The notes beneath the pieces are model-generated. The model was given only the letters and a program-made list of their open reading frames with translations. It was not told the DNA's origin and did not search any database. Shown here piece by piece: positions 1 through 64,000 of a stretch of 64,000 nt of DNA (positions within the stretch are counted from its first letter, which is position 1; each line of letters starts with the position of its first letter). The stretch comes from Deltaproteobacteria bacterium. GTDB lineage: Bacteria > Myxococcota_A > Polyangia > HGW-17 > SLPX01. The stretch lies in contig JAGGXR010000112.1 of NCBI GenBank assembly GCA_021162935.1, positions 997 to 64,996 of the forward strand, given 5' to 3'. Position numbers and translations under genes: made by a program.

Positions 1-284
1 TGCCCGATATGACCTGTCCCCATGGTGTCTCGTTCCACTGGACGATCAGCGCACCGGCACAACTTAAAGAAGGCGGGGTGGACCAACCGCGAATGCGGAT
101 TCTCCTAACCACCGACCGACCGGTCACGGTGTCTTTGACCATCACCGACTGTGCCGGGCGCACAGCGGAGATTGATTCGCAAATCGGCGTGATCCTGCCC
201 TGGCCAGACGGCGGAGCGAGCGACCGAGACGGCGGAGCGAGCGACCGAGACGGCAGAGCAAGCGACCGAGACGGCGGAACCTGA
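1..284 (+). CDS. Partial CDS (C-terminal end) of a hypothetical protein ending in DGGASDR repeats
   Basis: Frame is open from position 3 (CCC GAT ATG...) to TGA at 282-284, so the gene probably starts upstream of the window. Confidence 0.5.
   Translation, partial: PDMTCPHGVSFHWTISAPAQLKEGGVDQPRMRILLTTDRPVTVSLTITDCAGRTAEIDSQIGVILPWPDGGASDRDGGASDRDGRASDRDGGT
207..278 (+). repeat. 21-bp tandem repeat GACGGCGGAGCGAGCGACCGA, about 3.4 copies, in frame (DGGASDR)
   Basis: Copies at 207-227 and 228-248 are identical; 249-269 has 2 mismatches; 270-278 is a partial copy. Confidence 0.9.
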
Positions 285-347
285 CCTTCTGACCATTGGG
301 AAACCTTCACTGACGGCAGAACCCGATCGCCGGCCACAGGAAATCCT

Positions 348-1865
348 TTATGCTCCGTTCAAGGAAACATCCGTGTCGGTCCGAGAGGGTAACAGGGATT
401 CCAGGCCGTACTTCCTGAGCCGATAGTAGAGGGTGGATCGATTCAGCCCCAAGGTCCGAGCCGCAGCAGCAATATTGCCGCCGTTCGATTCGATGGCGCG
501 GATGATCTCCGCCTGTTCCTCATCCTGGAGGCGCTGCGCGAGATTCGTTCCACGACGCCCATTGGTAAGCCCGTGAACGGGACTCCCCTGCGTCATGGTG
601 ACCGGTTGCGGCGTCAGCCGCACCTGCGGCGCACGCAGAGCGGTGCCCGGACCGAATTCGAGACATTCCACCGTGAGCGTGTCGCCCTGGGCTACAATGA
701 GCGCCCGCTCCACCACGTTTTCCAACTCGCGCACGTTCCCAGGCCAGGGATACTCCATCATCTGGCGCATGGCCTCAGACTCCACTGTGCGGATCCGCTT
801 TCCCGTGGGACGGCTGAACTTTTCGAGAAAATGCTCCACCAAAGACGGAATGTCCTCTCTCCGATCCCGCAAGGCGGGAAGCACGATGGGAAAGACGTTG
901 AGCCTGTAGTAAAGATCCTGGCGAAACACGCCCTGTTCCACCAGGGTCTCCAGATCCCGATTCGTCGCGGAGATGACCCGAACGTCCACTTTGATGGTCT
1001 CGTGCCCACCGATGCGTTCGAACTCCCACTCCTGGAGCACGCGCAAGAGCCGAATCTGCACATCCATGGGCAGGTCGCCCACTTCGTCCAGAAACAGGGT
1101 GCCCCCGTCGGCGAGTTCGAATCGACCGAGTCTGCGGCCCACTGCTCCGGTGAACGAGCCCTTTTCGTGTCCGAAAAGTTCGCTCTCGAGCACGCCCGGA
1201 GCCAAGGCGGCGCAGTTGACCTTTACGAAGGCGTTGTCGTGCCGTGGACTGTTGATGTGGATGGCATGGGCCACGAGTTCCTTACCCGTACCCGTCTCAC
1301 CCCGAAGGAGCACCGACGAACTCGTGGGCGCCACCTGCTCCACGCGCGTGAGCACATCCTGAAACGTAGGCGCGTCGCCCACCATGCGCCCAAAGCTGAA
1401 CGCCCCGTGCGCCTCCATTTCCAAATAGTCCTTGTAGTCGCGAAGCCGCGCCTGGAGCCGCTCGTTCTCGAGTCTGAGATGAAAATGCTCGATGGCCTGG
1501 GCAATGGCGGCCTGCATCTCGCGAGAATCCCATGGCTTAGAAAGATAGCGGTGCACATGGCCCATGTGGAGCGCTTCGATGACCACGTCCACATCCTTGT
1601 AGGCGGTCAGCAACAGGCCCAAGGCCTGGGGCCGCACCCTGCGTGCCTGCGCCAGAAACTCCAGGCCTGTCATGCCCGGCATGCGCTGGTCGGTCACGAT
1701 CACCGCGAACTCTCGCTTCGAAAGTTCTTCGAGGGCCTCGGCCCCGGACCGAGCCGTGTGCAGCGCAAAGACCCGTCGGAAGTTGAATCGAAAGGCGTCC
1801 AGGTTGTCCTGCTCGTCGTCGACCACGAGGACCGGATAGTCCTTGTACTGCAATTCGTCCGCCAC
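348..1865 (-). CDS. NtrC-family sigma54-dependent response regulator (REC-AAA+-Fis HTH)
   Basis: VLVVDDE and TDQRMP receiver motifs with KPW; Walker A GETGTGKE; ESELFGHEKGSFTGA; Walker B LFLDEVGD; WPGNVRELEN; C-terminal HTH AAARTLGLNRSTLYYRL. GTG start. Confidence 0.95.
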   Translation of the reverse strand: MADELQYKDYPVLVVDDEQDNLDAFRFNFRRVFALHTARSGAEALEELSKREFAVIVTDQRMPGMTGLEFLAQARRVRPQALGLLLTAYKDVDVVIEALHMGHVHRYLSKPWDSREMQAAIAQAIEHFHLRLENERLQARLRDYKDYLEMEAHGAFSFGRMVGDAPTFQDVLTRVEQVAPTSSSVLLRGETGTGKELVAHAIHINSPRHDNAFVKVNCAALAPGVLESELFGHEKGSFTGAVGRRLGRFELADGGTLFLDEVGDLPMDVQIRLLRVLQEWEFERIGGHETIKVDVRVISATNRDLETLVEQGVFRQDLYYRLNVFPIVLPALRDRREDIPSLVEHFLEKFSRPTGKRIRTVESEAMRQMMEYPWPGNVRELENVVERALIVAQGDTLTVECLEFGPGTALRAPQVRLTPQPVTMTQGSPVHGLTNGRRGTNLAQRLQDEEQAEIIRAIESNGGNIAAAARTLGLNRSTLYYRLRKYGLESLLPSRTDTDVSLNGA

Positions 1866-1992
1866 CTATTTGACCTCCAACGGCATCCGTGGCACCGCGT
1901 CATCCGATTGTCCGTTTCGCCCAGGATACCAAACTGCTGACGCGTTTTCCAGCGTCCCGTGCGACCCAACCTATGCTACTGTGGCTCTCGCC

Positions 1993-3927
1993 ATGACGGA
2001 CGAACCAAGCACAAAGCGCGGCGACAAAGCCTGGCCCACATTCCTGGCTGGAGCGGCCGTACTCCTGATCGTGGCGGTCACGGCCGCGGTCCTGGCGGCG
2101 CCGGACATCACCTGGCTGGACAGCTCCGAATTGGCGGCCTCGGCATTCACCCTGGGCATCGCCCATCCGCCAGGCCACCCCTTGCCGGCCCTCGTGGGAC
2201 ACCTAGTGGGATTCTTGCCTTTGGGGACCTGGGCCTTCCGTTGCAACCTAGCCTCGAGCCTGGCCCTGGGCCTTGCCGCCTTGTTCGTAATGCTCGCTGC
2301 CAAACGGGTTGCGAAAAAGGCGATCACGACATGGTCCCCTCACCTCGGCATTGCCGCTGGGACGAGCGCGCAACGGCCCATGAACTGGATCCCTCTGGCC
2401 GTTGGAAGCCTCGTGGCCCTCACCGTGACCCTTGCCTGGTCCGCCCTGCTCCAGGGAATCAGAACCGAGGTCTATGCCCTCCAGATGGCGACGGCATCGG
2501 CAGCGGTGGCGTTCCTGCTGGCTGGAATCGACTCCTCGGATGTGCGACCTATCTACGCGTCGGGGCTGGCCCTCGGCCTGGCCCTTTCGAACCACCACCT
2601 CCTTGGTCTGGCGGTGGCCCTGCCCTGCGCGGTTGCCGTTGTCTGGTGGGCCTGGACGAAACCACCAGGATCCGGCGAAGCCGCCCCTCCTGCGACGACC
2701 GATCCCTGGCGACGCCTCAGGCCCTGGCTTATCTGGACAGGACTCGTGGGCCTCGGTCTCTCGATGTGGGCATACCTGCCCATCCGAGCTGCCCGATTCC
2801 CATTGGTGGACTGGGGCCACCCGACCACCTTGTCGCGATTCCTGTGGACCGTGACCGCCAGACTGTTCGCCCGAACCGCTGAGCATGCGGCCCACCAGTC
2901 GTTCCTCATGCCCATCGCCGCCATCGTTTTGGACCTGGGACGAGACCTGGGTTGGTTCGTGGCGGCGGGCAGCCTGCTCGGCCTCTGGCTCGGACTGCGA
3001 AAACGCGCTTCAGCCAGCTGGACTACCCTATTGGCGGCCATTGCCGCACTGACCACAACCGGGGCGATCTTCGCTGCCTTCGACCCAACAAACCCGGATT
3101 CTCACGGCTACGTCATGATGATGCTCGCCATGGTCGGGCTGCTCTTTGCCGTGGCGGCCGGACCGGCGTTGGCCTGGATCGCACAGCGAAGACCGAAGCT
3201 CGCCGTGGTGGTGGCCGCAGCCGCCGCGCTCATTCTGACCGGCCGGCAGTTGGCTCGCGCCCCGGACATGCGTCATGCGCTCGGCGCCTCGGCCGCAGCC
3301 TCGGCCCTCTGCGAAATGCTGCCGCCAGGAACGCTCTTCCTGTCCGGGTACCACGAAACCCAGTTTCTGATGTGGGAAGTCCAGTCTGCTGAAGGTGCAC
3401 GGCCCGACGTCTGTGCCATCTACCGCCACGACCTGACCTTGCCAGGTGCCTGGACGGCTGCGGTTCATGGCTGCCCCGACTTGGCACAGGCGGCTCCCGG
3501 GACAGCACCTGACGCGATGCGCCGCATCAGACGACTCTCTGCCCAAGGCCTCATGGCGTTGGCCAGCCGCAGATTCGTGGCCGTCGAACCGGACAGTCAT
3601 CGGGACGACCCTTTTCCTGTGGTTCTGGGAAACCTCCTCCATCCAGCAGGGCCCATCGCGTTCCTGGCACCGCAGGGACGTGGCGTTTCGTGGAATTCCA
3701 CCCACCTTTGGGCTCAATTCGAGGCTCGGATCGCCCCATGGCAACGAGAAGAAGGCACCAAGCGGTATCTGCTTTGGCGTCGGTATCAGGATGCAGTCCT
3801 GCTGGCGCGCCAGCGCCGATGTCAGGCCGCATGGCCGAGCTTCCGGCGCGCCTGGAGCCTCAGCCCGAAAGACCCCCTCCTCGTTCGGTTCGCCAAGGCC
3901 TGTTTCCCGCATAGGCGCCTGCCGTGA
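1993..3927 (+). CDS. DUF2723 / TMEM260-like multi-pass membrane glycosyltransferase with a C-terminal TPR-like helix pair
   Basis: Signature WLDSSELAASAFTLGIAHPPGHPL; NHH motif; YLPIRA...DWGHP; many TM helices. Start re-picked at ATG 1993. Confidence 0.85.
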   Translation: MTDEPSTKRGDKAWPTFLAGAAVLLIVAVTAAVLAAPDITWLDSSELAASAFTLGIAHPPGHPLPALVGHLVGFLPLGTWAFRCNLASSLALGLAALFVMLAAKRVAKKAITTWSPHLGIAAGTSAQRPMNWIPLAVGSLVALTVTLAWSALLQGIRTEVYALQMATASAAVAFLLAGIDSSDVRPIYASGLALGLALSNHHLLGLAVALPCAVAVVWWAWTKPPGSGEAAPPATTDPWRRLRPWLIWTGLVGLGLSMWAYLPIRAARFPLVDWGHPTTLSRFLWTVTARLFARTAEHAAHQSFLMPIAAIVLDLGRDLGWFVAAGSLLGLWLGLRKRASASWTTLLAAIAALTTTGAIFAAFDPTNPDSHGYVMMMLAMVGLLFAVAAGPALAWIAQRRPKLAVVVAAAAALILTGRQLARAPDMRHALGASAAASALCEMLPPGTLFLSGYHETQFLMWEVQSAEGARPDVCAIYRHDLTLPGAWTAAVHGCPDLAQAAPGTAPDAMRRIRRLSAQGLMALASRRFVAVEPDSHRDDPFPVVLGNLLHPAGPIAFLAPQGRGVSWNSTHLWAQFEARIAPWQREEGTKRYLLWRRYQDAVLLARQRRCQAAWPSFRRAWSLSPKDPLLVRFAKACFPHRRLP

Positions 3928-3989
3928 CGGGACGCCCATCTCCTGGACGGAACGACTCCCGCTGAAACGAAGACATCGCTACAGGTGGG

Positions 3990-4020
3990 CCCTTGATTGC
4001 CGCGCCATCACCCTTATATT
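3990..4020 (+). promoter_or_regulatory. Candidate heat-shock (sigma32-like) or sigma70 promoter upstream of grpE
   Basis: CCCTTGA (3990-3996), N14, CCCTTATAT (4011-4019) resembles the CCCTTGAA...CCCCATNT consensus. It can also be read as TTGATT-N16-TATATT. Confidence 0.4.
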
Positions 4021-4080
4021 GCCTGATACGGAACGCACCACGTGCTCACATCGAATGCATTACGTACGGAGGTTGGACGA

Positions 4081-4839
4081 ATGGAGAAGGAACCGACAGC
4101 ACACTCAAAGGACCCGACGGCCCAACAGAACCGCAACGAATCGAGCCAAGACGAAACGCGCCCAGGCGGCCGGGCGACGGAAGCCAAAAAACGCCAGAAT
4201 GGCACCGAAGCCAACGAGCCAAGTCCGGCCGACGAGAAACAACGGGAGCCGTCATCGGCAACGGACCAGGCCCGAGGTTTCAAGTTCCGGGACCGCCGCG
4301 TCCGGGTGGATTCGGACAAAGAGAGCGACGAAGAAGAAATCGCCGAACGAAAACCAACCTACGTCGAACAACTCGAACAGCGAGCGAACAAGGCGGAAGA
4401 ACAGCTCGCCGAATACATCAAGGCCTACAAAGAAAAGGTCGAGGTGGAGTGGCAGGCCTACAAAGAACGCCTCGAACGAGAATCCCACCGTCAACTCGAA
4501 CAGGACCGAAAGAGCACTGTGGCCCACCTGATCGAGGTCCTGGACAATCTGGAATTGAGCCTGACATCAGCCCAAACCTCCGGGTCAGCCGATGCCCTCG
4601 TCGAGGGAGTCCGCCTCGTCTATGGCCAATTTCTGGCCGAATTGCAGGCCCTGGGCTTGGAACTCATCAATGCCGAGAACCAAACTTTCGACCCGGCGCT
4701 CCACGAAGCCGTGTCCATAGAACCCACCGACGATGCGAATCTGGACGGCAAAGTGGTGGAAGTGTACAAACGCGGCTATACTTTTTCTGGAACATTGCTG
4801 CGACCGGCCATGGTGCGGGTCGCTCGCAAACAATCATAA
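4081..4839 (+). CDS. grpE: Nucleotide exchange factor GrpE with a long charged N-terminal extension
   Basis: Coiled-coil region, then LIEVLDNLE, FDPALHEAV and GY...LLRPAMVRV motifs. Confidence 0.92.
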   Translation: MEKEPTAHSKDPTAQQNRNESSQDETRPGGRATEAKKRQNGTEANEPSPADEKQREPSSATDQARGFKFRDRRVRVDSDKESDEEEIAERKPTYVEQLEQRANKAEEQLAEYIKAYKEKVEVEWQAYKERLERESHRQLEQDRKSTVAHLIEVLDNLELSLTSAQTSGSADALVEGVRLVYGQFLAELQALGLELINAENQTFDPALHEAVSIEPTDDANLDGKVVEVYKRGYTFSGTLLRPAMVRVARKQS

Positions 4840-4964
4840 GGATCGCCGTCGCCAGGACCGTCGTACGCGAAACCTCCGGAAACGACCACCGGACGAACAC
4901 CTTCTCGTGACCGACAAAAGGTCTTCCAACCGTGATCCCAAGCACCACGACCCGGAGGACATCC

Positions 4965-6815
4965 ATGAACCACCACCCTCCTAAAACCGTCCTTTTTGCC
5001 CTGGTCGCTCTCGGTTTCCTGGCCACGGCCCCACCGCGCCCCGCTGCTGCATCGCCGGCCGGGACACGCGACGCCCGATCTTACGGTACGCTCCCCCCTG
5101 GTTGCGACCACCTTGGTCAGCCTGGCTGTGACTACTTCTACCCCCACTCTTTCAAAGACAACCGAACCGGAGGTCGCCCAATCCTGTTCCTTCTTTTCGA
5201 TGGAGCCCACCTCACATCCGGGGACGACAACCCGGTCAAGGGTACGAGCGCAGTGGTGGGCTTGCAGGGCTACGACCAGGTGGACATTCCCGCCTTCGAT
5301 CCGGACCCGCAGCGGTACCAGCTCCCCGAACGCATCACGAGCCGACGGGACGCCATTGCGGCCATCGCAGGCTTCGTGGCGTACTACTACGCACCTTTCG
5401 ACATCCTGGTGGTCACCGAGCGTCCCCCAGACACAGTCCCATACACCATGGCGGTCATTGGAGGCTCGGTGGACGTCCTCGGTTTCCAACAGGGCGTCCT
5501 GGGCATCTCTCCCATGGATTGCGGCGACAGCGACCCCAGGACCATCCCCCTGATCTTTTCCGAGGAGATCCACACCCTCAAAGGGCTCGCGCTCGTCATC
5601 GTACACGAGGCGGGCCACTCCTTCGGCCTGGCCCACGTCGACGACGAAAACGGCATCATGTATCCGGCCCAAGCAACCCTCGATGCCTACTGGAGTTCCG
5701 GAAACGTCCCAGACGGTCAGGCCTGTGACGGCAGCACCCACCAAGACTCCTTGCAGGTCCTGTCCGACAACCTCAGCCCTCGTCCGGCTGTCGCAGACCC
5801 CAAGGTGGAATTCGTATGGCCAAGGGACGGCGCGATTCTGGACCATCTCGACCTCGCCGTGCTCCAGGGCTCCGACGACGTGGTGGTCTGGTCCGTCAAC
5901 CTCTCCATGGATGGACAGCCTGTCGCGACCCTCGCATGGCCGGAACTCTACTGCCACCTGGCGAACGTCCCTGCCGGCGACCACGTACTCCAGGCCATTG
6001 CCAGCGACCCACAGGATCCGAATGGCCAGGCAAGGACCAGCACCACGACCATCTCGATCACGGTGCTGCCAGCCTGCGGCCAGGACTGCACGAACGGCCT
6101 CGCGGCGATCAGCCAGCCCTGCAACCGAAACAGTGACTGCCAGTCCAATCTCTGCGTCGAGGATCCCAGCACCAAAGAACGCTTCTGTTCCCGCACCTGC
6201 GCCGAGCTCGACCCCTGTCCCGTGGCCCTTGCAACCGGAGACCAACAGGTCGTCCAGTCCCACTGCATCTGTGATCCCCTCGACCCGTCCTGCTGCATGG
6301 CCGAACAGGAAGACTGCGGAGATGGTCGAGACAATGACTGCGACGGCAGGATCGACTGTGCCGACGATGACTGTACGGGTTCGACCCTCTGCACCGGCAT
6401 GGAGAACTGCGACACATCCATCGACGACGACTTCGACGGACTGACCAACTGCGATGATCCCGACTGCCGCCAGACCGAAACGTGCGGCTGTGTGGCCGAA
6501 CCCGAACATTGTGACGACCACGAGGATAATGACTGCGACGGCCTCATCGACTGCGCCGACCCGGATTGTGGCGCCGACTGCCAGACGACCAGGGCCCAGA
6601 CCTACTGCGCCATTGGAACGCGAGTCCGACCGTTGGGGTCCTCGGGACATGGCACCCAATCGGCCGATGGCTACCAACTCGACGGCTGCAGCGTCTTCGG
6701 CCCGACGGGCAGAAGTGCCCCCATGATCCTCCTCGTTTCATTGTTGCTTGGATGGATGCTCATGCGCCGCCGGCGCCACGGCGACCGGGAAACGACATCG
6801 ACAAAAAACTATTAG
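4965..6815 (+). CDS. Secreted metzincin (matrixin-like) metalloprotease with Ig-like domain, Cys-rich DNDCDG repeats and MYXO-CTERM-like sorting signal
   Basis: Signal peptide; HEAGHSFGLAH with Met-turn IMYP; Big-like domain (VPAGDHVLQAIASD); repeats DGRDNDCDGRIDCADDDC and DHEDNDCDGLIDCADPDC; C-terminal GCS...TM...RRRR. Confidence 0.85.
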   Translation: MNHHPPKTVLFALVALGFLATAPPRPAAASPAGTRDARSYGTLPPGCDHLGQPGCDYFYPHSFKDNRTGGRPILFLLFDGAHLTSGDDNPVKGTSAVVGLQGYDQVDIPAFDPDPQRYQLPERITSRRDAIAAIAGFVAYYYAPFDILVVTERPPDTVPYTMAVIGGSVDVLGFQQGVLGISPMDCGDSDPRTIPLIFSEEIHTLKGLALVIVHEAGHSFGLAHVDDENGIMYPAQATLDAYWSSGNVPDGQACDGSTHQDSLQVLSDNLSPRPAVADPKVEFVWPRDGAILDHLDLAVLQGSDDVVVWSVNLSMDGQPVATLAWPELYCHLANVPAGDHVLQAIASDPQDPNGQARTSTTTISITVLPACGQDCTNGLAAISQPCNRNSDCQSNLCVEDPSTKERFCSRTCAELDPCPVALATGDQQVVQSHCICDPLDPSCCMAEQEDCGDGRDNDCDGRIDCADDDCTGSTLCTGMENCDTSIDDDFDGLTNCDDPDCRQTETCGCVAEPEHCDDHEDNDCDGLIDCADPDCGADCQTTRAQTYCAIGTRVRPLGSSGHGTQSADGYQLDGCSVFGPTGRSAPMILLVSLLLGWMLMRRRRHGDRETTSTKNY

Positions 6816-6962
6816 CTGTTGGCGGTTAGCTCAGAGTCCGGATGGAAGACACGGTGGTGCCCGCTCTTGCTAAAAGCTAACGGCCGGGGATCTTCAGGCT
6901 AACACCTAAAAGCGAACAGCTTTGATACCATCTTGCGCAGGTTTGGATTCATAAGGGACGAA

Positions 6963-7865
6963 TCACATCGGGTAGGCGATTCGGACATGCCAGGTATGCA
7001 TGTCCTCCAACTCGTCCTCGTTCAGGCACACGTGCCGGGTCAGTTGGCCCGTGTGTCGAAATCCAGCACTCGCGAACACCTCTCCCAAAAGATCATTTTC
7101 AACCGACGTGAAGGCGAAAATACTGCCCACGTCATGCTCCTCCAATCGATCGAAGAGTTCCTTGAGAGCAAAGACGCAGACATAGACCTCTCGGCGGGTC
7201 GTCGGCGTGCTGAGCAGGTCCACCTTTGCATGGCCGAACGAATCATTGATCTCGCCAGCGACCCAAAACTTCTTCCTGTCCAATGCAGCGCTCACCAAGA
7301 CATCGGGGCCCTGGATCCCTTTGCCAAAGGGCGTGTAGAATTCCGTGGTGTCCTTTGCGTGAAGCACTTTTTGGATCCGATCGGGGTCGATCACCACCTT
7401 CAACTTCAACCCACTGGGCTTTCTGGGTTTCTTGGCTTCGGGAATGTCATGGGCCACGGCAACCTTGGAAAGGCCGCCCGTAAGCGGCTGCCCTTCTTCA
7501 TCGTATACCCGACTCATGACATAGGCATCGGCGGTCCTAAAGTAACCCGGCACCACCGCTTCCCGCGAAAAGCCCACCGTGCGCCAACTGTTCGAATCCT
7601 GCTTCTCGACGAGAGTGTAGATCTTGCGCAGCCCCTGCTCCTTGGCAAGATAATCCAGGGCGTTCCGCTTGAGTTGATAGTTGCCGATCCGATAGTCGAG
7701 CACACGCAGACTCTTGTGCCTCCGATTCACCAGGAGATAGAAGTTCACATCCCCACGCTTGCAGCTCAGTTCTTCGAGCGCCAACGGATTCTGACGGGTG
7801 ACCTCTCGATTGACCGGACGTACGAAACTCAAAAGCGTCAGTTCTGCCTTCTCTGTGTCGGCCAT
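6963..7865 (-). CDS. Divergent beta-lysine N-acetyltransferase (AblB/YodP)-like tandem GNAT-fold protein
   Basis: Segments match YodP/AblB as recalled: LRVLDY, EAVVPGYFRTADAYVMSR, GEINDSFGHAKV (cf. AEINPELGHAEI), AGFRHTGQL...LEDMHTW (cf. GYQYGGRL...LENMNIW). Confidence 0.7.
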   Translation of the reverse strand: MADTEKAELTLLSFVRPVNREVTRQNPLALEELSCKRGDVNFYLLVNRRHKSLRVLDYRIGNYQLKRNALDYLAKEQGLRKIYTLVEKQDSNSWRTVGFSREAVVPGYFRTADAYVMSRVYDEEGQPLTGGLSKVAVAHDIPEAKKPRKPSGLKLKVVIDPDRIQKVLHAKDTTEFYTPFGKGIQGPDVLVSAALDRKKFWVAGEINDSFGHAKVDLLSTPTTRREVYVCVFALKELFDRLEEHDVGSIFAFTSVENDLLGEVFASAGFRHTGQLTRHVCLNEDELEDMHTWHVRIAYPM

Positions 7866-7941
7866 GGTGACCTCTCTCTCTACACATCGTTTTCCACGCT
7901 GTTTTGCGCGTAGTTTTTATTTTGAAAAATCGCGTGGTTGG

Positions 7942-7969
7942 ACTATATTTGCGACGATTTTTTTGTCAA
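7942..7969 (-). promoter_or_regulatory. Near-consensus sigma70 promoter for the AblB-like gene
   Basis: Minus strand TTGACA (7969-7964), 16-nt spacer, TATAGT (7947-7942), in an AT-rich intergenic region about 77 nt upstream of the ATG. Confidence 0.7.
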
Positions 7970-7993
7970 CCATACCAGGCTAATCAGAGGATC

Positions 7994-8929
7994 ATGAATC
8001 ACTTCACTCGAACCATTTTTCTCTTGGGTGTCCCTTTGTTGGCGTCCGGCCTCGGTGTGGCAGCACCGGCCCAGGCCGCCCACACACATCGTACCGTCCA
8101 CATTCAGTGGAAATGGGATGGAGTTCCCGTCCCCGCAAGGCAACGATTCGTCAAGGCCGCGCACCGAGCCTTGTCCAAAACGTCTCTATCGGCCGTGCCT
8201 TGCAGGCGTCGCTGCCGAGGCCCCCACTGGTCCGTCACCGTCGAGGCCATCGGCAACACCTATGTGTTCCACCTGTCCAACGGACGGCCGCACAACGCCA
8301 AGCTCCGCCGCACCTGCGAGGTCTGCACCCTAAAGGAAGCCAGTCACCGTCTCGCCAAGGCACTTGTCAACCTCGCGCATCCAGCCACTAAACAGGTCCA
8401 ACCCACAGGAAAAACCGGACCAACGGCGCACCATACGGCAGCAGTCGGGCCCGCCGCACCCACGAACCGAACCGGCACGGCAATCGCCGACCATCATCCG
8501 ACCGCATTGCCAACCGAAAAAGGCACCGCGGCCCGCCCTGCTGACCGAGGAAACACGCCGATCACCAACCGGTCTTCCCGGCGCGCCCAGCGCAACAAAG
8601 CCCGTTGGTTCAAAATCTCGGGCTTCATCGCCGGCGGTCTGTCCCTGGCGCTCATTGCCACAGGCGCTGCCCTCGTCGCCATTGACGGCAAGGGAACCTG
8701 TTCCGGATCCAAAGAATGCCCAAACGTCTACAACACCAAGACCGGTGGCATTGTGGCGCTGGCCGTGGGCGGAGGCCTACTCGCCTCAGCCGTGACCCTG
8801 TACATCATCGGGGCCCTACGCACGCGCCACATCAACCGGAAGGCCACCCTCACCAGGCGCCCATCATGGATGCTCGCCGTCTCCCCTCTGCCAGGAGGCG
8901 GAAACATCGCCCTGACCGGCTCGTTCTGA
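7994..8929 (+). CDS. Hypothetical exported, basic protein with a CEVC motif and C-terminal hydrophobic segments
   Basis: Signal peptide ending AQA; RTCEVCTLKE; Pro/Thr linker; Gly-rich hydrophobic C-terminal segments. Confidence 0.7.
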   Translation: MNHFTRTIFLLGVPLLASGLGVAAPAQAAHTHRTVHIQWKWDGVPVPARQRFVKAAHRALSKTSLSAVPCRRRCRGPHWSVTVEAIGNTYVFHLSNGRPHNAKLRRTCEVCTLKEASHRLAKALVNLAHPATKQVQPTGKTGPTAHHTAAVGPAAPTNRTGTAIADHHPTALPTEKGTAARPADRGNTPITNRSSRRAQRNKARWFKISGFIAGGLSLALIATGAALVAIDGKGTCSGSKECPNVYNTKTGGIVALAVGGGLLASAVTLYIIGALRTRHINRKATLTRRPSWMLAVSPLPGGGNIALTGSF

Positions 8930-9026
8930 GCCACATCGACGAGGGCCTCGCCGCTTTGTCCATCAGGCACCGCAGGCACCCGCTGCGACACCCTGCCAGC
9001 CCCCCTTTGACCTCTCCGTAAGAATC

Positions 9027-12000
9027 CTACTTGAGGTGTCGCTTGGTAGCCCGCAGGCCGGCGCTGGCCGCGCGACTGTGGGGCCAGCGATGCAGGACAT
9101 CTTTGTAGGCCGCTGCCGCCGACTTATACAAGCCCAGTCGATAGTATGCATTTGCGAGTGTCAACCGCGCTCTCGTCCCGCCGCCGGCGTGCACGGCCCG
9201 ACTCGCCAACCGAGCCGCTGACTTGTACCGGCCCTGCTGAAACGCCATTTCCGCCTGGAGTGCCTTGGCGCGCCCGCCCATGCCCGGCATCGACGAGAGA
9301 CGACGAATGAGGCGACCAGATTCTCCGTACCGGCCAGCAAGCAGGGCGGAGCGCGCCGCCTTGAACAAAGCCCGAGCATCCACCTTGCGCGGGGCGGCCC
9401 TTACCGCGCTCCGATCCCGTCCAGCGGCGCCCGGTGAACGGGGTCCTTTGATCAACGTCACTCGGACAGGCCGCCGGGACATCGAAACCGACGCCTGCCC
9501 GCCGCGAGACGGTCTTTCGCGCACACTCCGTGCCGGTTTGCGGCCGCCGGCCCCCTGCTGGACCCCTGCATCCGGTGCCGATGCCAAGCCGGTCACCCTA
9601 TTGTGTGATCCATCCGATGAAGTGGCGTCGGACGGAACGTTCGTCATCCCCACGGTACCATCGAGAGGTACCCCAACACCAACCGAACGGCCCTGTGTCT
9701 CCGCACCATCGGTGGCCTTGCCCGACGCGACCTCCCGGCCAGTCTCTTCGGTGGATCGCGGATTCCCCTTGCCTCGCGTTAGCAAAAACACGAGACCCAC
9801 GCCTACCACGAGCAAGGTGACGACCCCCACCACAAGCACCCAACGGGGGACCCGACCGAACAGACCGCCGGGAGCCTCATCCCAAAAGAGCTCGCTGTCT
9901 TCAACTGCGCCTCTCGATTCGGGGCTCGAAGATACTCCAACCGGTGGTGGCATGAAGGTCGGCTGCACGCCGGCGGGAGGCTCATCGGCAATCACCGGAC
10001 TCGTAGCCGATTCGCTGGCCGACTCGGCTGACGACGCCAGCACGGATCGCCCCCCTGGCCCGACTTCGCTTCCGGCCCCTGCCCGTGGCACAGGACTGGG
10101 TTCCCCAGCCGGATGCCCGACCGATGCCAGGACGAATCCCGGAGGAGGCCGGAGCGGGACCTCGCCCGACCCCACGATGGGAGGCATCGGCGCCGGAGGC
10201 CCGACTGCCGCGCCTCCGTGGCCCGACGGAACGTCCGTCGCTCGTGGAGGATCCCCAGGATCACCCGCCTCGTCCCCCGTCGAAGCCACCACGGCCATTC
10301 CCTTGGCCGTGCCTTTTTGCTGCCGCCCAGGAACCGTTTCCTCCCCGGCAGGCAAGAGAATCGGTCGCAGAAACGGTCCTGGGCCGGCGATCATCTCGCG
10401 ACTCTCCGATACCGACGCAGACAGCCCGTCCGACTCCCCGCCGGGCTGGGACGCCGGCGCAAGGGAGTCCTGATCCGCGCCACTGGCCGCCGTCGCAGGC
10501 GATGCGGCGATCGATGCAATGGCGGGCTCCCTCGCCGGGGACGCCTTGGCCGAGACTGATTCCGTCCCGGCTGTCGCGGGATCTGCATCCTGCTTTCCGA
10601 CCACGTCCCCACGCCGCATCGGCTGGGCCGTTCCAGAACCGAACTGCTCGGCAGTCTGCCCAGTGCGTGCGCCGAATCGCACCTGCGGGGCGGTTTGTCC
10701 CGTTTGGCCTCCGCTTCGACCAGCAGCTTCGACCAGCGCACCAAATTCGGCTGCTGTCTGCGGTCGCTCCGCGGGATCGCGTGCCAAGGCCCGCATGATC
10801 ACGTGGCAGATCCCCGAAGGCAGATCCGGACGATGCTGGGTGATGTCTCTGGCCGGACGCTGAAGCTTACGGACCAAGATCTCCTGGGCGAAATCTCCCT
10901 CGTGTGGCGTCCTGGCCGTGAGCATCTCATAGAGAATCACGCCGAGCGAATAGACGTCCGACCGGACATCCGCATCAGCTCCCGCCGCCTGTTCGGGCGC
11001 CATGTATTCTGGCGTTCCCACGGCGGCTCCTGGATGGGTGAGGGCGTTGCCGATGTCTGTTCCGTCCAAACGTTTCGCAATGCCGAAATCCAGAATTTTG
11101 ATCTGTTGGCCGCCTTGACGATCCGGGATCACCATCACGTTGTCGGGTTTGAGGTCCCGGTGGACCACCCCGGCCTGGTGGGCCGCCTCGACGGCATTGG
11201 TCAACTGCAGGATCAAAGTGCCCGCCAAGTCCAGATCCAACGGGGCATCGCGATCGAGCAGGTCGGCGAGACTGTGCCCCTCGAGGAGTTCCATGACGTA
11301 GAAGCAACGACCGTCTTCAGTGGTGCCAAAATCCAGGATGTCCACCACGGCCGGATGTCCGATTCTGGTTGCCGATCGGGCCTCGCGGCGGAATCGTTCC
11401 ACCGCCTCGGACGTCTTCGCATAGGCCTCGTGGAGAATCTTGATGGCGACACGGCGACCGATGTCTTCGTGTTCCGCCTCGAACACCTGACCCATGCCTC
11501 CTTCACCCAGCATGCGGCCAAGACGGTACTTGCCCGCCACAAGCGGTCTGTCTGAGGCCGCGGCCTCGGGCATCAGGGCACCGGCTTCATCGACGCCCTG
11601 GCGTGCCCGCTCCACGAGTTCGCGGATCTGCCGCCGCTCCTGGTGAATCCGTTCCCCATACAGGCTGCGCATGAAAGCGGCGACCCGATCCGTATCGAGA
11701 TCGGGCCACAATTTAGCCTGTACCGCCGCCAGGGCAGCGCGCATCTCATCCGCAGAGCGATATCTCCGGGCGGGGTCCGCATCCAGGGCCTTGAGCACCA
11801 CGGAATCCAACTCCAGCGGCACGCGGGAACATACCGTCGAGGGCACGGATACCTTCGGTCCCCTGGCCCGATCCACCAGGTCCTGCGCCTGATTCTTCCC
11901 TGGGGGAAACAGCCGTCGGCCCGTAAGCAACTCCCAGAAAATGACACCGATGGCATACAAATCCGCTCGGGCGTCCATGTCACGACCACGGGCCTGTTCG

Positions 12001-12572
12001 GGCGCCATGTAGGAGACCTTCCCAAACACGACTCCGGGCGCGGTCTTCTGCATCTTGAGCGTGGACAGCGCCAGGCCGAAATCCGCAACCTTTCCCTCGC
12101 CCGAATAGGTGACCAGGATATTGGGTGGACTGATGTCTCGATGGACGAGTTTGAGCCCTTCGTAGCTATGTGCATAGGCAAGACCGCGAAGCGCATCCTT
12201 GATGACCTGGACGACCACATCGAGGGGAAAGGCCATCTGCACCTCGACACATCGATTCCAGATGGCGCGTAGATCCTTACCCTCGACAAATTCCATAGCC
12301 ATGTACATCTGGCCGTCCACATCCCCTACGTCGAAAACCTGAACCAGGTTTCCATGGGTCAGCCGGACCACCACCTTGGCCTCGTCCTCGAACCGGTGCA
12401 AAAACTCATCGTTCGACCGCTCGGGCAGCATGACCTTGATGGCAAGGAGTTTCTCCATGCCAGTCGCGCCCGTGGTCGCCACGTACACAGCCCCCATGCC
12501 CCCCGAGGCAAGCGGCCTCAGGATCGTGTAGTTGCCAAACCGGCGGGGAAACTTGTCTCGATGTCGTGTCAT
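9027..12572 (-). CDS. Membrane Ser/Thr protein kinase with two tandem kinase domains, low-complexity linker, TM helix and C-terminal TPR
   Basis: Domain 1: GGMGAVY, AIK, HRDISPPN, DFG, APE. Domain 2: GEGGMGQV, AIK, HRDLKPDN, DFG, APE. TM WVLVVGVVTLLVVGVGLVFLL. Start re-picked at ATG 12572. Confidence 0.92.
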   Translation of the reverse strand: MTRHRDKFPRRFGNYTILRPLASGGMGAVYVATTGATGMEKLLAIKVMLPERSNDEFLHRFEDEAKVVVRLTHGNLVQVFDVGDVDGQMYMAMEFVEGKDLRAIWNRCVEVQMAFPLDVVVQVIKDALRGLAYAHSYEGLKLVHRDISPPNILVTYSGEGKVADFGLALSTLKMQKTAPGVVFGKVSYMAPEQARGRDMDARADLYAIGVIFWELLTGRRLFPPGKNQAQDLVDRARGPKVSVPSTVCSRVPLELDSVVLKALDADPARRYRSADEMRAALAAVQAKLWPDLDTDRVAAFMRSLYGERIHQERRQIRELVERARQGVDEAGALMPEAAASDRPLVAGKYRLGRMLGEGGMGQVFEAEHEDIGRRVAIKILHEAYAKTSEAVERFRREARSATRIGHPAVVDILDFGTTEDGRCFYVMELLEGHSLADLLDRDAPLDLDLAGTLILQLTNAVEAAHQAGVVHRDLKPDNVMVIPDRQGGQQIKILDFGIAKRLDGTDIGNALTHPGAAVGTPEYMAPEQAAGADADVRSDVYSLGVILYEMLTARTPHEGDFAQEILVRKLQRPARDITQHRPDLPSGICHVIMRALARDPAERPQTAAEFGALVEAAGRSGGQTGQTAPQVRFGARTGQTAEQFGSGTAQPMRRGDVVGKQDADPATAGTESVSAKASPAREPAIASIAASPATAASGADQDSLAPASQPGGESDGLSASVSESREMIAGPGPFLRPILLPAGEETVPGRQQKGTAKGMAVVASTGDEAGDPGDPPRATDVPSGHGGAAVGPPAPMPPIVGSGEVPLRPPPGFVLASVGHPAGEPSPVPRAGAGSEVGPGGRSVLASSAESASESATSPVIADEPPAGVQPTFMPPPVGVSSSPESRGAVEDSELFWDEAPGGLFGRVPRWVLVVGVVTLLVVGVGLVFLLTRGKGNPRSTEETGREVASGKATDGAETQGRSVGVGVPLDGTVGMTNVPSDATSSDGSHNRVTGLASAPDAGVQQGAGGRKPARSVRERPSRGGQASVSMSRRPVRVTLIKGPRSPGAAGRDRSAVRAAPRKVDARALFKAARSALLAGRYGESGRLIRRLSSMPGMGGRAKALQAEMAFQQGRYKSAARLASRAVHAGGGTRARLTLANAYYRLGLYKSAAAAYKDVLHRWPHSRAASAGLRATKRHLK

Positions 12573-12768
12573 GTTTTCGGCAACGATACTATCTGAAAGA
12601 GGATGACCATTGCAAGAAGACACGCCGTCGCACCAAGGCGAACGGGCTGAAGAAATACGTTGGTCAACTGCCGAGTTGGAAGGCCGCGTACAGCACCAAC
12701 GTTTCCGATGGTATCGAAGCCCCCTTCTGTGGCGTCTGCCCGCCATGCCCCCAAGGCGAACACCTCGA

Positions 12769-13473
12769 TCAGGACTCTGCGCCCTGCTCCTTTTCGTCGT
12801 CCTGTTTTTTCTTGTACGAAAGCCGGCCGTCCAACCGATGAACAGGAAGCACCAACGATGAAGCGATGTTGGACACGTGCGCCTCGATCCGCTTCAAAAA
12901 CCGAAACAGCATCGCCGTACAAACCGCCTCGTTCGCGGACATGTCCGATCGTGCCACCTGCTCGATCAACGCGTCGCAACGCCGGGTCATGGCCGCCTCA
13001 TCCTGAACCACCTCCCGGGCGAGTTCCGAATCGGACTCGCGATAGGCATTGATGGCATCATCGACCACCTTGACCACGTGGTCGGCGACTTCTGCCACCT
13101 GCTCCTGATACCGCAGTTCACTGAGCGGTGTTTCCAGGTACTGGGCCACCTCCAGGAGGTTTTTGCTATAGTCCCCGACCCGTTCGGCATCCTTGACGAT
13201 GCTCATCAGGACAAGACAGGCGGGCATGTCTCCGCCAGGGTGGAGGGAAAGATACTCGACCACGTCCTTTCGGATCGCCCGTTCCTTGCGATTGATTGCA
13301 ATGTCCCGTCTGTAAACATCCGCCTGGGTGTCCACCCGTTGGACACGTCCCTTGAGCACGTCCAGAACGAGCAGAAACATCTCACGGTCCATTTTGAGCA
13401 TCTCGACGAAAGCGGTCATCATCTCCTGCACCGCCTGATGACTCTTCCACAGATCGAACAACATCCTGAACAT
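12769..13473 (-). CDS. phoU: Stand-alone PhoU-domain protein
   Basis: Two PhoU-type helical repeats: DIAINRKERAIR...DAERVGDYSKN and LKRIEAHVSNIA. Confidence 0.85.
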   Translation of the reverse strand: MFRMLFDLWKSHQAVQEMMTAFVEMLKMDREMFLLVLDVLKGRVQRVDTQADVYRRDIAINRKERAIRKDVVEYLSLHPGGDMPACLVLMSIVKDAERVGDYSKNLLEVAQYLETPLSELRYQEQVAEVADHVVKVVDDAINAYRESDSELAREVVQDEAAMTRRCDALIEQVARSDMSANEAVCTAMLFRFLKRIEAHVSNIASSLVLPVHRLDGRLSYKKKQDDEKEQGAES

Positions 13474-13486
13474 GGTTCTCTCCTGA

Positions 13487-14671
13487 TCAGTGCATCATGC
13501 GCCAGACGAAAATCGCCGTTCCCGGAAGAACGAAGAACAACCCCACCACATAGATCACCGCATAGATGGCGGACTTTGCGCCCAGACGCCCCATCGTTTC
13601 CGCCAGTCGAATCGGAATCCGCCTCATGAACCCAATCGGATAGAAGACCAGGATACCGGAAATGTTGAAAAGCAGGTGGACGAGCGCAATGGTCATGCCT
13701 GCCGCGTTGCCGGCCAAAGACGCGAGCAAGGCCGTCACCGTGGTGCCCACGTTGGCGCCGAGCGCCACCGGAAAAACCTGCTCAATGGTGAGCACGCCAG
13801 CGGCGGCCAGGGGCACCATAAGCGACGTGGTCACACTGGAACTCTGGATGATCGCGGTCACCGCAATCCCGACCAACAGCCCGACCGCAGGCACACTTTC
13901 CAACGCCTTGTTCAAATGCGATTGAGCCTTGTTGAGCACCAGTGTTTTCATCAACCGCGTGAGCATGTAGAGCGAGAAAATGAGCACGGCCACACTCGCG
14001 ATCAACAGGGTTACCCCGTCCCACGGCTTCCCCAGGAAAGCCAGCATGTGCCCACCTCCATGGGCCACGGGCTTGACGAATCGAGCAAGGGGGCCGTGAA
14101 AGCTCAAATCGGTCGAAGAACCGACGAGGAACTGGGTCACGTACGCCGCGGATTTGTGCAAAAACCCCGTCGCCAGCTCCAGGGGAAGCAACACGAGCAC
14201 CGAAAGGACATTGAAGATATCATGCACCGTCGCAGCGGCATAGGCCTTTTCGAATTCCTGCTTGCTGCCCACGTGAATGAACGCCACGAGCATCCCGGTG
14301 ACCGTCGTGCCGATGTTGGCCCCCATGACCACGGGCGTGGCGGTCTGCACGCTGAGCGTCCCAGACGCCACAAACGCCACGATCATGGAGGTCACGGTCG
14401 AGGAACTCTGGACGATGCTCGTTGCCAGAAGTCCAACGAACAGCCCCACGAACGGATTGGACGTTTCTTGGATGAGCGCCCGGGCGAATCCCTTGCCGAA
14501 CATCTTGAAAGAGACGCCCATGGCCGCAACGCTCACCAAAAACAAGTACAGGAGAACGATTGCGCCCAGAAATCGAAAGATGGTCTGCGAACGAGAAAGT
14601 TGAACGTCGATCCTGCCCTGCCCCGCCGTCTTCGCTGCCACATGGTCCGCCAGTTCACCGGTCCTGGTCAT
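13487..14671 (-). CDS. nptA: Na+/phosphate cotransporter (NptA / SLC34 family), short form without fused PhoU domains
   Basis: Two QSSS repeats (IVQSSSTVTS, IIQSSSVTTS), each followed by GANIGTT or GANVGTT. Confidence 0.92.
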   Translation of the reverse strand: MTRTGELADHVAAKTAGQGRIDVQLSRSQTIFRFLGAIVLLYLFLVSVAAMGVSFKMFGKGFARALIQETSNPFVGLFVGLLATSIVQSSSTVTSMIVAFVASGTLSVQTATPVVMGANIGTTVTGMLVAFIHVGSKQEFEKAYAAATVHDIFNVLSVLVLLPLELATGFLHKSAAYVTQFLVGSSTDLSFHGPLARFVKPVAHGGGHMLAFLGKPWDGVTLLIASVAVLIFSLYMLTRLMKTLVLNKAQSHLNKALESVPAVGLLVGIAVTAIIQSSSVTTSLMVPLAAAGVLTIEQVFPVALGANVGTTVTALLASLAGNAAGMTIALVHLLFNISGILVFYPIGFMRRIPIRLAETMGRLGAKSAIYAVIYVVGLFFVLPGTAIFVWRMMH

Positions 14672-14784
14672 CTCGCCACACTCCTGTTGCCTCAGGCCAT
14701 CGTTGCGCGCCACCAGGCTTTGCAAACGAGATATTCACCGATCCTGCAAAGAACCGGCGAACACAGTTTGACTTCGCGGCGAAC

Positions 14785-16350
14785 CTACCGGTTGTGCCTT
14801 TTTCTTGTCAAGCGATATTCGAGCATGATGAAAAACAGCGCCAGCAGGAGCCACCACAAGGACGGCCCGGTGCCAGTAGCCCGACAGTTGCAGCCCGACG
14901 GCTCATGTGCCGAACCCTGGGCTCCAGCGTCGCCCCGTGCCGCATCTTCTACGACGCCGGCATCGCCCGAACCGCTGTCTGCGACAGAACCATCGAGGCC
15001 GACGGCGGCGTCCACACCGCCGTCCGGGCCGCCATCGATGCCTGCATCGGGATCGTTGCTGCAGTGGACCTGGTCCTTTTCGAACACGACATGATCGAGA
15101 TCGCCCTCGATCTGAGGCGGGCTAGAAAGACTCTGGGTTCCCAGGTCACGCGCGGTCAGGGTGAGTTGGTCGCCCGCCACATCGCAAACAATGTAATGCA
15201 GATGATTTGCCGCCACGGCCGAGCCTTCCACTGTCTGAGAAAACAGCGGGTTGACGAGTGCCCCATAGCCACCGCTGACGATGTAGACGACACCCTGCGC
15301 CACACCTCTCGATCCACCGTCATCCGACAACGGCAAAATCTGCCTGGGTGTACCATACCCGCCCAGCGACGGATGAAACCGCTCATAATCATGATCGTGG
15401 CCACTGACCACGAGGTCCACGTGATGGGCGTCGAGCACCGGCACCATCACCTCGGCTCGTGGCGCATCTCCGTCGTTTCCCCCGTGTGCCCCACTGGACC
15501 AAATCGGCCGGTGAAACATGACCAGGGTCCAATCCACCTGATTCTCATGCGCAGTCAGCTCCTGATCCATCCAGCTGATCTGCTGGTCCATATCAAACGT
15601 TTCCGTGGACAGGACGATGACCTGCAAATTGCCAATGATGAGTGAGTAGTAGTCCTCCGTGGAATCGGGCCCGTCGGTGGGATAGCCGAACAAAGCGTTG
15701 AAGAAAGCGGTCTCTCCCTCGCCGGGCCCATTGTCATGGTTGCCAATGGTTAAAAAAAACGGCCGATCAGCAGAAATAGTCGTCAGATCGGAAAGTTCGG
15801 TGACCCATTGCTCCGCCTTCTCCCCGCTCCGCACGTAATCGCCCGAATGGAGCACGAACAACGGCTGTTCGGATGCGACCAGCGTCATCACGTCCGGCCA
15901 TTGTGATTCACGATAGGTGCCAACCCAGGGGATCTCCTCCCCTCGGCTGTCGCCTCCGGCAACGAAACGAAAGGGGGCGCAGGATCCTGGTGCTGGTGCC
16001 GTCTTGGCCTGATGCCATGAGGACCAAACGTTCGAGGACTGGACGCGGTACTCGTACTCGGTGTTCGCCGAAAGCCCAGTGAAGGTGACCTGGTAGGTCA
16101 CGCCGAGCTCAGAGGTTCCCGTGTCCTGCTGGGTCGCATCCATGGGCGTCGCCGTCCCACCATCATGCCGTATCTCGGCCCGACCGGGCCCGGAAGCATC
16201 ACTCCAAGAAACCGTCAAAGAAGAAGAAGGGTCCTGGCTCCAGGAAAGCCGCAACCACTGCGGTTCGGCCCTCGTCGTTCCCTCGGTGACAACCAGGGCC
16301 CCCAACAGCACCACCCCACATAACCACGCATGTCGTCTCGTACTCGTCAT
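14785..16350 (-). CDS. Purple acid phosphatase-family metallophosphoesterase with N-terminal FN3-like domain and MYXO-CTERM-like anchor
   Basis: Signal peptide; GDSRG, HSGDY, IGNHD, VMFHRP, SGHDHDYER; DAG/DGG-rich linker; C-terminal GCNCRATG...TM...RKRH. Confidence 0.9.
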   Translation of the reverse strand: MTSTRRHAWLCGVVLLGALVVTEGTTRAEPQWLRLSWSQDPSSSLTVSWSDASGPGRAEIRHDGGTATPMDATQQDTGTSELGVTYQVTFTGLSANTEYEYRVQSSNVWSSWHQAKTAPAPGSCAPFRFVAGGDSRGEEIPWVGTYRESQWPDVMTLVASEQPLFVLHSGDYVRSGEKAEQWVTELSDLTTISADRPFFLTIGNHDNGPGEGETAFFNALFGYPTDGPDSTEDYYSLIIGNLQVIVLSTETFDMDQQISWMDQELTAHENQVDWTLVMFHRPIWSSGAHGGNDGDAPRAEVMVPVLDAHHVDLVVSGHDHDYERFHPSLGGYGTPRQILPLSDDGGSRGVAQGVVYIVSGGYGALVNPLFSQTVEGSAVAANHLHYIVCDVAGDQLTLTARDLGTQSLSSPPQIEGDLDHVVFEKDQVHCSNDPDAGIDGGPDGGVDAAVGLDGSVADSGSGDAGVVEDAARGDAGAQGSAHEPSGCNCRATGTGPSLWWLLLALFFIMLEYRLTRKRHNR

Positions 16351-16467
16351 GATCCATAAACCTCCAGATGGCCTATGATACCACGATGAACGGCGGTCGC
16401 TGCTGTCTTTTTGGGGAGGGCGTCACCATTGCCGAAACCACAGGGGAGATGCCGGCCTATCTCGGAG

Positions 16468-17865
16468 TCAGGACGTCGCGTCGGCACCGATGTTCGCAGT
16501 AATCGCCGTGACAGTGGCCGCCAACGCGTCCAGGTCGACCTGCTGCTGCTCAAAGTTCGATAGGTCCTTGACCGTGGCCCGACCAGACGCTACCTCGTCG
16601 GGGCCGAGGATGACTGCGGCAGGAATCCCTCGTCGCGAGGCATACTTGAGCTGACGACCCATCTTGACCGGCTCACAATAAAAATCCACCTTCAACCCGG
16701 TGGCTCTGAGTTGCTCCGCAACACGAAGACTCGTCCCCACGCCATCCCGATCCCAACAGGTGACCAGCACATCGACCGCCGGAGTCCGTGTTTCGGTTCG
16801 CTGCTCGAAAATGTCCACGATGCGCTCGAGCCCCAAAGACAAGCCACAGGCCGGCTGCTGTTCGCCCATGAACATGCCTATCAAGCCGTCGTACCGCCCG
16901 CCGCCGGCAAGACTGACACCAAGTTGGGGCGATGAGATCTCGAAAATCGCTCCTGTATAGTAGCTCAGCCCACGAGCCAGACACGGTGCGACAGAGAGTC
17001 GCCTGCTGGTCTGTTCCCCGCTGAGGTCCAGAATCTGCTCGATCTCGGCCAGGCCGGATTCCGCCTGCTCGTTCCCACGACAATGTCCCGCCAACTCCGC
17101 CAGCACGACTTCATTGCCTTCATCGTCGAAACTGAGCATGCCCAACAGTGCATCGGCAGCCTCGACCCCCCGTTCGATGAGTTCGGCGCGCACCGCGTCC
17201 TTGCCGATCTTGTCCATTTTGTCGAGAACCACGACCGCATCCGTCCGGCGCGCTGCCGGCACCCCGGCCTGTTCCAGCAGGCCAAAAAGAAGCCCCCGGT
17301 GGTTCAACTGAACGGTAAAATCATCAAACCCCAGCCGCTCCAATGCTTGGCAGGCAGCGGACAACAGTTCCACCTCGGGAAGGGGGGCCGGCGCCCCTAC
17401 GATATCCACGTCACACTGATAGAATTCCCGATATCGCCCCCTAGCTGGACGATCCGCCCTCCAGACCGGCTGAATCTGGTATCGCTTGAAGGGTAGGGGC
17501 ATCCTGTGGGCCGCCACGACCCGGGCCAAAGGCACCGTGAGATCATAGCGAAGGCCCAAATCCGCTACGGCCGCAGGGTCCACGTGCGGCGCGGCAAGCG
17601 CTTTGGCGAGTTTGTCTCCCCGCTTGAGCACCTTGAACAGGAGTTGATCGCCTTCGTCGCCATACTTACCAAGCAGCACCGAGAGGGTCTCTAGGGCGGG
17701 CGTCTCGATGGGCTCGAATCCATGCGCTTCGTACACGGATCGAATCACGTCGATGATGCGGCGTCTGAGCCGAACCTGGTCCGGAAGAAAATCCCGCATC
17801 CCCCTCGGGGGATTGGTGGACTGCTTCCCCCCTTTACTCTGTGCTCCACCGCCACGTGCTCCCAT
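16468..17865 (-). CDS. hisS: Histidine--tRNA ligase
   Basis: PRGMRDF, LRYDLTVP, RPARGRYREFYQCDVD, ARGLSYYTG, GGGRYD, GLERI, and anticodon-binding domain. Confidence 0.97.
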   Translation of the reverse strand: MGARGGGAQSKGGKQSTNPPRGMRDFLPDQVRLRRRIIDVIRSVYEAHGFEPIETPALETLSVLLGKYGDEGDQLLFKVLKRGDKLAKALAAPHVDPAAVADLGLRYDLTVPLARVVAAHRMPLPFKRYQIQPVWRADRPARGRYREFYQCDVDIVGAPAPLPEVELLSAACQALERLGFDDFTVQLNHRGLLFGLLEQAGVPAARRTDAVVVLDKMDKIGKDAVRAELIERGVEAADALLGMLSFDDEGNEVVLAELAGHCRGNEQAESGLAEIEQILDLSGEQTSRRLSVAPCLARGLSYYTGAIFEISSPQLGVSLAGGGRYDGLIGMFMGEQQPACGLSLGLERIVDIFEQRTETRTPAVDVLVTCWDRDGVGTSLRVAEQLRATGLKVDFYCEPVKMGRQLKYASRRGIPAAVILGPDEVASGRATVKDLSNFEQQQVDLDALAATVTAITANIGADATS

Positions 17866-18076
17866 GCTTCAACCCTCCTCGAATTGCGGCCCATCGGCCC
17901 AACCGGCCACCGCCGCGCCGTTCGTCCCTTTCCTGGACGAGCAATAACCTTAACCCTTGACAGGTCGCCGGCAACACCTTAATCAAAAAAAGCGACTGCA
18001 CCCTGTGCTTAAGACATGAATGTATGGCAGTGCAACCATGAAACGCGGCGGACCGGACCGCCCAGGAAGAGACACC

Positions 18077-18694
18077 ATGGCAGATACCACGAGAAGCGGA
18101 CAGGACTATACCGGACCCGACCGACGAAAGAATCTCCCAACCATGGAGTTATGGCAGGAAAACATCCGTGCACTCAACCAGTGCAGCCTAAGCAACTGCC
18201 AAATGCGCTACGCCTTGACCTCGGACGAGTTGACCTTCCTCGTACGCTTCGAAAACGAAATCCCCGTGGGCCGACTCAATTTCGTGTTTCCCGACGTGGA
18301 CAAGGACCGACTCGTGGGCGACGGATGGAAGCGTTTCGTGCTCACGGTGAGCATCACCGATGAAGGCCGCCTGTCGGTGGACCTTTGGGGACGTTATGAA
18401 CGAGACAGCGTTCCTTTGGACATCAAGGGGAAATTCGTCCGGGACATCGGCCTGGGGATCGGGGTCGCCGAGGATGTGGTCAGCTTCGTCGATACCAGAA
18501 ACGGCACCACCGAAGACAATACGCTCCAGCAGATCCTAGACACCAAACTCAAGTCTGGAGAGCCCAAATACGCACGCAAGGACGACTCGGTGTCGAGCAT
18601 CTCGGTCGAAGGCATGATCGCCGTGTTGACCCGCTATTTCAAGGACTCCGCCGTACGACGCCGGGTTCTACCAGGATCCCAAAATCCCACCTAA
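18077..18694 (+). CDS. Hypothetical cytoplasmic protein with an N-terminal YTGPDRR motif
   Basis: Clean ORF with typical codon usage; no recognised domain apart from the motif at 18107-18127. Confidence 0.75.
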   Translation: MADTTRSGQDYTGPDRRKNLPTMELWQENIRALNQCSLSNCQMRYALTSDELTFLVRFENEIPVGRLNFVFPDVDKDRLVGDGWKRFVLTVSITDEGRLSVDLWGRYERDSVPLDIKGKFVRDIGLGIGVAEDVVSFVDTRNGTTEDNTLQQILDTKLKSGEPKYARKDDSVSSISVEGMIAVLTRYFKDSAVRRRVLPGSQNPT

Positions 18695-18808
18695 ACGCCC
18701 CAAAAATCTCCTGATGCGTCTCGGACGAAAACCGGCGAGAACATCACAAAACACGTCCACGGAAGACAAAGCCGTTGCTCGGTTCAGCGGATCAGCGACA
18801 ACGTTCCG

Positions 18809-19243
18809 TCATCGCCGAAGAGTCACCCGGTACCCCCAAGTGCACCGCATACCGCCCGGGTGCGTGTAGGTCGAAGTCGAAATCCCTGTGGCGCGCTTAG
18901 CGCTCTTGGCATGAAGCACGAGGGTGTTTTTCACGGCACCACCCTCGTTGTCCACCTTGGCATGATTGGAGGCCTTCCAAACCCGCCCGTGCACGGTCCC
19001 GGCAAACCGACACATGGACGCGGGCCGACACACCGACCCAGAGACAAACACGAGAGTGAATCGATGTCCCCGCCGCTGGATCGTCAGACGCCCGCTGCGG
19101 GGGCCTCCGCCGGGGCAAACCCCCTTGTGCCAGTGACCGGAGGTCTGATAGGTCCAAGTTCCATGCAGGTTGGGCGCCTTGGTCGCCGCGACCAACGGAC
19201 CCTGCACTATCGAAAGGGCGAAGGCAAGCGAGAGGGAAAGCAT
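18809..19243 (-). CDS. Hypothetical small secreted, basic, beta-rich (lipocalin-like) protein
   Basis: Signal peptide; GTW motif near the N-terminus; 4 Cys in the mature part; alternating beta-strand pattern. Confidence 0.6.
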   Translation of the reverse strand: MLSLSLAFALSIVQGPLVAATKAPNLHGTWTYQTSGHWHKGVCPGGGPRSGRLTIQRRGHRFTLVFVSGSVCRPASMCRFAGTVHGRVWKASNHAKVDNEGGAVKNTLVLHAKSAKRATGISTSTYTHPGGMRCTWGYRVTLRR

Positions 19244-19472
19244 CGACACGGGGCACCTCCTTAGACAAGACGCAGGGAGGACAGGCCGCAACCAAATCAC
19301 TTGGTGCCCTCCCGCGGGATGAATCAAAAAGATAGTACGGAAAAATCCGACGGGTCTCCCCCGCTTTGCTCAAGCCGTTCCGCTTCCGATTCGCAACGTC
19401 TCGGACGCGGGACGAGGCTCATCCGAAAAGCCGGAAGTAATCGAAAAAATCCGGAAAGTACTTGAAGGAATC

Positions 19473-20939
19473 TCAGGCGCGACGAGAGGACGAGCGAGAC
19501 TGCAGAATGGAAGTCAGCCCCACATACCAGAACCCGAGGAAAAAGAGGAAAATGAAGGGTACGGACAGCCAATGCCCGCCACGCGCGGCCACCACGAGTG
19601 TGACCAGGAAATAGACGCCAAGAAGCAGTTCCACGATGGACACCCAGGTCAACTTGGAACGATACCGAACCCGCGTCCATTTCTGGAAGCGGTTGACCAC
19701 GCCGGTTTTCGGGGTCCTGACGAACTCGCTCGGCTTCCCGGTCAACGCCTCCAAGACGGCGCGCGTCTGATTCACACAGAGACCGATACCAACAGACAAC
19801 ACCAGTGGAATCCGTCCAATGACACGCCATGCACTCGTGTTGCCTTCCTCCCGCTGCGTGATCCAATAGAACATGGCAACGGAAAATGTCGTGCCCATGA
19901 ACAGCGGCAGGTCGATGATGAGGACCTCTCGCCAACCATGGTCCGTGCGTAGAAGCAGGTTCGGGAGAAGCAACAACGACAACAGGAACAACAACGGATA
20001 GGCAAAATTGTTCGTCAGGTGAAAAAATGCCTCCATTTTCACCTGCCAGGGCACATTGCTGTGAAACACCTCGGGCAGAACCTTCCGCGCCACCTGAATG
20101 GACCCCTTGGCCCACCGAAACTGCTGCGACTTGAAGGAGGTCATCTCCACGGGCACCTCGGCAGGCGAGACGATATTGGGGAGGTAGACGAACTTCCAGC
20201 CTTTGAGCTGGGCGCGATAGCTCAGATCCATGTCCTCGGTCAAGGTATCATGCTGCCAACCGCCTGATGTCTCAATGGCCTGTCGCCGCCAGATGCCGGC
20301 CGTCCCGTTGAAATTGAAAAACCGTCCGGACCGATGCCGGGCACTATGCTCAATGATGAAATGGCCATCGAGCATGACCGACTGCACCTGCGTCAGCAAG
20401 GAATAGTTCCGGTTGAGGTGGCCCCAACGGACCTGGACCATTCCCACCTCGGGGTCGGTGAAGAAATGGATGCTCTTCTTGAGGATATCCGAGTGGGGAA
20501 CGAAATCGGCATCGAACACGAGAACAAACTCACCCGAGGCATGTTTGAGCCCGTTTTCCAACGCCCCGGCCTTGAAGCCGGTTCGATCCTCTCGATGCAG
20601 ATACTTGACGTCGAGCCCCCTTTCTTGAAGCTCCGCAACCTTCTTCTGACAAATTCCCTGGGTTTCGTCCGTCGAATCGTCGAGCACCTGGATTTCCAAC
20701 CGATCCCAAGGATAGTCCAGCTGGGCTGTGGCGTCGAGCAGACGCTCTACCACGTACATTTCATTGAACATGGGGAGTTGGACGGTCACCTTCGGCAATT
20801 CGTCGAACTCAGCAAGCGGCTCCATCTTTTGATTCTTGAACCGATAATACAAATACACCAATGTGCTCCGATGAAATCCGTAAACCGCCAGAGCCAGCAG
20901 CACAACGCCGTACAAGGCTATCAGCACAACATCCCACAT
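19473..20939 (-). CDS. GT2 glycosyltransferase (cellulose synthase-like / CslA-like)
   Basis: QLPMFNE, QVLDDSTDET, GFKAGAL, FDADF, TEDMDLS, QQFRW (QxxRW) and C-terminal TMs. Start re-picked at ATG 20939. Confidence 0.92.
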   Translation of the reverse strand: MWDVVLIALYGVVLLALAVYGFHRSTLVYLYYRFKNQKMEPLAEFDELPKVTVQLPMFNEMYVVERLLDATAQLDYPWDRLEIQVLDDSTDETQGICQKKVAELQERGLDVKYLHREDRTGFKAGALENGLKHASGEFVLVFDADFVPHSDILKKSIHFFTDPEVGMVQVRWGHLNRNYSLLTQVQSVMLDGHFIIEHSARHRSGRFFNFNGTAGIWRRQAIETSGGWQHDTLTEDMDLSYRAQLKGWKFVYLPNIVSPAEVPVEMTSFKSQQFRWAKGSIQVARKVLPEVFHSNVPWQVKMEAFFHLTNNFAYPLLFLLSLLLLPNLLLRTDHGWREVLIIDLPLFMGTTFSVAMFYWITQREEGNTSAWRVIGRIPLVLSVGIGLCVNQTRAVLEALTGKPSEFVRTPKTGVVNRFQKWTRVRYRSKLTWVSIVELLLGVYFLVTLVVAARGGHWLSVPFIFLFFLGFWYVGLTSILQSRSSSRRA

Positions 20940-21210
20940 GGTCGCTCCTCGTCTATAACCTAACGCGATCGTCCCAACACACCACAACGCCGCCACCACC
21001 GGACGAACCCGCACCCACAAGTCTACCACCCGTTACCATCGTCTGCGGCGCGACGCGATCTGGCGTCGTCGCAACACACGGCCTTGTTTATTAAAAGGTT
21101 AGGCCACAATGTCAAGCCTAGCGTTTATACATCCCAAAAATTTGTTCGTCACTTTTCTTTTCTGCCATCTTCGGCATTGTACCCGAATCCACAGCGCCTA
21201 TAATGACTCC

Positions 21211-21708
21211 ATGTTTTTTCGCGCCATGATACTGGCCTTCGCGCTGTCGACATCCATGTCCTGCTCGGGCCGGCTGACCGCACACAGCCCGGCTTTCAAG
21301 CTCACCTTGCCAACCACCGGATCCGGACCACGATCGTTCGCCGAGTTCCATGGCCACGCCGTCGTGGCCCTGTTTCTAACCACCTGGTGCACGCCCTGTC
21401 AGCTCCTGTTGCGGCGGATCCTCCAAGCTCGCGCCGCATATGGGACAAGCCGCGTCACCGTGGTCCTGGTCATCACCGACCCCAACGACACGTTGGTCCC
21501 CCTGTTCGTCCAGGCGCTCAACCTCGACGTTCCTGTCTTCCTGGGCAGCCCCAAACACATGCTACAAGCCGGAAAACGCCCTGTTCTCGTGGTTCCAACA
21601 ACCCTTGTTCTGGATCGTGCAGGCCGCATCGTCCGCCTCTACCGACGTATCGTAACGACCAAAATGATTGCTCAAGACCTTGGACGCGCCCTCGCCGCGC
21701 CACGCTGA
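21211..21708 (+). CDS. TlpA/ResA-like thioredoxin-fold lipoprotein
   Basis: Lipoprotein-like signal (SMSC); WCTPC CxxC motif; VVPTTLVLDRAGRIV. Confidence 0.8.
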   Translation: MFFRAMILAFALSTSMSCSGRLTAHSPAFKLTLPTTGSGPRSFAEFHGHAVVALFLTTWCTPCQLLLRRILQARAAYGTSRVTVVLVITDPNDTLVPLFVQALNLDVPVFLGSPKHMLQAGKRPVLVVPTTLVLDRAGRIVRLYRRIVTTKMIAQDLGRALAAPR

Positions 21709-24104
21709 CCCGCCTTTTTCAGCTTTGCCAAGGCCTTGGACGCCCGGCGTCGCAACAGTCGAGACACGCCGCGAGACGCTGCAACCTTATGATACTCGCC
21801 AACGGCCTGGTCCACATGTCCCGAGGCCGCCAGAGCATTCGCCCAGGCCAAACGAGCCGAGGCCGTGCCCACGAGCACCACTGCTTCACCCGCCAGCACC
21901 GACGCTGTCTTGGGATTCTTGTCCAACAGGCGCCGCGAACGACGGAGCAGAATCCGAACGAGCGACCACTTCACGGATCGATTCCCGGGGTTGATGGCCA
22001 GCATGTTCCGATACGCCACCTCCACCACAGCCAGATCTCCCCTCTTGAGGGCTCGCGCTGCCTTGCGCAACAATCGGTCATGTGCGTAGCGTCGCAGTTT
22101 TCGCAAGGATCGGGCCCCTCGCTTCTGCATGTCCAGAATCTCCAAATAGCCAATCAGGTTGTCCCCGTCTGGTTTGCTCCAACGACGATGACGAGCCGCC
22201 TTCCACGCTTTGGATAACACGTGTCGAAACTGGGACCGACTCAGCATGACCTTGATTCGGGAGGCATCCACTGCAGGTGCCTTTACGGCCCGCGCATCAT
22301 GATGCACCACCGCCGCATCTTGGTTCTTGGCCTGAGCCACCGACGTGGAACCATCCTCGACGAGGGGCGCTTGGTCTGCATGCCCTTCTTGACGATGGAA
22401 CACCCACAGAAGAAGCGCCGTCACCGAGATCGCCGCCACCACCAAAACGCCGATGAGCCACCCCCATCGAAAAGTGGATGGAAGATCGGTCACGACTGTG
22501 TGAGTGCCAATCTCACTCCAGGCCATCTCATCGGGAGCACCCGTGGGTAAGTCCGCCGGCGAAACCTCCATCGACAAGGAGTCTTTCGACTCGGCCAATC
22601 CCTTCTCTGACTCGACCGGGCCCTGTGAAACAGTCATCGGCGCCAGCGGCGGATCCGGTGTCGTCTCCGACGTGGCAGGATCCAGAAAGTCGTCTGGCTC
22701 ATCTGTCCCAACGTTTCCGCCAGCCACAGACCCGCCACCCGGGGCATCCGCGCCAGCACTTTCTTTGCCGGATGCTCGTCCCACGGTGGATGCTACGCCG
22801 CCGTCCAAAACGATCTCGGGAAGAGAGACGGTCGAGGCCTCCCGCAACCACCCTGTCGCCGCAGATGAGGTCTGCGACGACGAGGCCTGCTCAATCGCGG
22901 CCTCGGGAAGGGAGACGGTTGGGGCATCCTGCCACGATCCAATCGCCTCAGCCGGACTCTTCGGCGGTACGAGTTGGTCGACCGCTTCCTCGGAAAGGGT
23001 GGCGGTCGGCACATTTTGCCACGATTCTTCCTCAGCAGAAGGTTTCTCCTGCGACGTGGCGGGGCCGGTCATATTCATGGCCGGCCATCCATCCGAAGAA
23101 ACGCCGCCAGGTGCCTCGCCTGCAGCCCCCTGAATTCCAAGCAAAGCTGCCACGGCAGCCGGACGTCCGGAAAGAAACTTGCGCAACGCGTACTCGAACT
23201 GCTCCATGGTCTGGGGACGACTCTCCGGCTTCATGGCGAGCGCGGACATGACGACCCGCTGGAGGCCTTTGGGAACGTCGTCCCGGTAATGGGAAATCGG
23301 CTCCGGCTGCTCGGTGGCCTTCCGGTTGAGGATCTCCATCACGTTCTTGCCCGAGTGGGGCGGCTGACCCGTCAACATAGCGTATAAGATCCCGCCCGTA
23401 GCGTAGATGTCCACCCGCGGGTCCACGGGCATGCCCGCGGCCTGTTCAGGTGCCATGTATTCAGGCGTCCCCATGGCGAATCCCGGCTGCGTGAGACCGC
23501 CCCGAGACATCTCCAGGTGCGTGCTCTTTGCAATGCCGAAGTCCAGAACCTTGACAAAATCCGCCCGGCCATCCCTGTCAGTAAGAAAAACATTCTCCGG
23601 CTTGAGGTCGCGATGCACCACCCCGACTTTGTGTGCCGCCGACAGAGCCTGACAAATTTGCACGGCAATCTGAATGGCCCGATAGGGATCGAGGCGACCT
23701 TGTTGAATGATGACGTCGGCGAGTTCCATCCCGTCGAGGTGTTCCATGACGAAAAAGGCGCGGCCATCGTCGGTCGTCCCCGTATCGGTCACATCCACAA
23801 TGTTGGGGTGTCCAATCGAAGAAGCGGACCGCGCCTCGCGACGAAATCGTTCGACCACCTCCTCTTCTTTGGAATAGATGGGGTGGAGCACCTTGACGGC
23901 GACCTTTCGGCCCAGCCCAATGTGTTCGGCCTCGTAGACCTTGCCCATGCCCCCTTCCCCGAGCAACCTCACGATGCGGTAGCGCTTGTCGAGGACGGCT
24001 CCAACGAGCACATCCTCGGAAAGTTGCGCCGGGGCAAGGCGCCCCTGTTGCTCCTGCCCCGCGGGGTTCCGGGTCGGAGGCTCTTGGTCCGAAGGATTGG
24101 TCAT
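21672..24104 (-). CDS. Membrane Ser/Thr protein kinase with acidic linker, TM helix and C-terminal TPR-like region
   Basis: [33 protein letters not shown]; [22 protein letters not shown]. Confidence 0.93.
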
Positions 24105-24335
24105 AGACGCCCTTGTGTGGCATGATAGCCGTACATAACAGGGGGGATATTACCATGATCGAGCCAAGAGACAAGTCACTTGCCTGCACTGTTGGGCCTC
24201 TGGGAGACCGGTTCGGAGCCCCGACGGACCACCGGACCCCAAGGGGATCGTGGCTGCTCCAATCAAGAAAACGAGAGGAATGAACACCTCCCAGGCCACA
24301 ATGTCCACAGAACAAAAAACATCGAGAGGATTCCG

Positions 24336-24818
24336 ATGAATTGGATACCCCCAAACAAGAACTTCCTGGTCACCGTTGCACAGTTCTTCGTCAAAGATGA
24401 CTGGAACATCGAGCAGATCGCGGACTCCTCCGCCTTCGCCATGTGGTTCGGGGGAAAAAACGGCACATGGGCCTGCCTGGCCCGCGTCTCCGATGGTCGC
24501 AATCTGTTCGCCTTCTATTCCATTTTCACAACGAACGTCCCCGAGGAACGGCGGACCGCGGTGGCCGACCTCCTCACCCGCATCAACTACGGTCTCCCTC
24601 TGGGAAACTTCGAACTGGACTTTGCAGACGGTGAAATCCGCTTCAAAACGAGCATCGATATCCAGGGCGGTACCTTGACCTTCGACATGTGGAAAACCGT
24701 CGTCTATGTCAACGTTTTCACCATGGACATGTACTTTCCGGCCCTAACCAAAGTCGTAGAAGGAACGACAACCCCCGAACAGGCCCTGGCAGACATCGAA
24801 AAATCCCAGGAAAAATAA
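24336..24818 (+). CDS. YbjN-domain protein (CesT-like chaperone fold)
   Basis: VPEERRTAVADLLTRINYGLPLGNFELDFADGEIRFK matches the YbjN family pattern. Confidence 0.85.
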   Translation: MNWIPPNKNFLVTVAQFFVKDDWNIEQIADSSAFAMWFGGKNGTWACLARVSDGRNLFAFYSIFTTNVPEERRTAVADLLTRINYGLPLGNFELDFADGEIRFKTSIDIQGGTLTFDMWKTVVYVNVFTMDMYFPALTKVVEGTTTPEQALADIEKSQEK

Positions 24819-25015
24819 GCAGCACCCGATACCATCCCGACTGCGATCGCTATTTCACGGGAGGACGGCGCAACCAAATGGCCGGCCCAACCCGACGGCC
24901 ATCCGGAAAAACTGGCGGTCGCAGAGGCCGTCTAAGAGATGCCAACGAGCGAAACGCCTGTCTCGGCAAAACCGAATCTCCTGACCAAACCGTCACACAC
25001 ACCATGCCCATCAGC

Positions 25016-25555
25016 CTACTCGACGGTTGGAAGCTCCCGATCGTCCAAAAGGACGAAACGCTGGTTGTTCCGATCGCGCTCCGATAAAATCGGCTCGCCG
25101 TCGATGTCCCACGGGACCCCCAGATCGGGATCGTTCCAAGCCACCCCCCATTCGTCCGACCCATCATAGGTACGCTCCACCAAATAAAGGAGTCGGGCGT
25201 CCTCGATCGCATAATATCCATGGGCCACTCCTGCCGGGATGAGCAACCCCTTGGGATGGGCCGCATCCAAATCCAACGCCACGGCCGTCTTCCAACTCGG
25301 AGACCCACGGCGTAAATCCGCCAGGCCCACGCGCAACCGCCCTCCCATGGGAATCCAGTAGTCATACTGGGCATGGTGGTAGTGGAGCCCCCGGAGCACA
25401 CCGGCACGCGACTCGGACAGATTCGCTTGCGCGGGTCGTTGCGCAAGGTGCAATCGATCGGCGCGAAACAACTCGGCAAACAATCCTCTTTCATCTTCGT
25501 GGGGATCCAGATCCACCAGCACCACACCCACGATGGCTTGTTCGATTTCCGTCAT
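25016..25555 (-). CDS. rmlC: dTDP-4-dehydrorhamnose 3,5-epimerase
   Basis: DERGLFAELF, NLSES...VLRGLHYH, GVAHGY, WNDPDLGVPW...LSERD. Confidence 0.93.
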   Translation of the reverse strand: MTEIEQAIVGVVLVDLDPHEDERGLFAELFRADRLHLAQRPAQANLSESRAGVLRGLHYHHAQYDYWIPMGGRLRVGLADLRRGSPSWKTAVALDLDAAHPKGLLIPAGVAHGYYAIEDARLLYLVERTYDGSDEWGVAWNDPDLGVPWDIDGEPILSERDRNNQRFVLLDDRELPTVE

Positions 25556-25795
25556 GGCAAAACACCTCCTCGTCGAACCAACGAATCTCGTGCACCAGCC
25601 GCGACGCCAAGAGGGACCAGTTCTCTTCGCCCACCTGTCCCGGTGGGCGCCCAGGAACAGGCAGTGGCCCACGCAGAACACTTGGTACCATTTTGGCGAT
25701 ATTTTCCAAAACAAAATGCCCATCTTTTCATTTCCTGATATGTTTCTGCACCGTATCGATTCCGTCGATACGGAATCGAAGCATGGGGTCGAAAC

Positions 25796-26833
25796 ATGGA
25801 AACAGGACTGCTCTACGACGACGCCTTCTTGGACCACCGAGCACAGGATACCCACCCCGAGCAACCGGCCCGACTGACCGTCATGTGGCGAGCACTGCAG
25901 GAGGCCGGCCTGACCAACACCTGCCGGCGCATTCCGGCCAGGATGGCAACGCGGGAAGAAATCCTCCTCGTGCACGAGGCCACCTATCTCCAACACATTG
26001 AGCGGATCGTGCCCGGACAGACCGGCTACCTGGACCCGGACACCTTCTTTTCCCCAGGCACATGGAATGCAGCGCTGCTCGCGGCCGGAGGAACCATCGA
26101 CATGGCGCTTGGCGCGATACACGACGGACCGAGCACGGGATTCGCCCTCGTCCGCCCACCAGGACACCACGCCACGGCCGACGATGCCATGGGATTCTGC
26201 CTTCTGAACAACGTGGCCCTGGCTGCAGCCGCAGCCCTCAAGGATGGAACGGAACGCGTCGCCATCATCGATTGGGACATCCATCATGGCAACGGCACCC
26301 AAGACATTTTCTATCAATCGGACCGCGTGCTCTACACATCTTTCCACCTCTATCCCCATTACCCGGGTACGGGCCGACATCAGGACCTGGGCCGCGCCAA
26401 AGGACAGGGGTACACGATCAACTTTCCAATGCCCCAGGGCGCCGGCCTGCCCGAGTTCGCCACCGCATTCCACCAGGTGTTGAGCCCGGTGCTGAGGCAG
26501 TTCCACCCCGACCTGATTTTGATATCCACTGGATTCGACTCCCACCGCCAAGACCCCCTCGGCGGGCTCAGACTCGAAACCGATCATTACCGAGCCCTGA
26601 CCGAGCAGGTGCTTCTTCTCGCCCGAAACCTCTGTTCCGGTCGCGTAGTGACCGTGCTGGAAGGCGGCTACAACTTGGACATCCTGGGTGATTGTGCCGT
26701 GGCCACCGTATCGGGCATGATGGAGCCGGATCCAAAGCCATTGGCCCAGCCCACGGGCAACCTGGTCCGAGGCGTCGCCGCCATGATCGATGAACTGGCT
26801 GGCCTGTTACGGCGTCAGGGCTGGTCTCTCTAG
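25796..26833 (+). CDS. Zn-dependent histone deacetylase-family amidohydrolase
   Basis: HPEQPARL, RPPGHHA, GFCLLNN, DWDIHHGNGTQ, STGFD, LEGGY. Confidence 0.95.
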   Translation: METGLLYDDAFLDHRAQDTHPEQPARLTVMWRALQEAGLTNTCRRIPARMATREEILLVHEATYLQHIERIVPGQTGYLDPDTFFSPGTWNAALLAAGGTIDMALGAIHDGPSTGFALVRPPGHHATADDAMGFCLLNNVALAAAAALKDGTERVAIIDWDIHHGNGTQDIFYQSDRVLYTSFHLYPHYPGTGRHQDLGRAKGQGYTINFPMPQGAGLPEFATAFHQVLSPVLRQFHPDLILISTGFDSHRQDPLGGLRLETDHYRALTEQVLLLARNLCSGRVVTVLEGGYNLDILGDCAVATVSGMMEPDPKPLAQPTGNLVRGVAAMIDELAGLLRRQGWSL

Positions 26834-26923
26834 ACTTTCCTGCGCAATCAATCGGCTGATCAGAATTATTCTACCATCTGGAACCACGATCCACCCCATG
26901 ACGATGCCATCGCCGCAGGACGA

Positions 26924-28429
26924 TCAGGAATCCGATGCTTCGGGGCGCCAACGCAACACGGGTTTCCTGGCGGCACGGACCTCGTCCATACGGTTCACGC
27001 CTCGACTGTGAGGTGCGTGTTTGAGCAACTCCGGGTCTTCGTGCGCCTCAACGAAAATTGCCTCCATGGCCTGACAGAAACGTTCCACTTCCTCCAAGGG
27101 CTCGGTCTCGGTGGGCTCGATCATCAAGGCACCATGCACGATGAGGGGAAAATAGATCGTGGGCGGATGGAACCCGTAGTCAATGAGGCGTTTGGCCACG
27201 TCCAGCGTCGTCACAGAGGTCTCTTTTTCGATGCGATGATCAGACAAGACCACCTCGTGGAGGCAAGCACCTCCATACTGGGCAGGATACTCCTTTTCGA
27301 TCCTGGCCCGTACGTAGTTCGCGTTCAAAACGGCCAACTCCGTAGCCCGGGCGATACCGTCGGCCCCCATCTCCCGCAAATACGTGTAGGCGCGCACCAG
27401 GACACCAAAATTCCCCATGAACGACCGAACCCGCCCAACGCTGTCTGGCCGGTCGTAGTCGAGCACAAAGCGACCGTTGCGACGCTCCACCACAGGCACA
27501 GGCAGGAAGCGAGCCAACTCCTCGGTCACCCCGACGGGGCCAGCGCCAGGACCGCCACCACCATGCGGCGTAGAAAATGTCTTGTGAAGGTTGTAATGCA
27601 TCACGTCCACGCCCGTGTCGGCAGGCCGGACTTTCCCCATGATGGCATTCAGGTTCGCCCCGTCCATGTACAACATGGCTCCGGCACTGTGCAGGATTTT
27701 GGCGATCTCGGCGATGTGGGATTCGAATAACCCCAGCGTATTCGGGTTCGTCACCATGAGGGCTGCCACTTGATCGGCACCCTCCCGTTCCAAAGCCTGC
27801 TCCACATCCTGCGGCCGCAGGATTCCTGCTTCCCCCGAAGCCAGGAGCACGGGCGCGAACCCATTGAAGGCCACCGACGCGGGATTTGTGCCATGAGCCG
27901 AATCCGGGACGAGCACCTTCCTGCGCCGTTCACCTCGGGCGGACAAGGCCGCCCGAATGACCTTGAGGCCGGTAAACTCTCCATGTGCCCCAGCGGCCGG
28001 TTGGAGCGTCACCCGCGCAAAACCGCCCACCGCAGCAAGGGCGTGTTCCAGCCGCCACATGAGTTCCAGGGCCCCTTGGATCTGGTCGTCGTTTTGATAG
28101 GGATGGATGTCCGTCAGGCCTTGCAACCGAGCCGTCCACTCGTTGACCCTGGGATTGTACTTCATGGTACAGGAGCCCAGCGGATAGAACCCCTCATCAA
28201 TGCTGTAGTTCCATTGGCTGAGGCGCGTGTAATGCCGGATGACCTCCAACTCGCTCACCTCGGGAAGCAACGGGTCCTCGCAACGCAGGACATCGACCCC
28301 AAATTCCTGTCCTGGATCGATTTCAGGGACATCCATCTCGGGCAAAGAAGCACCCGAACGTCCCGCGGCGCCCAGTTCAAAAATGGGAGGCTCGACGTGG
28401 AGCACGGTATGTGCCTGCAATGGTCTCAT
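26924..28429 (-). CDS. gcvPB: Glycine dehydrogenase (decarboxylating) subunit 2
   Basis: FYPLGSCTMKYNP, QPAAGAHGE, AHGTNPAS, HYNLHKTFSTPHGGGGPG, MIEPTETE. Confidence 0.97.
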   Translation of the reverse strand: MRPLQAHTVLHVEPPIFELGAAGRSGASLPEMDVPEIDPGQEFGVDVLRCEDPLLPEVSELEVIRHYTRLSQWNYSIDEGFYPLGSCTMKYNPRVNEWTARLQGLTDIHPYQNDDQIQGALELMWRLEHALAAVGGFARVTLQPAAGAHGEFTGLKVIRAALSARGERRRKVLVPDSAHGTNPASVAFNGFAPVLLASGEAGILRPQDVEQALEREGADQVAALMVTNPNTLGLFESHIAEIAKILHSAGAMLYMDGANLNAIMGKVRPADTGVDVMHYNLHKTFSTPHGGGGPGAGPVGVTEELARFLPVPVVERRNGRFVLDYDRPDSVGRVRSFMGNFGVLVRAYTYLREMGADGIARATELAVLNANYVRARIEKEYPAQYGGACLHEVVLSDHRIEKETSVTTLDVAKRLIDYGFHPPTIYFPLIVHGALMIEPTETEPLEEVERFCQAMEAIFVEAHEDPELLKHAPHSRGVNRMDEVRAARKPVLRWRPEASDS

Positions 28430-28447
28430 TGTCCGACCTCCTGCGGT

Positions 28448-29827
28448 CTACTGCGCCGATGTCTGTGGAAACCGATCGAAAGCTTCTACCAAGGCGTCGA
28501 GTTGACGCCGACGGTGGCGCTCCGTCACATTCACAAGCAAAAGGTCCTTCCATTCCTGGCTGAAACGACCCAAAGGAACCCCCGCCAGAACGCCGTACTC
28601 TTCGAAAATCCGCCTGGCCACCAAGGCGGCATCCCCTGCTGGCACCTTCACGGCGAACTCATTATAGATCAGCGCCTGCGGATGGGCGAGTAGGCCGCGT
28701 TCGGCCAGTTTCTCGCGCAGGTACTTTGCCTTGGAATAGTTGAGGCGGGCCAAGTGCTTGAATCCCTGCCTGCCCAACAAGCTGAGATGCACCGCCAGGG
28801 ACACTGCCATGAGCGACTGGTTCGAGCAGATATTCGAAGTGGCTTTCTCCCGACGAATGTGCTGCTCCCGCGCGGCCAAGGTCAGCACATAGCCGACCCG
28901 ATTTTCTCCGTCCAGGGTTCGGCCCACCAACCGACCAGGCAGGACCCGCTTGTTTCGCTCGGTGGTCGCGATGAGTCCCACGCCTGGGCCGCCGAGGCTC
29001 ACCGGCCCCGCCATGCCGAGGCCATCGCCCACCACGATCTCGAAACCCAACCGACCAGGAGGCTCCAGCAGGCCGAGGCTCGTCAACTCCGAAACAGCAC
29101 AGCAAGAAACCGCGCCTACATCCTTGGCGCGTCGGCCGAGCTCGGCCAACGGTTCCACCACGCCAAAAAAGTTGGGCGATTGCACGAAGAGACAGACGGC
29201 CTCGGGACCCAGCGCCCCGTCCACACTGCAAAGATCGGTCGTGCCGTCCGGTCCAAGGCCCACCTCGACGAGGTCCAGGTCATCCATGCCGGACAGATAG
29301 GTACGAATCGTTTCCAGATACTCGGGATGCAGTCCCGTACTCACCACGACCTTGCGTCGCTGTTTCTGCCTAGCCACGATCCGCTGGGCCATCAGGACCG
29401 CCTCGGCACAGGCGCTCGCCCCGTCGTACAAAGAAGCGTTCGCCACGTCCAGACCCATGAGTTCCGCCACCATGGTCTGGAACTCGAACAACGTCTGGAG
29501 CGTGCCCTGGCTCACCTCGGGCTGATACGGTGTGTACGCCGTAAAAAACTCACCGCGACTGATCACGGAATCCACGGCTGTCGGAACGACGTGGGCGTAG
29601 GCGCCCGCCCCGAGAAACGACACGGAACAGGACAGTGCCCGGTTTTTTCCCGCCAGCCCACTGAGGTGATCCACCAAAGCGGCCTCATCGAGCGCAGGCT
29701 CCATGTCCAGCCGGCCGTCGAACCGGATGGACCGAGGAATCGAAGAAAACAAATCGTCTATCGACCGCGCCCCAATGACGTCGAGCATCGTCGACACATC
29801 CTGTGGCGTGTGCGGCAAGTATCTCAT
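28448..29827 (-). CDS. gcvPA: Glycine dehydrogenase (decarboxylating) subunit 1
   Basis: MRYLPHT, YTPYQPEVSQGTLQ, NASLYDG, REQHIRREKATSNICSNQ. Confidence 0.97.
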   Translation of the reverse strand: MRYLPHTPQDVSTMLDVIGARSIDDLFSSIPRSIRFDGRLDMEPALDEAALVDHLSGLAGKNRALSCSVSFLGAGAYAHVVPTAVDSVISRGEFFTAYTPYQPEVSQGTLQTLFEFQTMVAELMGLDVANASLYDGASACAEAVLMAQRIVARQKQRRKVVVSTGLHPEYLETIRTYLSGMDDLDLVEVGLGPDGTTDLCSVDGALGPEAVCLFVQSPNFFGVVEPLAELGRRAKDVGAVSCCAVSELTSLGLLEPPGRLGFEIVVGDGLGMAGPVSLGGPGVGLIATTERNKRVLPGRLVGRTLDGENRVGYVLTLAAREQHIRREKATSNICSNQSLMAVSLAVHLSLLGRQGFKHLARLNYSKAKYLREKLAERGLLAHPQALIYNEFAVKVPAGDAALVARRIFEEYGVLAGVPLGRFSQEWKDLLLVNVTERHRRRQLDALVEAFDRFPQTSAQ

Positions 29828-29891
29828 GCCTGCACCTCCCAGCGCTCGTGCGCTGTCCTAAGAAACGACCAGATCGAGATGACTTGGAACG

Positions 29892-30281
29892 TCAGTCCAG
29901 CTCGGCCACGTACTCGGTATAGGCCTTTGCGTCCATCATGTCGGACAAATCTTCCGGATCGGTCATCTCCACCTGAATCATCCAGCCCTCGTCGTACGGG
30001 TCGTCGTTCACGTACTCTGGATTGTCTTCCAAGGGATCGTTGATCTTTGCAACGGTGCCCGAAACAGGAGAAAAGACGTCACTTTGCGCCTTGACGGACT
30101 CAATGGTCCCGAACACATCGCCTTTGGTGATCTCTTCGCCCTCACGGGGCAGCCCGACGTAGGTGATGTCGCCGAGTTGCTCCACGGCGTACTTCGTGAT
30201 CCCGATGGTGACCACGTTGCCCGATACTCTGGCCCATTCGTGCTCCTGTGTATACCGCAGGTCCTCTGGATATCCGCTCAT
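29892..30281 (-). CDS. gcvH: Glycine cleavage system H protein
   Basis: HEWARV, GITKYAVEQLGDI, lipoyl motif ESVKA, NDDPYDEGW. Confidence 0.97.
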   Translation of the reverse strand: MSGYPEDLRYTQEHEWARVSGNVVTIGITKYAVEQLGDITYVGLPREGEEITKGDVFGTIESVKAQSDVFSPVSGTVAKINDPLEDNPEYVNDDPYDEGWMIQVEMTDPEDLSDMMDAKAYTEYVAELD

Positions 30282-30546
30282 AGAAATCCTCCCTTTGTCG
30301 TCGCACTGCAGCCTGGCCGCGCGCAATGCGATCTACCTGTGAAGCCGAGACGTGTAACAGTGCCAACGCGCTAGACTCCACGTTTTTTCTGGATGCAGAA
30401 TAAGAGTTTGGTCATGCCGGTCAAGCGAAATTACTCTTTGACTAGAACGACTTCCAAGATACTATTTTCACGATGTTTTCATCCCTGGAGACCCCTGTTG
30501 CCGGTCACAAACCAACGAGGGTTCCCAATCCAGAAAAGGAGCCAAC

Positions 30547-30885
30547 ATGAAACGCTTCTTGTCTGCAATCACCGTGGTGTTCGTTGTGGTGTTCGTTCTG
30601 CTCGTCGCCCTTCCCGCCTTTGCCTATGTGACCGTGCGGTATTACAACCACGACTCCAAAAGCTACACGGCCAAGGCGGTCTGCCATGGCACACAGTGCA
30701 ATGTCTTGTTTGGCGCGAGCCGCACGGCGTCGGTCACCATTCAGGGATCGTCTCCCTGCCGCGTCACCCTGAACGGCAACTCCATCACCCTATCGGGTGG
30801 CGGGCGAAGACCTAACGATCAAGAACGGGAGAGTCCACAAAAACAAGTCGGCCGTCACGATCTGGCTTGGACTCTGGCCCTTTGA
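30547..30885 (+). pseudogene. Small secreted protein, probably frameshifted near 30799-30806
   Basis: Signal peptide ending AFA, then VTVRYYNHDS...TASVTIQG...ITLSGG. A GGCG tandem duplication shifts an EDLTIKNGRV continuation into the +1 frame. Confidence 0.5.
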
Positions 30886-30914
30886 TCCCTGCGGCTGCCG
30901 CGCCCCCAAAATGA

Positions 30915-31469
30915 AGGTGTCCCATCGGATACGAACTCTACGCACGAACCAAGACGCCCGCGCCCCCTGAAAACCATCTGGGAGATCTCCTCGATCGCCT
31001 CACCGCATTGGCGGATCACAGCAACCAGGAAAAGCACCGCCTCCGCCTCGACATCGACACCGGTCATCTATACGTTCAACTCCATCAAGCCTCTCGGCCG
31101 ATGCTCGCCCCTGGGGACGCGGAACCAAAACGAAGCGGCCTCGACTTCGACCTGCCACAGGGCCTGCTCGACAGCCAGGCCGAGTCCGCCATCCTGTTCG
31201 TTCTCAACTTCGCGGTATCCGCCGACCTGGAGGTCTTCGATCCGCAACTCGGACGCCTGGTCACGTCGGCCGATTCTTCCCTCATCTTGGTGAGATGGCG
31301 AGAGCAAAACGCCTATCTGCTCCACACGGTCGGATCCGACGGAGATACCACCGGCGGCGGCGCCTATTACCCCGATTTCCCCCACCAGATGAAACCGGTC
31401 ACGATCTTCTGGCTCATTGTTGGCGGGTTATTCTTGCTCTTCGCCCTGCTCAGTCGGGTTTGCGTGTAG
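30915..31469 (+). CDS. Hypothetical protein with a C-terminal TM anchor; 5' end uncertain
   Basis: Frame is open from 30915 (...PIGYELYARTK...) with no in-frame ATG/GTG near its start; ORF-track start is TTG 31008; TM IFWLIVGGLFLLFALL. Confidence 0.6.
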   Translation, partial: RCPIGYELYARTKTPAPPENHLGDLLDRLTALADHSNQEKHRLRLDIDTGHLYVQLHQASRPMLAPGDAEPKRSGLDFDLPQGLLDSQAESAILFVLNFAVSADLEVFDPQLGRLVTSADSSLILVRWREQNAYLLHTVGSDGDTTGGGAYYPDFPHQMKPVTIFWLIVGGLFLLFALLSRVCV

Positions 31470-32465
31470 GTCCTGCACCGCGATGTCGTCCCCCGTTTCG
31501 GGGACGACATCGCGACCTCGCCCGTACCATCTTCGATACAAGGCCAGTGCGCCAAACCCGATCCCAACCGCCAGCCACAAGGTGGCCAGCCGGATCACCA
31601 CGGTGGCCGCCACCGCCGAACTGCGGCCCGCCCCGACAACCGCTGCCATCACGAGCGCGACCATGCCACCTTCGGTCACCCCAAGGCCGCCTGGCAGGAA
31701 GCTGAGCGCTCCGGCCGTCGTGGCGAAGGCATAGATGAACACCGCGACAAACACAGTAGGGTGCAGCCCCTCGAAGCCCCCCAGCACCACGTAGAACGCC
31801 AGGGCCTCGCAAAGCCAGGCCACCACGCCGATCAGGACACCCAGCACGAGTCGCCCCGGACTGACCAGCCGGTACATGGTCTCGTACGAGCGTTCGAGAT
31901 GTTCCACCATCCCGCCTAGTTTCGGAAGCCGAGCAGCTAGGGAAAAAATTTTCAAACAGGCGCTGCGCCAGACGATAATCACGAGCAACACCGCCACGAT
32001 CGCGACGCCAGCCACCACCACGAACCGGGCCCGGGGAAAGGCTTCTACACCAATCAGGGTCAAGAGCAATATCGCAATCAGATCCGTAAGTCGTTCGGCA
32101 ATCACCACCGGAATCGTATCCGCCATGCGTATCTCGTCAGACTCCTTGAGAAGGTACGCCTTGAGCACCTCGCCAACCTTGCCGGGACTGACAGCCATCA
32201 CGAACCCCGACAGGAACACCACAAGGCTCCTCCTCGCAGGAATCTTTGCCCCCACCGCCTTCAAGTACAAGGCCCAACGAAAGAACCGCACCACGTAGTT
32301 GGTCATGGCCAACCCACACGCAGCTAAAAAAAGCGTCACCGGAAACGCCCACAGGTCCCGACCCACCTTGCGGACATTCGCCACCGCGCCGAACAGCGCA
32401 TAGAGCACCAACGCCAACATAATGACCAACAAAGTGCTCTTGGTCCGTTTCTGCACGATTTTCAC
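31428..32465 (-). CDS. Lysylphosphatidylglycerol synthase TM-region (UPF0104) flippase-like membrane protein
   Basis: YVVRFFRW, SPGKVGEVLKAYLL, ERLTD, PGGLGVTEGG, IRLATLW. Confidence 0.9.
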   Translation of the reverse strand: MKIVQKRTKSTLLVIMLALVLYALFGAVANVRKVGRDLWAFPVTLFLAACGLAMTNYVVRFFRWALYLKAVGAKIPARRSLVVFLSGFVMAVSPGKVGEVLKAYLLKESDEIRMADTIPVVIAERLTDLIAILLLTLIGVEAFPRARFVVVAGVAIVAVLLVIIVWRSACLKIFSLAARLPKLGGMVEHLERSYETMYRLVSPGRLVLGVLIGVVAWLCEALAFYVVLGGFEGLHPTVFVAVFIYAFATTAGALSFLPGGLGVTEGGMVALVMAAVVGAGRSSAVAATVVIRLATLWLAVGIGFGALALYRRWYGRGRDVVPETGDDIAVQDLHANPTEQGEEQE

Positions 32466-32542
32466 CCTTTCCTCGATAGACGAACGAATCTACCGTAATT
32501 TGGCGAGCATGAAAGGGCTATGTCGGACAACGGGACAACTCT

Positions 32543-32571
32543 TTGCCCGAAGAGAAAGACAATGGTAATAT
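32543..32571 (+). promoter_or_regulatory. Candidate sigma70 promoter (extended -10) for pilC
   Basis: TTGCCC (32543-32548), N17, TAATAT (32566-32571) preceded by TGG; RBS AAGGAG before ATG 32621. Confidence 0.45.
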
Positions 32572-32620
32572 GCCCTTCGAAACGTAACGCTTGCCTGACA
32601 GGCTGTAAGGAGAGGCTCAC

Positions 32621-33829
32621 ATGCCGACGTTCGTCTGGGAAGGAAAGACCCGCACAGGCGAGACCCACAAAGGAAGCATGACGGCAGACGACGATCAGGC
32701 GGTCATTGCCAAATTACGCCAACAGAACATCTCGGCCACCAAGGTGAAGAAAAAGGGGTCTACGCTCGACATCAGCTTCGGATCGCCGGTCAAGATCAAG
32801 GAACTGGTGGTGTTCACCAGACAATTTGCCACCATGATCGATGCTGGCTTGCCACTGGTGCAATGCTTGGAAATTCTGGCGAACACTTCGGACAACAAGC
32901 GATTCGCAGACATCCTCAAGGACATCAAAAGCCAGGTCGAATCAGGGAGCACCTTCTCCGTGGCACTGTCAAGACACCCGAAGGTGTTCAATTCTTTGTT
33001 CGTGAATCTTGTGGCCGCAGGAGAAGCCGGTGGTATCTTGGACACGATCCTCAATCGACTGGCCGTCCACATCGAAAAGAGCGTCAAGCTGAGGCGCCGA
33101 ATCAAGGGCGCCATGTATTATCCCGTGGGCGTCTTGATCGTGGCGGTCGGCATCATCATTCTTATGCTGTACAAGGTTATCCCGACCTTCGAAAAAATGT
33201 TCACGGACTTCGGGTCCGCCCAATTACCTGGACCGACGGCCTTTCTGATCAGCCTCTCCCACGGTCTCATCAACAACTTCCATTGGATCATCCTGGGAAC
33301 CATTGCGTTCATTGTGGGAATCATTACCTTGCTACGCTGGAAAAAGAGTCGCTATCAAATCGACAAGATCTTGCTCACCATGCCTGTCATCGGCCCGGTC
33401 GTGAGAAAGACGGTCGTCGCGCGATTCACCAGAACTTTGGGAACCCTGCTTTCGTCAGGTGTCGCAATTTTGGATTCCATGGACATTGTGGCCAAGACCG
33501 CGGGAAACATGGTGGTGGAGGAGGCCATCCTCCATACGAGACAAATGCTGTCCGAAGGACAAAATTTGGCCCCGCCGCTCATCGAAAGTGGCGTTTTTCC
33601 TCCCATGGTCTCACAGATGATTGGCGTTGGGGAACAAACTGGAGCGCTTGATGCCATGCTCCAAAAAATCGCCGACTTCTATGAAGATGAAGTCGATGTG
33701 GCCGTCGGATCCCTGACGAGTCTGATTGAACCCATCATGATGGTGGTCTTGGGAGGTGTCGTCGGTGGAATCATCGTGGCCATGTATCTCCCGATCTTCA
33801 AAATCGCTGGCGCCATCAATAAACAGTGA
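32621..33829 (+). CDS. pilC: Type IV pilus inner-membrane platform protein PilC (T2SS F family)
   Basis: FTRQFATMIDAGLPLVQCL, GEAGGILDTIL, GEQTGALDAML...DFYEDEVD, MYLPIF. Confidence 0.95.
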   Translation: MPTFVWEGKTRTGETHKGSMTADDDQAVIAKLRQQNISATKVKKKGSTLDISFGSPVKIKELVVFTRQFATMIDAGLPLVQCLEILANTSDNKRFADILKDIKSQVESGSTFSVALSRHPKVFNSLFVNLVAAGEAGGILDTILNRLAVHIEKSVKLRRRIKGAMYYPVGVLIVAVGIIILMLYKVIPTFEKMFTDFGSAQLPGPTAFLISLSHGLINNFHWIILGTIAFIVGIITLLRWKKSRYQIDKILLTMPVIGPVVRKTVVARFTRTLGTLLSSGVAILDSMDIVAKTAGNMVVEEAILHTRQMLSEGQNLAPPLIESGVFPPMVSQMIGVGEQTGALDAMLQKIADFYEDEVDVAVGSLTSLIEPIMMVVLGGVVGGIIVAMYLPIFKIAGAINKQ

Positions 33830-33854
33830 CCGCCTGACTCCGGGGCCCTTGGTC

Positions 33855-35624
33855 ATGAACGATTCGTCATCCGCAGGAACACGGCCGGACAAGGACAACG
33901 GCCATCCGTCGGTTCGTGATGGACCCGAAGAGACGTCTTTGCCGGGCGCCGACCGATCAAATGGCTCGACTTGGGAAACGCCGGATGCGGCTGAATCCGT
34001 CATTTCCATGTCCCGTCTCAGCTCCATCATGCTCTTCCGGGTCATCACGCTCACCGTGATCCTTGCTGGTGTGGTCGTGGCCAATGTAGCGTCAAAGACG
34101 CCCCTGAACCTGGACTCGGACTTCTCCCGTATCGTGCTCTTCGTGATCATCTCCCTGTACACCGTCTCCATTGTTTACGGCATCCTGGCCAACCGTGTGC
34201 ACAATCGTCGACGATTCTATTACCTGCAGCTCGCGCTGGACCTGGCGGCCACCTCGTTCGCCGTCCACGCCACGGGCGGCGCAGGATCCGGCTTCAGCAT
34301 CCTCTACCCCCTAATCATCGTGGCGGCGGCCGTGGTCGATGGACGAACCGGTGCAACAATTGCCATGGTGAGTTCTCTGGCGATGTTCTTGGCCGTTTCC
34401 ATGCTGGGCTACTTCCACCAACTCCCGCCTCTTCCCGGACAAACCATGCCGCCCTGGGAACCATCACCCGAATCCCTCTTTCGCAACATCGGGGTCAATC
34501 TGGCCGCCATCGCGGCCGTGACCATTCTGGCCATCCAGATGTCTGAACAACTCAGGCAGGCAGATACCCAGGTGTCGATACACAAAGAGGCCCTAACCCG
34601 GCTGGCCGCCCACCACCGACAGATCCTTCGGAACCTGACCACGGGCCTCATCAGCACCGATGCTGAGGGCACCGTCGTCACCGCAAACCCAGCGGTGGAA
34701 ACCATCGTGGGTGCATCGCCCGATGACATCAAGCATCGGAACATCAAAGATGTCCTGCCGCAACTGGATGGTCCACCTAGCACATCAAGAATCGAAATCA
34801 AGCATTCAGACATGACTGTTCCCGTGGAGTTGACGGTCTCTGCTATCCTGGGCCCAGACGGGAAGGAGCAGGGGCGGGTCTATCTTCTGTCCGATCGCAG
34901 AGAGCTGGAACGAATGCAGGAAACGGTTCAACGCGCCAAGCGCCTAGCCATGCTCGGCCGGTTCGCCTCGGGCGTCGCCCACGAAGTGAGAAATCCTCTC
35001 GCCTCCATATCAGGCGCCATCGAACTCCTCGGCCAGGACATCCCGCAGGACGAGGAACACACAGAAGATACACGCCTGGTGACCATTGCGCTGCGAGAAA
35101 TCGAACGCCTCGATCGTCTCGTCTCCAATCTTTTGACCGTGGCACGGCCAGACAAGGGCCGCTGTGAGGTCGTAGACTGGGTCGAGGAAATGAAAGAAGC
35201 CACGCTCCTCCTCGCCCAAGACAAAACCGATCCCCCCATCTCGATCGACCTCGTCGCCCCGGATTCCGTCATGGTCGAAGTGAATCCCGCTTCACTTCGG
35301 CAGGTCCACTGGAACCTCCTCACCAACGCACGCGACGCCATGCCGAAAGGGGGGCCCGTCTTCATCGAAATTCGGCGACAAGGCCATGACGCGGTTCTGT
35401 CTGTGCGAGATCAAGGAGTCGGAATCGACCCAGCAGCACTTGATCACATTTTCGAGCCGTTCTTCTCCACAAAAAAATCTGGAACCGGACTCGGTTTGGC
35501 CATTGTTCACCAGATCGTTTCCGACCTACAAGGGACCATTACCGTGGAGTCTCAACCAGGGCAAGGGACCACCTTCTGGATCCGACTTCCCCTTCACGAT
35601 CTGCCGCAGAACCGGGAAACATAG
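33855..35624 (+). CDS. pilS: PilS-like PAS sensor histidine kinase
   Basis: Six N-terminal TMs, PAS-like region, H-box AHEVRNPL, N-box NLLTNA, DQGVG, FFSTK, GTGLGL; directly downstream of pilC. Confidence 0.85.
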   Translation: MNDSSSAGTRPDKDNGHPSVRDGPEETSLPGADRSNGSTWETPDAAESVISMSRLSSIMLFRVITLTVILAGVVVANVASKTPLNLDSDFSRIVLFVIISLYTVSIVYGILANRVHNRRRFYYLQLALDLAATSFAVHATGGAGSGFSILYPLIIVAAAVVDGRTGATIAMVSSLAMFLAVSMLGYFHQLPPLPGQTMPPWEPSPESLFRNIGVNLAAIAAVTILAIQMSEQLRQADTQVSIHKEALTRLAAHHRQILRNLTTGLISTDAEGTVVTANPAVETIVGASPDDIKHRNIKDVLPQLDGPPSTSRIEIKHSDMTVPVELTVSAILGPDGKEQGRVYLLSDRRELERMQETVQRAKRLAMLGRFASGVAHEVRNPLASISGAIELLGQDIPQDEEHTEDTRLVTIALREIERLDRLVSNLLTVARPDKGRCEVVDWVEEMKEATLLLAQDKTDPPISIDLVAPDSVMVEVNPASLRQVHWNLLTNARDAMPKGGPVFIEIRRQGHDAVLSVRDQGVGIDPAALDHIFEPFFSTKKSGTGLGLAIVHQIVSDLQGTITVESQPGQGTTFWIRLPLHDLPQNRET

Positions 35625-35706
35625 AACCCGACCCCGATCCGATTTCGACCGCCGACCGCCTGAACCGACTCGCACGATGGCAAACAACCTGTCTTACCCG
35701 AATACT

Positions 35707-38700
35707 TTAGCGCGCCACGACGGCTCCACAGGCTTCCCGGGCGCGAACGAGCCGAGACCCAATATTGTACAAAAGCAATCCTGTCAGAACGTCGTCATCC
35801 GCCTTTTCGGCACGCAGAACCTCCGCGGCGCCTCGAAGGTCTCCGCAGGCACATAGGCCGACACGAACCGCCGTCGTACGCGCCGCCTCCTGCCATGTGG
35901 CCATTCCAACAGCACCGGCCTGTGCGTATACCAAGGCCGGCTCTTCGATGGACTTTCGAACGCGTCTCGGCACCTGCTTCATGAACGCCTTGCCGCGCTC
36001 TGCCAGGTCACTGCGCGAAGCCAGGTCCTGTCCGAATTCCCGATCGAATTGACTGACGATTCCGGCAAGGACCAGCTCCAACTCGTGGAGATCCGCCCAT
36101 TCGAGAAAGGCGGAACCTGTCACTGCTTGCGCCCAGGCACGACCAACAAGAAAACCAAACGTCCTGGGCTGTGCCATTTCCATCAATTTCTCACCAAGAA
36201 CCAAGGCGGGCGTATTGCCTGGGATGACCACCGAACGATGGCCCAAAGACCGATCCACGAGGATTTCGAAACGATCGAGCCCGACACGCAGTGCGGCATC
36301 CGAAGCAATCTGATACCACGGATGGTCGGGTCGAATTTCGTCCATGTCACCCATTTCTCGGCCGGCGAGCCTTCTGGAAAACATCCCGTGCAGATAGGGT
36401 GCAACCGCAAACAGCAGGTTGCGGGCGGCCATCGGCTCTGCCTCCGGCGACATCAGTTCCACGATCACGTCCGGCCTGAGACTGCCAGGCAACGGAGCCG
36501 CATTCTCCATAGCCACCGCGGCTTTTTCCGCTGCCGCCTCTTCCTCCTCGGTCGCCTGGTCGAACACGCAAAGCACCTGAGCGGCACAATGCGCACGGTC
36601 CACCTCGCCCCGCTTATCGAAGACCTGACATAACCCACGATAGGCCTCGTATCGAACTGGGTCCCTCTTGAGAACGCCTTTGTATTCGGCAAGGGCCATC
36701 CCGTCCCGGTCGGCCCACAGATGAAGGGCCGCACTTTCGAGTCGGGCCTCGACCGATTCGGGGTCCTCGGCCAGGGCCTTCTGCACTTCCGTTTCAGCAA
36801 GTTCGGGCTTGAGCAGTCGTCTGGACAAATTTCTGGCTCGGGCCAGCCGCAAAGCCGTGCTGCCCGGACGATCCGATGTAGCCTCCTCCAAAACGCGCCC
36901 CAGGAGCGCGTCGTATCCAGCTGGGTCGTTTCGCTCGTCGAAGAAACGATCGAGTTCTTCGATGGCCTCCGGAGCTAAAAGACACAACGCTGCGGCGCGA
37001 ACGAGGTACTCCTGGGCCTCGTCGGGCTTGGCGAGGCCACGAGACGTAACATCCGCCAGTTTGATCAGCCATGCGGCTCGCTGTGCGGGCACCGAAGACT
37101 CCGCAAGGTCGGCGAGCCCCGTAGCCGCCTGTTCCCACTGCCCGAGCTTCAACGCCAAATCTACCAGCATTTCCCTTGCCTGGCGGTTTTCCGAATCGCG
37201 TTCCAAAACTTTCTCAGTGACCTCGATGGCCTTCTGTGCTTCGTGGAGATGATCCTTTTCAATCTCCGCAAGGCGCAAGAGATAATCGACCACCTCGGCG
37301 TCACTCCGTGAGATTTCTGCAAGGCGCTCAATGACACGGGCAGCTTCGCGCCAACGCCGCGTGCTGGGGTACAGCACGGCCAAGGCCTCCAACGCCTTCT
37401 TGTCATCCGGTCTCAAGGAAAGAACCTCCTCGAGCACGGAACTGGCTCCCGGATTGTCTTCTAGGTGCTCCATGAGCACCCGGGCAAGCTCGATCATGAG
37501 ATCGGGCCGCGCCGCTGCTTCAATGTGCGCGATCCGCCGCCGATACAGGTCCGTCAGCTCCTGATAGGCGTCCCGTGACGACAACAGCGACGTCAGTCGC
37601 CCGAAGGCCACATCATGGCCTGGATTCATTTCGAAAACCTTCTGGTAGGCCTCCTCCGCCTTGGCCGGATCCACGAATTCGATCAACCAAATGTCTCCGG
37701 CGCGCATCAACGCATCCATGGCAGCCTTTTCGTCTCCGCACAGACAACTCTCTTCGAGTAGGAGCTCCGCCACATCTTTCTGCTTGCCCTGAAGTTGACG
37801 AACCATTCTCAAGCTGCGCACCGCAGGCAGGTCGTCTCCATGCACGGTCCTTGCCCGTTCAAAGGCCATGGCAGCCTCGTCGAGGCGACCAAGCCGCCAC
37901 AGGATATCCCCCAGACGAACATAGGCTGCCCCGGCGTCTTCGGCACCGCGCTTCAGATGCGCGATTTCCATACGACACACGTCCACCAGGGCCTCATCGT
38001 TCCCTGCTTCGACCGCCAGGCGATCCAAGGTTTCCAGGGCCTCTCTGTCGGAAGGCACGGCGTCCAGAATGCGGCGAGCCACGGCAGCCTCACCCCCCGC
38101 CTCAGAACCATCCTGTCCCACCCATGCAATTTTCTGCTTGAGCAGGGCCACGGCGGTTGCACGGTCCGAAAGCGCATCAGCCAGACTGATCACGGCGGCG
38201 GCCAAACGATCCGGCGGGGCCCCCTTTCGCAGGAGCTCCTGTTCACTCAACAGCGCCTCCCGATTGGTGGGTTCCAGGGCAAGAACCTCCGCCAGGTCCT
38301 TCAACGCACGTTCCTTATCCGGACGGAGGTATCGGCTCAACACCGACAGTCGCAACCCGGTGCGGACGGCATCCCACGCCCCAATCTCAAGCTGTTTCTC
38401 CAGGACGGCCGCCAGCCCCTCCCAGTCCCCTCGCTGCGCCAGAACGCGTTCCCAGGCGAGGAGCGCCACGTCTGCCACCGCTGGTACAGACAAGACCGAC
38501 TCGAACCGCTTGGCCGCACCTTCGGGCCGCGAGAGGCGATCCGCCAAGATAAGTGTGGCCCGGAGGCTAGACACGGCATGTCGTGACGGATCTGCGCCTT
38601 CTGCCAGGTGATCCAGAAACTCGATATAGTCTTCCCAGCGCTCCGACCGCACCAGGAGATCGCCCAATGCATCCTGTGCGGGCACGTGGTCCGACTCTGC

Positions 38701-40821
38701 CTCGATGGCCTGGCGATAATTTCGGATGGCCCCATTGATATCCGCCATTTTCGTTTCCAGAAGCTGCCCCATTCTATAAAGAACGTCGGCCACATCCTGA
38801 TTCGCACGGCAGGTCTTGCGCTGCAGATGATACACCTCGACCAGCTCTTCCCATCGTCCCTGCCGATGCAGGAGGCGGCCGAGACCCGAAAGCGCATCCA
38901 GATACCCAGAGTTTACCTCCAAAACCCTTCGATACAACGTCTTGGCCGTTTCTTCGTCCTCCAGATTCCCATCGGCAATCGCAGCAGCCTGAGACAGAAG
39001 TGAACACTTCTCTTCGACGTCTTTAGTCAGACCCTCCTGTGCCACAAGCACGGCCACGAGATCTTTCCAGCGGCCTAGACGCTCGTAGAGCCTGGCGAGA
39101 CCCATCAAGGATTCACGGTGGGCAAGCATCTTGGGTTGGACCGTGGTCAGAAGGTCGGTCAAGCCAGACAGGAGCTGAACGGCTTCCTCCGGACGATCGA
39201 GCCGCTCTTCCAGAATCCCAGCAAGCCGTTTGGTCAGTGCAATCGTTCTCGCAGGATCGGTGCAGGCCTGGATTTCGGCTCGAAGCACTTCAGAAAGACG
39301 ATCCCATTCTTCGCGCATCGTAAACAGTCTATCGAGGGAACGAAACGCACGACCGCGCCCCTGCTCCAGAGCATGCGCCAACAAGTACAGGTGAATGGCG
39401 CGATCCGTCTTTTCGAGCCGATATTCCATCAGGTCGGCAAGCTCCAAAGCCACCGCCGCCCGCTGCCTAGAGTCCTCGAGGACCTGGACCTCCACCTCAA
39501 GCAAAGCGACCAGCGCCGACCAATCCTGCTGCTGGCGATAATGCTTGGCAAGGGCCCGCCGGGCCGGGAAGTCTCCTGGCCACACATTGAGCGCTTTTCG
39601 ATATGCCTCAATGGCACCAGCCGCATCCCCCTGTCGATTCTGTCGGATGGCCCCGACCTTGTAGTACAACGTCGCAACATCCCTTGCGGCGCCCGACGCC
39701 TCGATCTGCACCACCAATCGGTCCAGAACCGACGCCAAAGCCTGCCACTTGCCCGCCTGCTCGTAGAGAGCAACGAGTTCCCACAGAGGTAATTGCACAT
39801 CGGGACGAAGCGCCGACGCCTGTTCAAGGAGTTCGGCACTGCGATCCACGTCCTGGAGCTTCGTCCAGGCAAGCCAACCGGCCAGGAACCGATTCGCAAA
39901 ATTCAGCTCCATGTCACCACAAAGATCGGCCTCTTGGACCAAGACGTCAATCAGATCGCCCCATCGTTGTTGCTGATGCAGCAGACGCTCCAGGGACATC
40001 CTGGCGCCCTCGTTGTGGGGATTCGCCTTGACCGCTTGCAGGAAGAGCTCCGTCGCCTGATCCTGATTCTTGAGCCGATCCAGGGTAACGAACCCGGCCT
40101 CCCCGATGAGGGCTGATCGAAAATCTGGATCCGCCGTGACGGATGCCGCCTGGAGCAAAGCCTTGACCCTCGCTTTATGGTCGTATCCTTTCGAATGGAG
40201 TTCCACGAGGGAAAAATTGGTGGCTTGATAGGCACCATCGAGCTTGAGCGCCTTGGAAAATGCCAGCCCGGCACGTTTCACATCCGCCCGCTGATCGGCG
40301 TAGATCCTTCCGGCCCACTCCCAAAGGACCGCTCTGGAAGACTCTTCATCCGTCGCCTTGATTTCTGCTTCGATGGTCGCAACCACATCCCCCCATGCCC
40401 CCATGAGAACGTAACGCCGTCGGAGCGCCTCGGTGACCAGCACAAGCCCCGACAAAGAGGCCTTCTTGTACTGGGCCTGCGCCGAAGCCCCATCCCGAAA
40501 AACCTCCTCATCCAGACGCCCGATCTCATAGAGCAGCCGGGCGCTTCGCCGGACCTCTCCCTTTGGCTGAACGGTCAACTCGCTAACGTAGCTCTCCCGC
40601 AGGGCAGCCCAGACACTCAAGTCGAACCCGTTACCGTCCTGATCGTCGCCAATTTCCACGATCTGCGAGTCACTCAGTTCGAAAATCGAGGAAACATCCC
40701 CTCGCTCTTCATTTTCTGGTTCCTCCCCAACGGACGGAAGCCGAGGTTCGGGATCCGACTTCTGCTTGTTCGGACCCAATGCCTTGGTCTTCTTGCTTTC
40801 ACTCTTCTTCTTTGTGCCCAC
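35707..40821 (-). CDS. Giant (1704 aa) TPR protein resembling myxobacterial AgmK-type gliding-associated proteins
   Basis: Dense TPR-like repeats (A...Y..AL..P); conserved-looking C-terminal domain RVGLCACGDL...LLLYNIG...RARE. Confidence 0.75.
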   Translation of the reverse strand: MGTKKKSESKKTKALGPNKQKSDPEPRLPSVGEEPENEERGDVSSIFELSDSQIVEIGDDQDGNGFDLSVWAALRESYVSELTVQPKGEVRRSARLLYEIGRLDEEVFRDGASAQAQYKKASLSGLVLVTEALRRRYVLMGAWGDVVATIEAEIKATDEESSRAVLWEWAGRIYADQRADVKRAGLAFSKALKLDGAYQATNFSLVELHSKGYDHKARVKALLQAASVTADPDFRSALIGEAGFVTLDRLKNQDQATELFLQAVKANPHNEGARMSLERLLHQQQRWGDLIDVLVQEADLCGDMELNFANRFLAGWLAWTKLQDVDRSAELLEQASALRPDVQLPLWELVALYEQAGKWQALASVLDRLVVQIEASGAARDVATLYYKVGAIRQNRQGDAAGAIEAYRKALNVWPGDFPARRALAKHYRQQQDWSALVALLEVEVQVLEDSRQRAAVALELADLMEYRLEKTDRAIHLYLLAHALEQGRGRAFRSLDRLFTMREEWDRLSEVLRAEIQACTDPARTIALTKRLAGILEERLDRPEEAVQLLSGLTDLLTTVQPKMLAHRESLMGLARLYERLGRWKDLVAVLVAQEGLTKDVEEKCSLLSQAAAIADGNLEDEETAKTLYRRVLEVNSGYLDALSGLGRLLHRQGRWEELVEVYHLQRKTCRANQDVADVLYRMGQLLETKMADINGAIRNYRQAIEAESDHVPAQDALGDLLVRSERWEDYIEFLDHLAEGADPSRHAVSSLRATLILADRLSRPEGAAKRFESVLSVPAVADVALLAWERVLAQRGDWEGLAAVLEKQLEIGAWDAVRTGLRLSVLSRYLRPDKERALKDLAEVLALEPTNREALLSEQELLRKGAPPDRLAAAVISLADALSDRATAVALLKQKIAWVGQDGSEAGGEAAVARRILDAVPSDREALETLDRLAVEAGNDEALVDVCRMEIAHLKRGAEDAGAAYVRLGDILWRLGRLDEAAMAFERARTVHGDDLPAVRSLRMVRQLQGKQKDVAELLLEESCLCGDEKAAMDALMRAGDIWLIEFVDPAKAEEAYQKVFEMNPGHDVAFGRLTSLLSSRDAYQELTDLYRRRIAHIEAAARPDLMIELARVLMEHLEDNPGASSVLEEVLSLRPDDKKALEALAVLYPSTRRWREAARVIERLAEISRSDAEVVDYLLRLAEIEKDHLHEAQKAIEVTEKVLERDSENRQAREMLVDLALKLGQWEQAATGLADLAESSVPAQRAAWLIKLADVTSRGLAKPDEAQEYLVRAAALCLLAPEAIEELDRFFDERNDPAGYDALLGRVLEEATSDRPGSTALRLARARNLSRRLLKPELAETEVQKALAEDPESVEARLESAALHLWADRDGMALAEYKGVLKRDPVRYEAYRGLCQVFDKRGEVDRAHCAAQVLCVFDQATEEEEAAAEKAAVAMENAAPLPGSLRPDVIVELMSPEAEPMAARNLLFAVAPYLHGMFSRRLAGREMGDMDEIRPDHPWYQIASDAALRVGLDRFEILVDRSLGHRSVVIPGNTPALVLGEKLMEMAQPRTFGFLVGRAWAQAVTGSAFLEWADLHELELVLAGIVSQFDREFGQDLASRSDLAERGKAFMKQVPRRVRKSIEEPALVYAQAGAVGMATWQEAARTTAVRVGLCACGDLRGAAEVLRAEKADDDVLTGLLLYNIGSRLVRAREACGAVVAR

Positions 40822-41028
40822 GGCTCACCCTCTCGATGTCAGCAGATCACTAGAACTGTTCAACCAGCCAGGAAGGTACCTCGAAACGAAGGCTAGATCC
40901 AGTTTCTCTTCTGCCCCCCCTCACATCACAGATTCCTGTAACACCCGATGATCGCGGTGCCCCCGGTATGGGAAACGCCCTGTTCTTCCGGTCGGTCGAC
41001 GCCGACCACCTTTGCCGCGATGATTCCC

Positions 41029-42135
41029 CTATACGCCCCAGACACGACGCAAGGCGGTCAGCACCAAATCCGGCGCCACTTCCACCGACCACTCGCCATT
41101 TCCGGAACACATACGCCCCACAGCTTCTGGAAGCGCCATCCGAATCTTTCCCCCAAACGCCTTCTTGTCCCAGCTCATAACATGGACGAGTCGATCGGGG
41201 TCTGGGAACGTCGGCACATGCCAAATCCCGACTTCACGCAGAACCCCGAGCAACACATCCCGGTCGTCTGCGGCCAGCAGGCCGAGCAGGAACGCCACCT
41301 CCGCCTCCACCGCCATCCCGGCAGCGACGGCCTTTCCGTGGCTCAACCGCCACCCCGCTTGTTGTTCGAGGGCATGGGCGACGGTGTGGCCGAAGTTCAG
41401 CACTCGCCGCACCCCTTGTTCCGTCGTGTCCTGGGACACGACTGCCGCCTTGATTTCTATGGACCGGCAGACCGCCTCACAGCAGATGTCGGGCTCACCC
41501 CGCCACAAAGCCGCCGCCTTCTGCTTGAGAAAGGAGAGGTACCCAGCATCTGCGACCACTGCATGCTTGACCATCTCCGCCAGGCCACACCACGTTTCTT
41601 CTCGGGGCAGGGTCGCAAGGCTCGCCAGATCCACAAAGACCATGGACGGCTGATGGAAGGCTCCGACCAGATTCTTGCCTGCCGCCGTATCCACAGCCGT
41701 TTTACCTCCGACCGTGGCGTCCACCATGGCAAGAAGGCTCGTAGGCATGTTCACATACGGAACCCCTCGCATGTAGGTTGCGGCCACGAATCCGGCGAGA
41801 TCCGACGTCACCCCGCCGCCAAGGGCGAGCACTACCGTATCCCGGCCCAGGCCTTCGGCGAGCATCCTGTCCTCGATACCGACTTTTGTCCGCCGGGTCT
41901 TGCTCCTCTCCCCTGCAGGGAATGTCACTTTAACCGGTGCACGCCCGGTCCGCTCCAGCGCCCCTACCAATGACGGGCCATACAGGTCGAAGACAGTCCG
42001 ATCCGCAATGAGGCAGACGCGCCCGGGCGGAATGGTGGCCACCGCACGAGCCCACAGACCGACCCCGACGACCACCGGATAGGAAGGGCCTTTTTGGGGA
42101 GAAACGATGATCTCACGACAGGAATTCACAAGCAA
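41029..42135 (-). CDS. aroB: 3-dehydroquinate synthase
   Basis: GERSK, ALGGGVTSDLAGFVAATYMRG, PTSLLAMVDATVGGKT, GKNLVGAFHQP, LNFGHT...HG.AV. Exact start uncertain. Confidence 0.95.
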   Translation of the reverse strand: MLVNSCREIIVSPQKGPSYPVVVGVGLWARAVATIPPGRVCLIADRTVFDLYGPSLVGALERTGRAPVKVTFPAGERSKTRRTKVGIEDRMLAEGLGRDTVVLALGGGVTSDLAGFVAATYMRGVPYVNMPTSLLAMVDATVGGKTAVDTAAGKNLVGAFHQPSMVFVDLASLATLPREETWCGLAEMVKHAVVADAGYLSFLKQKAAALWRGEPDICCEAVCRSIEIKAAVVSQDTTEQGVRRVLNFGHTVAHALEQQAGWRLSHGKAVAAGMAVEAEVAFLLGLLAADDRDVLLGVLREVGIWHVPTFPDPDRLVHVMSWDKKAFGGKIRMALPEAVGRMCSGNGEWSVEVAPDLVLTALRRVWGV

Positions 42136-42141
42136 AATCGG

Positions 42142-44382
42142 TCAGCTTTCGGAGGTTTCTTCCTTGTCCGACTCCGTCGCGCCCTCGGCTTTGTCGTCAG
42201 CCTTCACGGTCGCCGTGGCACCAAGAGATTGCGCCACCAATTCGGCGATATCCAAAACCTGGACGGCGTCCTCCTTGTCGAGGCTTTTGAGTCCGTCCGA
42301 AATCATCGTCATACAGAACGGACAGGCCACGGCCACCACGTCTGCTCCAGATTCCACGATCTCTTTGGCGCGATCTTCGTTGATCCGCGGAGAATCCTCC
42401 TCCATCCAGAAACGGCCGCCGCCAGCACCGCAGCAGAAGCTGCGAGAGCCATGCCTGGGCAGTTCCACGAAACCCTGCGAGCCAGCAACGGATCGCGCGA
42501 TGACGCGAGGCTCGTCATAGATGCCGTTCCAACGGCCGAGGTAGCAGGAATCATGGATCGTCATCTTCTTGCCCACGGAGGTGTCCACCTTGAGCCGACC
42601 CTGCGCCATGAGGTCCACGATAAACTGGCTGAGATGCAGCACTTCGAAATCCCCGCCGAACTGTGGATACTCGTTCTTAAACGTATGGTATCCATGGGGA
42701 CAGCCGGTGATCAGTTTTTTCACCTTGTACTCTTTGAGGGTCTCGACGTTCTGATCGGCCAGCATCTGGAACAGGTACTCGTTGCCGCCCCTCCGCGCCG
42801 AATCCCCGCAGCAGACCTCTTCTGGGCCCAGTACGGCGAAGTTCACCTTGGCTGCCTTGAGCACGTCTATCGCGGCCTTGGCCTGCTTCTGTGCCCTCAT
42901 ATCATAGTTACCCGCACAGCCGATAAACAGGCAGTACTCCACCGACTCTGGATCGTCCAGCTCCCCAAACACGGGAACGTCCAAACCTTCGGCCCAGTCG
43001 AACCGACTGTCCGAGCCAAGCCCCCAGGGGTTGCCGTTTCGTTCCATCCCCTGGAAGGCATTCGCCAATTCGGCAGGAACTCTGTTTTCCTGTGCCAAGA
43101 CGAGATTTGTCCGCATCCGCAAAATGGCGTTCGGGTGGTCGATGAAGACCGGACAAACCTCCTGGCATGCACCACAGGTCGTGCAGAACCACAGGGTTTC
43201 GTCGGCAATGCGGCCCTTGGTCGGGTCCTCGATCGCCCCTTTTTGGACCATCGGCGGCAGTTCGTCGATCTTCTTCTGGATCGCCTCGGCCTCTTTCTCG
43301 TCCTTGGCGGCCTTCTTCTTGAGCATCAGCGCGCCCTTTTCGAGCATCTCGTACCGAATGTCGTGCATGAGCACCATGGGAGAAAGCGGCTTGTCCGTCA
43401 GGTTGGCGGGGCAGTGGTTCGTGCAACGGCCGCATTCCGTGCAGGAATAGGTGTCGAGCAGTTCCTTCCAGGTAAACTGCTCATAACGCTCCACGCCCCA
43501 GGCCGGTTCTTCGTCTTCGTCCTCGTCCTCGTCCCCTTCCAGGTCGATCTTGGGCATAACGCCCCGTTGCCCCAGCTTTCTAAAGAAAATGTTCGCCCAG
43601 GCCCCCAGGAGATGGATATGCTTCGAATAGGGCAAGTAATTCAGGAAAAAGAGCACGATGAGGAGGTGGATCCACCAATTGACCTTGACCACAACGAAAG
43701 CAGTGTTCGGTTTGAGCTTTGGCAAGACATAGGACAAATAGTCCGAAATCGGGGCTTCTCGCCCAATGTTCGCGATATTCTCAGAAGAGGCTGACTTGGC
43801 CGACTGAACCATTGCTGCTGTGACGGCTCGTTGTTTCACCTCGGACCGGCTGCGCTCACGCTGAATCGTATAGGCCTGCATGGTGTGATAGGTGAGCGTC
43901 AGGGCCGCAATCATCCCAAGGATGAGGGACGCATCGAAGTTGAGCGGGATCAGCCGCGGCTTAATGAAGATGCGCCGGAGAAATGCATAGACAATCACAA
44001 AGAAAACAACGAAGTTCGTCAGGTCCACAACGATCCGGAACCACCGGTAGAGCAAGGTTCCAAGAATATACTTGTACGGGTCCTGGAGACCGGACACCCC
44101 TGTGATGATCATCTCCAGGGTCTCTGCCGAGATGATCAGAAAGCCCCAGAAAATGAGCGGATGATGGAAGCTATTCTTGACCGGATACCCTTTGCTGGGT
44201 ATGTCCGCAACCTTCCTTTGGAAAAGGAAGTACTTGATGAACCCCCAAAATCGGGTTCCCAAATGGTCGAACCTGTTTTCGGGCTGGCCGAAGAGCATGT
44301 CCCGGACAAACCGCTGAACGCTCCAGCCAAAGATGCCAAACGCCAAGAGCACCAAAGCAGAAAAAACAATCTGTGAAACCAT
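42142..44382 (-). CDS. Membrane-bound Fe-S oxidoreductase (FadF / ETF:menaquinone oxidoreductase-like; cytochrome b-like TM domain, 2x[4Fe-4S], 2 CCG domains)
   Basis: CTECGRCTNHCP, CTTCGACQEVCP, EVCCGD, HDSCYLGR, FCCGAGGG, ACPFC; His-containing TM helices. Confidence 0.9.
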   Translation of the reverse strand: MVSQIVFSALVLLAFGIFGWSVQRFVRDMLFGQPENRFDHLGTRFWGFIKYFLFQRKVADIPSKGYPVKNSFHHPLIFWGFLIISAETLEMIITGVSGLQDPYKYILGTLLYRWFRIVVDLTNFVVFFVIVYAFLRRIFIKPRLIPLNFDASLILGMIAALTLTYHTMQAYTIQRERSRSEVKQRAVTAAMVQSAKSASSENIANIGREAPISDYLSYVLPKLKPNTAFVVVKVNWWIHLLIVLFFLNYLPYSKHIHLLGAWANIFFRKLGQRGVMPKIDLEGDEDEDEDEEPAWGVERYEQFTWKELLDTYSCTECGRCTNHCPANLTDKPLSPMVLMHDIRYEMLEKGALMLKKKAAKDEKEAEAIQKKIDELPPMVQKGAIEDPTKGRIADETLWFCTTCGACQEVCPVFIDHPNAILRMRTNLVLAQENRVPAELANAFQGMERNGNPWGLGSDSRFDWAEGLDVPVFGELDDPESVEYCLFIGCAGNYDMRAQKQAKAAIDVLKAAKVNFAVLGPEEVCCGDSARRGGNEYLFQMLADQNVETLKEYKVKKLITGCPHGYHTFKNEYPQFGGDFEVLHLSQFIVDLMAQGRLKVDTSVGKKMTIHDSCYLGRWNGIYDEPRVIARSVAGSQGFVELPRHGSRSFCCGAGGGRFWMEEDSPRINEDRAKEIVESGADVVAVACPFCMTMISDGLKSLDKEDAVQVLDIAELVAQSLGATATVKADDKAEGATESDKEETSES

Positions 44383-44616
44383 GGCTTCTACCACCTCCGT
44401 GCATGAATCAACTTCTGCCCCGATGGGCCGGGACCGCGACACGGCCCCCCGCGCCCCAAACGCGCCATATGTATCACGGGGCCAGGGTCGCTCCAAACAA
44501 AACGAGACGTATCAGAAAAAAAACAGCCGCCAGAAAGCGTTTCCGCTCAATGCCGACCATCCTGACAGACGATCTCGGCATCTACTCCCACGGCTCCTTA
44601 CATTCCGAATCACCAT

Positions 44617-44691
44617 TTTTTCGACTTTTTTGCATGATTTTTCGACTTTTTTGCATGATGTAGTATAGTGTTGCACATGTAGTACGCGTAC
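44617..44691. promoter_or_regulatory. Divergent promoter region with a perfect 21-bp direct repeat, phased T-tracts and a 10-bp palindrome
   Basis: TTTTTCGACTTTTTTGCATGA at 44617-44637 and 44638-44658; ATGTAGTA at 44658 and 44677; TATAGT at 44664; GTACGCGTAC at 44682-44691. Confidence 0.7.
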
Positions 44692-44812
44692 AACTCGAAC
44701 AGGAAACTTCAACCCGTGTGGGGCCGCCGTCGCCCTGCGCCAACAACGGCACGTGGAGGATTCCGTGGACAGGAACAAAAAGAACCGGCCAGGGGTAGAC
44801 GACCGGAAACCC

Positions 44813-45253
44813 ATGGCTCGCGTCGTTCGAATTCCTTTGTTTCGACGAAAAATCGTCGAAACCCTCAACCTGGCCGCCATGGAAGTTCTCCTGGCTGGTG
44901 CCCGCAAATTGAGCGAAGGACAACTCGCACAGCCTCGAAACGGCCCTCTGCGCTACGATGGCAGCACCATGCTGACCATCGACCTGCGCCAAGCGGAGCC
45001 GTTCGTCAGAAACCCCCTCGATGCAGCAACGGCCATCGAGCTTGCGCATCGCTGCATCTCGGAACCCGCGCTCCTTTCCGCCCTCAAGCAGATCGCTCAG
45101 ACCGAGGCCGAACGGCTGGCGGGCAGGCGTCTTTCTTCTGTCGAGATCGAGATCAAGACCCATGCCCAAAAGGAGCAGATCCTCATCGACCTGGACGTGG
45201 AGGCTACCGTAGCCTCACGACTGCACGCGACTTCTCCCCGCAGACGCCGCTGA
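44813..45253 (+). CDS. Hypothetical protein
   Basis: Clean ORF with typical codon usage; start uncertain (GTG 44753 or ATG 44813). Confidence 0.7.
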   Translation: MARVVRIPLFRRKIVETLNLAAMEVLLAGARKLSEGQLAQPRNGPLRYDGSTMLTIDLRQAEPFVRNPLDAATAIELAHRCISEPALLSALKQIAQTEAERLAGRRLSSVEIEIKTHAQKEQILIDLDVEATVASRLHATSPRRRR

Positions 45254-45309
45254 CCCGAAGCGAACGCCGCGGCTCCAGCCAGGTGCCGCGCTGCCTGCAA
45301 ACGCAGGCC

Positions 45310-45338
45310 TTGTCAACCATGCTGCCCTGAGCTACACT
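45310..45338 (+). promoter_or_regulatory. Candidate sigma70 promoter for the MerR-TPR gene
   Basis: TTGTCA (45310-45315), N17, TACACT (45333-45338). Confidence 0.5.
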
Positions 45339-45419
45339 CGATTTCCAATGAAACGGGAGGTTTTCGCCTCGGCGCGAACAGATCCGAGTCCCGCGGCTCG
45401 GTCGGTCCAATGAGAAACC

Positions 45420-46382
45420 ATGGCCAAACAGGACAACGAACCGACGAACCTCTACTCGGTGCGAGACGTTGCTCGGATCTTCGGGCTCACGGTCAGCCGC
45501 CTCCGCTATTGGGCCCAAACAGGATTCATCAATCCATCGATCCGAAACGGCAATCGAAGTTTCTATACGTTCCAGGATCTCATCGGAATCAAGACCGCCG
45601 TCGAACTCATTGAAAGCGGGTTGAGCCTCCAAAAGGTCCGTAAAAATCTCTCTGCCTTGCGTCAGGGGCTGCCGACCGTAGACAAACCGCTCAGTCGACT
45701 CAGAATTCGTTCCGACGGAGAACGGGTCACTGTGGTGTCCGACGACGTGGCGTTCGAGCCCGAGACCAAACAGGTGCTCCTCGACTTTAGTACCGGGCAC
45801 CTCAAAGACGAAGTGGTGCAACTCTTGGATCTCGGTCGACCGATTCGGGACCGGCTCGTGCCGCAGCCCGAAGATGTGCAGCCGCCCGAAACCTTCGACC
45901 AGCCACCACGCCAATCCGCCTATCGTTGGTTCTCCGAAGGCCTCGCCGCCGACCAGGACGATGACACGCTCGATCGCGCCGCTGACGCCTACCGACGATG
46001 TCTCGATCTCGATCCCTCCATGGCCGCGGCCCACACGAACCTCGGCAACATCTATTACCGAACAGGCCGCACCGCCGATGCACGCGCGCACTATGAACGT
46101 GCGATTGCCCTGGACCCCGACCAGCCCGAAGCCCGGTACAACCTGGCCAATATCCATGATCGAGAAGGAAACACCGATCTGGCCATCGCCGAGTACCGAC
46201 GGGTCGTGGCCACCTGCCCCGAGTTTCCCGATGCCCATTTCAATCTAGCATTGACCTTGGAACGCGTTGGCAGCCGCGTCCAGGCACGAGAGCATTTCGA
46301 GCGATACATTGCCTTGGATCCCGACGAAGACGGCCTATGGGTCAAACTCGCCAAGAGCCATCTCCGCCAGATGGAGGAGTGA
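45420..46382 (+). CDS. MerR-type HTH plus TPR-repeat protein
   Basis: YSVRDVARIFGLTVSRLRYW...FYTFQDL (MerR HTH); TPRs AAHTNLGNIYY, EARYNLANI, DAHFNLALTL. Confidence 0.88.
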   Translation: MAKQDNEPTNLYSVRDVARIFGLTVSRLRYWAQTGFINPSIRNGNRSFYTFQDLIGIKTAVELIESGLSLQKVRKNLSALRQGLPTVDKPLSRLRIRSDGERVTVVSDDVAFEPETKQVLLDFSTGHLKDEVVQLLDLGRPIRDRLVPQPEDVQPPETFDQPPRQSAYRWFSEGLAADQDDDTLDRAADAYRRCLDLDPSMAAAHTNLGNIYYRTGRTADARAHYERAIALDPDQPEARYNLANIHDREGNTDLAIAEYRRVVATCPEFPDAHFNLALTLERVGSRVQAREHFERYIALDPDEDGLWVKLAKSHLRQMEE

Positions 46383-46460
46383 TGGCCAACCACATCGGGC
46401 AACTCCTGTCCCAAACCGGATCGGCCCAGAAAAAACTCGGCCGGCACATCGAGTCGTGAG

Positions 46461-47882
46461 ATGACGCAAAACAAAGGCATCCAAACCGAGCCTATCGGCG
46501 GCCGATGGGAGGGGGGCAAGCGCGGCAAGCGACCCAAGTTCGAAACCACCAAGGCCCTCCACCGCCATCCGTTTACCCTGTCGGGGCTCCCGCTGGATAT
46601 CTTGGCTCTCTTGGGCACTGTCTTCCTGTTCCTGGTCGGGTTCATCGTCATCACATCTTACATGGCTGCGGGTCTTGGCGAGGGTTGGCTGCTTGGATCT
46701 TCCGCGTTGCTCGTGGCCGTCGGCATCCCCGTGGCTCTCGCTGTTTGGGCCGTCCGGCCCATGTCCGGTCGGCGGGCCTTCCATTGGTGGCTCGCTGTTT
46801 TTGCGGCTCCGTTCTTGCTTGCCTCGGTTGGCCTGAGCCTGGCCGTGCCCCAACGGACCGCACGCATGGTCCGCTGGCACGGCCCTTGGCCTGCTCGCCT
46901 CTTGTTCGGATCGGAATCATCCCAAGCACAAGGACTCGAAACGGTAACCGATCAGTTGTCCGTCATACTCTCCGGATTCAAGACAACGCCCCAAAATAAG
47001 AAAAACGACGACGGGAAAAACGACCAAATCCACCCCCCAGAAGTCACCCAACTCGCCAACATGGGCAGAACCTGGTATCGCCCCTCCGCAACGAGCCTTC
47101 CCGAAGATCTTGGACGGGACCGTCGCCACGAAACCAACCTCGTCAAAAAACAGGGTGCGTGGCTCGTTCGGGCCAAGTTCGGGCCACATGGTCGCCAGGC
47201 CATCCTCCTCCTGGATCCTCGAGCCACGAGAACCATCCTGTCCCAGGAAGCAGCTACTCGGCTGGGCATCTCCGTACTCGCCCAGGCGCCGTCCGTACCA
47301 ACGGGGCTTCCAAACGACGACCGAAAACACCCAGTGGTCGTAGTCCCTTGGCTCTCAGTGGGCTCCGCGCGGGTCTCGCAGATCGCCGTCGCGCTTTGTT
47401 CCTCCTGCGTCCACGAGGGAATGTCTGGCCGACTTGGTGCAAATTTCTTCGCACATTTTCGTGCATCTATCGACAGCCGCAACAGCCGTCTCCGCCTGGT
47501 CCCCAAGCACGTGACAAGCCGGCCCGAAGACGTCGATCCCTTTGTCGTGGTGGTGCTCGACGCCAAGCACAGAAGCGACGACCACCTCACCTTGACCATC
47601 ACCCTTTCGACCTTGAAACCCGTCAGCAAACTGCGTATCGAGGCACTTCTGCAGGACGGACAGGACCGGGTCGCTGGCGTCCTGTCAAAGACCATCGAGC
47701 GCCTGGACCCTGGACGACCACAAAAGGTGGAGATTTCGGGCTCCATCCCGGAGGCCGCAGAATCCTTCGCCCTGCGCGTATCAAAAGGATCCTGGGCCAC
47801 ACGCCGGCCCCTTCGAAACCACCACCACCGCCGCCGCCGCCGACACCACGGCGTGCGGCCCACGCCTTCGACCACGCGGTAG
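46461..47882 (+). CDS. Membrane-anchored retropepsin-like (aspartyl protease fold) protein with a degenerate active site
   Basis: N-terminal TMs; LLLDPRATRTILS...LGI and GRLGANFF correspond to the DTGA...LG and GLLG.DFL retropepsin motifs. Confidence 0.7.
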   Translation: MTQNKGIQTEPIGGRWEGGKRGKRPKFETTKALHRHPFTLSGLPLDILALLGTVFLFLVGFIVITSYMAAGLGEGWLLGSSALLVAVGIPVALAVWAVRPMSGRRAFHWWLAVFAAPFLLASVGLSLAVPQRTARMVRWHGPWPARLLFGSESSQAQGLETVTDQLSVILSGFKTTPQNKKNDDGKNDQIHPPEVTQLANMGRTWYRPSATSLPEDLGRDRRHETNLVKKQGAWLVRAKFGPHGRQAILLLDPRATRTILSQEAATRLGISVLAQAPSVPTGLPNDDRKHPVVVVPWLSVGSARVSQIAVALCSSCVHEGMSGRLGANFFAHFRASIDSRNSRLRLVPKHVTSRPEDVDPFVVVVLDAKHRSDDHLTLTITLSTLKPVSKLRIEALLQDGQDRVAGVLSKTIERLDPGRPQKVEISGSIPEAAESFALRVSKGSWATRRPLRNHHHRRRRRHHGVRPTPSTTR

Positions 47883-48010
47883 ACCACGAAGCAGGAACGC
47901 TCAGGTCCTACCCAAACCTCCTCTGCCGAACCCTGGATGACACCGCTCGAACAACAAGGCTCGGATGCTCACGGCCCCGCGTTTCCATTGGTTGGTCGAA
48001 CAAACCGAAC

Positions 48011-48817
48011 TCAGCCCTTCGATCCCTGACGCCGCAAGAGCACGTATACCGCGCCGGCCCCTCCGTCGTACGGTCGCGCCGAACAGAAGGCCAGAACGTA
48101 ACGGCCCAGGATTTTGTGTGTGAGCCAGCCGACGAGTTCACGCTTGAGAACCGGATCTTTGCCCTCTGAATGCTTCCCCCGGCCACTCACCACGAGCACG
48201 CAGCGCAACCCATCACCACGGGCTTTGAGCAGAAAACTCCGCACCTTGCCCTTGGCTTCATCACGGACCATGCCATGCAGATCCAAATGCGCCTGGACGG
48301 AATATTCCCCTCGCTTCAGGCGACGAAGCAATCTACGATCCAGCCCTTTCGCGATCCCTTCGACGAATTCTTCCGTGTCGGAAATGTCGAAGGCCACCTG
48401 TCCATCGACGAGATCCATCAATTCGGCAAAGGCCTCGGCGTCCTCGTTCGGCCTACGGCCCACAAGTGGCCCGGGAGCAAGGGGCACTCGCCCAGCCCCC
48501 CTCTCTCGATCAAACCGATCGACCCCTGCCATCTCCTGCCAAAACAGCGCGTCGTCTGTAGGCCGGACGTCACGAGGAGGATCCGACGGGCCGGTTTTCG
48601 ACAACGTCGGGCGCGCATCCGCCTCGAACGCGCCCGTTTTGCGCTCGCCATTCTGCCGCGATGGCTGAGAGGCCTCTTTGGACGCCCCCCCTGCGAGTTC
48701 CCCCTTGAGCCGCTGGAACGGATTATTGAAGGGCTCGCCGCCCCTTGTGTCACGACCGGCTGGGCTGGTTTGCGCTGGCGAGGTTGCCCGTCGTTTCGTG
48801 CTTTGCTTCCTCGACAT
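48011..48817 (-). CDS. Stand-alone Smr/MutS2 C-terminal domain protein
   Basis: LKRGEYSVQAHLDLHG, CVLVVSGRGKHS, LAFCSARPYDGGAGAVYVLLR. Confidence 0.93.
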   Translation of the reverse strand: MSRKQSTKRRATSPAQTSPAGRDTRGGEPFNNPFQRLKGELAGGASKEASQPSRQNGERKTGAFEADARPTLSKTGPSDPPRDVRPTDDALFWQEMAGVDRFDRERGAGRVPLAPGPLVGRRPNEDAEAFAELMDLVDGQVAFDISDTEEFVEGIAKGLDRRLLRRLKRGEYSVQAHLDLHGMVRDEAKGKVRSFLLKARGDGLRCVLVVSGRGKHSEGKDPVLKRELVGWLTHKILGRYVLAFCSARPYDGGAGAVYVLLRRQGSKG

Positions 48818-48846
48818 GGCAAGAACGTTTCTCGATCCGGCTTGTA

Positions 48847-50394
48847 CTAGAATCGGGCCTGAGAAAAAACCATCGCGCCAAATCGCCAGGGCTTCTCGTA
48901 ATCCAAGGCGGCGGTGCCGTTATGGAGGGTGACCAGATTCGTAAAGTTGTGGTCATACTGCAAGATGACCACCGCCATGAGTGTCATCATGTTGGAAAGG
49001 TCCCACTTGATGGACCCTTTGAGCGCGGTGATGGGCTTCGCCTTCTTCCCGTCGGGCAACACGGAGAAGTCTCCTTCGTCCCGAATCACGAGCACTTTGC
49101 GGCCCAGCACCACCGGTTGTCCGCCCATGCTTCCTGTCAGAGTCGTCTCCATGGTGGCCGGGACGACCATGGAGCCCACCATTCCGCCAAAGGTCAAATG
49201 TCGACTGGCCACGTACCAATCCGCCCCCAGAGCCACAAAAACCTGCGGGGTCGCCTTGGTCTCGGGCGACAACGCCTGGTAGGGAACAAAGCTCGGCACG
49301 TTGAGCAAGATGAACGGAACAGAACGGAGAAACGTGGTCAAATGGGCCCGCAGATACTTCCATTTCATCTTGGCGGAAAACGCCCCGGCATAAGCACTCT
49401 GGACCTTGGTGGTGCCGAAGTGGTCTGGGTCTTCGAGCGTCTGTCCGACGAGGGTGCCTTCGAGAGACACCTGATAGGAAAAACCAGGGCCATAGGTTTC
49501 CTTCCGACCAATGGAGTCCAAAAACGCCGAATCCGTGCGATAGAGGCGCAAGTCCGTAGAAATTCCGATGGGCATGCCTTTGTGCTGTGACAGCCGCATG
49601 GACCCGCCGAACGTCTGGACGGTTTGTCCTTCGACGCCATTATTCGGGTTGTCGCCCATATCGAAAAAACCACCGGACAGCTCGATCTTGACCCTGCCGG
49701 GCAATTCCACGCCGACTCCGGCGAGGCCGCCATAGACGGTCTCTGCTTCACGGCCCAGGCTCGTCTCACCATTTCCCCCAGGGGGTGGGTTGGTCAGGAT
49801 TCGCGCAGTCTTCATGCCTGCAAAAGCGTAGCCACTGGCCCATTTGAAACCCAACTTCACGCCAGGGGTAAGGTTGCTCTTGGCCGCGGGGAAAATGGAG
49901 GCGCCCCCCCAGGTCAGGCTGTACAGATAGCCAACGCGGAATCGATCGGTGGAAATGGGAAACATGGTCACGTCGAACATCGGAGCGTGTTGCCTCATTC
50001 CCCTGGAAAAATCATAGGCCACCCGCAGGTACGTGCCATCATCGAGGAACCGAATGTTCGAGGCGTCGGAGAAGTCCGCCTTGACCACGATAGCCGTTTC
50101 GGTGGAAAGTCCGGTAATAAAGCCAGGAAGCTTTTTATAAAGAACGAGATGCAACAGATTCTCTCGCCCCGTGTACTGGCTGTCCAGGTTGTCGAAGAAC
50201 AGCTTGTACCCCGGCCGATCCCCAAACCCGACGAGCGGGCTGTCTACGGTGGTCTCTCCGGCCTTGGCCAGGAAATTGTCGTCACCAAACGTAAACGTCA
50301 ACCGGGTGTCCACAAAGTCACCAGCCCGGGCCGTCTGGCTCCATAGCAACAAACCTGCCATCACCGCGAGATTGATCCGCCGATACTTTGACAC
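48847..50394 (-). CDS. Hypothetical outer-membrane beta-barrel protein
   Basis: Signal peptide ending ARA; many amphipathic beta-strands; C-terminal ...FGAMVFSQARF ends in Phe as in a BAM signal. Confidence 0.7.
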   Translation of the reverse strand: MSKYRRINLAVMAGLLLWSQTARAGDFVDTRLTFTFGDDNFLAKAGETTVDSPLVGFGDRPGYKLFFDNLDSQYTGRENLLHLVLYKKLPGFITGLSTETAIVVKADFSDASNIRFLDDGTYLRVAYDFSRGMRQHAPMFDVTMFPISTDRFRVGYLYSLTWGGASIFPAAKSNLTPGVKLGFKWASGYAFAGMKTARILTNPPPGGNGETSLGREAETVYGGLAGVGVELPGRVKIELSGGFFDMGDNPNNGVEGQTVQTFGGSMRLSQHKGMPIGISTDLRLYRTDSAFLDSIGRKETYGPGFSYQVSLEGTLVGQTLEDPDHFGTTKVQSAYAGAFSAKMKWKYLRAHLTTFLRSVPFILLNVPSFVPYQALSPETKATPQVFVALGADWYVASRHLTFGGMVGSMVVPATMETTLTGSMGGQPVVLGRKVLVIRDEGDFSVLPDGKKAKPITALKGSIKWDLSNMMTLMAVVILQYDHNFTNLVTLHNGTAALDYEKPWRFGAMVFSQARF

Positions 50395-50433
50395 GTCTCA
50401 CCTCCTTGCTGCGTTCGGACGGCGCCGAACCCA

Positions 50434-51891
50434 CTACTGTCTAAAATCGTCCGCCGTGCGCGGCAACAGGATCCAAGGCGGGCCGCCAAAGGAAAGTTGC
50501 TTGAGCGTCCCGGCAATGTAGGAAATCGTCTCTCCCTCGTGCTCGTTCGGGTCGAACGGAACGACCCCCTGCGTCACGACGGCCAGTTCCTGGCCATCCA
50601 CGTCAACTGTATACTGGAAATACTGGGTGTACGTTTCATAGACCCAGCAGGCCGGATCGTCCTCACAGTCGAACTTGCATTGTTTTTCCTCGGGTACATC
50701 GTAATCGACCTGGCCGTTTCCGTTCGTGTCACAGCGGGCGGAATGCCCGACGGTGACATTCTGGACGGCAACAAGCGACGCCTCGAGCTTCTCCATGGCA
50801 AAGTCATCCCGGATCGTTGCTCCATCCAAAACCAGTGGTTCGGGCAGAAACTGCGCACAGGCGGGGGGGCAACCGGCTTGCCCGTCGATACAGGTCGGAT
50901 CCGACCAGGCCGGATTTTTCAACTCGGTGAATCCGTTGAAATCATCTTCCCCCCCTTGGAGAAGTGTAATGCAATCGCCGGTCCTCAAATTCTCGGGCGA
51001 ATTGAAGTTGAATGCATAGATTGAGCCAAAATCTCGCCATGTGTCCGTTGCCAGCAACGGCCCCCCGTTGTTGCACACGTCCGTCAGGTAGAACCCTTGA
51101 GTGGTCACCGCAGTCACCACGAGCAGGGCACGCGTGTGACCTTGGCCGTCCACACAATCGTTGAGGCTGGAAAAATCATTGGCATTGTCCCCTTCGATCA
51201 GGACCCGATACCCCGAAAGGGGTGACTCATCGATATGGTCCTTGTCCACCCGCTGGACGTCTGCCACGGTTGGGGTATCGAATACGAAATCCCTGGACAC
51301 GCCCACCGCGCCGGTTCCCGCCTCAGGATTGTCATCATCCGTGCTCAGGCAACCCGTTCCCAATTCCGCGTGCCCCGAGGACCAACAGGCAGGACAGTCC
51401 GCACCATGCGTGAGGCACTCGTTCGTTACTTGCTTCGGACGATATCCAAGGTCTTCGACCATAATCTGCATCACGTCGAAGCCCGCTTGAAACGTCACCG
51501 GGACGTCGGCCCCCTGCCCATTTTGGATGGTCACGATCTTGACGGCCTGCTCGCCAGCCACCTGGCCAGGAAGACCATATGTGTCTGGGGTTCCGTTCGG
51601 CCACATGCCTGATGGCACCAAAGCGAGGGCCACGGTATCGTTGTAGTCCGTGTCCATGGTGCCATCCGGGCGAAGCGCCGTGATCTTGAGGTGGACGGTC
51701 ACCGGATCCAGGGAAAAGGGACAGGGGTCATCCTCGGTGGCCTGACACCCGGAAGGCGGCGCAACCACCTCGACGTAGAACGAAGTCAACTCGCGTCTGT
51801 GATCATCGCGCTCCACGACACAGGATGCCGTCATAAAGGAAAGCAGCGAAAACCAAACCATCGCACTGTGTATTCTCATCAGGTTCCTCAC
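50434..51891 (-). CDS. Lipoprotein with a YhcR/ExeM-like OB-fold and Cys-rich segments
   Basis: Lipobox-like MTASC; VTAVTTQGFYLTD...IYAF...GDCITLLQG...DFNGFTEL and EKLEASLVAVQNVTV resemble OB-fold segments of extracellular nucleases; GTGA overlap with the upstream gene. Confidence 0.7.
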   Translation of the reverse strand: MRNLMRIHSAMVWFSLLSFMTASCVVERDDHRRELTSFYVEVVAPPSGCQATEDDPCPFSLDPVTVHLKITALRPDGTMDTDYNDTVALALVPSGMWPNGTPDTYGLPGQVAGEQAVKIVTIQNGQGADVPVTFQAGFDVMQIMVEDLGYRPKQVTNECLTHGADCPACWSSGHAELGTGCLSTDDDNPEAGTGAVGVSRDFVFDTPTVADVQRVDKDHIDESPLSGYRVLIEGDNANDFSSLNDCVDGQGHTRALLVVTAVTTQGFYLTDVCNNGGPLLATDTWRDFGSIYAFNFNSPENLRTGDCITLLQGGEDDFNGFTELKNPAWSDPTCIDGQAGCPPACAQFLPEPLVLDGATIRDDFAMEKLEASLVAVQNVTVGHSARCDTNGNGQVDYDVPEEKQCKFDCEDDPACWVYETYTQYFQYTVDVDGQELAVVTQGVVPFDPNEHEGETISYIAGTLKQLSFGGPPWILLPRTADDFRQ

Positions 51892-54317
51892 TTGGTGGGA
51901 AACACTCGCCCAAGCCGACCGTCTTCCTTGGCTACGATACAGGGAAGTTGCTGACAGAGCGCCTCGGCCCGCCCCGGGGCCTGGGCCTCGCAGGCGTCCT
52001 TTCTCGCATCCTTTTCGTATGCGCAGTCCGCCTTATACATGTTCGTGAGGCTGTCCACGCACAAACTGTAGTTGGTCGGATCCCATCCGCAGGCTGGGTA
52101 CTGGGTGAAAATGTAGTCGGTCACGGCATCACGAAGCGAAATGCCTGTATTGAACTGCGTTGTGTTGTGCTCCAAAGTGGTAAAGCCGGAGCCACCATTC
52201 GCAATGTAATCGTTCGCCGCCAGCTTGTAGGAAACGTATTTTTCCACGGGCGTCCCACAGCCCACCGGAGTGCAGAGTTCGCCCGATGGACAGCACGCGC
52301 CATCTCCTGGTGTGTAGTCGGCGGGACAGGGATTCACCGGAGCCAGCCGCCAATCGCAGCAAGGCGGATCGGGCTGGGCTGGTGGTGGGTCCGGACAGGC
52401 CCCGGAGACCTCTCCAGAACAACGAGCCAAATCCATGCAGACTTGAGTGCTCGCAGGGGTGCAGGCCTGAAGTCCATCGAACTGGCAAAGAGGCCCATCG
52501 ACTCCTTTGCCGTAGGTCGCGGGATCCGACAACCGGCTGCCACCGATCGTCACACGCTCAGCACGCTCCCCGTATGGGCTGTCCTGCGGATCCTTGCAGT
52601 TCAGCACGGCGGTGATGCCCGACACCTGGGCCTGGGCCTGACAACCACGCCGCGCCGACCGCAGAGCCACGTAGTCCATCAACTCCAAAACCTCCGACCC
52701 AGACAGGGTCATGGTCGTGAGCTTGTTCTCGAACGGAAACACATTGTACATCACATCCACGGTCACCGGCCCGGACTCGATATCGGCACGGATGCCCAGG
52801 GTGTTCGTCAAGCCGAACTGGGCCTCCACGCGGTTCCTCGTCTGCATGGCTGCCGCGACCACGTCGCCCAAAGCCGAATCCCCTTGGCCCATTGGGTAGC
52901 GACGAATCTTTCTTGGGGCGAATGCAATGATGCGGCCCAGATGCAACTTTCGCTTCAACTGATACGTATAGTGCTGGAGGAGGGCCTGAATCCGGCCGTC
53001 GAATTCCGACTCTGGAATCCGCTCGTCCACGGGATGAAGGATGTATTGATACGAAGACAGCTCAAAACCATTTGCCTTCCACTGATTCACGTCCCTGTCG
53101 TGTTGGCGACAGCGTCCATCCTCCGGGTTCGCGTTGCAATCCGTGCCGTCTGGATCGGCTGGGCGATCCGGCTTGTTGAAAACCGTGTCCAGCTCTCCGA
53201 CGAACTTGACGAAAGCCCCCGAATGGACCAACGGCACCCTTCGATGATGCGGCTTACAGTCTGGGTCGTACCGAGGATCGCCCTTGGGATAGCAGTAGCA
53301 ACCCAACTTGGCCAGGTGCGCAATGATGGCGGCACCGTGCTCACTCGACAGACAGGACGGGTCTGGACTGCAATCTTGAAGCGCCTCCGGAGGGTTCAAC
53401 ACGATGTGCAGGTGTCCACCGAACACCACGTCAATACCCGTGGTGTATTGAATGAGCTGCTCGTCTCCGATAAGTTTTTGGATAATGGAACAACTCGAAG
53501 CGTCGTTGCCACAATTTCCATTCGGACAGTCCATTTCCAGATCGGTCTCGTCCCCACGGCTCATCTTCTTTTCGCCGCGCAGCCCCAGGTGGGACACAAC
53601 CGCGATAACGTCCACCTGCGGCCGCAAGAAATCGATCCAAAACTGCGTCTGTTTCACTGTCTCGAGAGGCGTCGCCCCCAAAGAATTCCCTCCGTAGTAC
53701 AACGATACAATGGAGCTGAGACAGCCCAGGCCGATGACCCCGATTTTGACCCCATCTTTGTTCAAAATCACGTACGGCTTGGCGATCTTGCCAAGTTCAC
53801 TGGCCCCGGGCACGTTCGGATTCGTCGTGTCGTAGTTGGCGGCCAGAAGGGGAAACCTCGCATACTCCTGGGCCAGTTTGACCAGGTTGCGGATACCAAG
53901 ATCGAATTCGTGGTTCCCAATGGCCATGGCGTCCACGCCGATCATGGAAAGCACCTTGAGTTCCACCTCTCCATCAAATTCGTTGAAGATTGGCGCCCCT
54001 TGAAACACATCGCCGCTGTCCAAATGCACGATTCGGCCGCCCTTGGCCCGAATCCTTCGGATCACCGTGGCGGCCCTGGCTGCGCCACCCACGTTCGTGG
54101 GGCCATCACTCCTGGTCTTGAGGCCGAGGGACTGGTCCGTGATGCTCACATGGAGGCTGTAGGGCAACAGGCGCGAGTGCCAATCTGCCGTATGAATGAA
54201 GGTTATCTTGACGTCGTAGTTCTCGACAGGGTCCACCTTCGTCTGCTTCAAACACCCAGAAAGGGTCAACAAAACAACGAGCCACGTGCTCGTCGCGATG
54301 CGTGTTGCCGTCTTCAT
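51888..54317 (-). CDS. Bifunctional metallophosphatase / 5'-nucleotidase lipoprotein with Cys-rich insertions
   Basis: Lipoprotein signal ...LTLSGC; HTADWHS, DSGDVFQG, GNHEFD, SHLG, GGHLH; C-terminal domain GIRADI, FPFEN, ANDYIANGGSGF. Alternative start at 54356. Confidence 0.92.
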   Translation of the reverse strand: MKTATRIATSTWLVVLLTLSGCLKQTKVDPVENYDVKITFIHTADWHSRLLPYSLHVSITDQSLGLKTRSDGPTNVGGAARAATVIRRIRAKGGRIVHLDSGDVFQGAPIFNEFDGEVELKVLSMIGVDAMAIGNHEFDLGIRNLVKLAQEYARFPLLAANYDTTNPNVPGASELGKIAKPYVILNKDGVKIGVIGLGCLSSIVSLYYGGNSLGATPLETVKQTQFWIDFLRPQVDVIAVVSHLGLRGEKKMSRGDETDLEMDCPNGNCGNDASSCSIIQKLIGDEQLIQYTTGIDVVFGGHLHIVLNPPEALQDCSPDPSCLSSEHGAAIIAHLAKLGCYCYPKGDPRYDPDCKPHHRRVPLVHSGAFVKFVGELDTVFNKPDRPADPDGTDCNANPEDGRCRQHDRDVNQWKANGFELSSYQYILHPVDERIPESEFDGRIQALLQHYTYQLKRKLHLGRIIAFAPRKIRRYPMGQGDSALGDVVAAAMQTRNRVEAQFGLTNTLGIRADIESGPVTVDVMYNVFPFENKLTTMTLSGSEVLELMDYVALRSARRGCQAQAQVSGITAVLNCKDPQDSPYGERAERVTIGGSRLSDPATYGKGVDGPLCQFDGLQACTPASTQVCMDLARCSGEVSGACPDPPPAQPDPPCCDWRLAPVNPCPADYTPGDGACCPSGELCTPVGCGTPVEKYVSYKLAANDYIANGGSGFTTLEHNTTQFNTGISLRDAVTDYIFTQYPACGWDPTNYSLCVDSLTNMYKADCAYEKDARKDACEAQAPGRAEALCQQLPCIVAKEDGRLGRVFPTK

Positions 54318-54672
54318 AGTCACCAACCTCCAAAGGGTCACATTTTTCGATTTCATTTTTGTTTCACCATAGCACAGCGCATCGCAGAACCAACGAAAAA
54401 CAGACATGGTATCATCCGGATTTTTTCGGGACCTTCGCAGCTCATGGCCTTGCCCCCCACCGCCCATAGACGAAACGTTCCCCATTCGAACATCGTCGCG
54501 CTTGCCCCCAGGGCAATGAGCCGCCGGGAAGCACGAGGGGATACAGAATCAACCGTCACGTGCTGGCCTGAAACTTCCGCCACTGAACCACCCCGAAAAA
54601 CGCGTTCCTTGACCCAAGGCACGCAGACACGTACTCTCCTTGTTGCCAGACACGCACGACAAAGGTGATCTC

Positions 54673-56424
54673 GTGGCGAATATTCTTGTGTACATCGAAT
54701 TTTCCGGACAACTGGCGCTGCCCGCATCGCTCGAAGCGCTCGCTACGTGTCGACCTTTGGCGACCCGGCTGGGGGCCTCCCTTTATGCAATTCTTCCCTG
54801 CAACGAGCCGCCTCTCTACGGAGAGGACGACCTCATTGCCAAAGTATCTCGTCACGGCGCCGACAAGGTCGTGTTGCTCACCCACCCAACCCTTGAGCCG
54901 CCGGCCACCTTCGACCGCCAGTCCACGTCTCTGGTCAACGCCTGCCGGAGACTGTTGCCATCTCTGCTCTTCTTCGCCGACACCACGACCGGCCGAGACC
55001 TAGCTCAGGGCTGTGCGGCTGCTCTGGGCGCCATTCACCTCGTCCATCCGTCCTTCCATGTCCAAAACTCCAGGTGGATGGCACGTCAGCGTGCAACGGA
55101 TGGATCCTGCTCCACCCAAGTGGAAATCAAAGAGGTGGGCCGACCTCTCGTCGTCCTCCAAGGCCCTCCTGTCGAAACGAAAGATCGTCAGTCCAATGAC
55201 GAAGCAGAGGTGGTGGTCCTGTCGGCCAGCGCCGGGCCTTCGCGCATCAAACTCATTACGCCCCTTGAACAGGAACGCCTGCCCGGAGACCACAGACCCT
55301 TGATCCTGGCGGGCCAAAATGTCCCGCCGCAGAGCATCAACCGGCTCCGACGATCCAGCGCAGCCCTCGGTCTGCGCTTCGGCGTCACCTGGTCCTGCTA
55401 CGACCGGGGACAGGGCTCCATCGAAGAGGTCGTGGGCCCAGGAATCGACCTCCCATGGACGAATCGAATCCTGCTCGTTGGGGCCGAAGCGGATCCCCTC
55501 ACCATAGCAAGCCTCCCGGCAACGGCTGAACTCGCCATGGTTGCGGCACCCGACTCCAAAAATATGGGCCCATTCCGAAACCGCGTTCGCAGGCTGCTCT
55601 ACCAGGACCTGGCCAGCTTCTGCGATGTCTTCGGCCCGGCCGACACGTCCGACGCGGCACAGGATGTACCGCTCGACCGATCTGAAACCGCAACCGATGA
55701 CTCGAAACCAGCCGACGAGTCGGCACGAACCCTTGCTGCTGACACCATCAAGCCGCTCGTGATCATTCCTTCGCTCGCTGAGATGGAAAGTGTTCAGTCC
55801 GCCATCACGGCCGCCGCCTTTTTTGGGCAGCCAGCCGGGCTCTTCTGTGGCCCACGAGACCAGGCACAAGCAGTAGTCGAGGCGGGGTCGTTCGAACAGA
55901 TCACCTGTCTTTGGGACGACCTACTCGCCTGCGCAGATCTCCGTGCGGTGGTCCACGTCTTGGCCTCTGCCATGAAACGACTCACCCCTTCCTTGCTCTT
56001 GGTGCAGGATCGAAGCCAAACGTGGAGCAGCGGACTGCTCGGAGCCCTGCTGGCTCATCAACTTGGCTGGCCATGTTTCTCGGGTATCGTGGACATTCGC
56101 CCCTGGCAGCCAACGGCCGAGACGAGCCCCGCTCGCATCGAAGTCGCACGCATGTACCATACAGAACGCCTCTGGTGGCGGGTCGACCTGCCTGCCGTGA
56201 TCTCGGTGGCCCACATTCGACCAACACAGCGGCCAGATCCGAAGACCCCTCACATCGACGTTCTTTCATTCGAAGATCTCTCCGTGAGCCCCAACGACAT
56301 TTTACCCTTGTGCAAAACTCAGACCGAACGCATCTCTGAGACAAAAACCGAACCAACCACCAGCCCGACCCCCAAGGACCTCCTGGAATGGCTGGCGGCA
56401 CAAGGCTGGATCCGCCCCCGGTAA
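54673..56424 (+). CDS. Single-chain EtfA-EtfB fusion-like protein with degenerate cofactor motifs
   Basis: N-terminus like EtfA domain I (ILVYIE, HGADKVV, TTTGRDLA); middle like the EtfA FAD domain; C-terminus like EtfB (ADLRAVVHVLA, LLAHQLGWP, IEVAR...VDLPAVISV). GTG start with AAAGGT RBS. Confidence 0.65.
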   Translation: MANILVYIEFSGQLALPASLEALATCRPLATRLGASLYAILPCNEPPLYGEDDLIAKVSRHGADKVVLLTHPTLEPPATFDRQSTSLVNACRRLLPSLLFFADTTTGRDLAQGCAAALGAIHLVHPSFHVQNSRWMARQRATDGSCSTQVEIKEVGRPLVVLQGPPVETKDRQSNDEAEVVVLSASAGPSRIKLITPLEQERLPGDHRPLILAGQNVPPQSINRLRRSSAALGLRFGVTWSCYDRGQGSIEEVVGPGIDLPWTNRILLVGAEADPLTIASLPATAELAMVAAPDSKNMGPFRNRVRRLLYQDLASFCDVFGPADTSDAAQDVPLDRSETATDDSKPADESARTLAADTIKPLVIIPSLAEMESVQSAITAAAFFGQPAGLFCGPRDQAQAVVEAGSFEQITCLWDDLLACADLRAVVHVLASAMKRLTPSLLLVQDRSQTWSSGLLGALLAHQLGWPCFSGIVDIRPWQPTAETSPARIEVARMYHTERLWWRVDLPAVISVAHIRPTQRPDPKTPHIDVLSFEDLSVSPNDILPLCKTQTERISETKTEPTTSPTPKDLLEWLAAQGWIRPR

Positions 56425-56480
56425 CAGCAGATCTGTAACTCCCAAAGAAGTGACGTCGACCCTGTCACCCTCGATAACGG

Positions 56481-59138
56481 TCAACTGGGAACCGGCGAAT
56501 CGACATCAATTGGAATCTTTTCCTGCCCAGCCTGCATCGTTGTGGGCCCCTTCTGTGCAATCCGCTCCGCCGCCCCTACGAATCGTTCCCGGATAACACC
56601 TGCGCGATCGGCCTGCTGGTGGGCCTTGTCTGTGTCGCCCATCTCCTCGTAGAATCCTGCCAGAATCTCACAGCATCGGGCAATCTCGATCTGGTGTCCC
56701 ATTTCTTCAAAGATCTGAAGCGCCCGCGTCAGTTTTTCTTCGGCTTCCGCATACATCTTTCTCTTATACGCCAACTCGCCAAGGGCCCGATGCGCCGTCC
56801 CGATCTGAGATCTGTTTCTGGATTCCACGGCCAAATTCAAGGCTTCCTTGAAATGCTGCCCCGCCTGCGACCACTTTTCTTGGCCCATCAACACCTTCCC
56901 GAGCGTTCGATGGCATTCCCCCGCCAAGCGTCGGTCTCCGAGGTTCTCTGCAATCTCGGCAGCGGCATCCACACGTATCCTGGCTCCATCGAGATCCCCT
57001 TCGGCTACCAGCGCCTCCGCCAAATTCGCCAGGATATATGCCTGCTGCACCCGATCCCCGATCGCCTCCGCCTCCCTGTGCGCCTCCTCCCAAATCTGCC
57101 GCGCCCGATCCTTTCTGCCAAGATCGAGCCAAATGGCACCCATGTGGGTTGCCGCGTGGATCAACCCCTGACGGTCCCCGATCTTTTCCCGAAGCATCAT
57201 AGACCGCTGAAAATACTCGAAGGCCTCCTCGAAGCGGCCTTTGTCCCGATAGACCAAACCAATGTTGCCAAGCGTGAAGGCGGTCGATCGATCGTCTCCA
57301 AGCGTAGCGCGAAGCTCCAATGCGCTGTTGTGAAACGAAAGGGCCCGATCAAACTCGCCCTTTTGCCACATGACCTTGCCCATGTCATCCAGTGTTGCGG
57401 CAACCCCCCGCCGGTCCATAGCCGCAAGAAACAACTCGTGCGCCCGTTCATAGTATTCGATGGCCGTATCGTATTCTCCCATGCTGCGATAGAGCCGCCC
57501 TATTCTCCCCAATGCCGCCCCTCCTTTGCCTTTGCGATCCAGCAAATAGGACGCCCACAGCATCTGGCCAAAGGCATCCAACGCCGACTTCGTATCTCCA
57601 ATGATCGCGCTCACATCACCAAGGTTGTGGAGTGCATCGATTCTAGAAAGATGATCATCGGGGTGCAGGAGCGCGAGGCCTCGTCGATAGTAGTCCCTCG
57701 CCTGTTCGTTCGCATAACGCGCACGCGCCTTGTCTCCCGCCTTGAGATAACTGTATGCTGCCCGGCGCGCGTTGCCTCCCTGCTCATAATGCTGTGCCAA
57801 AAACTCCAGGTGTTCCTCGGTCTTGCGAACCACCTTCGCCTCGAGCCACTGAGCGATGTGAAAATGCCATCGACGAACCTGCTCTGGGTCCACGCCCTTG
57901 CGAATCGTCTGATATTCCATGTTGTGCTTAAAGGCAAACTCACGCTCGGAAACGATCCACGAATCCGGCATTTCCATGATGTACTCCCGCGTCATGAGGC
58001 TCTCTATCATCTTCATGACGGCACGATCCTCTTCTCGCCCCCCCCATTTGCCACGTGAAACACCTGAATCGCCATCTGCTCGGTTCAAGACGATCAGCGC
58101 GCCAAGCCAAAAAACATTTCCCAGCACCGACGCCTTCTCCAACAACAATCGCTCCTCGGGAGAAAGGACCGCCACCCGAGCCTGCACAGCCTCCTCCACA
58201 GACAGAGGAAGCCGAAGTTGGGCAAACCGTTTTTCGTTGATGGTCCAAACTCGTCCGGACCGATCCACCGCATCCTCATCAACGAGCAGGCGGGCCAACT
58301 CTTCCAAGAAACGCGGATTCCCTCCGGTCATGGCAACCGACTGGGAAACGATCTCCTCTGGCAGATTCTCCACCTTGGACAAGAGGCCTCGGAACATGCG
58401 CCCGGCATCCTTTGTGGACAACCCCCCGACTTCGACCTTCCTCCAGGGCTTCTCCAACCGCCCATCTGGCCACCGACCCATGACTTCCGGACGCCCGACT
58501 CCGACCACGGTCAGCGGTGCCTTGGTCTTGCCCCGTCCCACCTCCGCCATCAACTTCAACGTCTCGTTGTCCGCAAGGTGCAGATCGTCCATCACCAAAA
58601 CTAACGGCTGCCAGGTCGCATCCGCCGTGAGGAAGCGCAACAGGACCGTCCGTGCAATTTGGTCATGCTGAATGGGATCCTCGCTGAGCGCTTGAAGAAA
58701 CGGGTTCTCCCGTACCTGAACACCGACAAATCTCCCCAAAAAGTGAAGAATCTCCGCCATCCGACGGTCCTCGAAGACTTCCGAAACCTCTCTTCGAACG
58801 CATTCCGCTGGATCTTCTATCTCATCGGTCAACCCAAACCGCGTCCGCAGGAGACGACTCCACAAACCATACGGACGATCATTCACCTGTGCCCGAGCTT
58901 GCAGAACCCGGAGATCCGGTCGCCGACGTGCCTGTCCCGCGATCCACTCGGAAACCAGCCGCGTCTTGCCCACGCCCTGGTTGCCTACCACGAGCAACGC
59001 GCTGCAATTCATGTCCCTGAGGCTATCGCTGACGGCTTCATCCAACTGGACCAACTGCCAATCTCTGCCAACCAACTCCGTTCGAATACCGTAGTTCCCA
59101 AAAACTACTTCGGTGATACTATTCTCTCGTCGCGGCAT
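56481..59138 (-). CDS. AAA_16 / STAND-like ATPase with C-terminal TPR array and no N-terminal effector domain
   Basis: LVGRD; Walker A GNQGVGKT; Walker B LVLVMDDLH; GGNPRFLEE; FKHN; multiple TPRs. Start re-picked at ATG 59138. Confidence 0.85.
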   Translation of the reverse strand: MPRRENSITEVVFGNYGIRTELVGRDWQLVQLDEAVSDSLRDMNCSALLVVGNQGVGKTRLVSEWIAGQARRRPDLRVLQARAQVNDRPYGLWSRLLRTRFGLTDEIEDPAECVRREVSEVFEDRRMAEILHFLGRFVGVQVRENPFLQALSEDPIQHDQIARTVLLRFLTADATWQPLVLVMDDLHLADNETLKLMAEVGRGKTKAPLTVVGVGRPEVMGRWPDGRLEKPWRKVEVGGLSTKDAGRMFRGLLSKVENLPEEIVSQSVAMTGGNPRFLEELARLLVDEDAVDRSGRVWTINEKRFAQLRLPLSVEEAVQARVAVLSPEERLLLEKASVLGNVFWLGALIVLNRADGDSGVSRGKWGGREEDRAVMKMIESLMTREYIMEMPDSWIVSEREFAFKHNMEYQTIRKGVDPEQVRRWHFHIAQWLEAKVVRKTEEHLEFLAQHYEQGGNARRAAYSYLKAGDKARARYANEQARDYYRRGLALLHPDDHLSRIDALHNLGDVSAIIGDTKSALDAFGQMLWASYLLDRKGKGGAALGRIGRLYRSMGEYDTAIEYYERAHELFLAAMDRRGVAATLDDMGKVMWQKGEFDRALSFHNSALELRATLGDDRSTAFTLGNIGLVYRDKGRFEEAFEYFQRSMMLREKIGDRQGLIHAATHMGAIWLDLGRKDRARQIWEEAHREAEAIGDRVQQAYILANLAEALVAEGDLDGARIRVDAAAEIAENLGDRRLAGECHRTLGKVLMGQEKWSQAGQHFKEALNLAVESRNRSQIGTAHRALGELAYKRKMYAEAEEKLTRALQIFEEMGHQIEIARCCEILAGFYEEMGDTDKAHQQADRAGVIRERFVGAAERIAQKGPTTMQAGQEKIPIDVDSPVPS

Positions 59139-59175
59139 GACCGTTCTCCTTCGAAGGACATGTATATCGACACGT

Positions 59176-60543
59176 CTATGGCGTCTTTTTCTCCGCCACC
59201 ACCATTTCGTTCTCTTTGCCCAGTTTCCCATAAACCCGTCTGCGTGACTCCCGCAGTCCGTGGCGCGTGACCAATCGCCCCAGGTGCTTCCTGTCCATGT
59301 CCGCCATCCGCGCGGCTTTGGACAGGTTTCCTCCTGCCTCTGCAAGAATCCAACGCAAGTATCGACGCTGTGCCTCTTCGAGCCACGATTGCTTCCACTG
59401 AGAAAACGTCGTGCCCAGCTCCAACTTCCCGGGAACATAGTTGGCCCAAGAATCTTCATCAAGCAACCCCGCCAAGGACAAACCCTGAACCACGTCTTGC
59501 AGGTCCAGGATGTTCCTTGATAAACGGAGGTGTCGGACCACGACTTCCAGCCAAGGTGCCAACTCGGAATGCTTCGGATCCGCCCCCGGGGCGTTGGTTT
59601 CTCCTGTCGCCTTCGAGGCCTCCTGTTCTCTGCGCGTGCCCTTGTCGCCCCTCTTGTGGGCTAAAAACCTGCGCGCCAGTTCCCGCGCGTCCTTCGGTCG
59701 TTTCCTCAATGGCGCCAAGCGAATGACGATCCGTGTGAGGTATTCCGCCAAGCGACGATCCACAACCCCTCTGAGCGCATCCTCCATCAACTCATGGCTC
59801 GACACCGCCACGATTCTGGTCCACTTTTCCTCTCCCCGACCCTCCCAGTGGTCGTCCAGCAGACGCAGGAGTCGAAGCTGTGTCGACACCGACAACCCCC
59901 AGGGCTCCACCAAGACGAGCGTCTGTCCTCCCTCGACGAGACCTGCCTCGACCGCCGCAATCACCTCTGGCTCCGGTCTCATCACGTCGATCTCGACAAA
60001 GCCTGCCCCGCCAGGACCAGCTCGCTTCGCCAGGAGTTTCGCCATGGTCCTGCGGCCCGTACCCGGCTCCCCCACGATGGTGACCGGAGAGGCGATCCCA
60101 GCAGCCAAATCCACTGCCGCAATTCCCGATCGGCTCACCGCATCCTCTGCCACAAATCCCGCTGGTACGACGATGTCCTCTGCGTGCAGTTCGGGCTCCA
60201 CGTATACCGAACGTAAGGAAAGAACCACATCCCCTGCCGCAATGATACTGCCCGGTTTTCCATACGCCTTCTCCACGGCGCTCCCGTCCAGGACCGTTCC
60301 GTTTGTGGAACCAAGATCCTCCACGAAATATCCTTTCGGGCGTATCTGGATCCGCAGATGCCGCCGTGACACGGTGTCGTCCGCCAGCACCACATCATTG
60401 TCCAGAGCCTTCCCCACTCGGATACTATCCCCGCCGGTCAGATACACCCTCCCTGCCTCGCCCCCCTTCACAACACCAAGGCGCACCTGTCTCACCGCCA
60501 TAATCGCTCGGGCTTTGCTCCTGCTCTCCTCTTGTCGCGCCAT
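59176..60543 (-). CDS. FHA-domain, degenerate sigma54-activator-like AAA+, Fis HTH regulator
   Basis: FHA (VGK...DDTVSRRH...EDLGSTNGT); Walker A-like GEPGTGRRT; no GAFTGA loop; C-terminal GGNLSKAARMADMDRKHLGRL HTH. Confidence 0.8.
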   Translation of the reverse strand: MARQEESRSKARAIMAVRQVRLGVVKGGEAGRVYLTGGDSIRVGKALDNDVVLADDTVSRRHLRIQIRPKGYFVEDLGSTNGTVLDGSAVEKAYGKPGSIIAAGDVVLSLRSVYVEPELHAEDIVVPAGFVAEDAVSRSGIAAVDLAAGIASPVTIVGEPGTGRRTMAKLLAKRAGPGGAGFVEIDVMRPEPEVIAAVEAGLVEGGQTLVLVEPWGLSVSTQLRLLRLLDDHWEGRGEEKWTRIVAVSSHELMEDALRGVVDRRLAEYLTRIVIRLAPLRKRPKDARELARRFLAHKRGDKGTRREQEASKATGETNAPGADPKHSELAPWLEVVVRHLRLSRNILDLQDVVQGLSLAGLLDEDSWANYVPGKLELGTTFSQWKQSWLEEAQRRYLRWILAEAGGNLSKAARMADMDRKHLGRLVTRHGLRESRRRVYGKLGKENEMVVAEKKTP

Positions 60544-60609
60544 GTGTCCTCCAACACCCCACCCCCAACACTAACCATCGCAAAGACATGGCGTCAAGAA
60601 GACTGTCCT

Positions 60610-60627
60610 CCACAGCAAGAGCTGTGG
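60610..60627. promoter_or_regulatory. Operator-like inverted repeat CCACAGC-AAGA-GCTGTGG between the divergent FHA regulator and nhaC
   Basis: Perfect 7-bp arms with a 4-nt spacer. Confidence 0.45.
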
Positions 60628-60739
60628 CACACATCCGTCATGCCCCCCCCCGCCACGGCCACGTTTCTGCCTGCCGTCCATCACCAGGGTTGTGTCCTCT
60701 CGTGTTCTCATATATCCTCCCCTTATTGTTAGGCCAATC

Positions 60740-62329
60740 ATGAATCATCCTTCCCAGAAAAAGGGCTCTTCTGCGCCCATGGCACAACAGGCCCCTTCAC
60801 GGCTTCGTCTCGCGGTCGATTCCAACAGGCCCTTGCCTCCGCTCTGGCTTGCCCTGATCCCCATCGTCTTCCTCGTGGCCGCCCTGGGCCTTACGGTCAT
60901 CTGGTACCACGCACCACCACATATTGCCTTGGTCGCGGCCACGGCCGTCGCCGTCCTGGCGGCATCATCCATTGGCGTATCCTGGAAGACCAGCCTGGCC
61001 GGCATCACGTCCGCCATTGCAATGACCCTGCCTGCCTGCCTCATTTTGATGCTCGTCGGCATGCTCATCGGCGTATGGATACTTGCGGGCATCGTCCCGA
61101 CCCTCGTCATCTATGGCCTGGACCTTCTCAGCCCTCGGTGGTTCCTGCCGGCCGCCTGCATCGTATCATCCGTCGTGTCTCTCGCAACGGGAAGTTCGTG
61201 GTCCACGGCTGGTACCGTGGGTGTTGCTCTCATGGGCATTGGCTCTGGTCTGGGTGTCCCGCCGGCAATGACCGCAGGTGCCGTCATCTCCGGCTCCTAC
61301 TTCGGCGACAAAATGTCGCCCCTGTCCGACACCACAAACCTCGCTGCAGCCGTTGCTGGCACGGATCTTTTCGTCCACATCAAGCACATGCTCTACACCA
61401 CGGTGCCCAGCCTGACGGCCGCTCTCGTTATCTACACGATCCTGGGTTGGAGCTTCACGTCCTCCTCGGCCGCGGTCGGATCGCTACACATCATGACGAC
61501 GACTGTGCAGCAGACGTTTCTCATCCAGCCGATCCTCCTGTTCGTCCCCGCCGCCGTCATCGCCATGGTGATCGCGCGAATTCCGGCCCTGCCAGCCCTC
61601 TTCTTGGGGACCCTTCTCGGAGCTGTTTTTGCCTGGGCCTATCAGGGTGCAGGTCTGTCACAAATCCTGGATGCGCTTCAGTTCGGATATCATGGCCACA
61701 CTGGCCACGCCTCCGTCGATAAACTCCTCAATCGCGGCGGCCTCTCCTCCATGATGAGCACCATTGCCCTCATTATGTTCGCCCTATCCTTTGGGGGGGC
61801 CATGGAGCGGTCCGGGCTGCTTGCGCGCCTCACATCCGCCGTGCTGCACCTCGTCCGAGGCCGAGGGAGCCTCGTTGCCGCCACGGTCTCCTCCTGCATC
61901 GGCGTTAACATCGTTGCCGGCGATCAGTACATGTCCATCGTGATTCCCGGTCGCATGTATCGGCCCGCCTTCAAGGCCTATCATCTGGCACCGAAAAATC
62001 TTTCTCGCTGCCTCGAAGACGCAGGAACCCTCACATCGAGCCTGATCCCCTGGAACTCCGGAGGCGCCTTCATGCACGCCACCCTGGGGATCTCTCCCCT
62101 TGCCTATCTTCCATATGCATACCTCAATCTCATCAACCCACTGCTCTCCTTGACATACGGCTTCACCGGTCTGACTATGACCTCCAGTGACGACCAGGAG
62201 CAACCTCCCTCCTCCGACCAGATGTCCTACAACTCCCTGCCACCAACGGTCTCCGGCGGCGAAACATCTGACCGAGACCAGAACGAAGGTCACCCAATGG
62301 ACAAAACCTTTGACGGCCCCCTTCCCTGA
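60740..62329 (+). CDS. nhaC: Na+/H+ antiporter NhaC family
   Basis: ATGSSWSTAGTVG, SGSYFGDKMSPLSDTTNLA, LLNRGGLSSM, EDAGT...LIPWNSGG. Confidence 0.93.
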   Translation: MNHPSQKKGSSAPMAQQAPSRLRLAVDSNRPLPPLWLALIPIVFLVAALGLTVIWYHAPPHIALVAATAVAVLAASSIGVSWKTSLAGITSAIAMTLPACLILMLVGMLIGVWILAGIVPTLVIYGLDLLSPRWFLPAACIVSSVVSLATGSSWSTAGTVGVALMGIGSGLGVPPAMTAGAVISGSYFGDKMSPLSDTTNLAAAVAGTDLFVHIKHMLYTTVPSLTAALVIYTILGWSFTSSSAAVGSLHIMTTTVQQTFLIQPILLFVPAAVIAMVIARIPALPALFLGTLLGAVFAWAYQGAGLSQILDALQFGYHGHTGHASVDKLLNRGGLSSMMSTIALIMFALSFGGAMERSGLLARLTSAVLHLVRGRGSLVAATVSSCIGVNIVAGDQYMSIVIPGRMYRPAFKAYHLAPKNLSRCLEDAGTLTSSLIPWNSGGAFMHATLGISPLAYLPYAYLNLINPLLSLTYGFTGLTMTSSDDQEQPPSSDQMSYNSLPPTVSGGETSDRDQNEGHPMDKTFDGPLP

Positions 62330-62771
62330 ACAATCTGAGGCACATCAAGACAGGAACGTCTGCTACGACTGTCAACCCCCCCCCGCTCTGCCATGTGCTG
62401 ATTCTTCCAACAACCTGACCGCGCCTGCACGGCTCGTCCGGCACTGCTCTCATGCCTACCCGTCTTCGTCCTTTGGGTCTCGTTTCGACACCCGACACGC
62501 GGATGAAAAGGGCGACCCTCACCCTCCTTCTCTGGGCTCGATGTCTTTCCCTAAGAGATAAAACAGGAAAAACATCCCGCCCAAGATCAAAATACCATAC
62601 AATAAGTGCATCGAAAAAAACCCGACCTTCCCCCCCCCGTGACCCACGCCCGCAACCACAATCGTCCTCTTGATCGGGCCAACGCGCTGACGCGGCCCTC
62701 TACCGTGTTTCCTTGTTAGAGCCGCACCAGCCCCTCAACGGTTCAGGTCCGCCCGCGCGTCTGTGTCGCCA

Positions 62772-63188
62772 TCACTGGTCCGCAGACGCTTCCTTGCTGC
62801 GTGCTGCAACGCCATTTTCCGACGATGGATCGTAAATCGCCTCCACCATCGTCATCTGTCCCCTCAAAATCCGGACCATTCCGCCCGATCGCGAAAGAAA
62901 CGCCTTCTTGAGGAACAAGAAATAATTTGGAATATCATCCGACGGTGCGACGCCCGTTGTCTTGCTCCTCGGATTTCCCGAAACGACTCGGATCTTGCTG
63001 CGCGAATCCAGCGTAAACCCGGGCTCCAACTTCGCCACGATCTGATATTTTCGCGCCGACGGACGCGACCACCCAACCTGACAGTTTCTCAAGGACACGG
63101 ATTCTTTCCCGTGATTTTCCACCACGAACCAGTCCTCGTTCAGCTTGCCGCTCTCATCCGCGCCATGAATCTGCGTGATCTCTAACAT
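62772..63188 (-). CDS. Stand-alone lamin-tail-domain (LTD)-like protein
   Basis: LEITQI...LNEDWFVVENHGKESVSLRNCQV...PGFTL...IRVVSG fits the LTD pattern; no signal peptide. Confidence 0.6.
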   Translation of the reverse strand: MLEITQIHGADESGKLNEDWFVVENHGKESVSLRNCQVGWSRPSARKYQIVAKLEPGFTLDSRSKIRVVSGNPRSKTTGVAPSDDIPNYFLFLKKAFLSRSGGMVRILRGQMTMVEAIYDPSSENGVAARSKEASADQ

Positions 63189-63486
63189 ACCTCTTCCTCC
63201 CTGGATCCATCCTCAAAAAAGCACCGGCAGACCACGAAAACATCCGGGCTGTCCGGTGACCACGAACGCATCCACTATGGACGAGTCCGTGACGCGAAGC
63301 AAGCACTCTCCCTCAAAGGAAATGCGGCTCCTTTTTCCTACAAGAACGATCTTCTCTGCCCCGAAACGCGCCGCACGCGACCCTACCGATGCCCTGAACC
63401 ATTCTTCCCCATATCTTGACGATTCTTCCACATTGCGGCACTCTGAGGAAAATTCAACCAACCGGAACAACCAGAAAATGTCGTCT

Positions 63487-64000
63487 ATGAAGCCAAATCG
63501 AAGAGCGCGTGAAAAACAACGTCATCGCCGCGAAATCCTAGAATCCGCCTGCGACGTCTTTGCGGAAAAGGGCTTCCGCAAGACCACGATCCAGGACATC
63601 TCACATGTTTCAGAATTCTCCGTGGCTTCCATCTACAAGCATTTCGAAAGTAAGGAAGATATCTATCACTCCTTGATCGAAGATGTCCTCGGCATCTACT
63701 ACAACACGCTCAAACGCAAGACATCCGGCGTAGAGAGTCCCCTTGAGCAACTCCTGATTGCCCTAGACATCACCACCCAGATGATCGTCGAACGCGTCAA
63801 CTTCTGTCGGTTTCTGCTTCGCGAATTCCGGCCCAATCTGTATGCAACCAAGGATAGCATTCCTGAAAAATCGGCCGACGTGTACTGGAAACTCATCAAC
63901 TTCTTTGTGGATATCTTCGAACGCGGCATCGAGAAAAAAGAGCTTGTCGATCTCCCTCCTTTCTACCTGACCATCTCGCTGCTCGGAAACGTATTCAGCT
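63487..64000 (+). CDS. TetR/AcrR-family transcriptional regulator (partial, runs off the window end)
   Basis: Translated by hand from ATG 63487: MKPNRRAREKQRHRREILESACDVFAEKGFRKTTIQDISHVSEFSVASIYKHFESKEDIY, a TetR HTH. No stop before 64000. Confidence 0.92.
   Translation, partial: MKPNRRAREKQRHRREILESACDVFAEKGFRKTTIQDISHVSEFSVASIYKHFESKEDIYHSLIEDVLGIYYNTLKRKTSGVESPLEQLLIALDITTQMIVERVNFCRFLLREFRPNLYATKDSIPEKSADVYWKLINFFVDIFERGIEKKELVDLPPFYLTISLLGNVFS

Follow-up and report, generated by a model that had tools for sequence, protein, structure and literature searches.

Within the window, i.e. the whole stretch of 64,000 nucleotides that was analysed, three genes on the minus strand encode, in the order of transcription (5' to 3'), a putative 5'-nucleotidase lipoprotein (NT), a lipoprotein with a predicted OB-fold unit (LP) and a predicted outer-membrane beta-barrel (BB). 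The initial annotation had described three co-directional envelope genes, and this was confirmed by the open reading frames and by the public gene calls on a matching contig, which comprise an identical trio of 809, 481 and 515 aa. Because NT matches Pfam families, and LP and BB are backed by hundreds of homologues and by synteny that is conserved, all three are real genes and not chance open reading frames. The following genes and features were assigned:

51888-54317, minus strand: NT gene, product of 809 aa
54252-54317, minus strand: NT signal peptide and lipobox (MKTATRIATSTWLVVLLTLSG followed by C, Cys22), read from the sequence by eye
53403-54203, minus strand: NT metallophosphoesterase domain, aa 39-305 (Pfam stretch 39-305)
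52098-52910, minus strand: NT C-terminal substrate-binding domain, aa ~470-740 (Pfam and PDB 3ivd alignment)
50434-51879, minus strand: LP gene, product of 481 aa; the alternative GTG start at 51891 would give 485 aa
51820-51879, minus strand: LP signal peptide and lipobox (...SFMTAS followed by C, Cys20), judged by eye
51454-51783, minus strand: LP N-terminal all-beta, Ig-like domain, aa 33-142 (AF2 model)
51271-51453, minus strand: LP Cys-rich acidic linker, aa 143-203 (low model confidence)
50443-51270, minus strand: LP two-domain OB unit of the ExeM/NucH/YhcR type, aa 204-479 (profile comparison)
48847-50394, minus strand: BB gene, product of 515 aa
50323-50394, minus strand: BB signal peptide, aa 1-24, cleavage site ARA/GDF
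within 48847-50394, minus strand: BB barrel, aa 25-515 (AF2 model)

The start of NT at 54317 is preceded by GGAGG and agrees with the database call. Its stop codon TGA (51890-51888) is overlapped by a GTG (51891-51889), giving GTGA with a spacing of -4. This overlap, originally read as the start of LP, is present in the DNA, but as a start it is less likely than the in-frame ATG at 51879. An 8-nt spacer is the likelier NT/LP junction, because this ATG has GAGGA-N5 ahead of it and is the start chosen in the database call (481 aa); whichever start is used, NT and LP are tightly coupled. The distance of about 40 bp given before for LP and BB was measured as 39 nt, from the LP stop (50434) to the GTG start of BB (50394), with AAGGAGG 6 nt ahead of the GTG. 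No terminator-like sites were found between the three genes.

Domain structure of the three proteins

NT had been proposed to be a 5'-nucleotidase-family lipoprotein, and its Pfam matches to Metallophos (PF00149, 7.7e-11) and 5_nucleotid_C (PF02872, 9.1e-27), the NCBIfam and PDB sequence matches and the catalytic motifs all point to the UshA/5'-nucleotidase family. The best NCBIfam match was UshA (1e-41; 143 bits versus an equivalog cut-off of 600 bits), and the scores of NT are far below every equivalog cut-off in NCBIfam; the family also spans UDP-sugar hydrolases, cyclic-nucleotide phosphodiesterases and SoxB. The closest PDB sequences were the 5'-nucleotidases 3ivd and 2z1a (~1e-34), and relative to the best PDB matches (509 and 552 residues) NT carries large Cys-rich insertions. 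The lipobox LSGC is followed by Leu, not Lys, at position +2, and its Cys recurs in all five orthologues whose called N-terminus is complete. The metallophosphoesterase motifs DxH, GD, GNHE, H and GGHxH are all kept in ~16-17 orthologues. The C-terminal domain is split by a Cys/Pro-rich insertion, with Pfam 5_nucleotid_C matching residues 470-602 plus a second stretch and 3ivd aligning to residues 464-597 and 683-736. GIR, PFxN and Y..GGSGF (aromatic-GGSGF) in this domain are conserved among the orthologues, and we take them to be the counterparts of the UshA substrate-binding residues. By its sequence, NT is lipid-anchored and belongs to the UshA/5'-nucleotidase family; its dimetal site is intact, and the motifs for base stacking and phosphate binding are conserved.

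For LP, searches of Pfam and NCBIfam with the whole protein and with three separate segments led to no match, and its family (455 representatives at 50 % clustering) is unclassified. Nearly the whole family keeps a Cys just behind the hydrophobic segment. In the AF2 model of LP (pLDDT 79.7), the strands of residues 33-142 show pLDDT values of roughly 80-94, and weak Foldseek matches of this Ig-like domain to macroglobulin and FnIII-type beta-sandwich domains were detected. In the linker, residues 164-185 fall below a pLDDT of 50, and the corresponding region of the relatives was assigned to the NCBIfam 'acidic double-disulfide repeat' in 27 of 62 members. An OB-fold had been claimed for this protein, and residues 204-479 are indeed homologous to the two-domain OB unit of ExeM, NucH and YhcR: alignment of the LP-family profile with seven canonical OB units by hhalign gave 99.25 % (E 4.9e-20, 194 columns), and an HMM of the canonical units recognised the LP of the window with E 5.7e-5. 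Similarly, NF033681 (ExeM_NucH_DNase) was matched by 22 of the 62 family members (best 1.2e-7, positions ~34-70), and Foldseek gave partial matches of LP to HIN-200 tandem OB domains (prob ~0.9), with no whole-chain match at E<0.001. The OB unit of LP is divergent and interrupted by Cys-rich insertions and by EF-hand-like insertions that resemble Ca-loops (CDTNGNGQVDYD). No catalytic domain was found in LP (Pfam, NCBIfam) or in its 62 relatives (EEP/Exo_endo_phos), in line with the initial annotation, and LP gave no match to the lamin-tail domain PF00932. An assignment of LP as an ExeM/NucH nuclease was rejected: since LP ends with the OB unit and no EEP domain follows, it is placed outside this family, with which it has the binding module alone in common.

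BB matched no family in Pfam or NCBIfam, and its homologues (257 at E<=0.001) are all unnamed or 'hypothetical'; it represents a new, unclassified barrel family. Its AF2 model (pLDDT 78.9) is a barrel of about 20 (~18-22) long antiparallel strands, and a Foldseek search of the PDB with this model led to 142 outer-membrane-protein matches at E<=1e-3, with AlgE (1.8e-7) at the top, followed by MOMP, maltoporin and OmpF. Model and fold matches identify BB as an outer-membrane beta-barrel, as claimed earlier. The BAM-type terminal Phe, also noted before, is F515 of the C-terminus ...QARF and is nearly invariant in 44 homologues. The N-terminal segment is BB's own and very strongly conserved.

Gene neighbourhoods and comparison with known systems

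LP and BB are adjacent in all 28 other loci. NT lies directly upstream of LP in 21 of these 28 and is absent in four, where the sequence ahead of LP extends for at least 2.6 kb in each case; in the other three NT could not be judged. The conserved core is the LP-BB pair. The synteny that had been expected in relatives is conserved across Myxococcota, and of the trio as a unit the LP-BB part is constant, but NT is missing at four loci. At one distant locus only, L027, a nuclease-rich context was observed, with the order NucT-like PLD nuclease lipoprotein, NT, LP, double-OB lipoprotein, BB, deaminase-like amidohydrolase (fused to an OB unit) and EEP enzyme; these predicted nucleases, the deaminase-like enzyme and the OB lipoproteins support a role in nucleic-acid catabolism or scavenging. 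An extra double-OB lipoprotein is also encoded in L026 and L028, and in L008 an OB+LTD protein (with a lamin-tail domain) is encoded immediately upstream of the trio. The latter and the deaminase-like neighbour in L027 match the cohesion protein MtsC through Ca-binding and TSP3-type repeats. In large Polyangia contigs the trio is found in a housekeeping neighbourhood (PTS operon, rpsO-pnp). No nuclease was found within the window, and Pfam-based gene calls ~10 kb to either side revealed no nuclease, Pho-regulon gene or nucleoside transporter beside the trio.

Bacillus subtilis YhcR is cell-wall-anchored and unites OB folds, a nuclease and a 5'-nucleotidase in one chain. The trio resembles it in combining a YhcR/ExeM-type OB unit (LP) with a Metallophos/5_nucleotid_C enzyme (NT), both envelope-anchored, but differs in that its parts are split over distinct lipoproteins in a diderm, the window contains no nuclease domain, and a barrel, BB, joins the OB protein as its obligate partner. 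Residues 204-479 of LP match the N-terminal double-OB region of ExeM/NucH proteins (Shewanella ExeM, Vibrio Xds; NF033681), whereas their EEP catalytic and lamin-tail domains are lacking; in their stead LP has an N-terminal Ig-like domain and a lipid anchor, together with Cys-rich insertions and Ca-loop insertions. In Vibrio and Shewanella, UshA, CpdB and PhoX allow phosphate to be obtained from DNA and nucleotides outside the cell. Dephosphorylation of nuclease products by a UshA-family enzyme outside the cytoplasm, with subsequent uptake of nucleoside and phosphate, would be common to both, but the Vibrio and Shewanella enzymes are soluble and periplasmic, rely on general porins or on channels of the Tsx/OmpK type, and are not known to share a locus with a binding lipoprotein and a barrel.

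The operon logic of a binding lipoprotein, a lipoprotein hydrolase and a barrel is shared with the SusC/SusD loci of Bacteroidota, but LP is OB-based and not of the TPR fold of SusD, and there is no homology to Sus. BB was rejected as a SusC/TonB-dependent transporter (a 22-strand receptor barrel with an N-terminal plug), as neither BB nor 43 relatives matched Plug or TonB_dep_Rec; TonB-dependent receptor structures reached TM values of only 0.2-0.3 with the BB model. An assignment to Slam/type XI systems (14-strand DUF560 barrel + periplasmic TPR domain) was likewise discarded, with no Pfam match and no helical N-terminal domain in the model. In its fold, BB is similar to AlgE and the 16-18-stranded porins maltoporin, MOMP and OmpF (E 1.8e-7 to 1e-5, TM 0.4-0.55), but identity is 7-11 %, no Pfam family is shared, and BB is larger (~490 mature residues) with the conserved N-terminal segment of its own. 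Membership in the AlgE/Alginate_exp family was dismissed, as there is no Pfam match, the resemblance is confined to the fold (8-11 % identity) and no conserved polysaccharide genes lie nearby.

Proposed function and alternative readings

The operon most likely represents a scavenging system of the ExeM/YhcR type, split over several genes of a diderm and including two unclassified families, and we assign a probability of about one half to the trio serving at the outer membrane to scavenge nucleic acid or nucleotides from outside the cell. NT, LP and BB would be transcribed in this order as a single unit, and NT and LP would be destined for the outer membrane. Both lipoproteins are probably located there because neither has the +2 Lys that is the inner-membrane retention signal for lipoproteins of M. 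xanthus (PMC3222651), whose outer-membrane proteome includes 5'-nucleotidase lipoproteins (PMC3222651). LP would capture DNA, RNA or oligonucleotides and, sitting on the barrel as a lid or receptor, would be BB's obligate partner. Mononucleotides may be supplied by nucleases encoded elsewhere in the genome, their 5'-phosphate would be stripped off by NT, and BB would act as a passive outer-membrane channel, either for the substrate or for products such as nucleosides, phosphate and perhaps oligonucleotides. We favour a position of LP and NT on the cell surface. For ExeM, nuclease activity requires the YhcR-like double-OB region (PMC6085458).

More tentatively, LP and BB may form an undescribed TonB-independent outer-membrane complex, in which the catalytically inert ExeM-type OB lipoprotein caps or feeds the barrel and nucleic acid, or oligonucleotides derived from it, cross the outer membrane. 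If this is true, Myxococcota and some low-GC relatives would have a dedicated route for nucleic-acid capture and outer-membrane crossing, into which accessory lipoprotein enzymes (nucleotidase, nucleases, deaminase) plug as modules, and such a 'nucleic-acid utilisation locus' would follow a logic like that of polysaccharide utilisation loci. No description of the trio operon was found in the literature searched.

Alternatively, with the same substrates, BB could be a dedicated device for flipping or threading LP, possibly with NT, to the cell surface and for retaining it there, as in Slam/type XI secretion or the barrel-threaded lipoproteins RcsF-OmpA and CglB-Glt. The pairing of LP and BB is strict even without NT, the Ig-like domain, missing from neighbouring 'plain' double-OB lipoproteins, is specific to LP and could be a docking element, the very strong conservation of the BB N-terminal segment would fit, and an extracellular site would agree with the disulfide-rich and Ca-binding character of LP and NT. 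Nevertheless, we consider such a device unlikely, as BB resembles neither Slam/DUF560 nor any known translocon in sequence or domains, only a single BB is present even where two OB lipoproteins and several lipoprotein enzymes occur, and the nearest folds are the substrate channels AlgE, maltoporin and porins.

It is quite unlikely that LP and NT face the periplasm from the inner leaflet of the outer membrane, with BB admitting oligonucleotides or nucleotides, NT acting like UshA, and LP binding the incoming strand in a ComEA-like ratchet or retention role. Lol-sorted lipoproteins do reside in the inner leaflet by default when no dedicated exporter is available, and an AlgE-like barrel would be well suited to let a polyanionic chain through. 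The periplasm is the classical site of UshA-type enzymes, for example in enterobacteria and Vibrio, which is consistent with this location. Against it, ExeM-type OB units are typical of extracellular or surface nucleases (PMC6085458).

The module could also handle a sugar-phosphate or other anionic polymer rather than nucleic acid, with NT as a UDP-sugar or phosphoester hydrolase, LP binding an oligosaccharide and BB as an AlgE-like pore for polymer export or import. OB folds may have ligands beyond nucleic acids, oligosaccharide binders exist among them, UshA is also a UDP-sugar hydrolase while NT stays under all equivalog cut-offs, and the alginate exporter AlgE is the best fold match of BB. 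This appears improbable, as the AlgE likeness is at the fold level only (TM 0.4-0.5, 8-10 % identity) and porins score nearly as high, the annotated loci show no conserved glycosyltransferase or Wza/Wzc/AlgK-type gene beside the trio, LP carries specifically an OB unit of the ExeM/NucH type, and the L027 context consists of nucleases and a deaminase-like enzyme.

Least probable is an adhesion or matrix role, in which LP tethers the cell via BB to DNA in biofilm or prey debris and NT tunes extracellular nucleotide pools for non-nutritional ends: biofilms are influenced by ExeM-family proteins (PMC6085458), a catalytic domain is missing from LP, and myxobacterial adhesins often contain Ca-binding and TSP3-type repeats, which also link trio neighbours in L008 and L027 to MtsC, but the L027 hydrolases (nuclease, nucleotidase, deaminase-like enzyme, EEP enzyme) form a degradative series and the neighbourhood of the trio in large Polyangia contigs is a housekeeping one.

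Operon layout and the nucleotidase

From sequence alone, the initial annotation had recognised three co-directional genes (the trio). They lie on the minus strand, and a matching metagenomic contig has public gene calls for the same products, 809, 481 and 515 aa long. The region contains the following features (positions in the window):

51888-54317, minus strand: NT, 5'-nucleotidase lipoprotein; the ORF is open as far as 54485
50434-51891, minus strand: LP, OB-unit lipoprotein (ORF call; in-frame ATG at 51879)
50689-50745, minus strand: predicted EF-hand/dockerin-like Ca-binding loop in the second OB-unit domain of LP (aa 379-397)
48847-50394, minus strand: BB, outer-membrane barrel (ORF call)
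48011-48817, minus strand: Smr-domain protein, SmrA-like endonuclease (NCBIfam 6e-28)
54640-56424, plus strand: ETF-domain protein of ~590 aa, divergent from NT

An overlap of the NT stop with the LP start had been proposed. The GTG in question exists and forms GTGA with the NT stop (TGA at 51890-51888), but an 8-nt spacer is the more likely junction, since the database gene call begins with the in-frame ATG at 51879, which has GAGGA-N5 ahead of it. The gap between LP and BB, previously put at about 40 bp, measures 39 nt, with AAGGAGG ahead of the GTG start of BB. A promoter and terminator scan gave signals at background level only in this region and no terminator-like site between the trio genes. 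NT starts with MKTATRIATSTWLVVLLTLSG followed by Cys and LP with MRIHSAMVWFSLLSFMTAS followed by Cys, while the signal peptide of BB ends in ARA before GDF and its C-terminus, QARF, has the terminal Phe noted initially.

NT matched the Pfam families Metallophos (7.7e-11) and 5_nucleotid_C (9.1e-27). Its top NCBIfam model was UshA at 1e-41, yet far under the equivalog cut-off; among proteins of solved structure, the 5'-nucleotidases 3ivd and 2z1a came closest (~1e-34). All five metallophosphoesterase motifs (HTADWHS, SGDVFQG, GNHEFD, SHLG and GGHLH) are kept in 17 orthologues from related loci, and GIR, PFEN and Y..GGSGF of the C-domain are kept there too. Cys- and Pro-rich insertions make NT ~260-300 residues larger than the top PDB matches, which have 509 and 552 residues. 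Judged by its sequence, NT is a genuine 5'-nucleotidase-family lipoprotein, a family-level assignment that leaves the substrate out. A 906-aa ORF antisense to NT (window 51948-54668, plus strand) was rejected as a gene, having neither a homologue nor compositional support, and is taken as an artefact typical of high-GC DNA.

The lipoprotein and the barrel

Pfam and NCBIfam scans of LP, as a whole chain and as three segments, gave no match. A word-indexed search led to 19 relatives and an exhaustive profile search to 455 cluster representatives at 50 % identity; a lipobox Cys was present in nearly all of the 32 N-termini inspected. The AF2 model (pLDDT 79.7) consists of an Ig-like beta-sandwich (residues 33-142), a poorly ordered, Cys-rich acidic linker and two more beta domains (~190-330 and 350-481). 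Foldseek with the whole chain found no match below 1e-3 and only partial Ig-like and HIN-200 matches, in which the C-terminal domain pair aligned with HIN-200 tandem-OB domains (prob ~0.9).

The OB part of NF033681 (ExeM/NucH endonuclease) was matched by 22 of 62 LP-family members (best E 1.2e-7). As references we used seven canonical ExeM-type OB units, the two-domain OB regions of ExeM/NucH/YhcR nucleases, from proteins beside the trio in three other contig loci (L008, L027 and L028), each of which matches NF033681 at 1e-11 to 1e-26. A profile of 142 LP C-terminal sequences aligned with these units end to end over 194 columns, covering LP residues 204-479 (99.25 % probability, E 4.9e-20), and an HMM built from the seven units detected the LP of the window (E 5.7e-5). 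With hhalign, the 19-sequence LP alignment against one ExeM-type sequence was suggestive (E 0.009); with profiles on both sides the result was decisive. When the ExeM-type OB unit was used as query, a word-indexed homologue search returned one fragment and tblastn against plasmids no match. On this decisive profile evidence, LP carries an ExeM/YhcR-type OB unit without anything catalytic, as had been suspected from its resemblance to YhcR/ExeM and its lack of a recognisable catalytic domain; Pfam scans likewise detected an enzymatic domain in none of 62 family members. Membership in the ExeM/NucH family itself was rejected because LP has no EEP (nuclease catalytic) and no lamin-tail domain. 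The OB unit contains insertions, among them the EF-hand-like loop CDTNGNGQVDYD, which is kept in the close family, distant members having a TSP3-like DDDGDGxxD in the linker instead. The sole match of the LP profile to PDB sequences, calerythrin, came about via this loop and was at chance level.

For BB, the AF2 model (pLDDT 78.9) showed long antiparallel strands nearly throughout. Foldseek gave 142 PDB matches at E<=1e-3, the best 50 of which were all outer-membrane proteins, headed by AlgE (1.8e-7) and followed by Campylobacter MOMP, maltoporin and OmpF-type porins (TM 0.4-0.55, identity 7-11 %); TonB-dependent receptors and LptD aligned poorly. The proposed beta-barrel is thus borne out by the model, with 18-22 strands as estimated from the secondary structure. 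No Pfam family was matched by BB or 43 relatives, and an NCBIfam scan of BB returned nothing. The 257 homologues at E<=0.001 are without name or labelled 'hypothetical', and where an organism is named, it is a Myxococcota, Polyangia or 'Deltaproteobacteria' MAG. As modelled, BB belongs to an unclassified family of outer-membrane barrels with 257 or more clusters at 90 % identity.

In many BB homologues (570-650 aa), the signal peptide is followed by a ~100-residue N-terminal extension that is absent from the BB of the window, for example:

L007 8001-9833: extension low-complexity and Lys/Glu/Pro-rich as read
L027 10595-12430: profile match begins only at residue 131
L031 10001-11911

This extension may be a periplasmic spacer.

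Conservation and proposed role

Synteny was analysed in 28 distinct loci besides the window, found via LP homologues, BB homologues and a genome scan. LP adjoins BB in all 28, and NT lies directly upstream of LP in 21, so that LP and BB form the conserved core and NT is a very frequent third member; the expected synteny in related genomes therefore holds. None of the three conditions named initially as refuting the idea (no OB-fold, no beta-barrel, no synteny) thus came true, and the initial interpretation is partly supported. NT is missing in four loci having at least 2.6 kb of sequence upstream, and in the other three the contig stops just upstream of LP, so that its presence cannot be scored. 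The arrangement is retained with LP sequences down to 25-29 % identity. Every locus with an organism name is from Myxococcota (Kofleriaceae, Haliangium, Polyangia and Labilithrix). The distribution of the module may be wider than the typical myxobacteria, as two loci with all three genes have a GC content far below that of Myxococcota loci (L028, 47 %; L029, 33.5 %).

The best-supported reading is that initially proposed, an outer-membrane module for the scavenging of nucleic acids or nucleotides. LP would be the nucleic-acid-binding subunit, in complex with BB as its obligate partner, NT would take phosphate off nucleotides with a presumed specificity for 5'-NMPs, and BB would be the way across the outer membrane; which way this traffic runs and what it consists of are parts of the scheme that we infer. 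BB might instead act as a translocon or anchor, which is unlikely for a barrel with porins among its top folds. NT and LP are probably anchored in the outer membrane, since Lys at +2, an inner-membrane retention signal reported in M. xanthus, is absent from both, and the outer-membrane proteome of M. xanthus includes 5'-nucleotidase lipoproteins (PMC3222651). The orientation of LP and NT in this membrane is again presumed, a periplasm-facing arrangement appearing rather improbable. A polysaccharide or sugar-phosphate substrate is very unlikely beside an OB unit of nuclease type, and a role in eDNA adhesion is likewise very unlikely.

With respect to known systems, the scavenging module has the same modules as B. 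subtilis YhcR, but these are fused into a single wall-anchored chain there and split here. The OB unit is common to LP and the ExeM/NucH/Xds nucleases, the periplasmic pathway by which Vibrio/Shewanella utilise eDNA with UshA is among the nearest known, and SusCD loci are alike in operon logic without homology. Known are the chemistry and the binding module; new are the split architecture, the two unclassified families and the obligate barrel partner. In the open-access literature we found no description of the trio, its layout, either new family or M. xanthus locus tags.

Soils, sediments and prey lysates have major pools of P, N and C in the form of extracellular DNA and RNA, and to our knowledge it is not known how predatory or saprophytic Myxococcota harvest these nucleic acids over the outer membrane. 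The operon defines two sizeable families without a Pfam or NCBIfam model. Because it links them with a recognisable enzyme and with the binding module of nucleases that have been studied in detail, their function can be tested directly. If LP and BB do form a physical complex, the few lipoprotein-barrel machines on record (SusCD, LptDE, Slam and MtrAB) would be joined by a new architecture, which could be a nucleic-acid uptake route in bacteria without classical porins.

Neighbouring genes and variant loci

In L008, a protein with OB, TSP3 and lamin-tail regions is encoded directly upstream of NT. Three loci have an extra lipoprotein, consisting of two canonical ExeM-type OB units, between LP and BB, and the number of OB lipoproteins per barrel in the module can therefore exceed one:

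L026 6726-8159
L027 9172-10542
L028 2926-4269

In L027 the trio is part of a one-direction gene string (3435-17074), in order:

lipoprotein with two PLD domains (nuclease NucT match, 3.7e-27) and a CehA/McbA-type metallohydrolase domain
NT, LP, the double-OB lipoprotein and BB
amidohydrolase of TRZ/ATZ type (guanine/adenosine-deaminase-like) in fusion with TSP3 repeats and an OB unit
EEP-family lipoprotein

Judged by their predicted domains, these proteins form a consistent series of steps for breaking down extracellular nucleic acids. An additional OB-containing ORF in L027 is cut off by the locus end. Elsewhere in the window, searches detected neither paralogues of the trio nor any homologue of the L027 nucleases or deaminase.

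Large Polyangia contigs have the trio flanked by a PTS operon and rpsO-pnp, and in the window it is flanked by the divergent ETF-domain gene and the Smr gene. The Smr gene shares the strand of BB and begins 29 nt behind it. It was rejected as part of the system, as it encodes no signal peptide and is found behind the trio in the closest relatives (L001 and L030) but not in distant loci, and its co-transcription is therefore probably an accident of position. NT and the ETF-domain gene share a 322-nt intergenic region, an arrangement kept in L001. Alignment of the window with two relatives (L001 and L010) revealed one short conserved stretch only, CGTTTC..TC.GTGGAC, with TATGAT ~15 nt downstream in both relatives and not in the window. 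As this alignment gave no convincing conserved regulatory motif, CTGT repeats are not claimed as a Pho box.

The loci that keep LP and BB but lack an NT gene in the 2.6 kb or more upstream (L004/L005, L011, L021 and L025) show ~58-60 % identity to the window in BB and ~37-40 % in LP. The upstream neighbour in L004 is a divergent pyruvate kinase gene, which lies just beyond NT in L003 and L006, suggesting that NT was lost or relocated in this set.

Follow-up and report, generated by a model that had tools for sequence, protein, structure and literature searches.

A single gene in the 64,000-nucleotide window (the whole stretch of DNA analyzed), which comes from an uncultured myxobacterium, encodes an ETF-like protein in which an alpha-type part (alpha') is followed, on the same chain, by a beta-type part (beta'). 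ETFs are two-subunit flavoproteins. The single-chain protein has an ETF fold, belongs to a distinct clade of ETF-like proteins, carries the marks of purifying selection, and has lost every motif that holds FAD or AMP in a canonical ETF. For the latter reason, reuse of the flavoprotein fold outside redox chemistry is the most likely explanation. With modest confidence, we regard the protein as an ETF-shaped module that arose by fusion of an alpha'-beta' pair, probably carries no electrons and is kept for a non-redox role.

The enclosing open frame of the gene in the list of open reading frames is 54640..56424 (+), and within it we place the start at the GTG at position 54673, since both the Shine-Dalgarno-like site in front of it (Table 1) and the N-termini of homologues, which start M-A-N-I-L-V-Y-I-E, agree with this choice. 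From this codon the gene runs for 583 amino acids plus stop, the 584-codon frame described in the initial annotation of this DNA. Its codon-position GC is typical for the genes of the window (GC1/2/3 = 0.66/0.49/0.68). Four contigs from the source sample are nucleotide-identical across the gene, so that no within-population dN/dS can be derived.

Table 1. Features of the ETF-like gene and its neighbors (positions in the window).
Feature	Position	Strand	Residues, basis or remarks
Single-chain ETF-like ORF, alpha' then beta'	54673..56424	+	583 aa + stop, complete
Shine-Dalgarno-like site AAAGGTGA	54661..54668	+	4 nt upstream of GTG; sequence read directly
EtfA-like domain I	54673..55227	+	aa 1-185; PF01012 at 46.3 bits
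Clade-specific insertion LPCNEPPLYGEDD in domain I	54793-54831	+	aa 41-53
Domain I-II connector	55228..55287	+	aa 186-205; secondary structure of model
EtfA domain II-like part, FAD-domain homologue	55288..55632	+	aa 206-320; profile match, pLDDT about 88-96
Acidic linker	55633..55746	+	aa 321-358; predicted disordered aa 321-350
EtfB-like domain III	55747..56217	+	aa 359-515; PF01012 at 35.1 bits
EtfB AMP 'zipper' loop, reads QDRSQTWSSGLLG	56005-56043	+	aa 445-457
EtfB-like C-terminal arm	56218..56421	+	aa 516-583; alignment and model
5'-nucleotidase/UshA-like gene, divergent	51891..54317	-	809 aa; Metallophos + 5_nucleotid_C
AAA_16 + TPR (MalT-like STAND) gene, convergent	56484..59138	-	885 aa; ~60 nt downstream
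FHA-sigma54 activator, after the AAA_16/TPR gene	59176-60543	-	

Scanned as a whole, the fused protein matches the Pfam family PF01012 (ETF) in two stretches (E = 4.4e-21), and when the segments aa 1-200 and aa 351-583 are scanned alone they score 46.3 and 35.1 bits, respectively, at a cut-off of 26.7 bits. NCBIfam EtfB models match aa 421-520, and an alignment with a canonical EtfB (L024:9226-9987) reaches the C-terminus, where the terminal helix LLEWLAAQGWI aligns with the C-terminal helix of canonical EtfB (helix 567-576 is modeled confidently). The C-terminal arm also contains the sequence D-I-L-P-L-C (aa 542-547), which is conserved across the family. For the middle part, a single-sequence scan of aa 178-343 gave no match to ETF_alpha (PF00766), whereas this family is detectable in split relatives at 31-52 bits. 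A profile built from eight middle segments of the fused family did match EtfA domain II (1efp_A residues 204-303, E = 1.4e-5), as well as 7qh2_A, 5ol2_A, 6fah_A and human 1efv_A (E to 1.3e-3). The linker that follows (aa 321-358) contains 10 D/E versus 3 K/R and is 28% identical to that of the related protein P0002; split alpha' proteins (P0003, P0012, and P0020) end in a disordered tail that is its counterpart.

An AlphaFold2 model based on a 43-sequence alignment reached a pLDDT of 89.8 and a pTM of 0.91, with aa 321-350 of the linker as the only low-confidence stretch (pLDDT 49-59); it supersedes an earlier run on a 6-sequence alignment (pLDDT 68, pTM 0.56, domain superpositions 17-20 Å). 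The best 47 PDB matches of the model are all ETF chains, with TM scores of 0.72-0.74 to the EtfA chains 4kpu_A, 1efv_A, and 1efp_A (~327 columns) and of 0.63-0.66 to EtfB chains. The initial annotation had read the frame as a single-chain EtfA-EtfB fusion with an acidic linker, and had proposed profile searches for both halves and an AlphaFold superposition on known ETFs as checks. Both were run and support it: PF01012 is above its cut-off in each half, ETF alpha and beta chains are matched, and all three ETF domains are recognizable. The linker is acidic, and the boundaries originally drawn at 55290-55630 (aa 206-319) and about 55760 (aa 363) fit the secondary structure of the model.

The architecture of alpha domains I and II, beta domain III and an arm is that of the canonical ETFs of human (1EFV) and Paracoccus denitrificans (1EFP), which the model matches with TM scores of 0.72-0.73 for the alpha chains and about 0.60-0.63 for the beta chains. 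Canonical features of domain I, the motifs DTTTGRDLA...AAxLG and GADKV, are kept. Unlike a canonical ETF, the fused protein is one polypeptide rather than two, lacks the beta NPxDE hairpin, has an extra conserved PC-PP-YG-DD insertion in domain I, and has all of GGRG, GASR, QVGQTG, GISGAIQH, AINxD, and the beta motif DDDxNQ replaced. The usual gene order is etfB-etfA (PMC12042025), as in our control locus L024, where etfB (9226-9987) precedes etfA (10001-11002). The only characterized fused ETF, SaETF of Sulfolobus acidocaldarius, is a monomeric, bifurcating and redox-active protein with two FADs, in which EtfB comes before EtfA (PMC12042025). The alpha-then-beta order, which had been flagged as unusual, is indeed the reverse of both. 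Our protein resembles SaETF in that the two subunits are naturally joined in one polypeptide, but it runs from EtfA to EtfB with a disordered, acidic linker, and the motifs of both flavin sites are missing.

Within domain II, LAGQN (aa 212-216) has taken the place of sGGRG, GVTW (in GVTW-SC, aa 237-242) that of GASR, VVGPG (aa 253-257) that of QVGQTG, VGAEADPLT (GAEADPLT, aa 270-277) that of GISGAIQH, and VAAPDS that of AINxDxxAP. In the column of the GASR arginine none of the eight fused sequences has an arginine, and six have a tryptophan; the threonine of QVGQTG, the histidine of GISGAIQH, and the asparagine and aspartate of AINxD are likewise each found in 0/8. This arginine is human alphaR249, a conserved residue reported to form a pi-pi interaction with the flavin in crystal structures (PMC8958531). 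The other domain II motif residues contact the FAD in the 1EFV and 1EFP structures. The beta 'zipper' D-D-D-x-N-Q, with frequencies of 100/68/98/-/98/92% in 449 canonical ETFs (PMC8958531), aligns with T-W-S-S-G-L in the fused protein, and the N-terminal hairpin of beta that carries NPxDE is deleted. The domain I equivalent of Arg-165 (RpaETF numbering) is neither arginine nor lysine in 7/7 fused proteins; it is a glutamine here, flanked by arginines at -1 and +1 (A-R-Q-R), and E, A, V, or Q in the others. Accordingly, the fused protein has neither the electron-transfer FAD site motifs nor the AMP site (zipper plus domain I arginine) of canonical (group 1) ETFs. In bifurcating (group 2) ETFs, a second FAD in beta is bound through the loop that otherwise holds AMP; of the two elements considered for this site in the fused protein, the loop is replaced and the hairpin absent. 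Conservation extends to the residues that stand in for the lost motifs (G-x-T-W, V-V-G-x-G, R-S-x-x-W, and D-I-L-P-L-C), including the glycine of V-V-G-x-G in 8/8 fused sequences.

Each of the motif strings first reported for this gene (LAGQN, VTWSC, VVGPG, GAEADPLT, and the zipper loop) is present, and alignments and counts uphold the replacement of the FAD and AMP motifs. The erosion is real, but it is not peculiar to the fused gene, as the split alpha'/beta' relatives are already without GGRG and QVGQTG. Judged from the loss of these motifs, the fused protein probably contains neither FAD nor AMP. Motif loss alone does not prove the absence of a flavin or nucleotide: the DHS-like fold of domain II could accommodate a different dinucleotide, and the glycine conserved in V-V-G-x-G could continue to line a phosphate site. 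ETF-derived proteins unable to hold the electron-transfer FAD have a precedent in Ta0212 (3FET), the ETF-alpha-related protein of Thermoplasma acidophilum, whose ETF domain I-type fold was solved without an FAD domain. It is among the structural matches of our model (TM 0.66-0.67), but it is a single domain of ~165 residues without domain II or beta, and is not closely related in sequence.

These considerations bear on the possibility that the protein is still a working electron carrier, which would use a non-canonical site to hold FAD or another flavin or dinucleotide and would shuttle electrons for an unlinked dehydrogenase. In favor of such a carrier are the retention of all three ETF domains and the purifying selection on domain II (dN/dS 0.28); it would have a counterpart in a fused ETF with two FADs (SaETF; PMC12042025), and it would accord with the retention of GISGSxxH and AINxDxxAPI in some split members of the clade, one split pair of which adjoins genes for an acyl-CoA dehydrogenase and an SDR. 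We nevertheless consider it quite unlikely, as all FAD-contacting motifs are replaced in 8/8 fused sequences with the flavin-stacking arginine changed to tryptophan in most, PF00766 is not detected in this protein although it is in split relatives, the AMP/Bf-FAD zipper and NPxDE hairpin are gone, and relatives without any domain II exist. Moreover, the conserved neighborhood contains no dehydrogenase or ETF-QO partner, and a search of the window for canonical etfA or etfB found none. An Fe-S/CCG oxidoreductase gene (42142-44496; HdrD/GlpC/TfrB-like, with sub-threshold NCBIfam matches only), given as 42142-44382 when it was initially suggested as a partner, could favor an electron carrier, but 10 kb with unrelated genes lie between it and the ETF-like gene, and its synteny is not kept in related loci. 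As nothing links it to the ETF-like gene, we rejected it.

An exhaustive profile search of 1.84 billion proteins yielded ~210 representatives at E < 1e-3, with the fused protein as top scorer; they come almost entirely from Myxococcota MAGs. A word-indexed protein search had returned one full-length homologue only, and its repeat with a family profile missed the other fused proteins, which were recovered by the exhaustive search and a scan of GTDB genomes. Most members of the clade are split alpha'-beta' gene pairs with alpha' first, usually behind a DUF507 gene. The clade is marked by the sequence LPC-x3-PP-x-YG-[ED][DN]D inserted into domain I and, in the beta part, by the motif R-S-x-x-W-x-x-G. 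The fused protein has both, the latter as RSQTWSSG at aa 447-454. The RS-x-x-W motif occupies the place of the AMP loop in split and fused members alike. Split members that keep the domain II motifs GISGSxxH/AINxDxxAPI are numerous (His 26/40, Asn 25/48, Asp 33/48), and the fused forms have the most eroded cofactor sites within the clade. Two relatives, P0023 and P0027, are without domain II altogether, and therefore the conserved core of the clade does not need the FAD head.

The closest sequence relatives are split pairs (P0004 + L006:8987-9763, P0003 + L007:7979-8725, and L012), which share with the fused protein the alpha-beta order, the PC-PP-YG-DD insertion, the beta R-S-x-x-W-x-x-G motif and an AAA_16/TPR neighbor, but differ in having two genes, in the retention by many of GISGSxxH and AINxDxxAPI, and in a detectable PF00766 domain. 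Domain I is 39% identical to that of the closest split relatives, and the C-terminal half is 34% identical to split beta' (E = 3e-15). In a tree of domain I, seven fused proteins form one clade (63/100 bootstraps), with split alpha' proteins that have long tails as its sister group; this gives moderate support for a single fusion event. In the nearest unfused relatives beta' comes directly after alpha', its start codon overlapping the alpha' stop (L006 8987/8987, L007 7979/7979), and from this arrangement a fusion follows simply. We propose that in a Myxococcota lineage read-through of such a pair gave rise to the single-chain gene, and that with or after the fusion the FAD-holding residues of domain II, and the beta residues holding AMP (or the bifurcating FAD), were replaced throughout. 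One chain would thereby rebuild the whole ETF heterodimer, from domain I and the domain II-like head via the ~38-residue linker to domain III and the arm. In a literature search we found no paper on cofactor-less ETFs or alpha-then-beta fused ETFs, and no paper linking DUF507 to ETF; nor did we find, in the papers searched, a description of the split alpha'/beta' pairs of Myxococcota MAGs.

A loss of cofactor motifs could also mean that the gene is a decaying, functionless relic of a fused ETF gene, and its rarity (1-3 member sequences per cluster) as well as the faster evolution of domain II and the linker would be in line with this. Against the only close orthologue (59% identical), dN/dS is ~0.17 across the gene, with 0.08 for domain I, 0.16-0.19 for the beta part and 0.28 for domain II, values that are approximate because dS is saturated (1.5-2.3). 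Domain I is also the most conserved part by identity (81% to P0002). The frame is intact not only here (583 codons) but also in five further sub-lineages of ~30% identity (586-638 codons). With dN/dS well under 1 in each folded domain, new motifs that are conserved, a very confident structural model and a conserved genome position, we consider decay highly improbable, and these data indicate that the gene is under purifying selection.

If the protein is indeed a non-redox module, as we favor, it could act by binding other proteins or a small ligand of another kind, and it might cooperate with the always-adjacent AAA_16/TPR STAND regulator. The only pointers toward a regulatory or docking role are the conserved neighbors. 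The divergent 5'-nucleotidase gene heads a three-gene unit with 481-aa and 515-aa proteins of no assigned family and is found at this place in each of the fused loci. The three fused sub-lineages, with ~30% protein identity, all show the order of the 5'-nucleotidase operon (leftward), the fused gene (rightward), the AAA_16/TPR and FHA-sigma54 genes (leftward) and a Na/H antiporter gene (rightward). In 14 related loci, whether split or fused, the ETF-like gene(s) have an AAA_16/TPR orthologue at a distance of no more than 6.5 kb, and both the AAA_16/TPR and the FHA-sigma54 neighbor recur downstream of the split pair of L012. Where fused loci carry the 5'-nucleotidase operon upstream, split loci have DUF507: in 14 loci of the split or domain I-beta type it precedes the ETF-like gene(s) on the same strand, in most of them directly, and it is absent from all five fused loci. 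A (Succ_CoA_lig + ATP-grasp_5)-like gene often comes after the split pairs. A search of the whole window for the companions of split pairs (DUF507, ATP-grasp_5-like, and ClpB-like genes) found none. An involvement in anti-phage defense was discarded, as PADLOC gave no match for the ETF-like protein and only generic TPR and sigma54-AAA matches for the neighbors.

ETF domains I and III have the adenine-nucleotide alpha-hydrolase-like fold, and the newly conserved tryptophans occupy the very places that the flavin and the AMP phosphate would take. Together with the shared gene order, this raises the prospect of a ligand sensor, in which the remodeled pocket would bind a nucleotide or metabolite and signal to the STAND and FHA-sigma54 proteins, or regulate the 5'-nucleotidase operon. 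We think this rather unlikely. The connection to the neighbors is one of synteny alone, with genes that are convergent or divergent instead of forming one operon (the ETF-like and AAA_16/TPR genes are not co-transcribed), split loci do not have the 5'-nucleotidase upstream, and domain searches found no DNA-binding or signaling domain in the fused protein. STAND/TPR and sigma54 regulators abound in Myxococcota genomes, so that proximity to them is of low specificity, and the AAA_16/TPR link could simply reflect a slowly rearranging core region. A scaffold or sensor role of the fused protein is thus speculative. Equally tentative, and in our view doubtful, is the extension to the whole clade as an ETF-derived pseudoenzyme signaling unit with the STAND NTPase and the FHA-sigma54 activator, responsive to a metabolite or nucleotide and with structural tryptophans replacing the redox cofactors.

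Were the latter true, it would be the first non-redox regulatory use of a complete ETF fold. If, instead, the protein binds a flavin, it would represent a new solution to FAD binding in the ETF family. If the cofactors have been lost, the protein is a clear case of the conversion of a redox scaffold to a pseudoenzyme with the three-domain fold kept under purifying selection, and the graded series from canonical ETFs via split alpha'/beta' pairs to the fused form shows the path of this conversion within one bacterial phylum. Confirmation of the loss would separate what is structural from what is catalytic in the ETF fold, would show whether a tryptophan can take over from AMP as the 'glue' that holds the domain I-III interface together, and would point to an unrecognized function in uncultured Myxococcota.

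The gene for the fused ETF-like protein starts at GTG 54673, 4 bases past AAAGGTGA, and this start coincides with the N-terminus shared by every homologue (M-A-N-I-L-V-Y-I-E). From there the frame encodes 583 residues plus a stop codon, in line with the 584 codons of the initial annotation. Its codon-position GC (0.66/0.49/0.68) is like that of other genes in the window, and four contigs of JGI metagenome 3300017593 (up to 77.7 kb long) carry the gene with identical nucleotide sequence. The 906-aa ORF antisense to the 5'-nucleotidase gene, which overlaps the start region of the listed ETF-like ORF, is not a gene but a shadow ORF of the kind common in GC-rich DNA.

Features of the fused ETF-like protein, the surrounding window and homologous loci
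Feature	Position	Remarks
EtfA-like domain I	aa 1-185	
Insertion after strand 2 of domain I	aa 41-53 (window 54793-54831)	LPC-x3-PP-x-YG-[ED][DN]D
Connector	aa 186-205	
EtfA domain II-like part	aa 206-320	
Acidic linker	aa 321-358	10 D/E, 3 K/R
EtfB-like domain III	aa 359-515	
EtfB C-terminal arm	aa 516-583	
Open frame of ETF-like gene	window 54640..56424 (+)	
Shadow ORF	window 51948-54668 (+)	906 aa
Three-gene unit	window 48850-54317 (-)	809-aa 5'-nucleotidase/UshA-like, 481-aa and 515-aa proteins
Fe-S/CCG protein	window 42145-44496 (-)	784 aa
3-Dehydroquinate synthase	window 41032-42135 (-)	adjoins Fe-S/CCG gene
TPR-repeat protein	window 35710-40821 (-)	1704 aa
Split glycine-cleavage P-protein genes	window 26927-29827 (-)	GcvPA-/GcvPB-like, 459 and 501 aa
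Ser/Thr kinase-TPR protein	window 9030-12746 (-)	1239 aa, two kinase domains
Sigma54 activators	window 351-1865, 59179-60543	
DUF507-alpha'-beta' cluster	L006:7469-11622, L007:6307-10527, L019:9343-13968, L020:405-4562	
Domain I-beta fusion P0023	L028:7163-8413	416 aa

Pfam PF01012 (ETF) matches the whole fused protein in two stretches (E = 4.4e-21), and residues 1-200 and 351-583 each exceed its curated cut-off of 26.7 bits when scanned alone (46.3 and 35.1 bits, respectively). Residues 421-520 align with the NCBIfam EtfB models, the terminal helix LLEWLAAQGWI is aligned to the C-terminal helix of canonical EtfB, and a PDB sequence search matched only EtfA and EtfB chains. The Pfam scan found no domain match for the middle part (178-343) as a single sequence; a profile built from the middle segments of eight fused-family members matched the FAD domain of solved EtfA structures (1efp_A residues 204-303, E = 1.4e-5; then 7qh2_A, 5ol2_A, 6fah_A, human 1t9g_R/1efv_A and 7koe_B). 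AlphaFold2 gave a mediocre model with a 6-sequence alignment (pLDDT 68) and a pLDDT of 89.8 (pTM 0.91) with a 43-sequence clade alignment, low confidence in the latter being confined to residues ~321-350. The best 47 Foldseek matches in the PDB are all ETF chains, with TM scores of 0.72-0.74 for whole EtfA chains (4kpu_A, 1efv_A, 1efp_A; rmsd 4.3 Å over 327 columns for the superposition of 4kpu_A on the model) and 0.63-0.66 for EtfB chains. As Pfam, profile and Foldseek searches return ETF folds for both halves, the fused protein has an ETF fold built from one chain, with alpha preceding beta; the structural description in the initial annotation was accurate and the finding is real. Domain I carries a strongly conserved, clade-specific insertion (see table), common to split and fused proteins and absent from canonical EtfA.

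Domain II was aligned with canonical EtfA sequences (a WOR-3 EtfA from locus L023, P0005, P0146 and a fragment of 1efp_A), with split relatives, in which alpha' and beta' are separate genes, and with all fused relatives. In the fused protein, canonical sGGRG is replaced by LAGQN, GASR by GVTW, QVGQTG by VVGPG, GISGAIQH by GAEADPLT and AINxDxxAPI by VAAPDSKNMGPF. The GASR arginine, equivalent to human alphaR249, makes a pi-pi interaction with the flavin (PMC8958531); this position holds Arg in 0/8 and Trp in 6/8 fused sequences, and 0/8 retain the QVGQTG Thr, the GISGAIQH His, the AINxD Asn or the AINxD Asp. The EtfB zipper D-D-D-x-N-Q (100/68/98/-/98/92% in 449 canonical ETFs) links the phosphate of AMP or FAD to an Arg of domain I that is conserved in 447/449 (PMC8958531). 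In the fused protein the zipper reads T-W-S-S-G-L, inside QDRSQTWSSGLLG, and the aligned Arg column holds Q with Arg on either side; other fused proteins have E, E, E, A, V or Q here. The N-terminal beta hairpin with NPxDE of canonical EtfB is shortened throughout the clade, and wholly deleted in the window's protein and its close orthologue P0002. The canonical FAD and AMP motifs are completely lost, and the motif replacements read earlier from the sequence are all present. The protein belongs to the ETF fold family. Of the features that define a functional canonical or bifurcating ETF, it lacks those tested. SaETF, the fused bifurcating ETF of Sulfolobus acidocaldarius, runs EtfB then EtfA and binds two FADs (PMC12042025); the window's protein has the opposite order (alpha then beta) and no flavin motifs.

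Among 1.84 billion representative proteins, an exhaustive profile search recovered only 210 at E < 1e-3 and 15 at E < 1e-30, and GGRG, GxSR, QVGQTG and GISGAxQH are missing from nearly all of the matches listed. In a scan of GTDB species genomes the clade occurred in MAGs labelled Myxococcales, Polyangia, Haliangiales, Kofleriaceae or 'Deltaproteobacteria', with one exception labelled Proteobacteria (L014); two more matches, one from WOR-3 and one from an unclassified bacterium, represent canonical EtfA genes. The content of the window, with many Ser/Thr kinases, TPR proteins and sigma54 activators, likewise fits a Myxococcota origin. Full-length fused proteins are P0001, P0002, P0006, P0007, P0008, P0078 (partial) and the ORFs of L008 (615 aa) and L009 (599 aa). 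Their clusters contain one or two sequences each, and the only name given is a JGI label reading 'electron transfer flavoprotein alpha/beta subunit'. Motif retention is graded: split members keep the His of GISGSxxH in 26/40, Asn in 25/48, Asp in 33/48 and Arg in 11/38 cases, and PF00766 can still be detected in P0003 and P0004, whereas all of these features are gone from the fused proteins.

In most clade members alpha' and beta' are separate genes, with beta' coming directly after alpha'; in L006 and L007 the stop codon of the first overlaps the start codon of the second. This order is the reverse of the usual etfB-etfA (PMC12042025), which is seen in the control locus L024. In a domain I tree built by neighbour joining, the seven fused proteins group together as one clade (63/100 bootstraps), whose sister (73/100) comprises split alpha' proteins that end in long disordered tails (e.g., L012, P0012); therefore, the linker is most simply a former alpha' tail, which loss of a stop codon would have joined to beta'. 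The fused protein descends from a split alpha'/beta' pair of a clade found almost wholly in Myxococcota MAGs. P0023 and P0027 (416 and 447 aa), in which domain I is fused straight to beta without domain II, branch apart from the fused clade on this tree and are independent fusions in the same clade.

The sole close orthologue, P0002, comes from a different metagenome, has the same neighbouring genes and shows 59% identity (BLASTP; 61% over the MAFFT alignment). The Nei-Gojobori dN/dS against it is 0.17 overall, a rough value because dS is saturated (1.5-2.3); equally rough regional values are 0.08 for domain I, 0.28 for the domain II-like part, 0.42 for the linker and 0.16-0.19 for the beta part. 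Despite this roughness, every folded domain is under purifying selection. A decaying gene is therefore very improbable, as the folded parts are clearly constrained (0.08-0.28) and the replacement motifs (G-x-T-W, V-V-G-x-G, R-S-x-x-W-x-x-G, D-I-L-P-L-C) are conserved among fused proteins only ~30% identical.

In 14 loci of the split or domain I-beta type, the ETF-like genes are preceded on the same strand by a DUF507 gene, immediately so in 13/14; P0023 is directly behind one. Several of these loci continue into a 490-620-aa protein with weak, sub-threshold similarity to Succ_CoA_lig and ATP-grasp_5, forming a recurrent Myxococcota MAG cluster (DUF507, ETF-alpha', ETF-beta' and this protein) that in L006 is followed by two ClpB-like AAA genes. 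Judged by sequence, the 490-620-aa protein may be another degenerate enzyme fold. In one split locus, genes just upstream encode an acyl-CoA dehydrogenase and an SDR. The five fused loci (window/L002, L001, L008, L009 and L026) represent three sub-lineages ~30% identical to one another, and all have a divergent 5'-nucleotidase/UshA-like gene upstream in place of DUF507, followed, wherever contigs reach far enough, by two proteins of unknown family. In the window these three genes form a unit whose transcription runs away from the ETF-like gene, and the 481-aa and 515-aa products had no Pfam, NCBIfam or PADLOC match. Downstream in fused loci are a convergent AAA_16/TPR STAND gene, an FHA-sigma54 activator and a Na/H antiporter; the AAA_16/TPR orthologue is <=6.5 kb away in 14 loci, split and fused alike. 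No DUF507, ATP-grasp-like or other ETF gene was found in the window, and PADLOC made no defence-system assignment at this locus.

The oxidoreductase proposed earlier as a partner has a 4Fe-4S dicluster domain and two CCG (cysteine-rich) domains and is HdrD/GlpC/TfrB-like, with every NCBIfam match below cut-off and residues 1-340 without a family match. It lies 10 kb off, beyond unrelated genes and outside the conserved neighbourhood, which argues against this pairing; the window holds no canonical etfAB to accompany it. The adjoining split glycine-cleavage genes elsewhere in the window reflect ordinary metabolism.

We infer that the fused protein no longer binds electron-transfer FAD or AMP and, therefore, does not carry electrons. 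Two points support cofactor loss: conservation is by far highest in domain I, to which no cofactor is bound in canonical ETFs, and the relatives P0023 and P0027 do without domain II entirely. We consider the main alternative, non-canonical cofactor binding with retained redox function, unlikely. Our literature search found no account of the clade, of a fusion with alpha ahead of beta or of an ETF devoid of the motifs; the 'group 5' of Garcia Costas et al. (2017) lay outside the comparison. The idea of a 'pseudo-ETF' is reasonable but unproven, and our preferred reading, held with some reserve, is that the fused protein is probably a non-redox ETF-shaped module. Speculatively, such a module may serve as a protein-binding scaffold or as a sensor of another ligand, possibly tied to its STAND and sigma54 neighbours.
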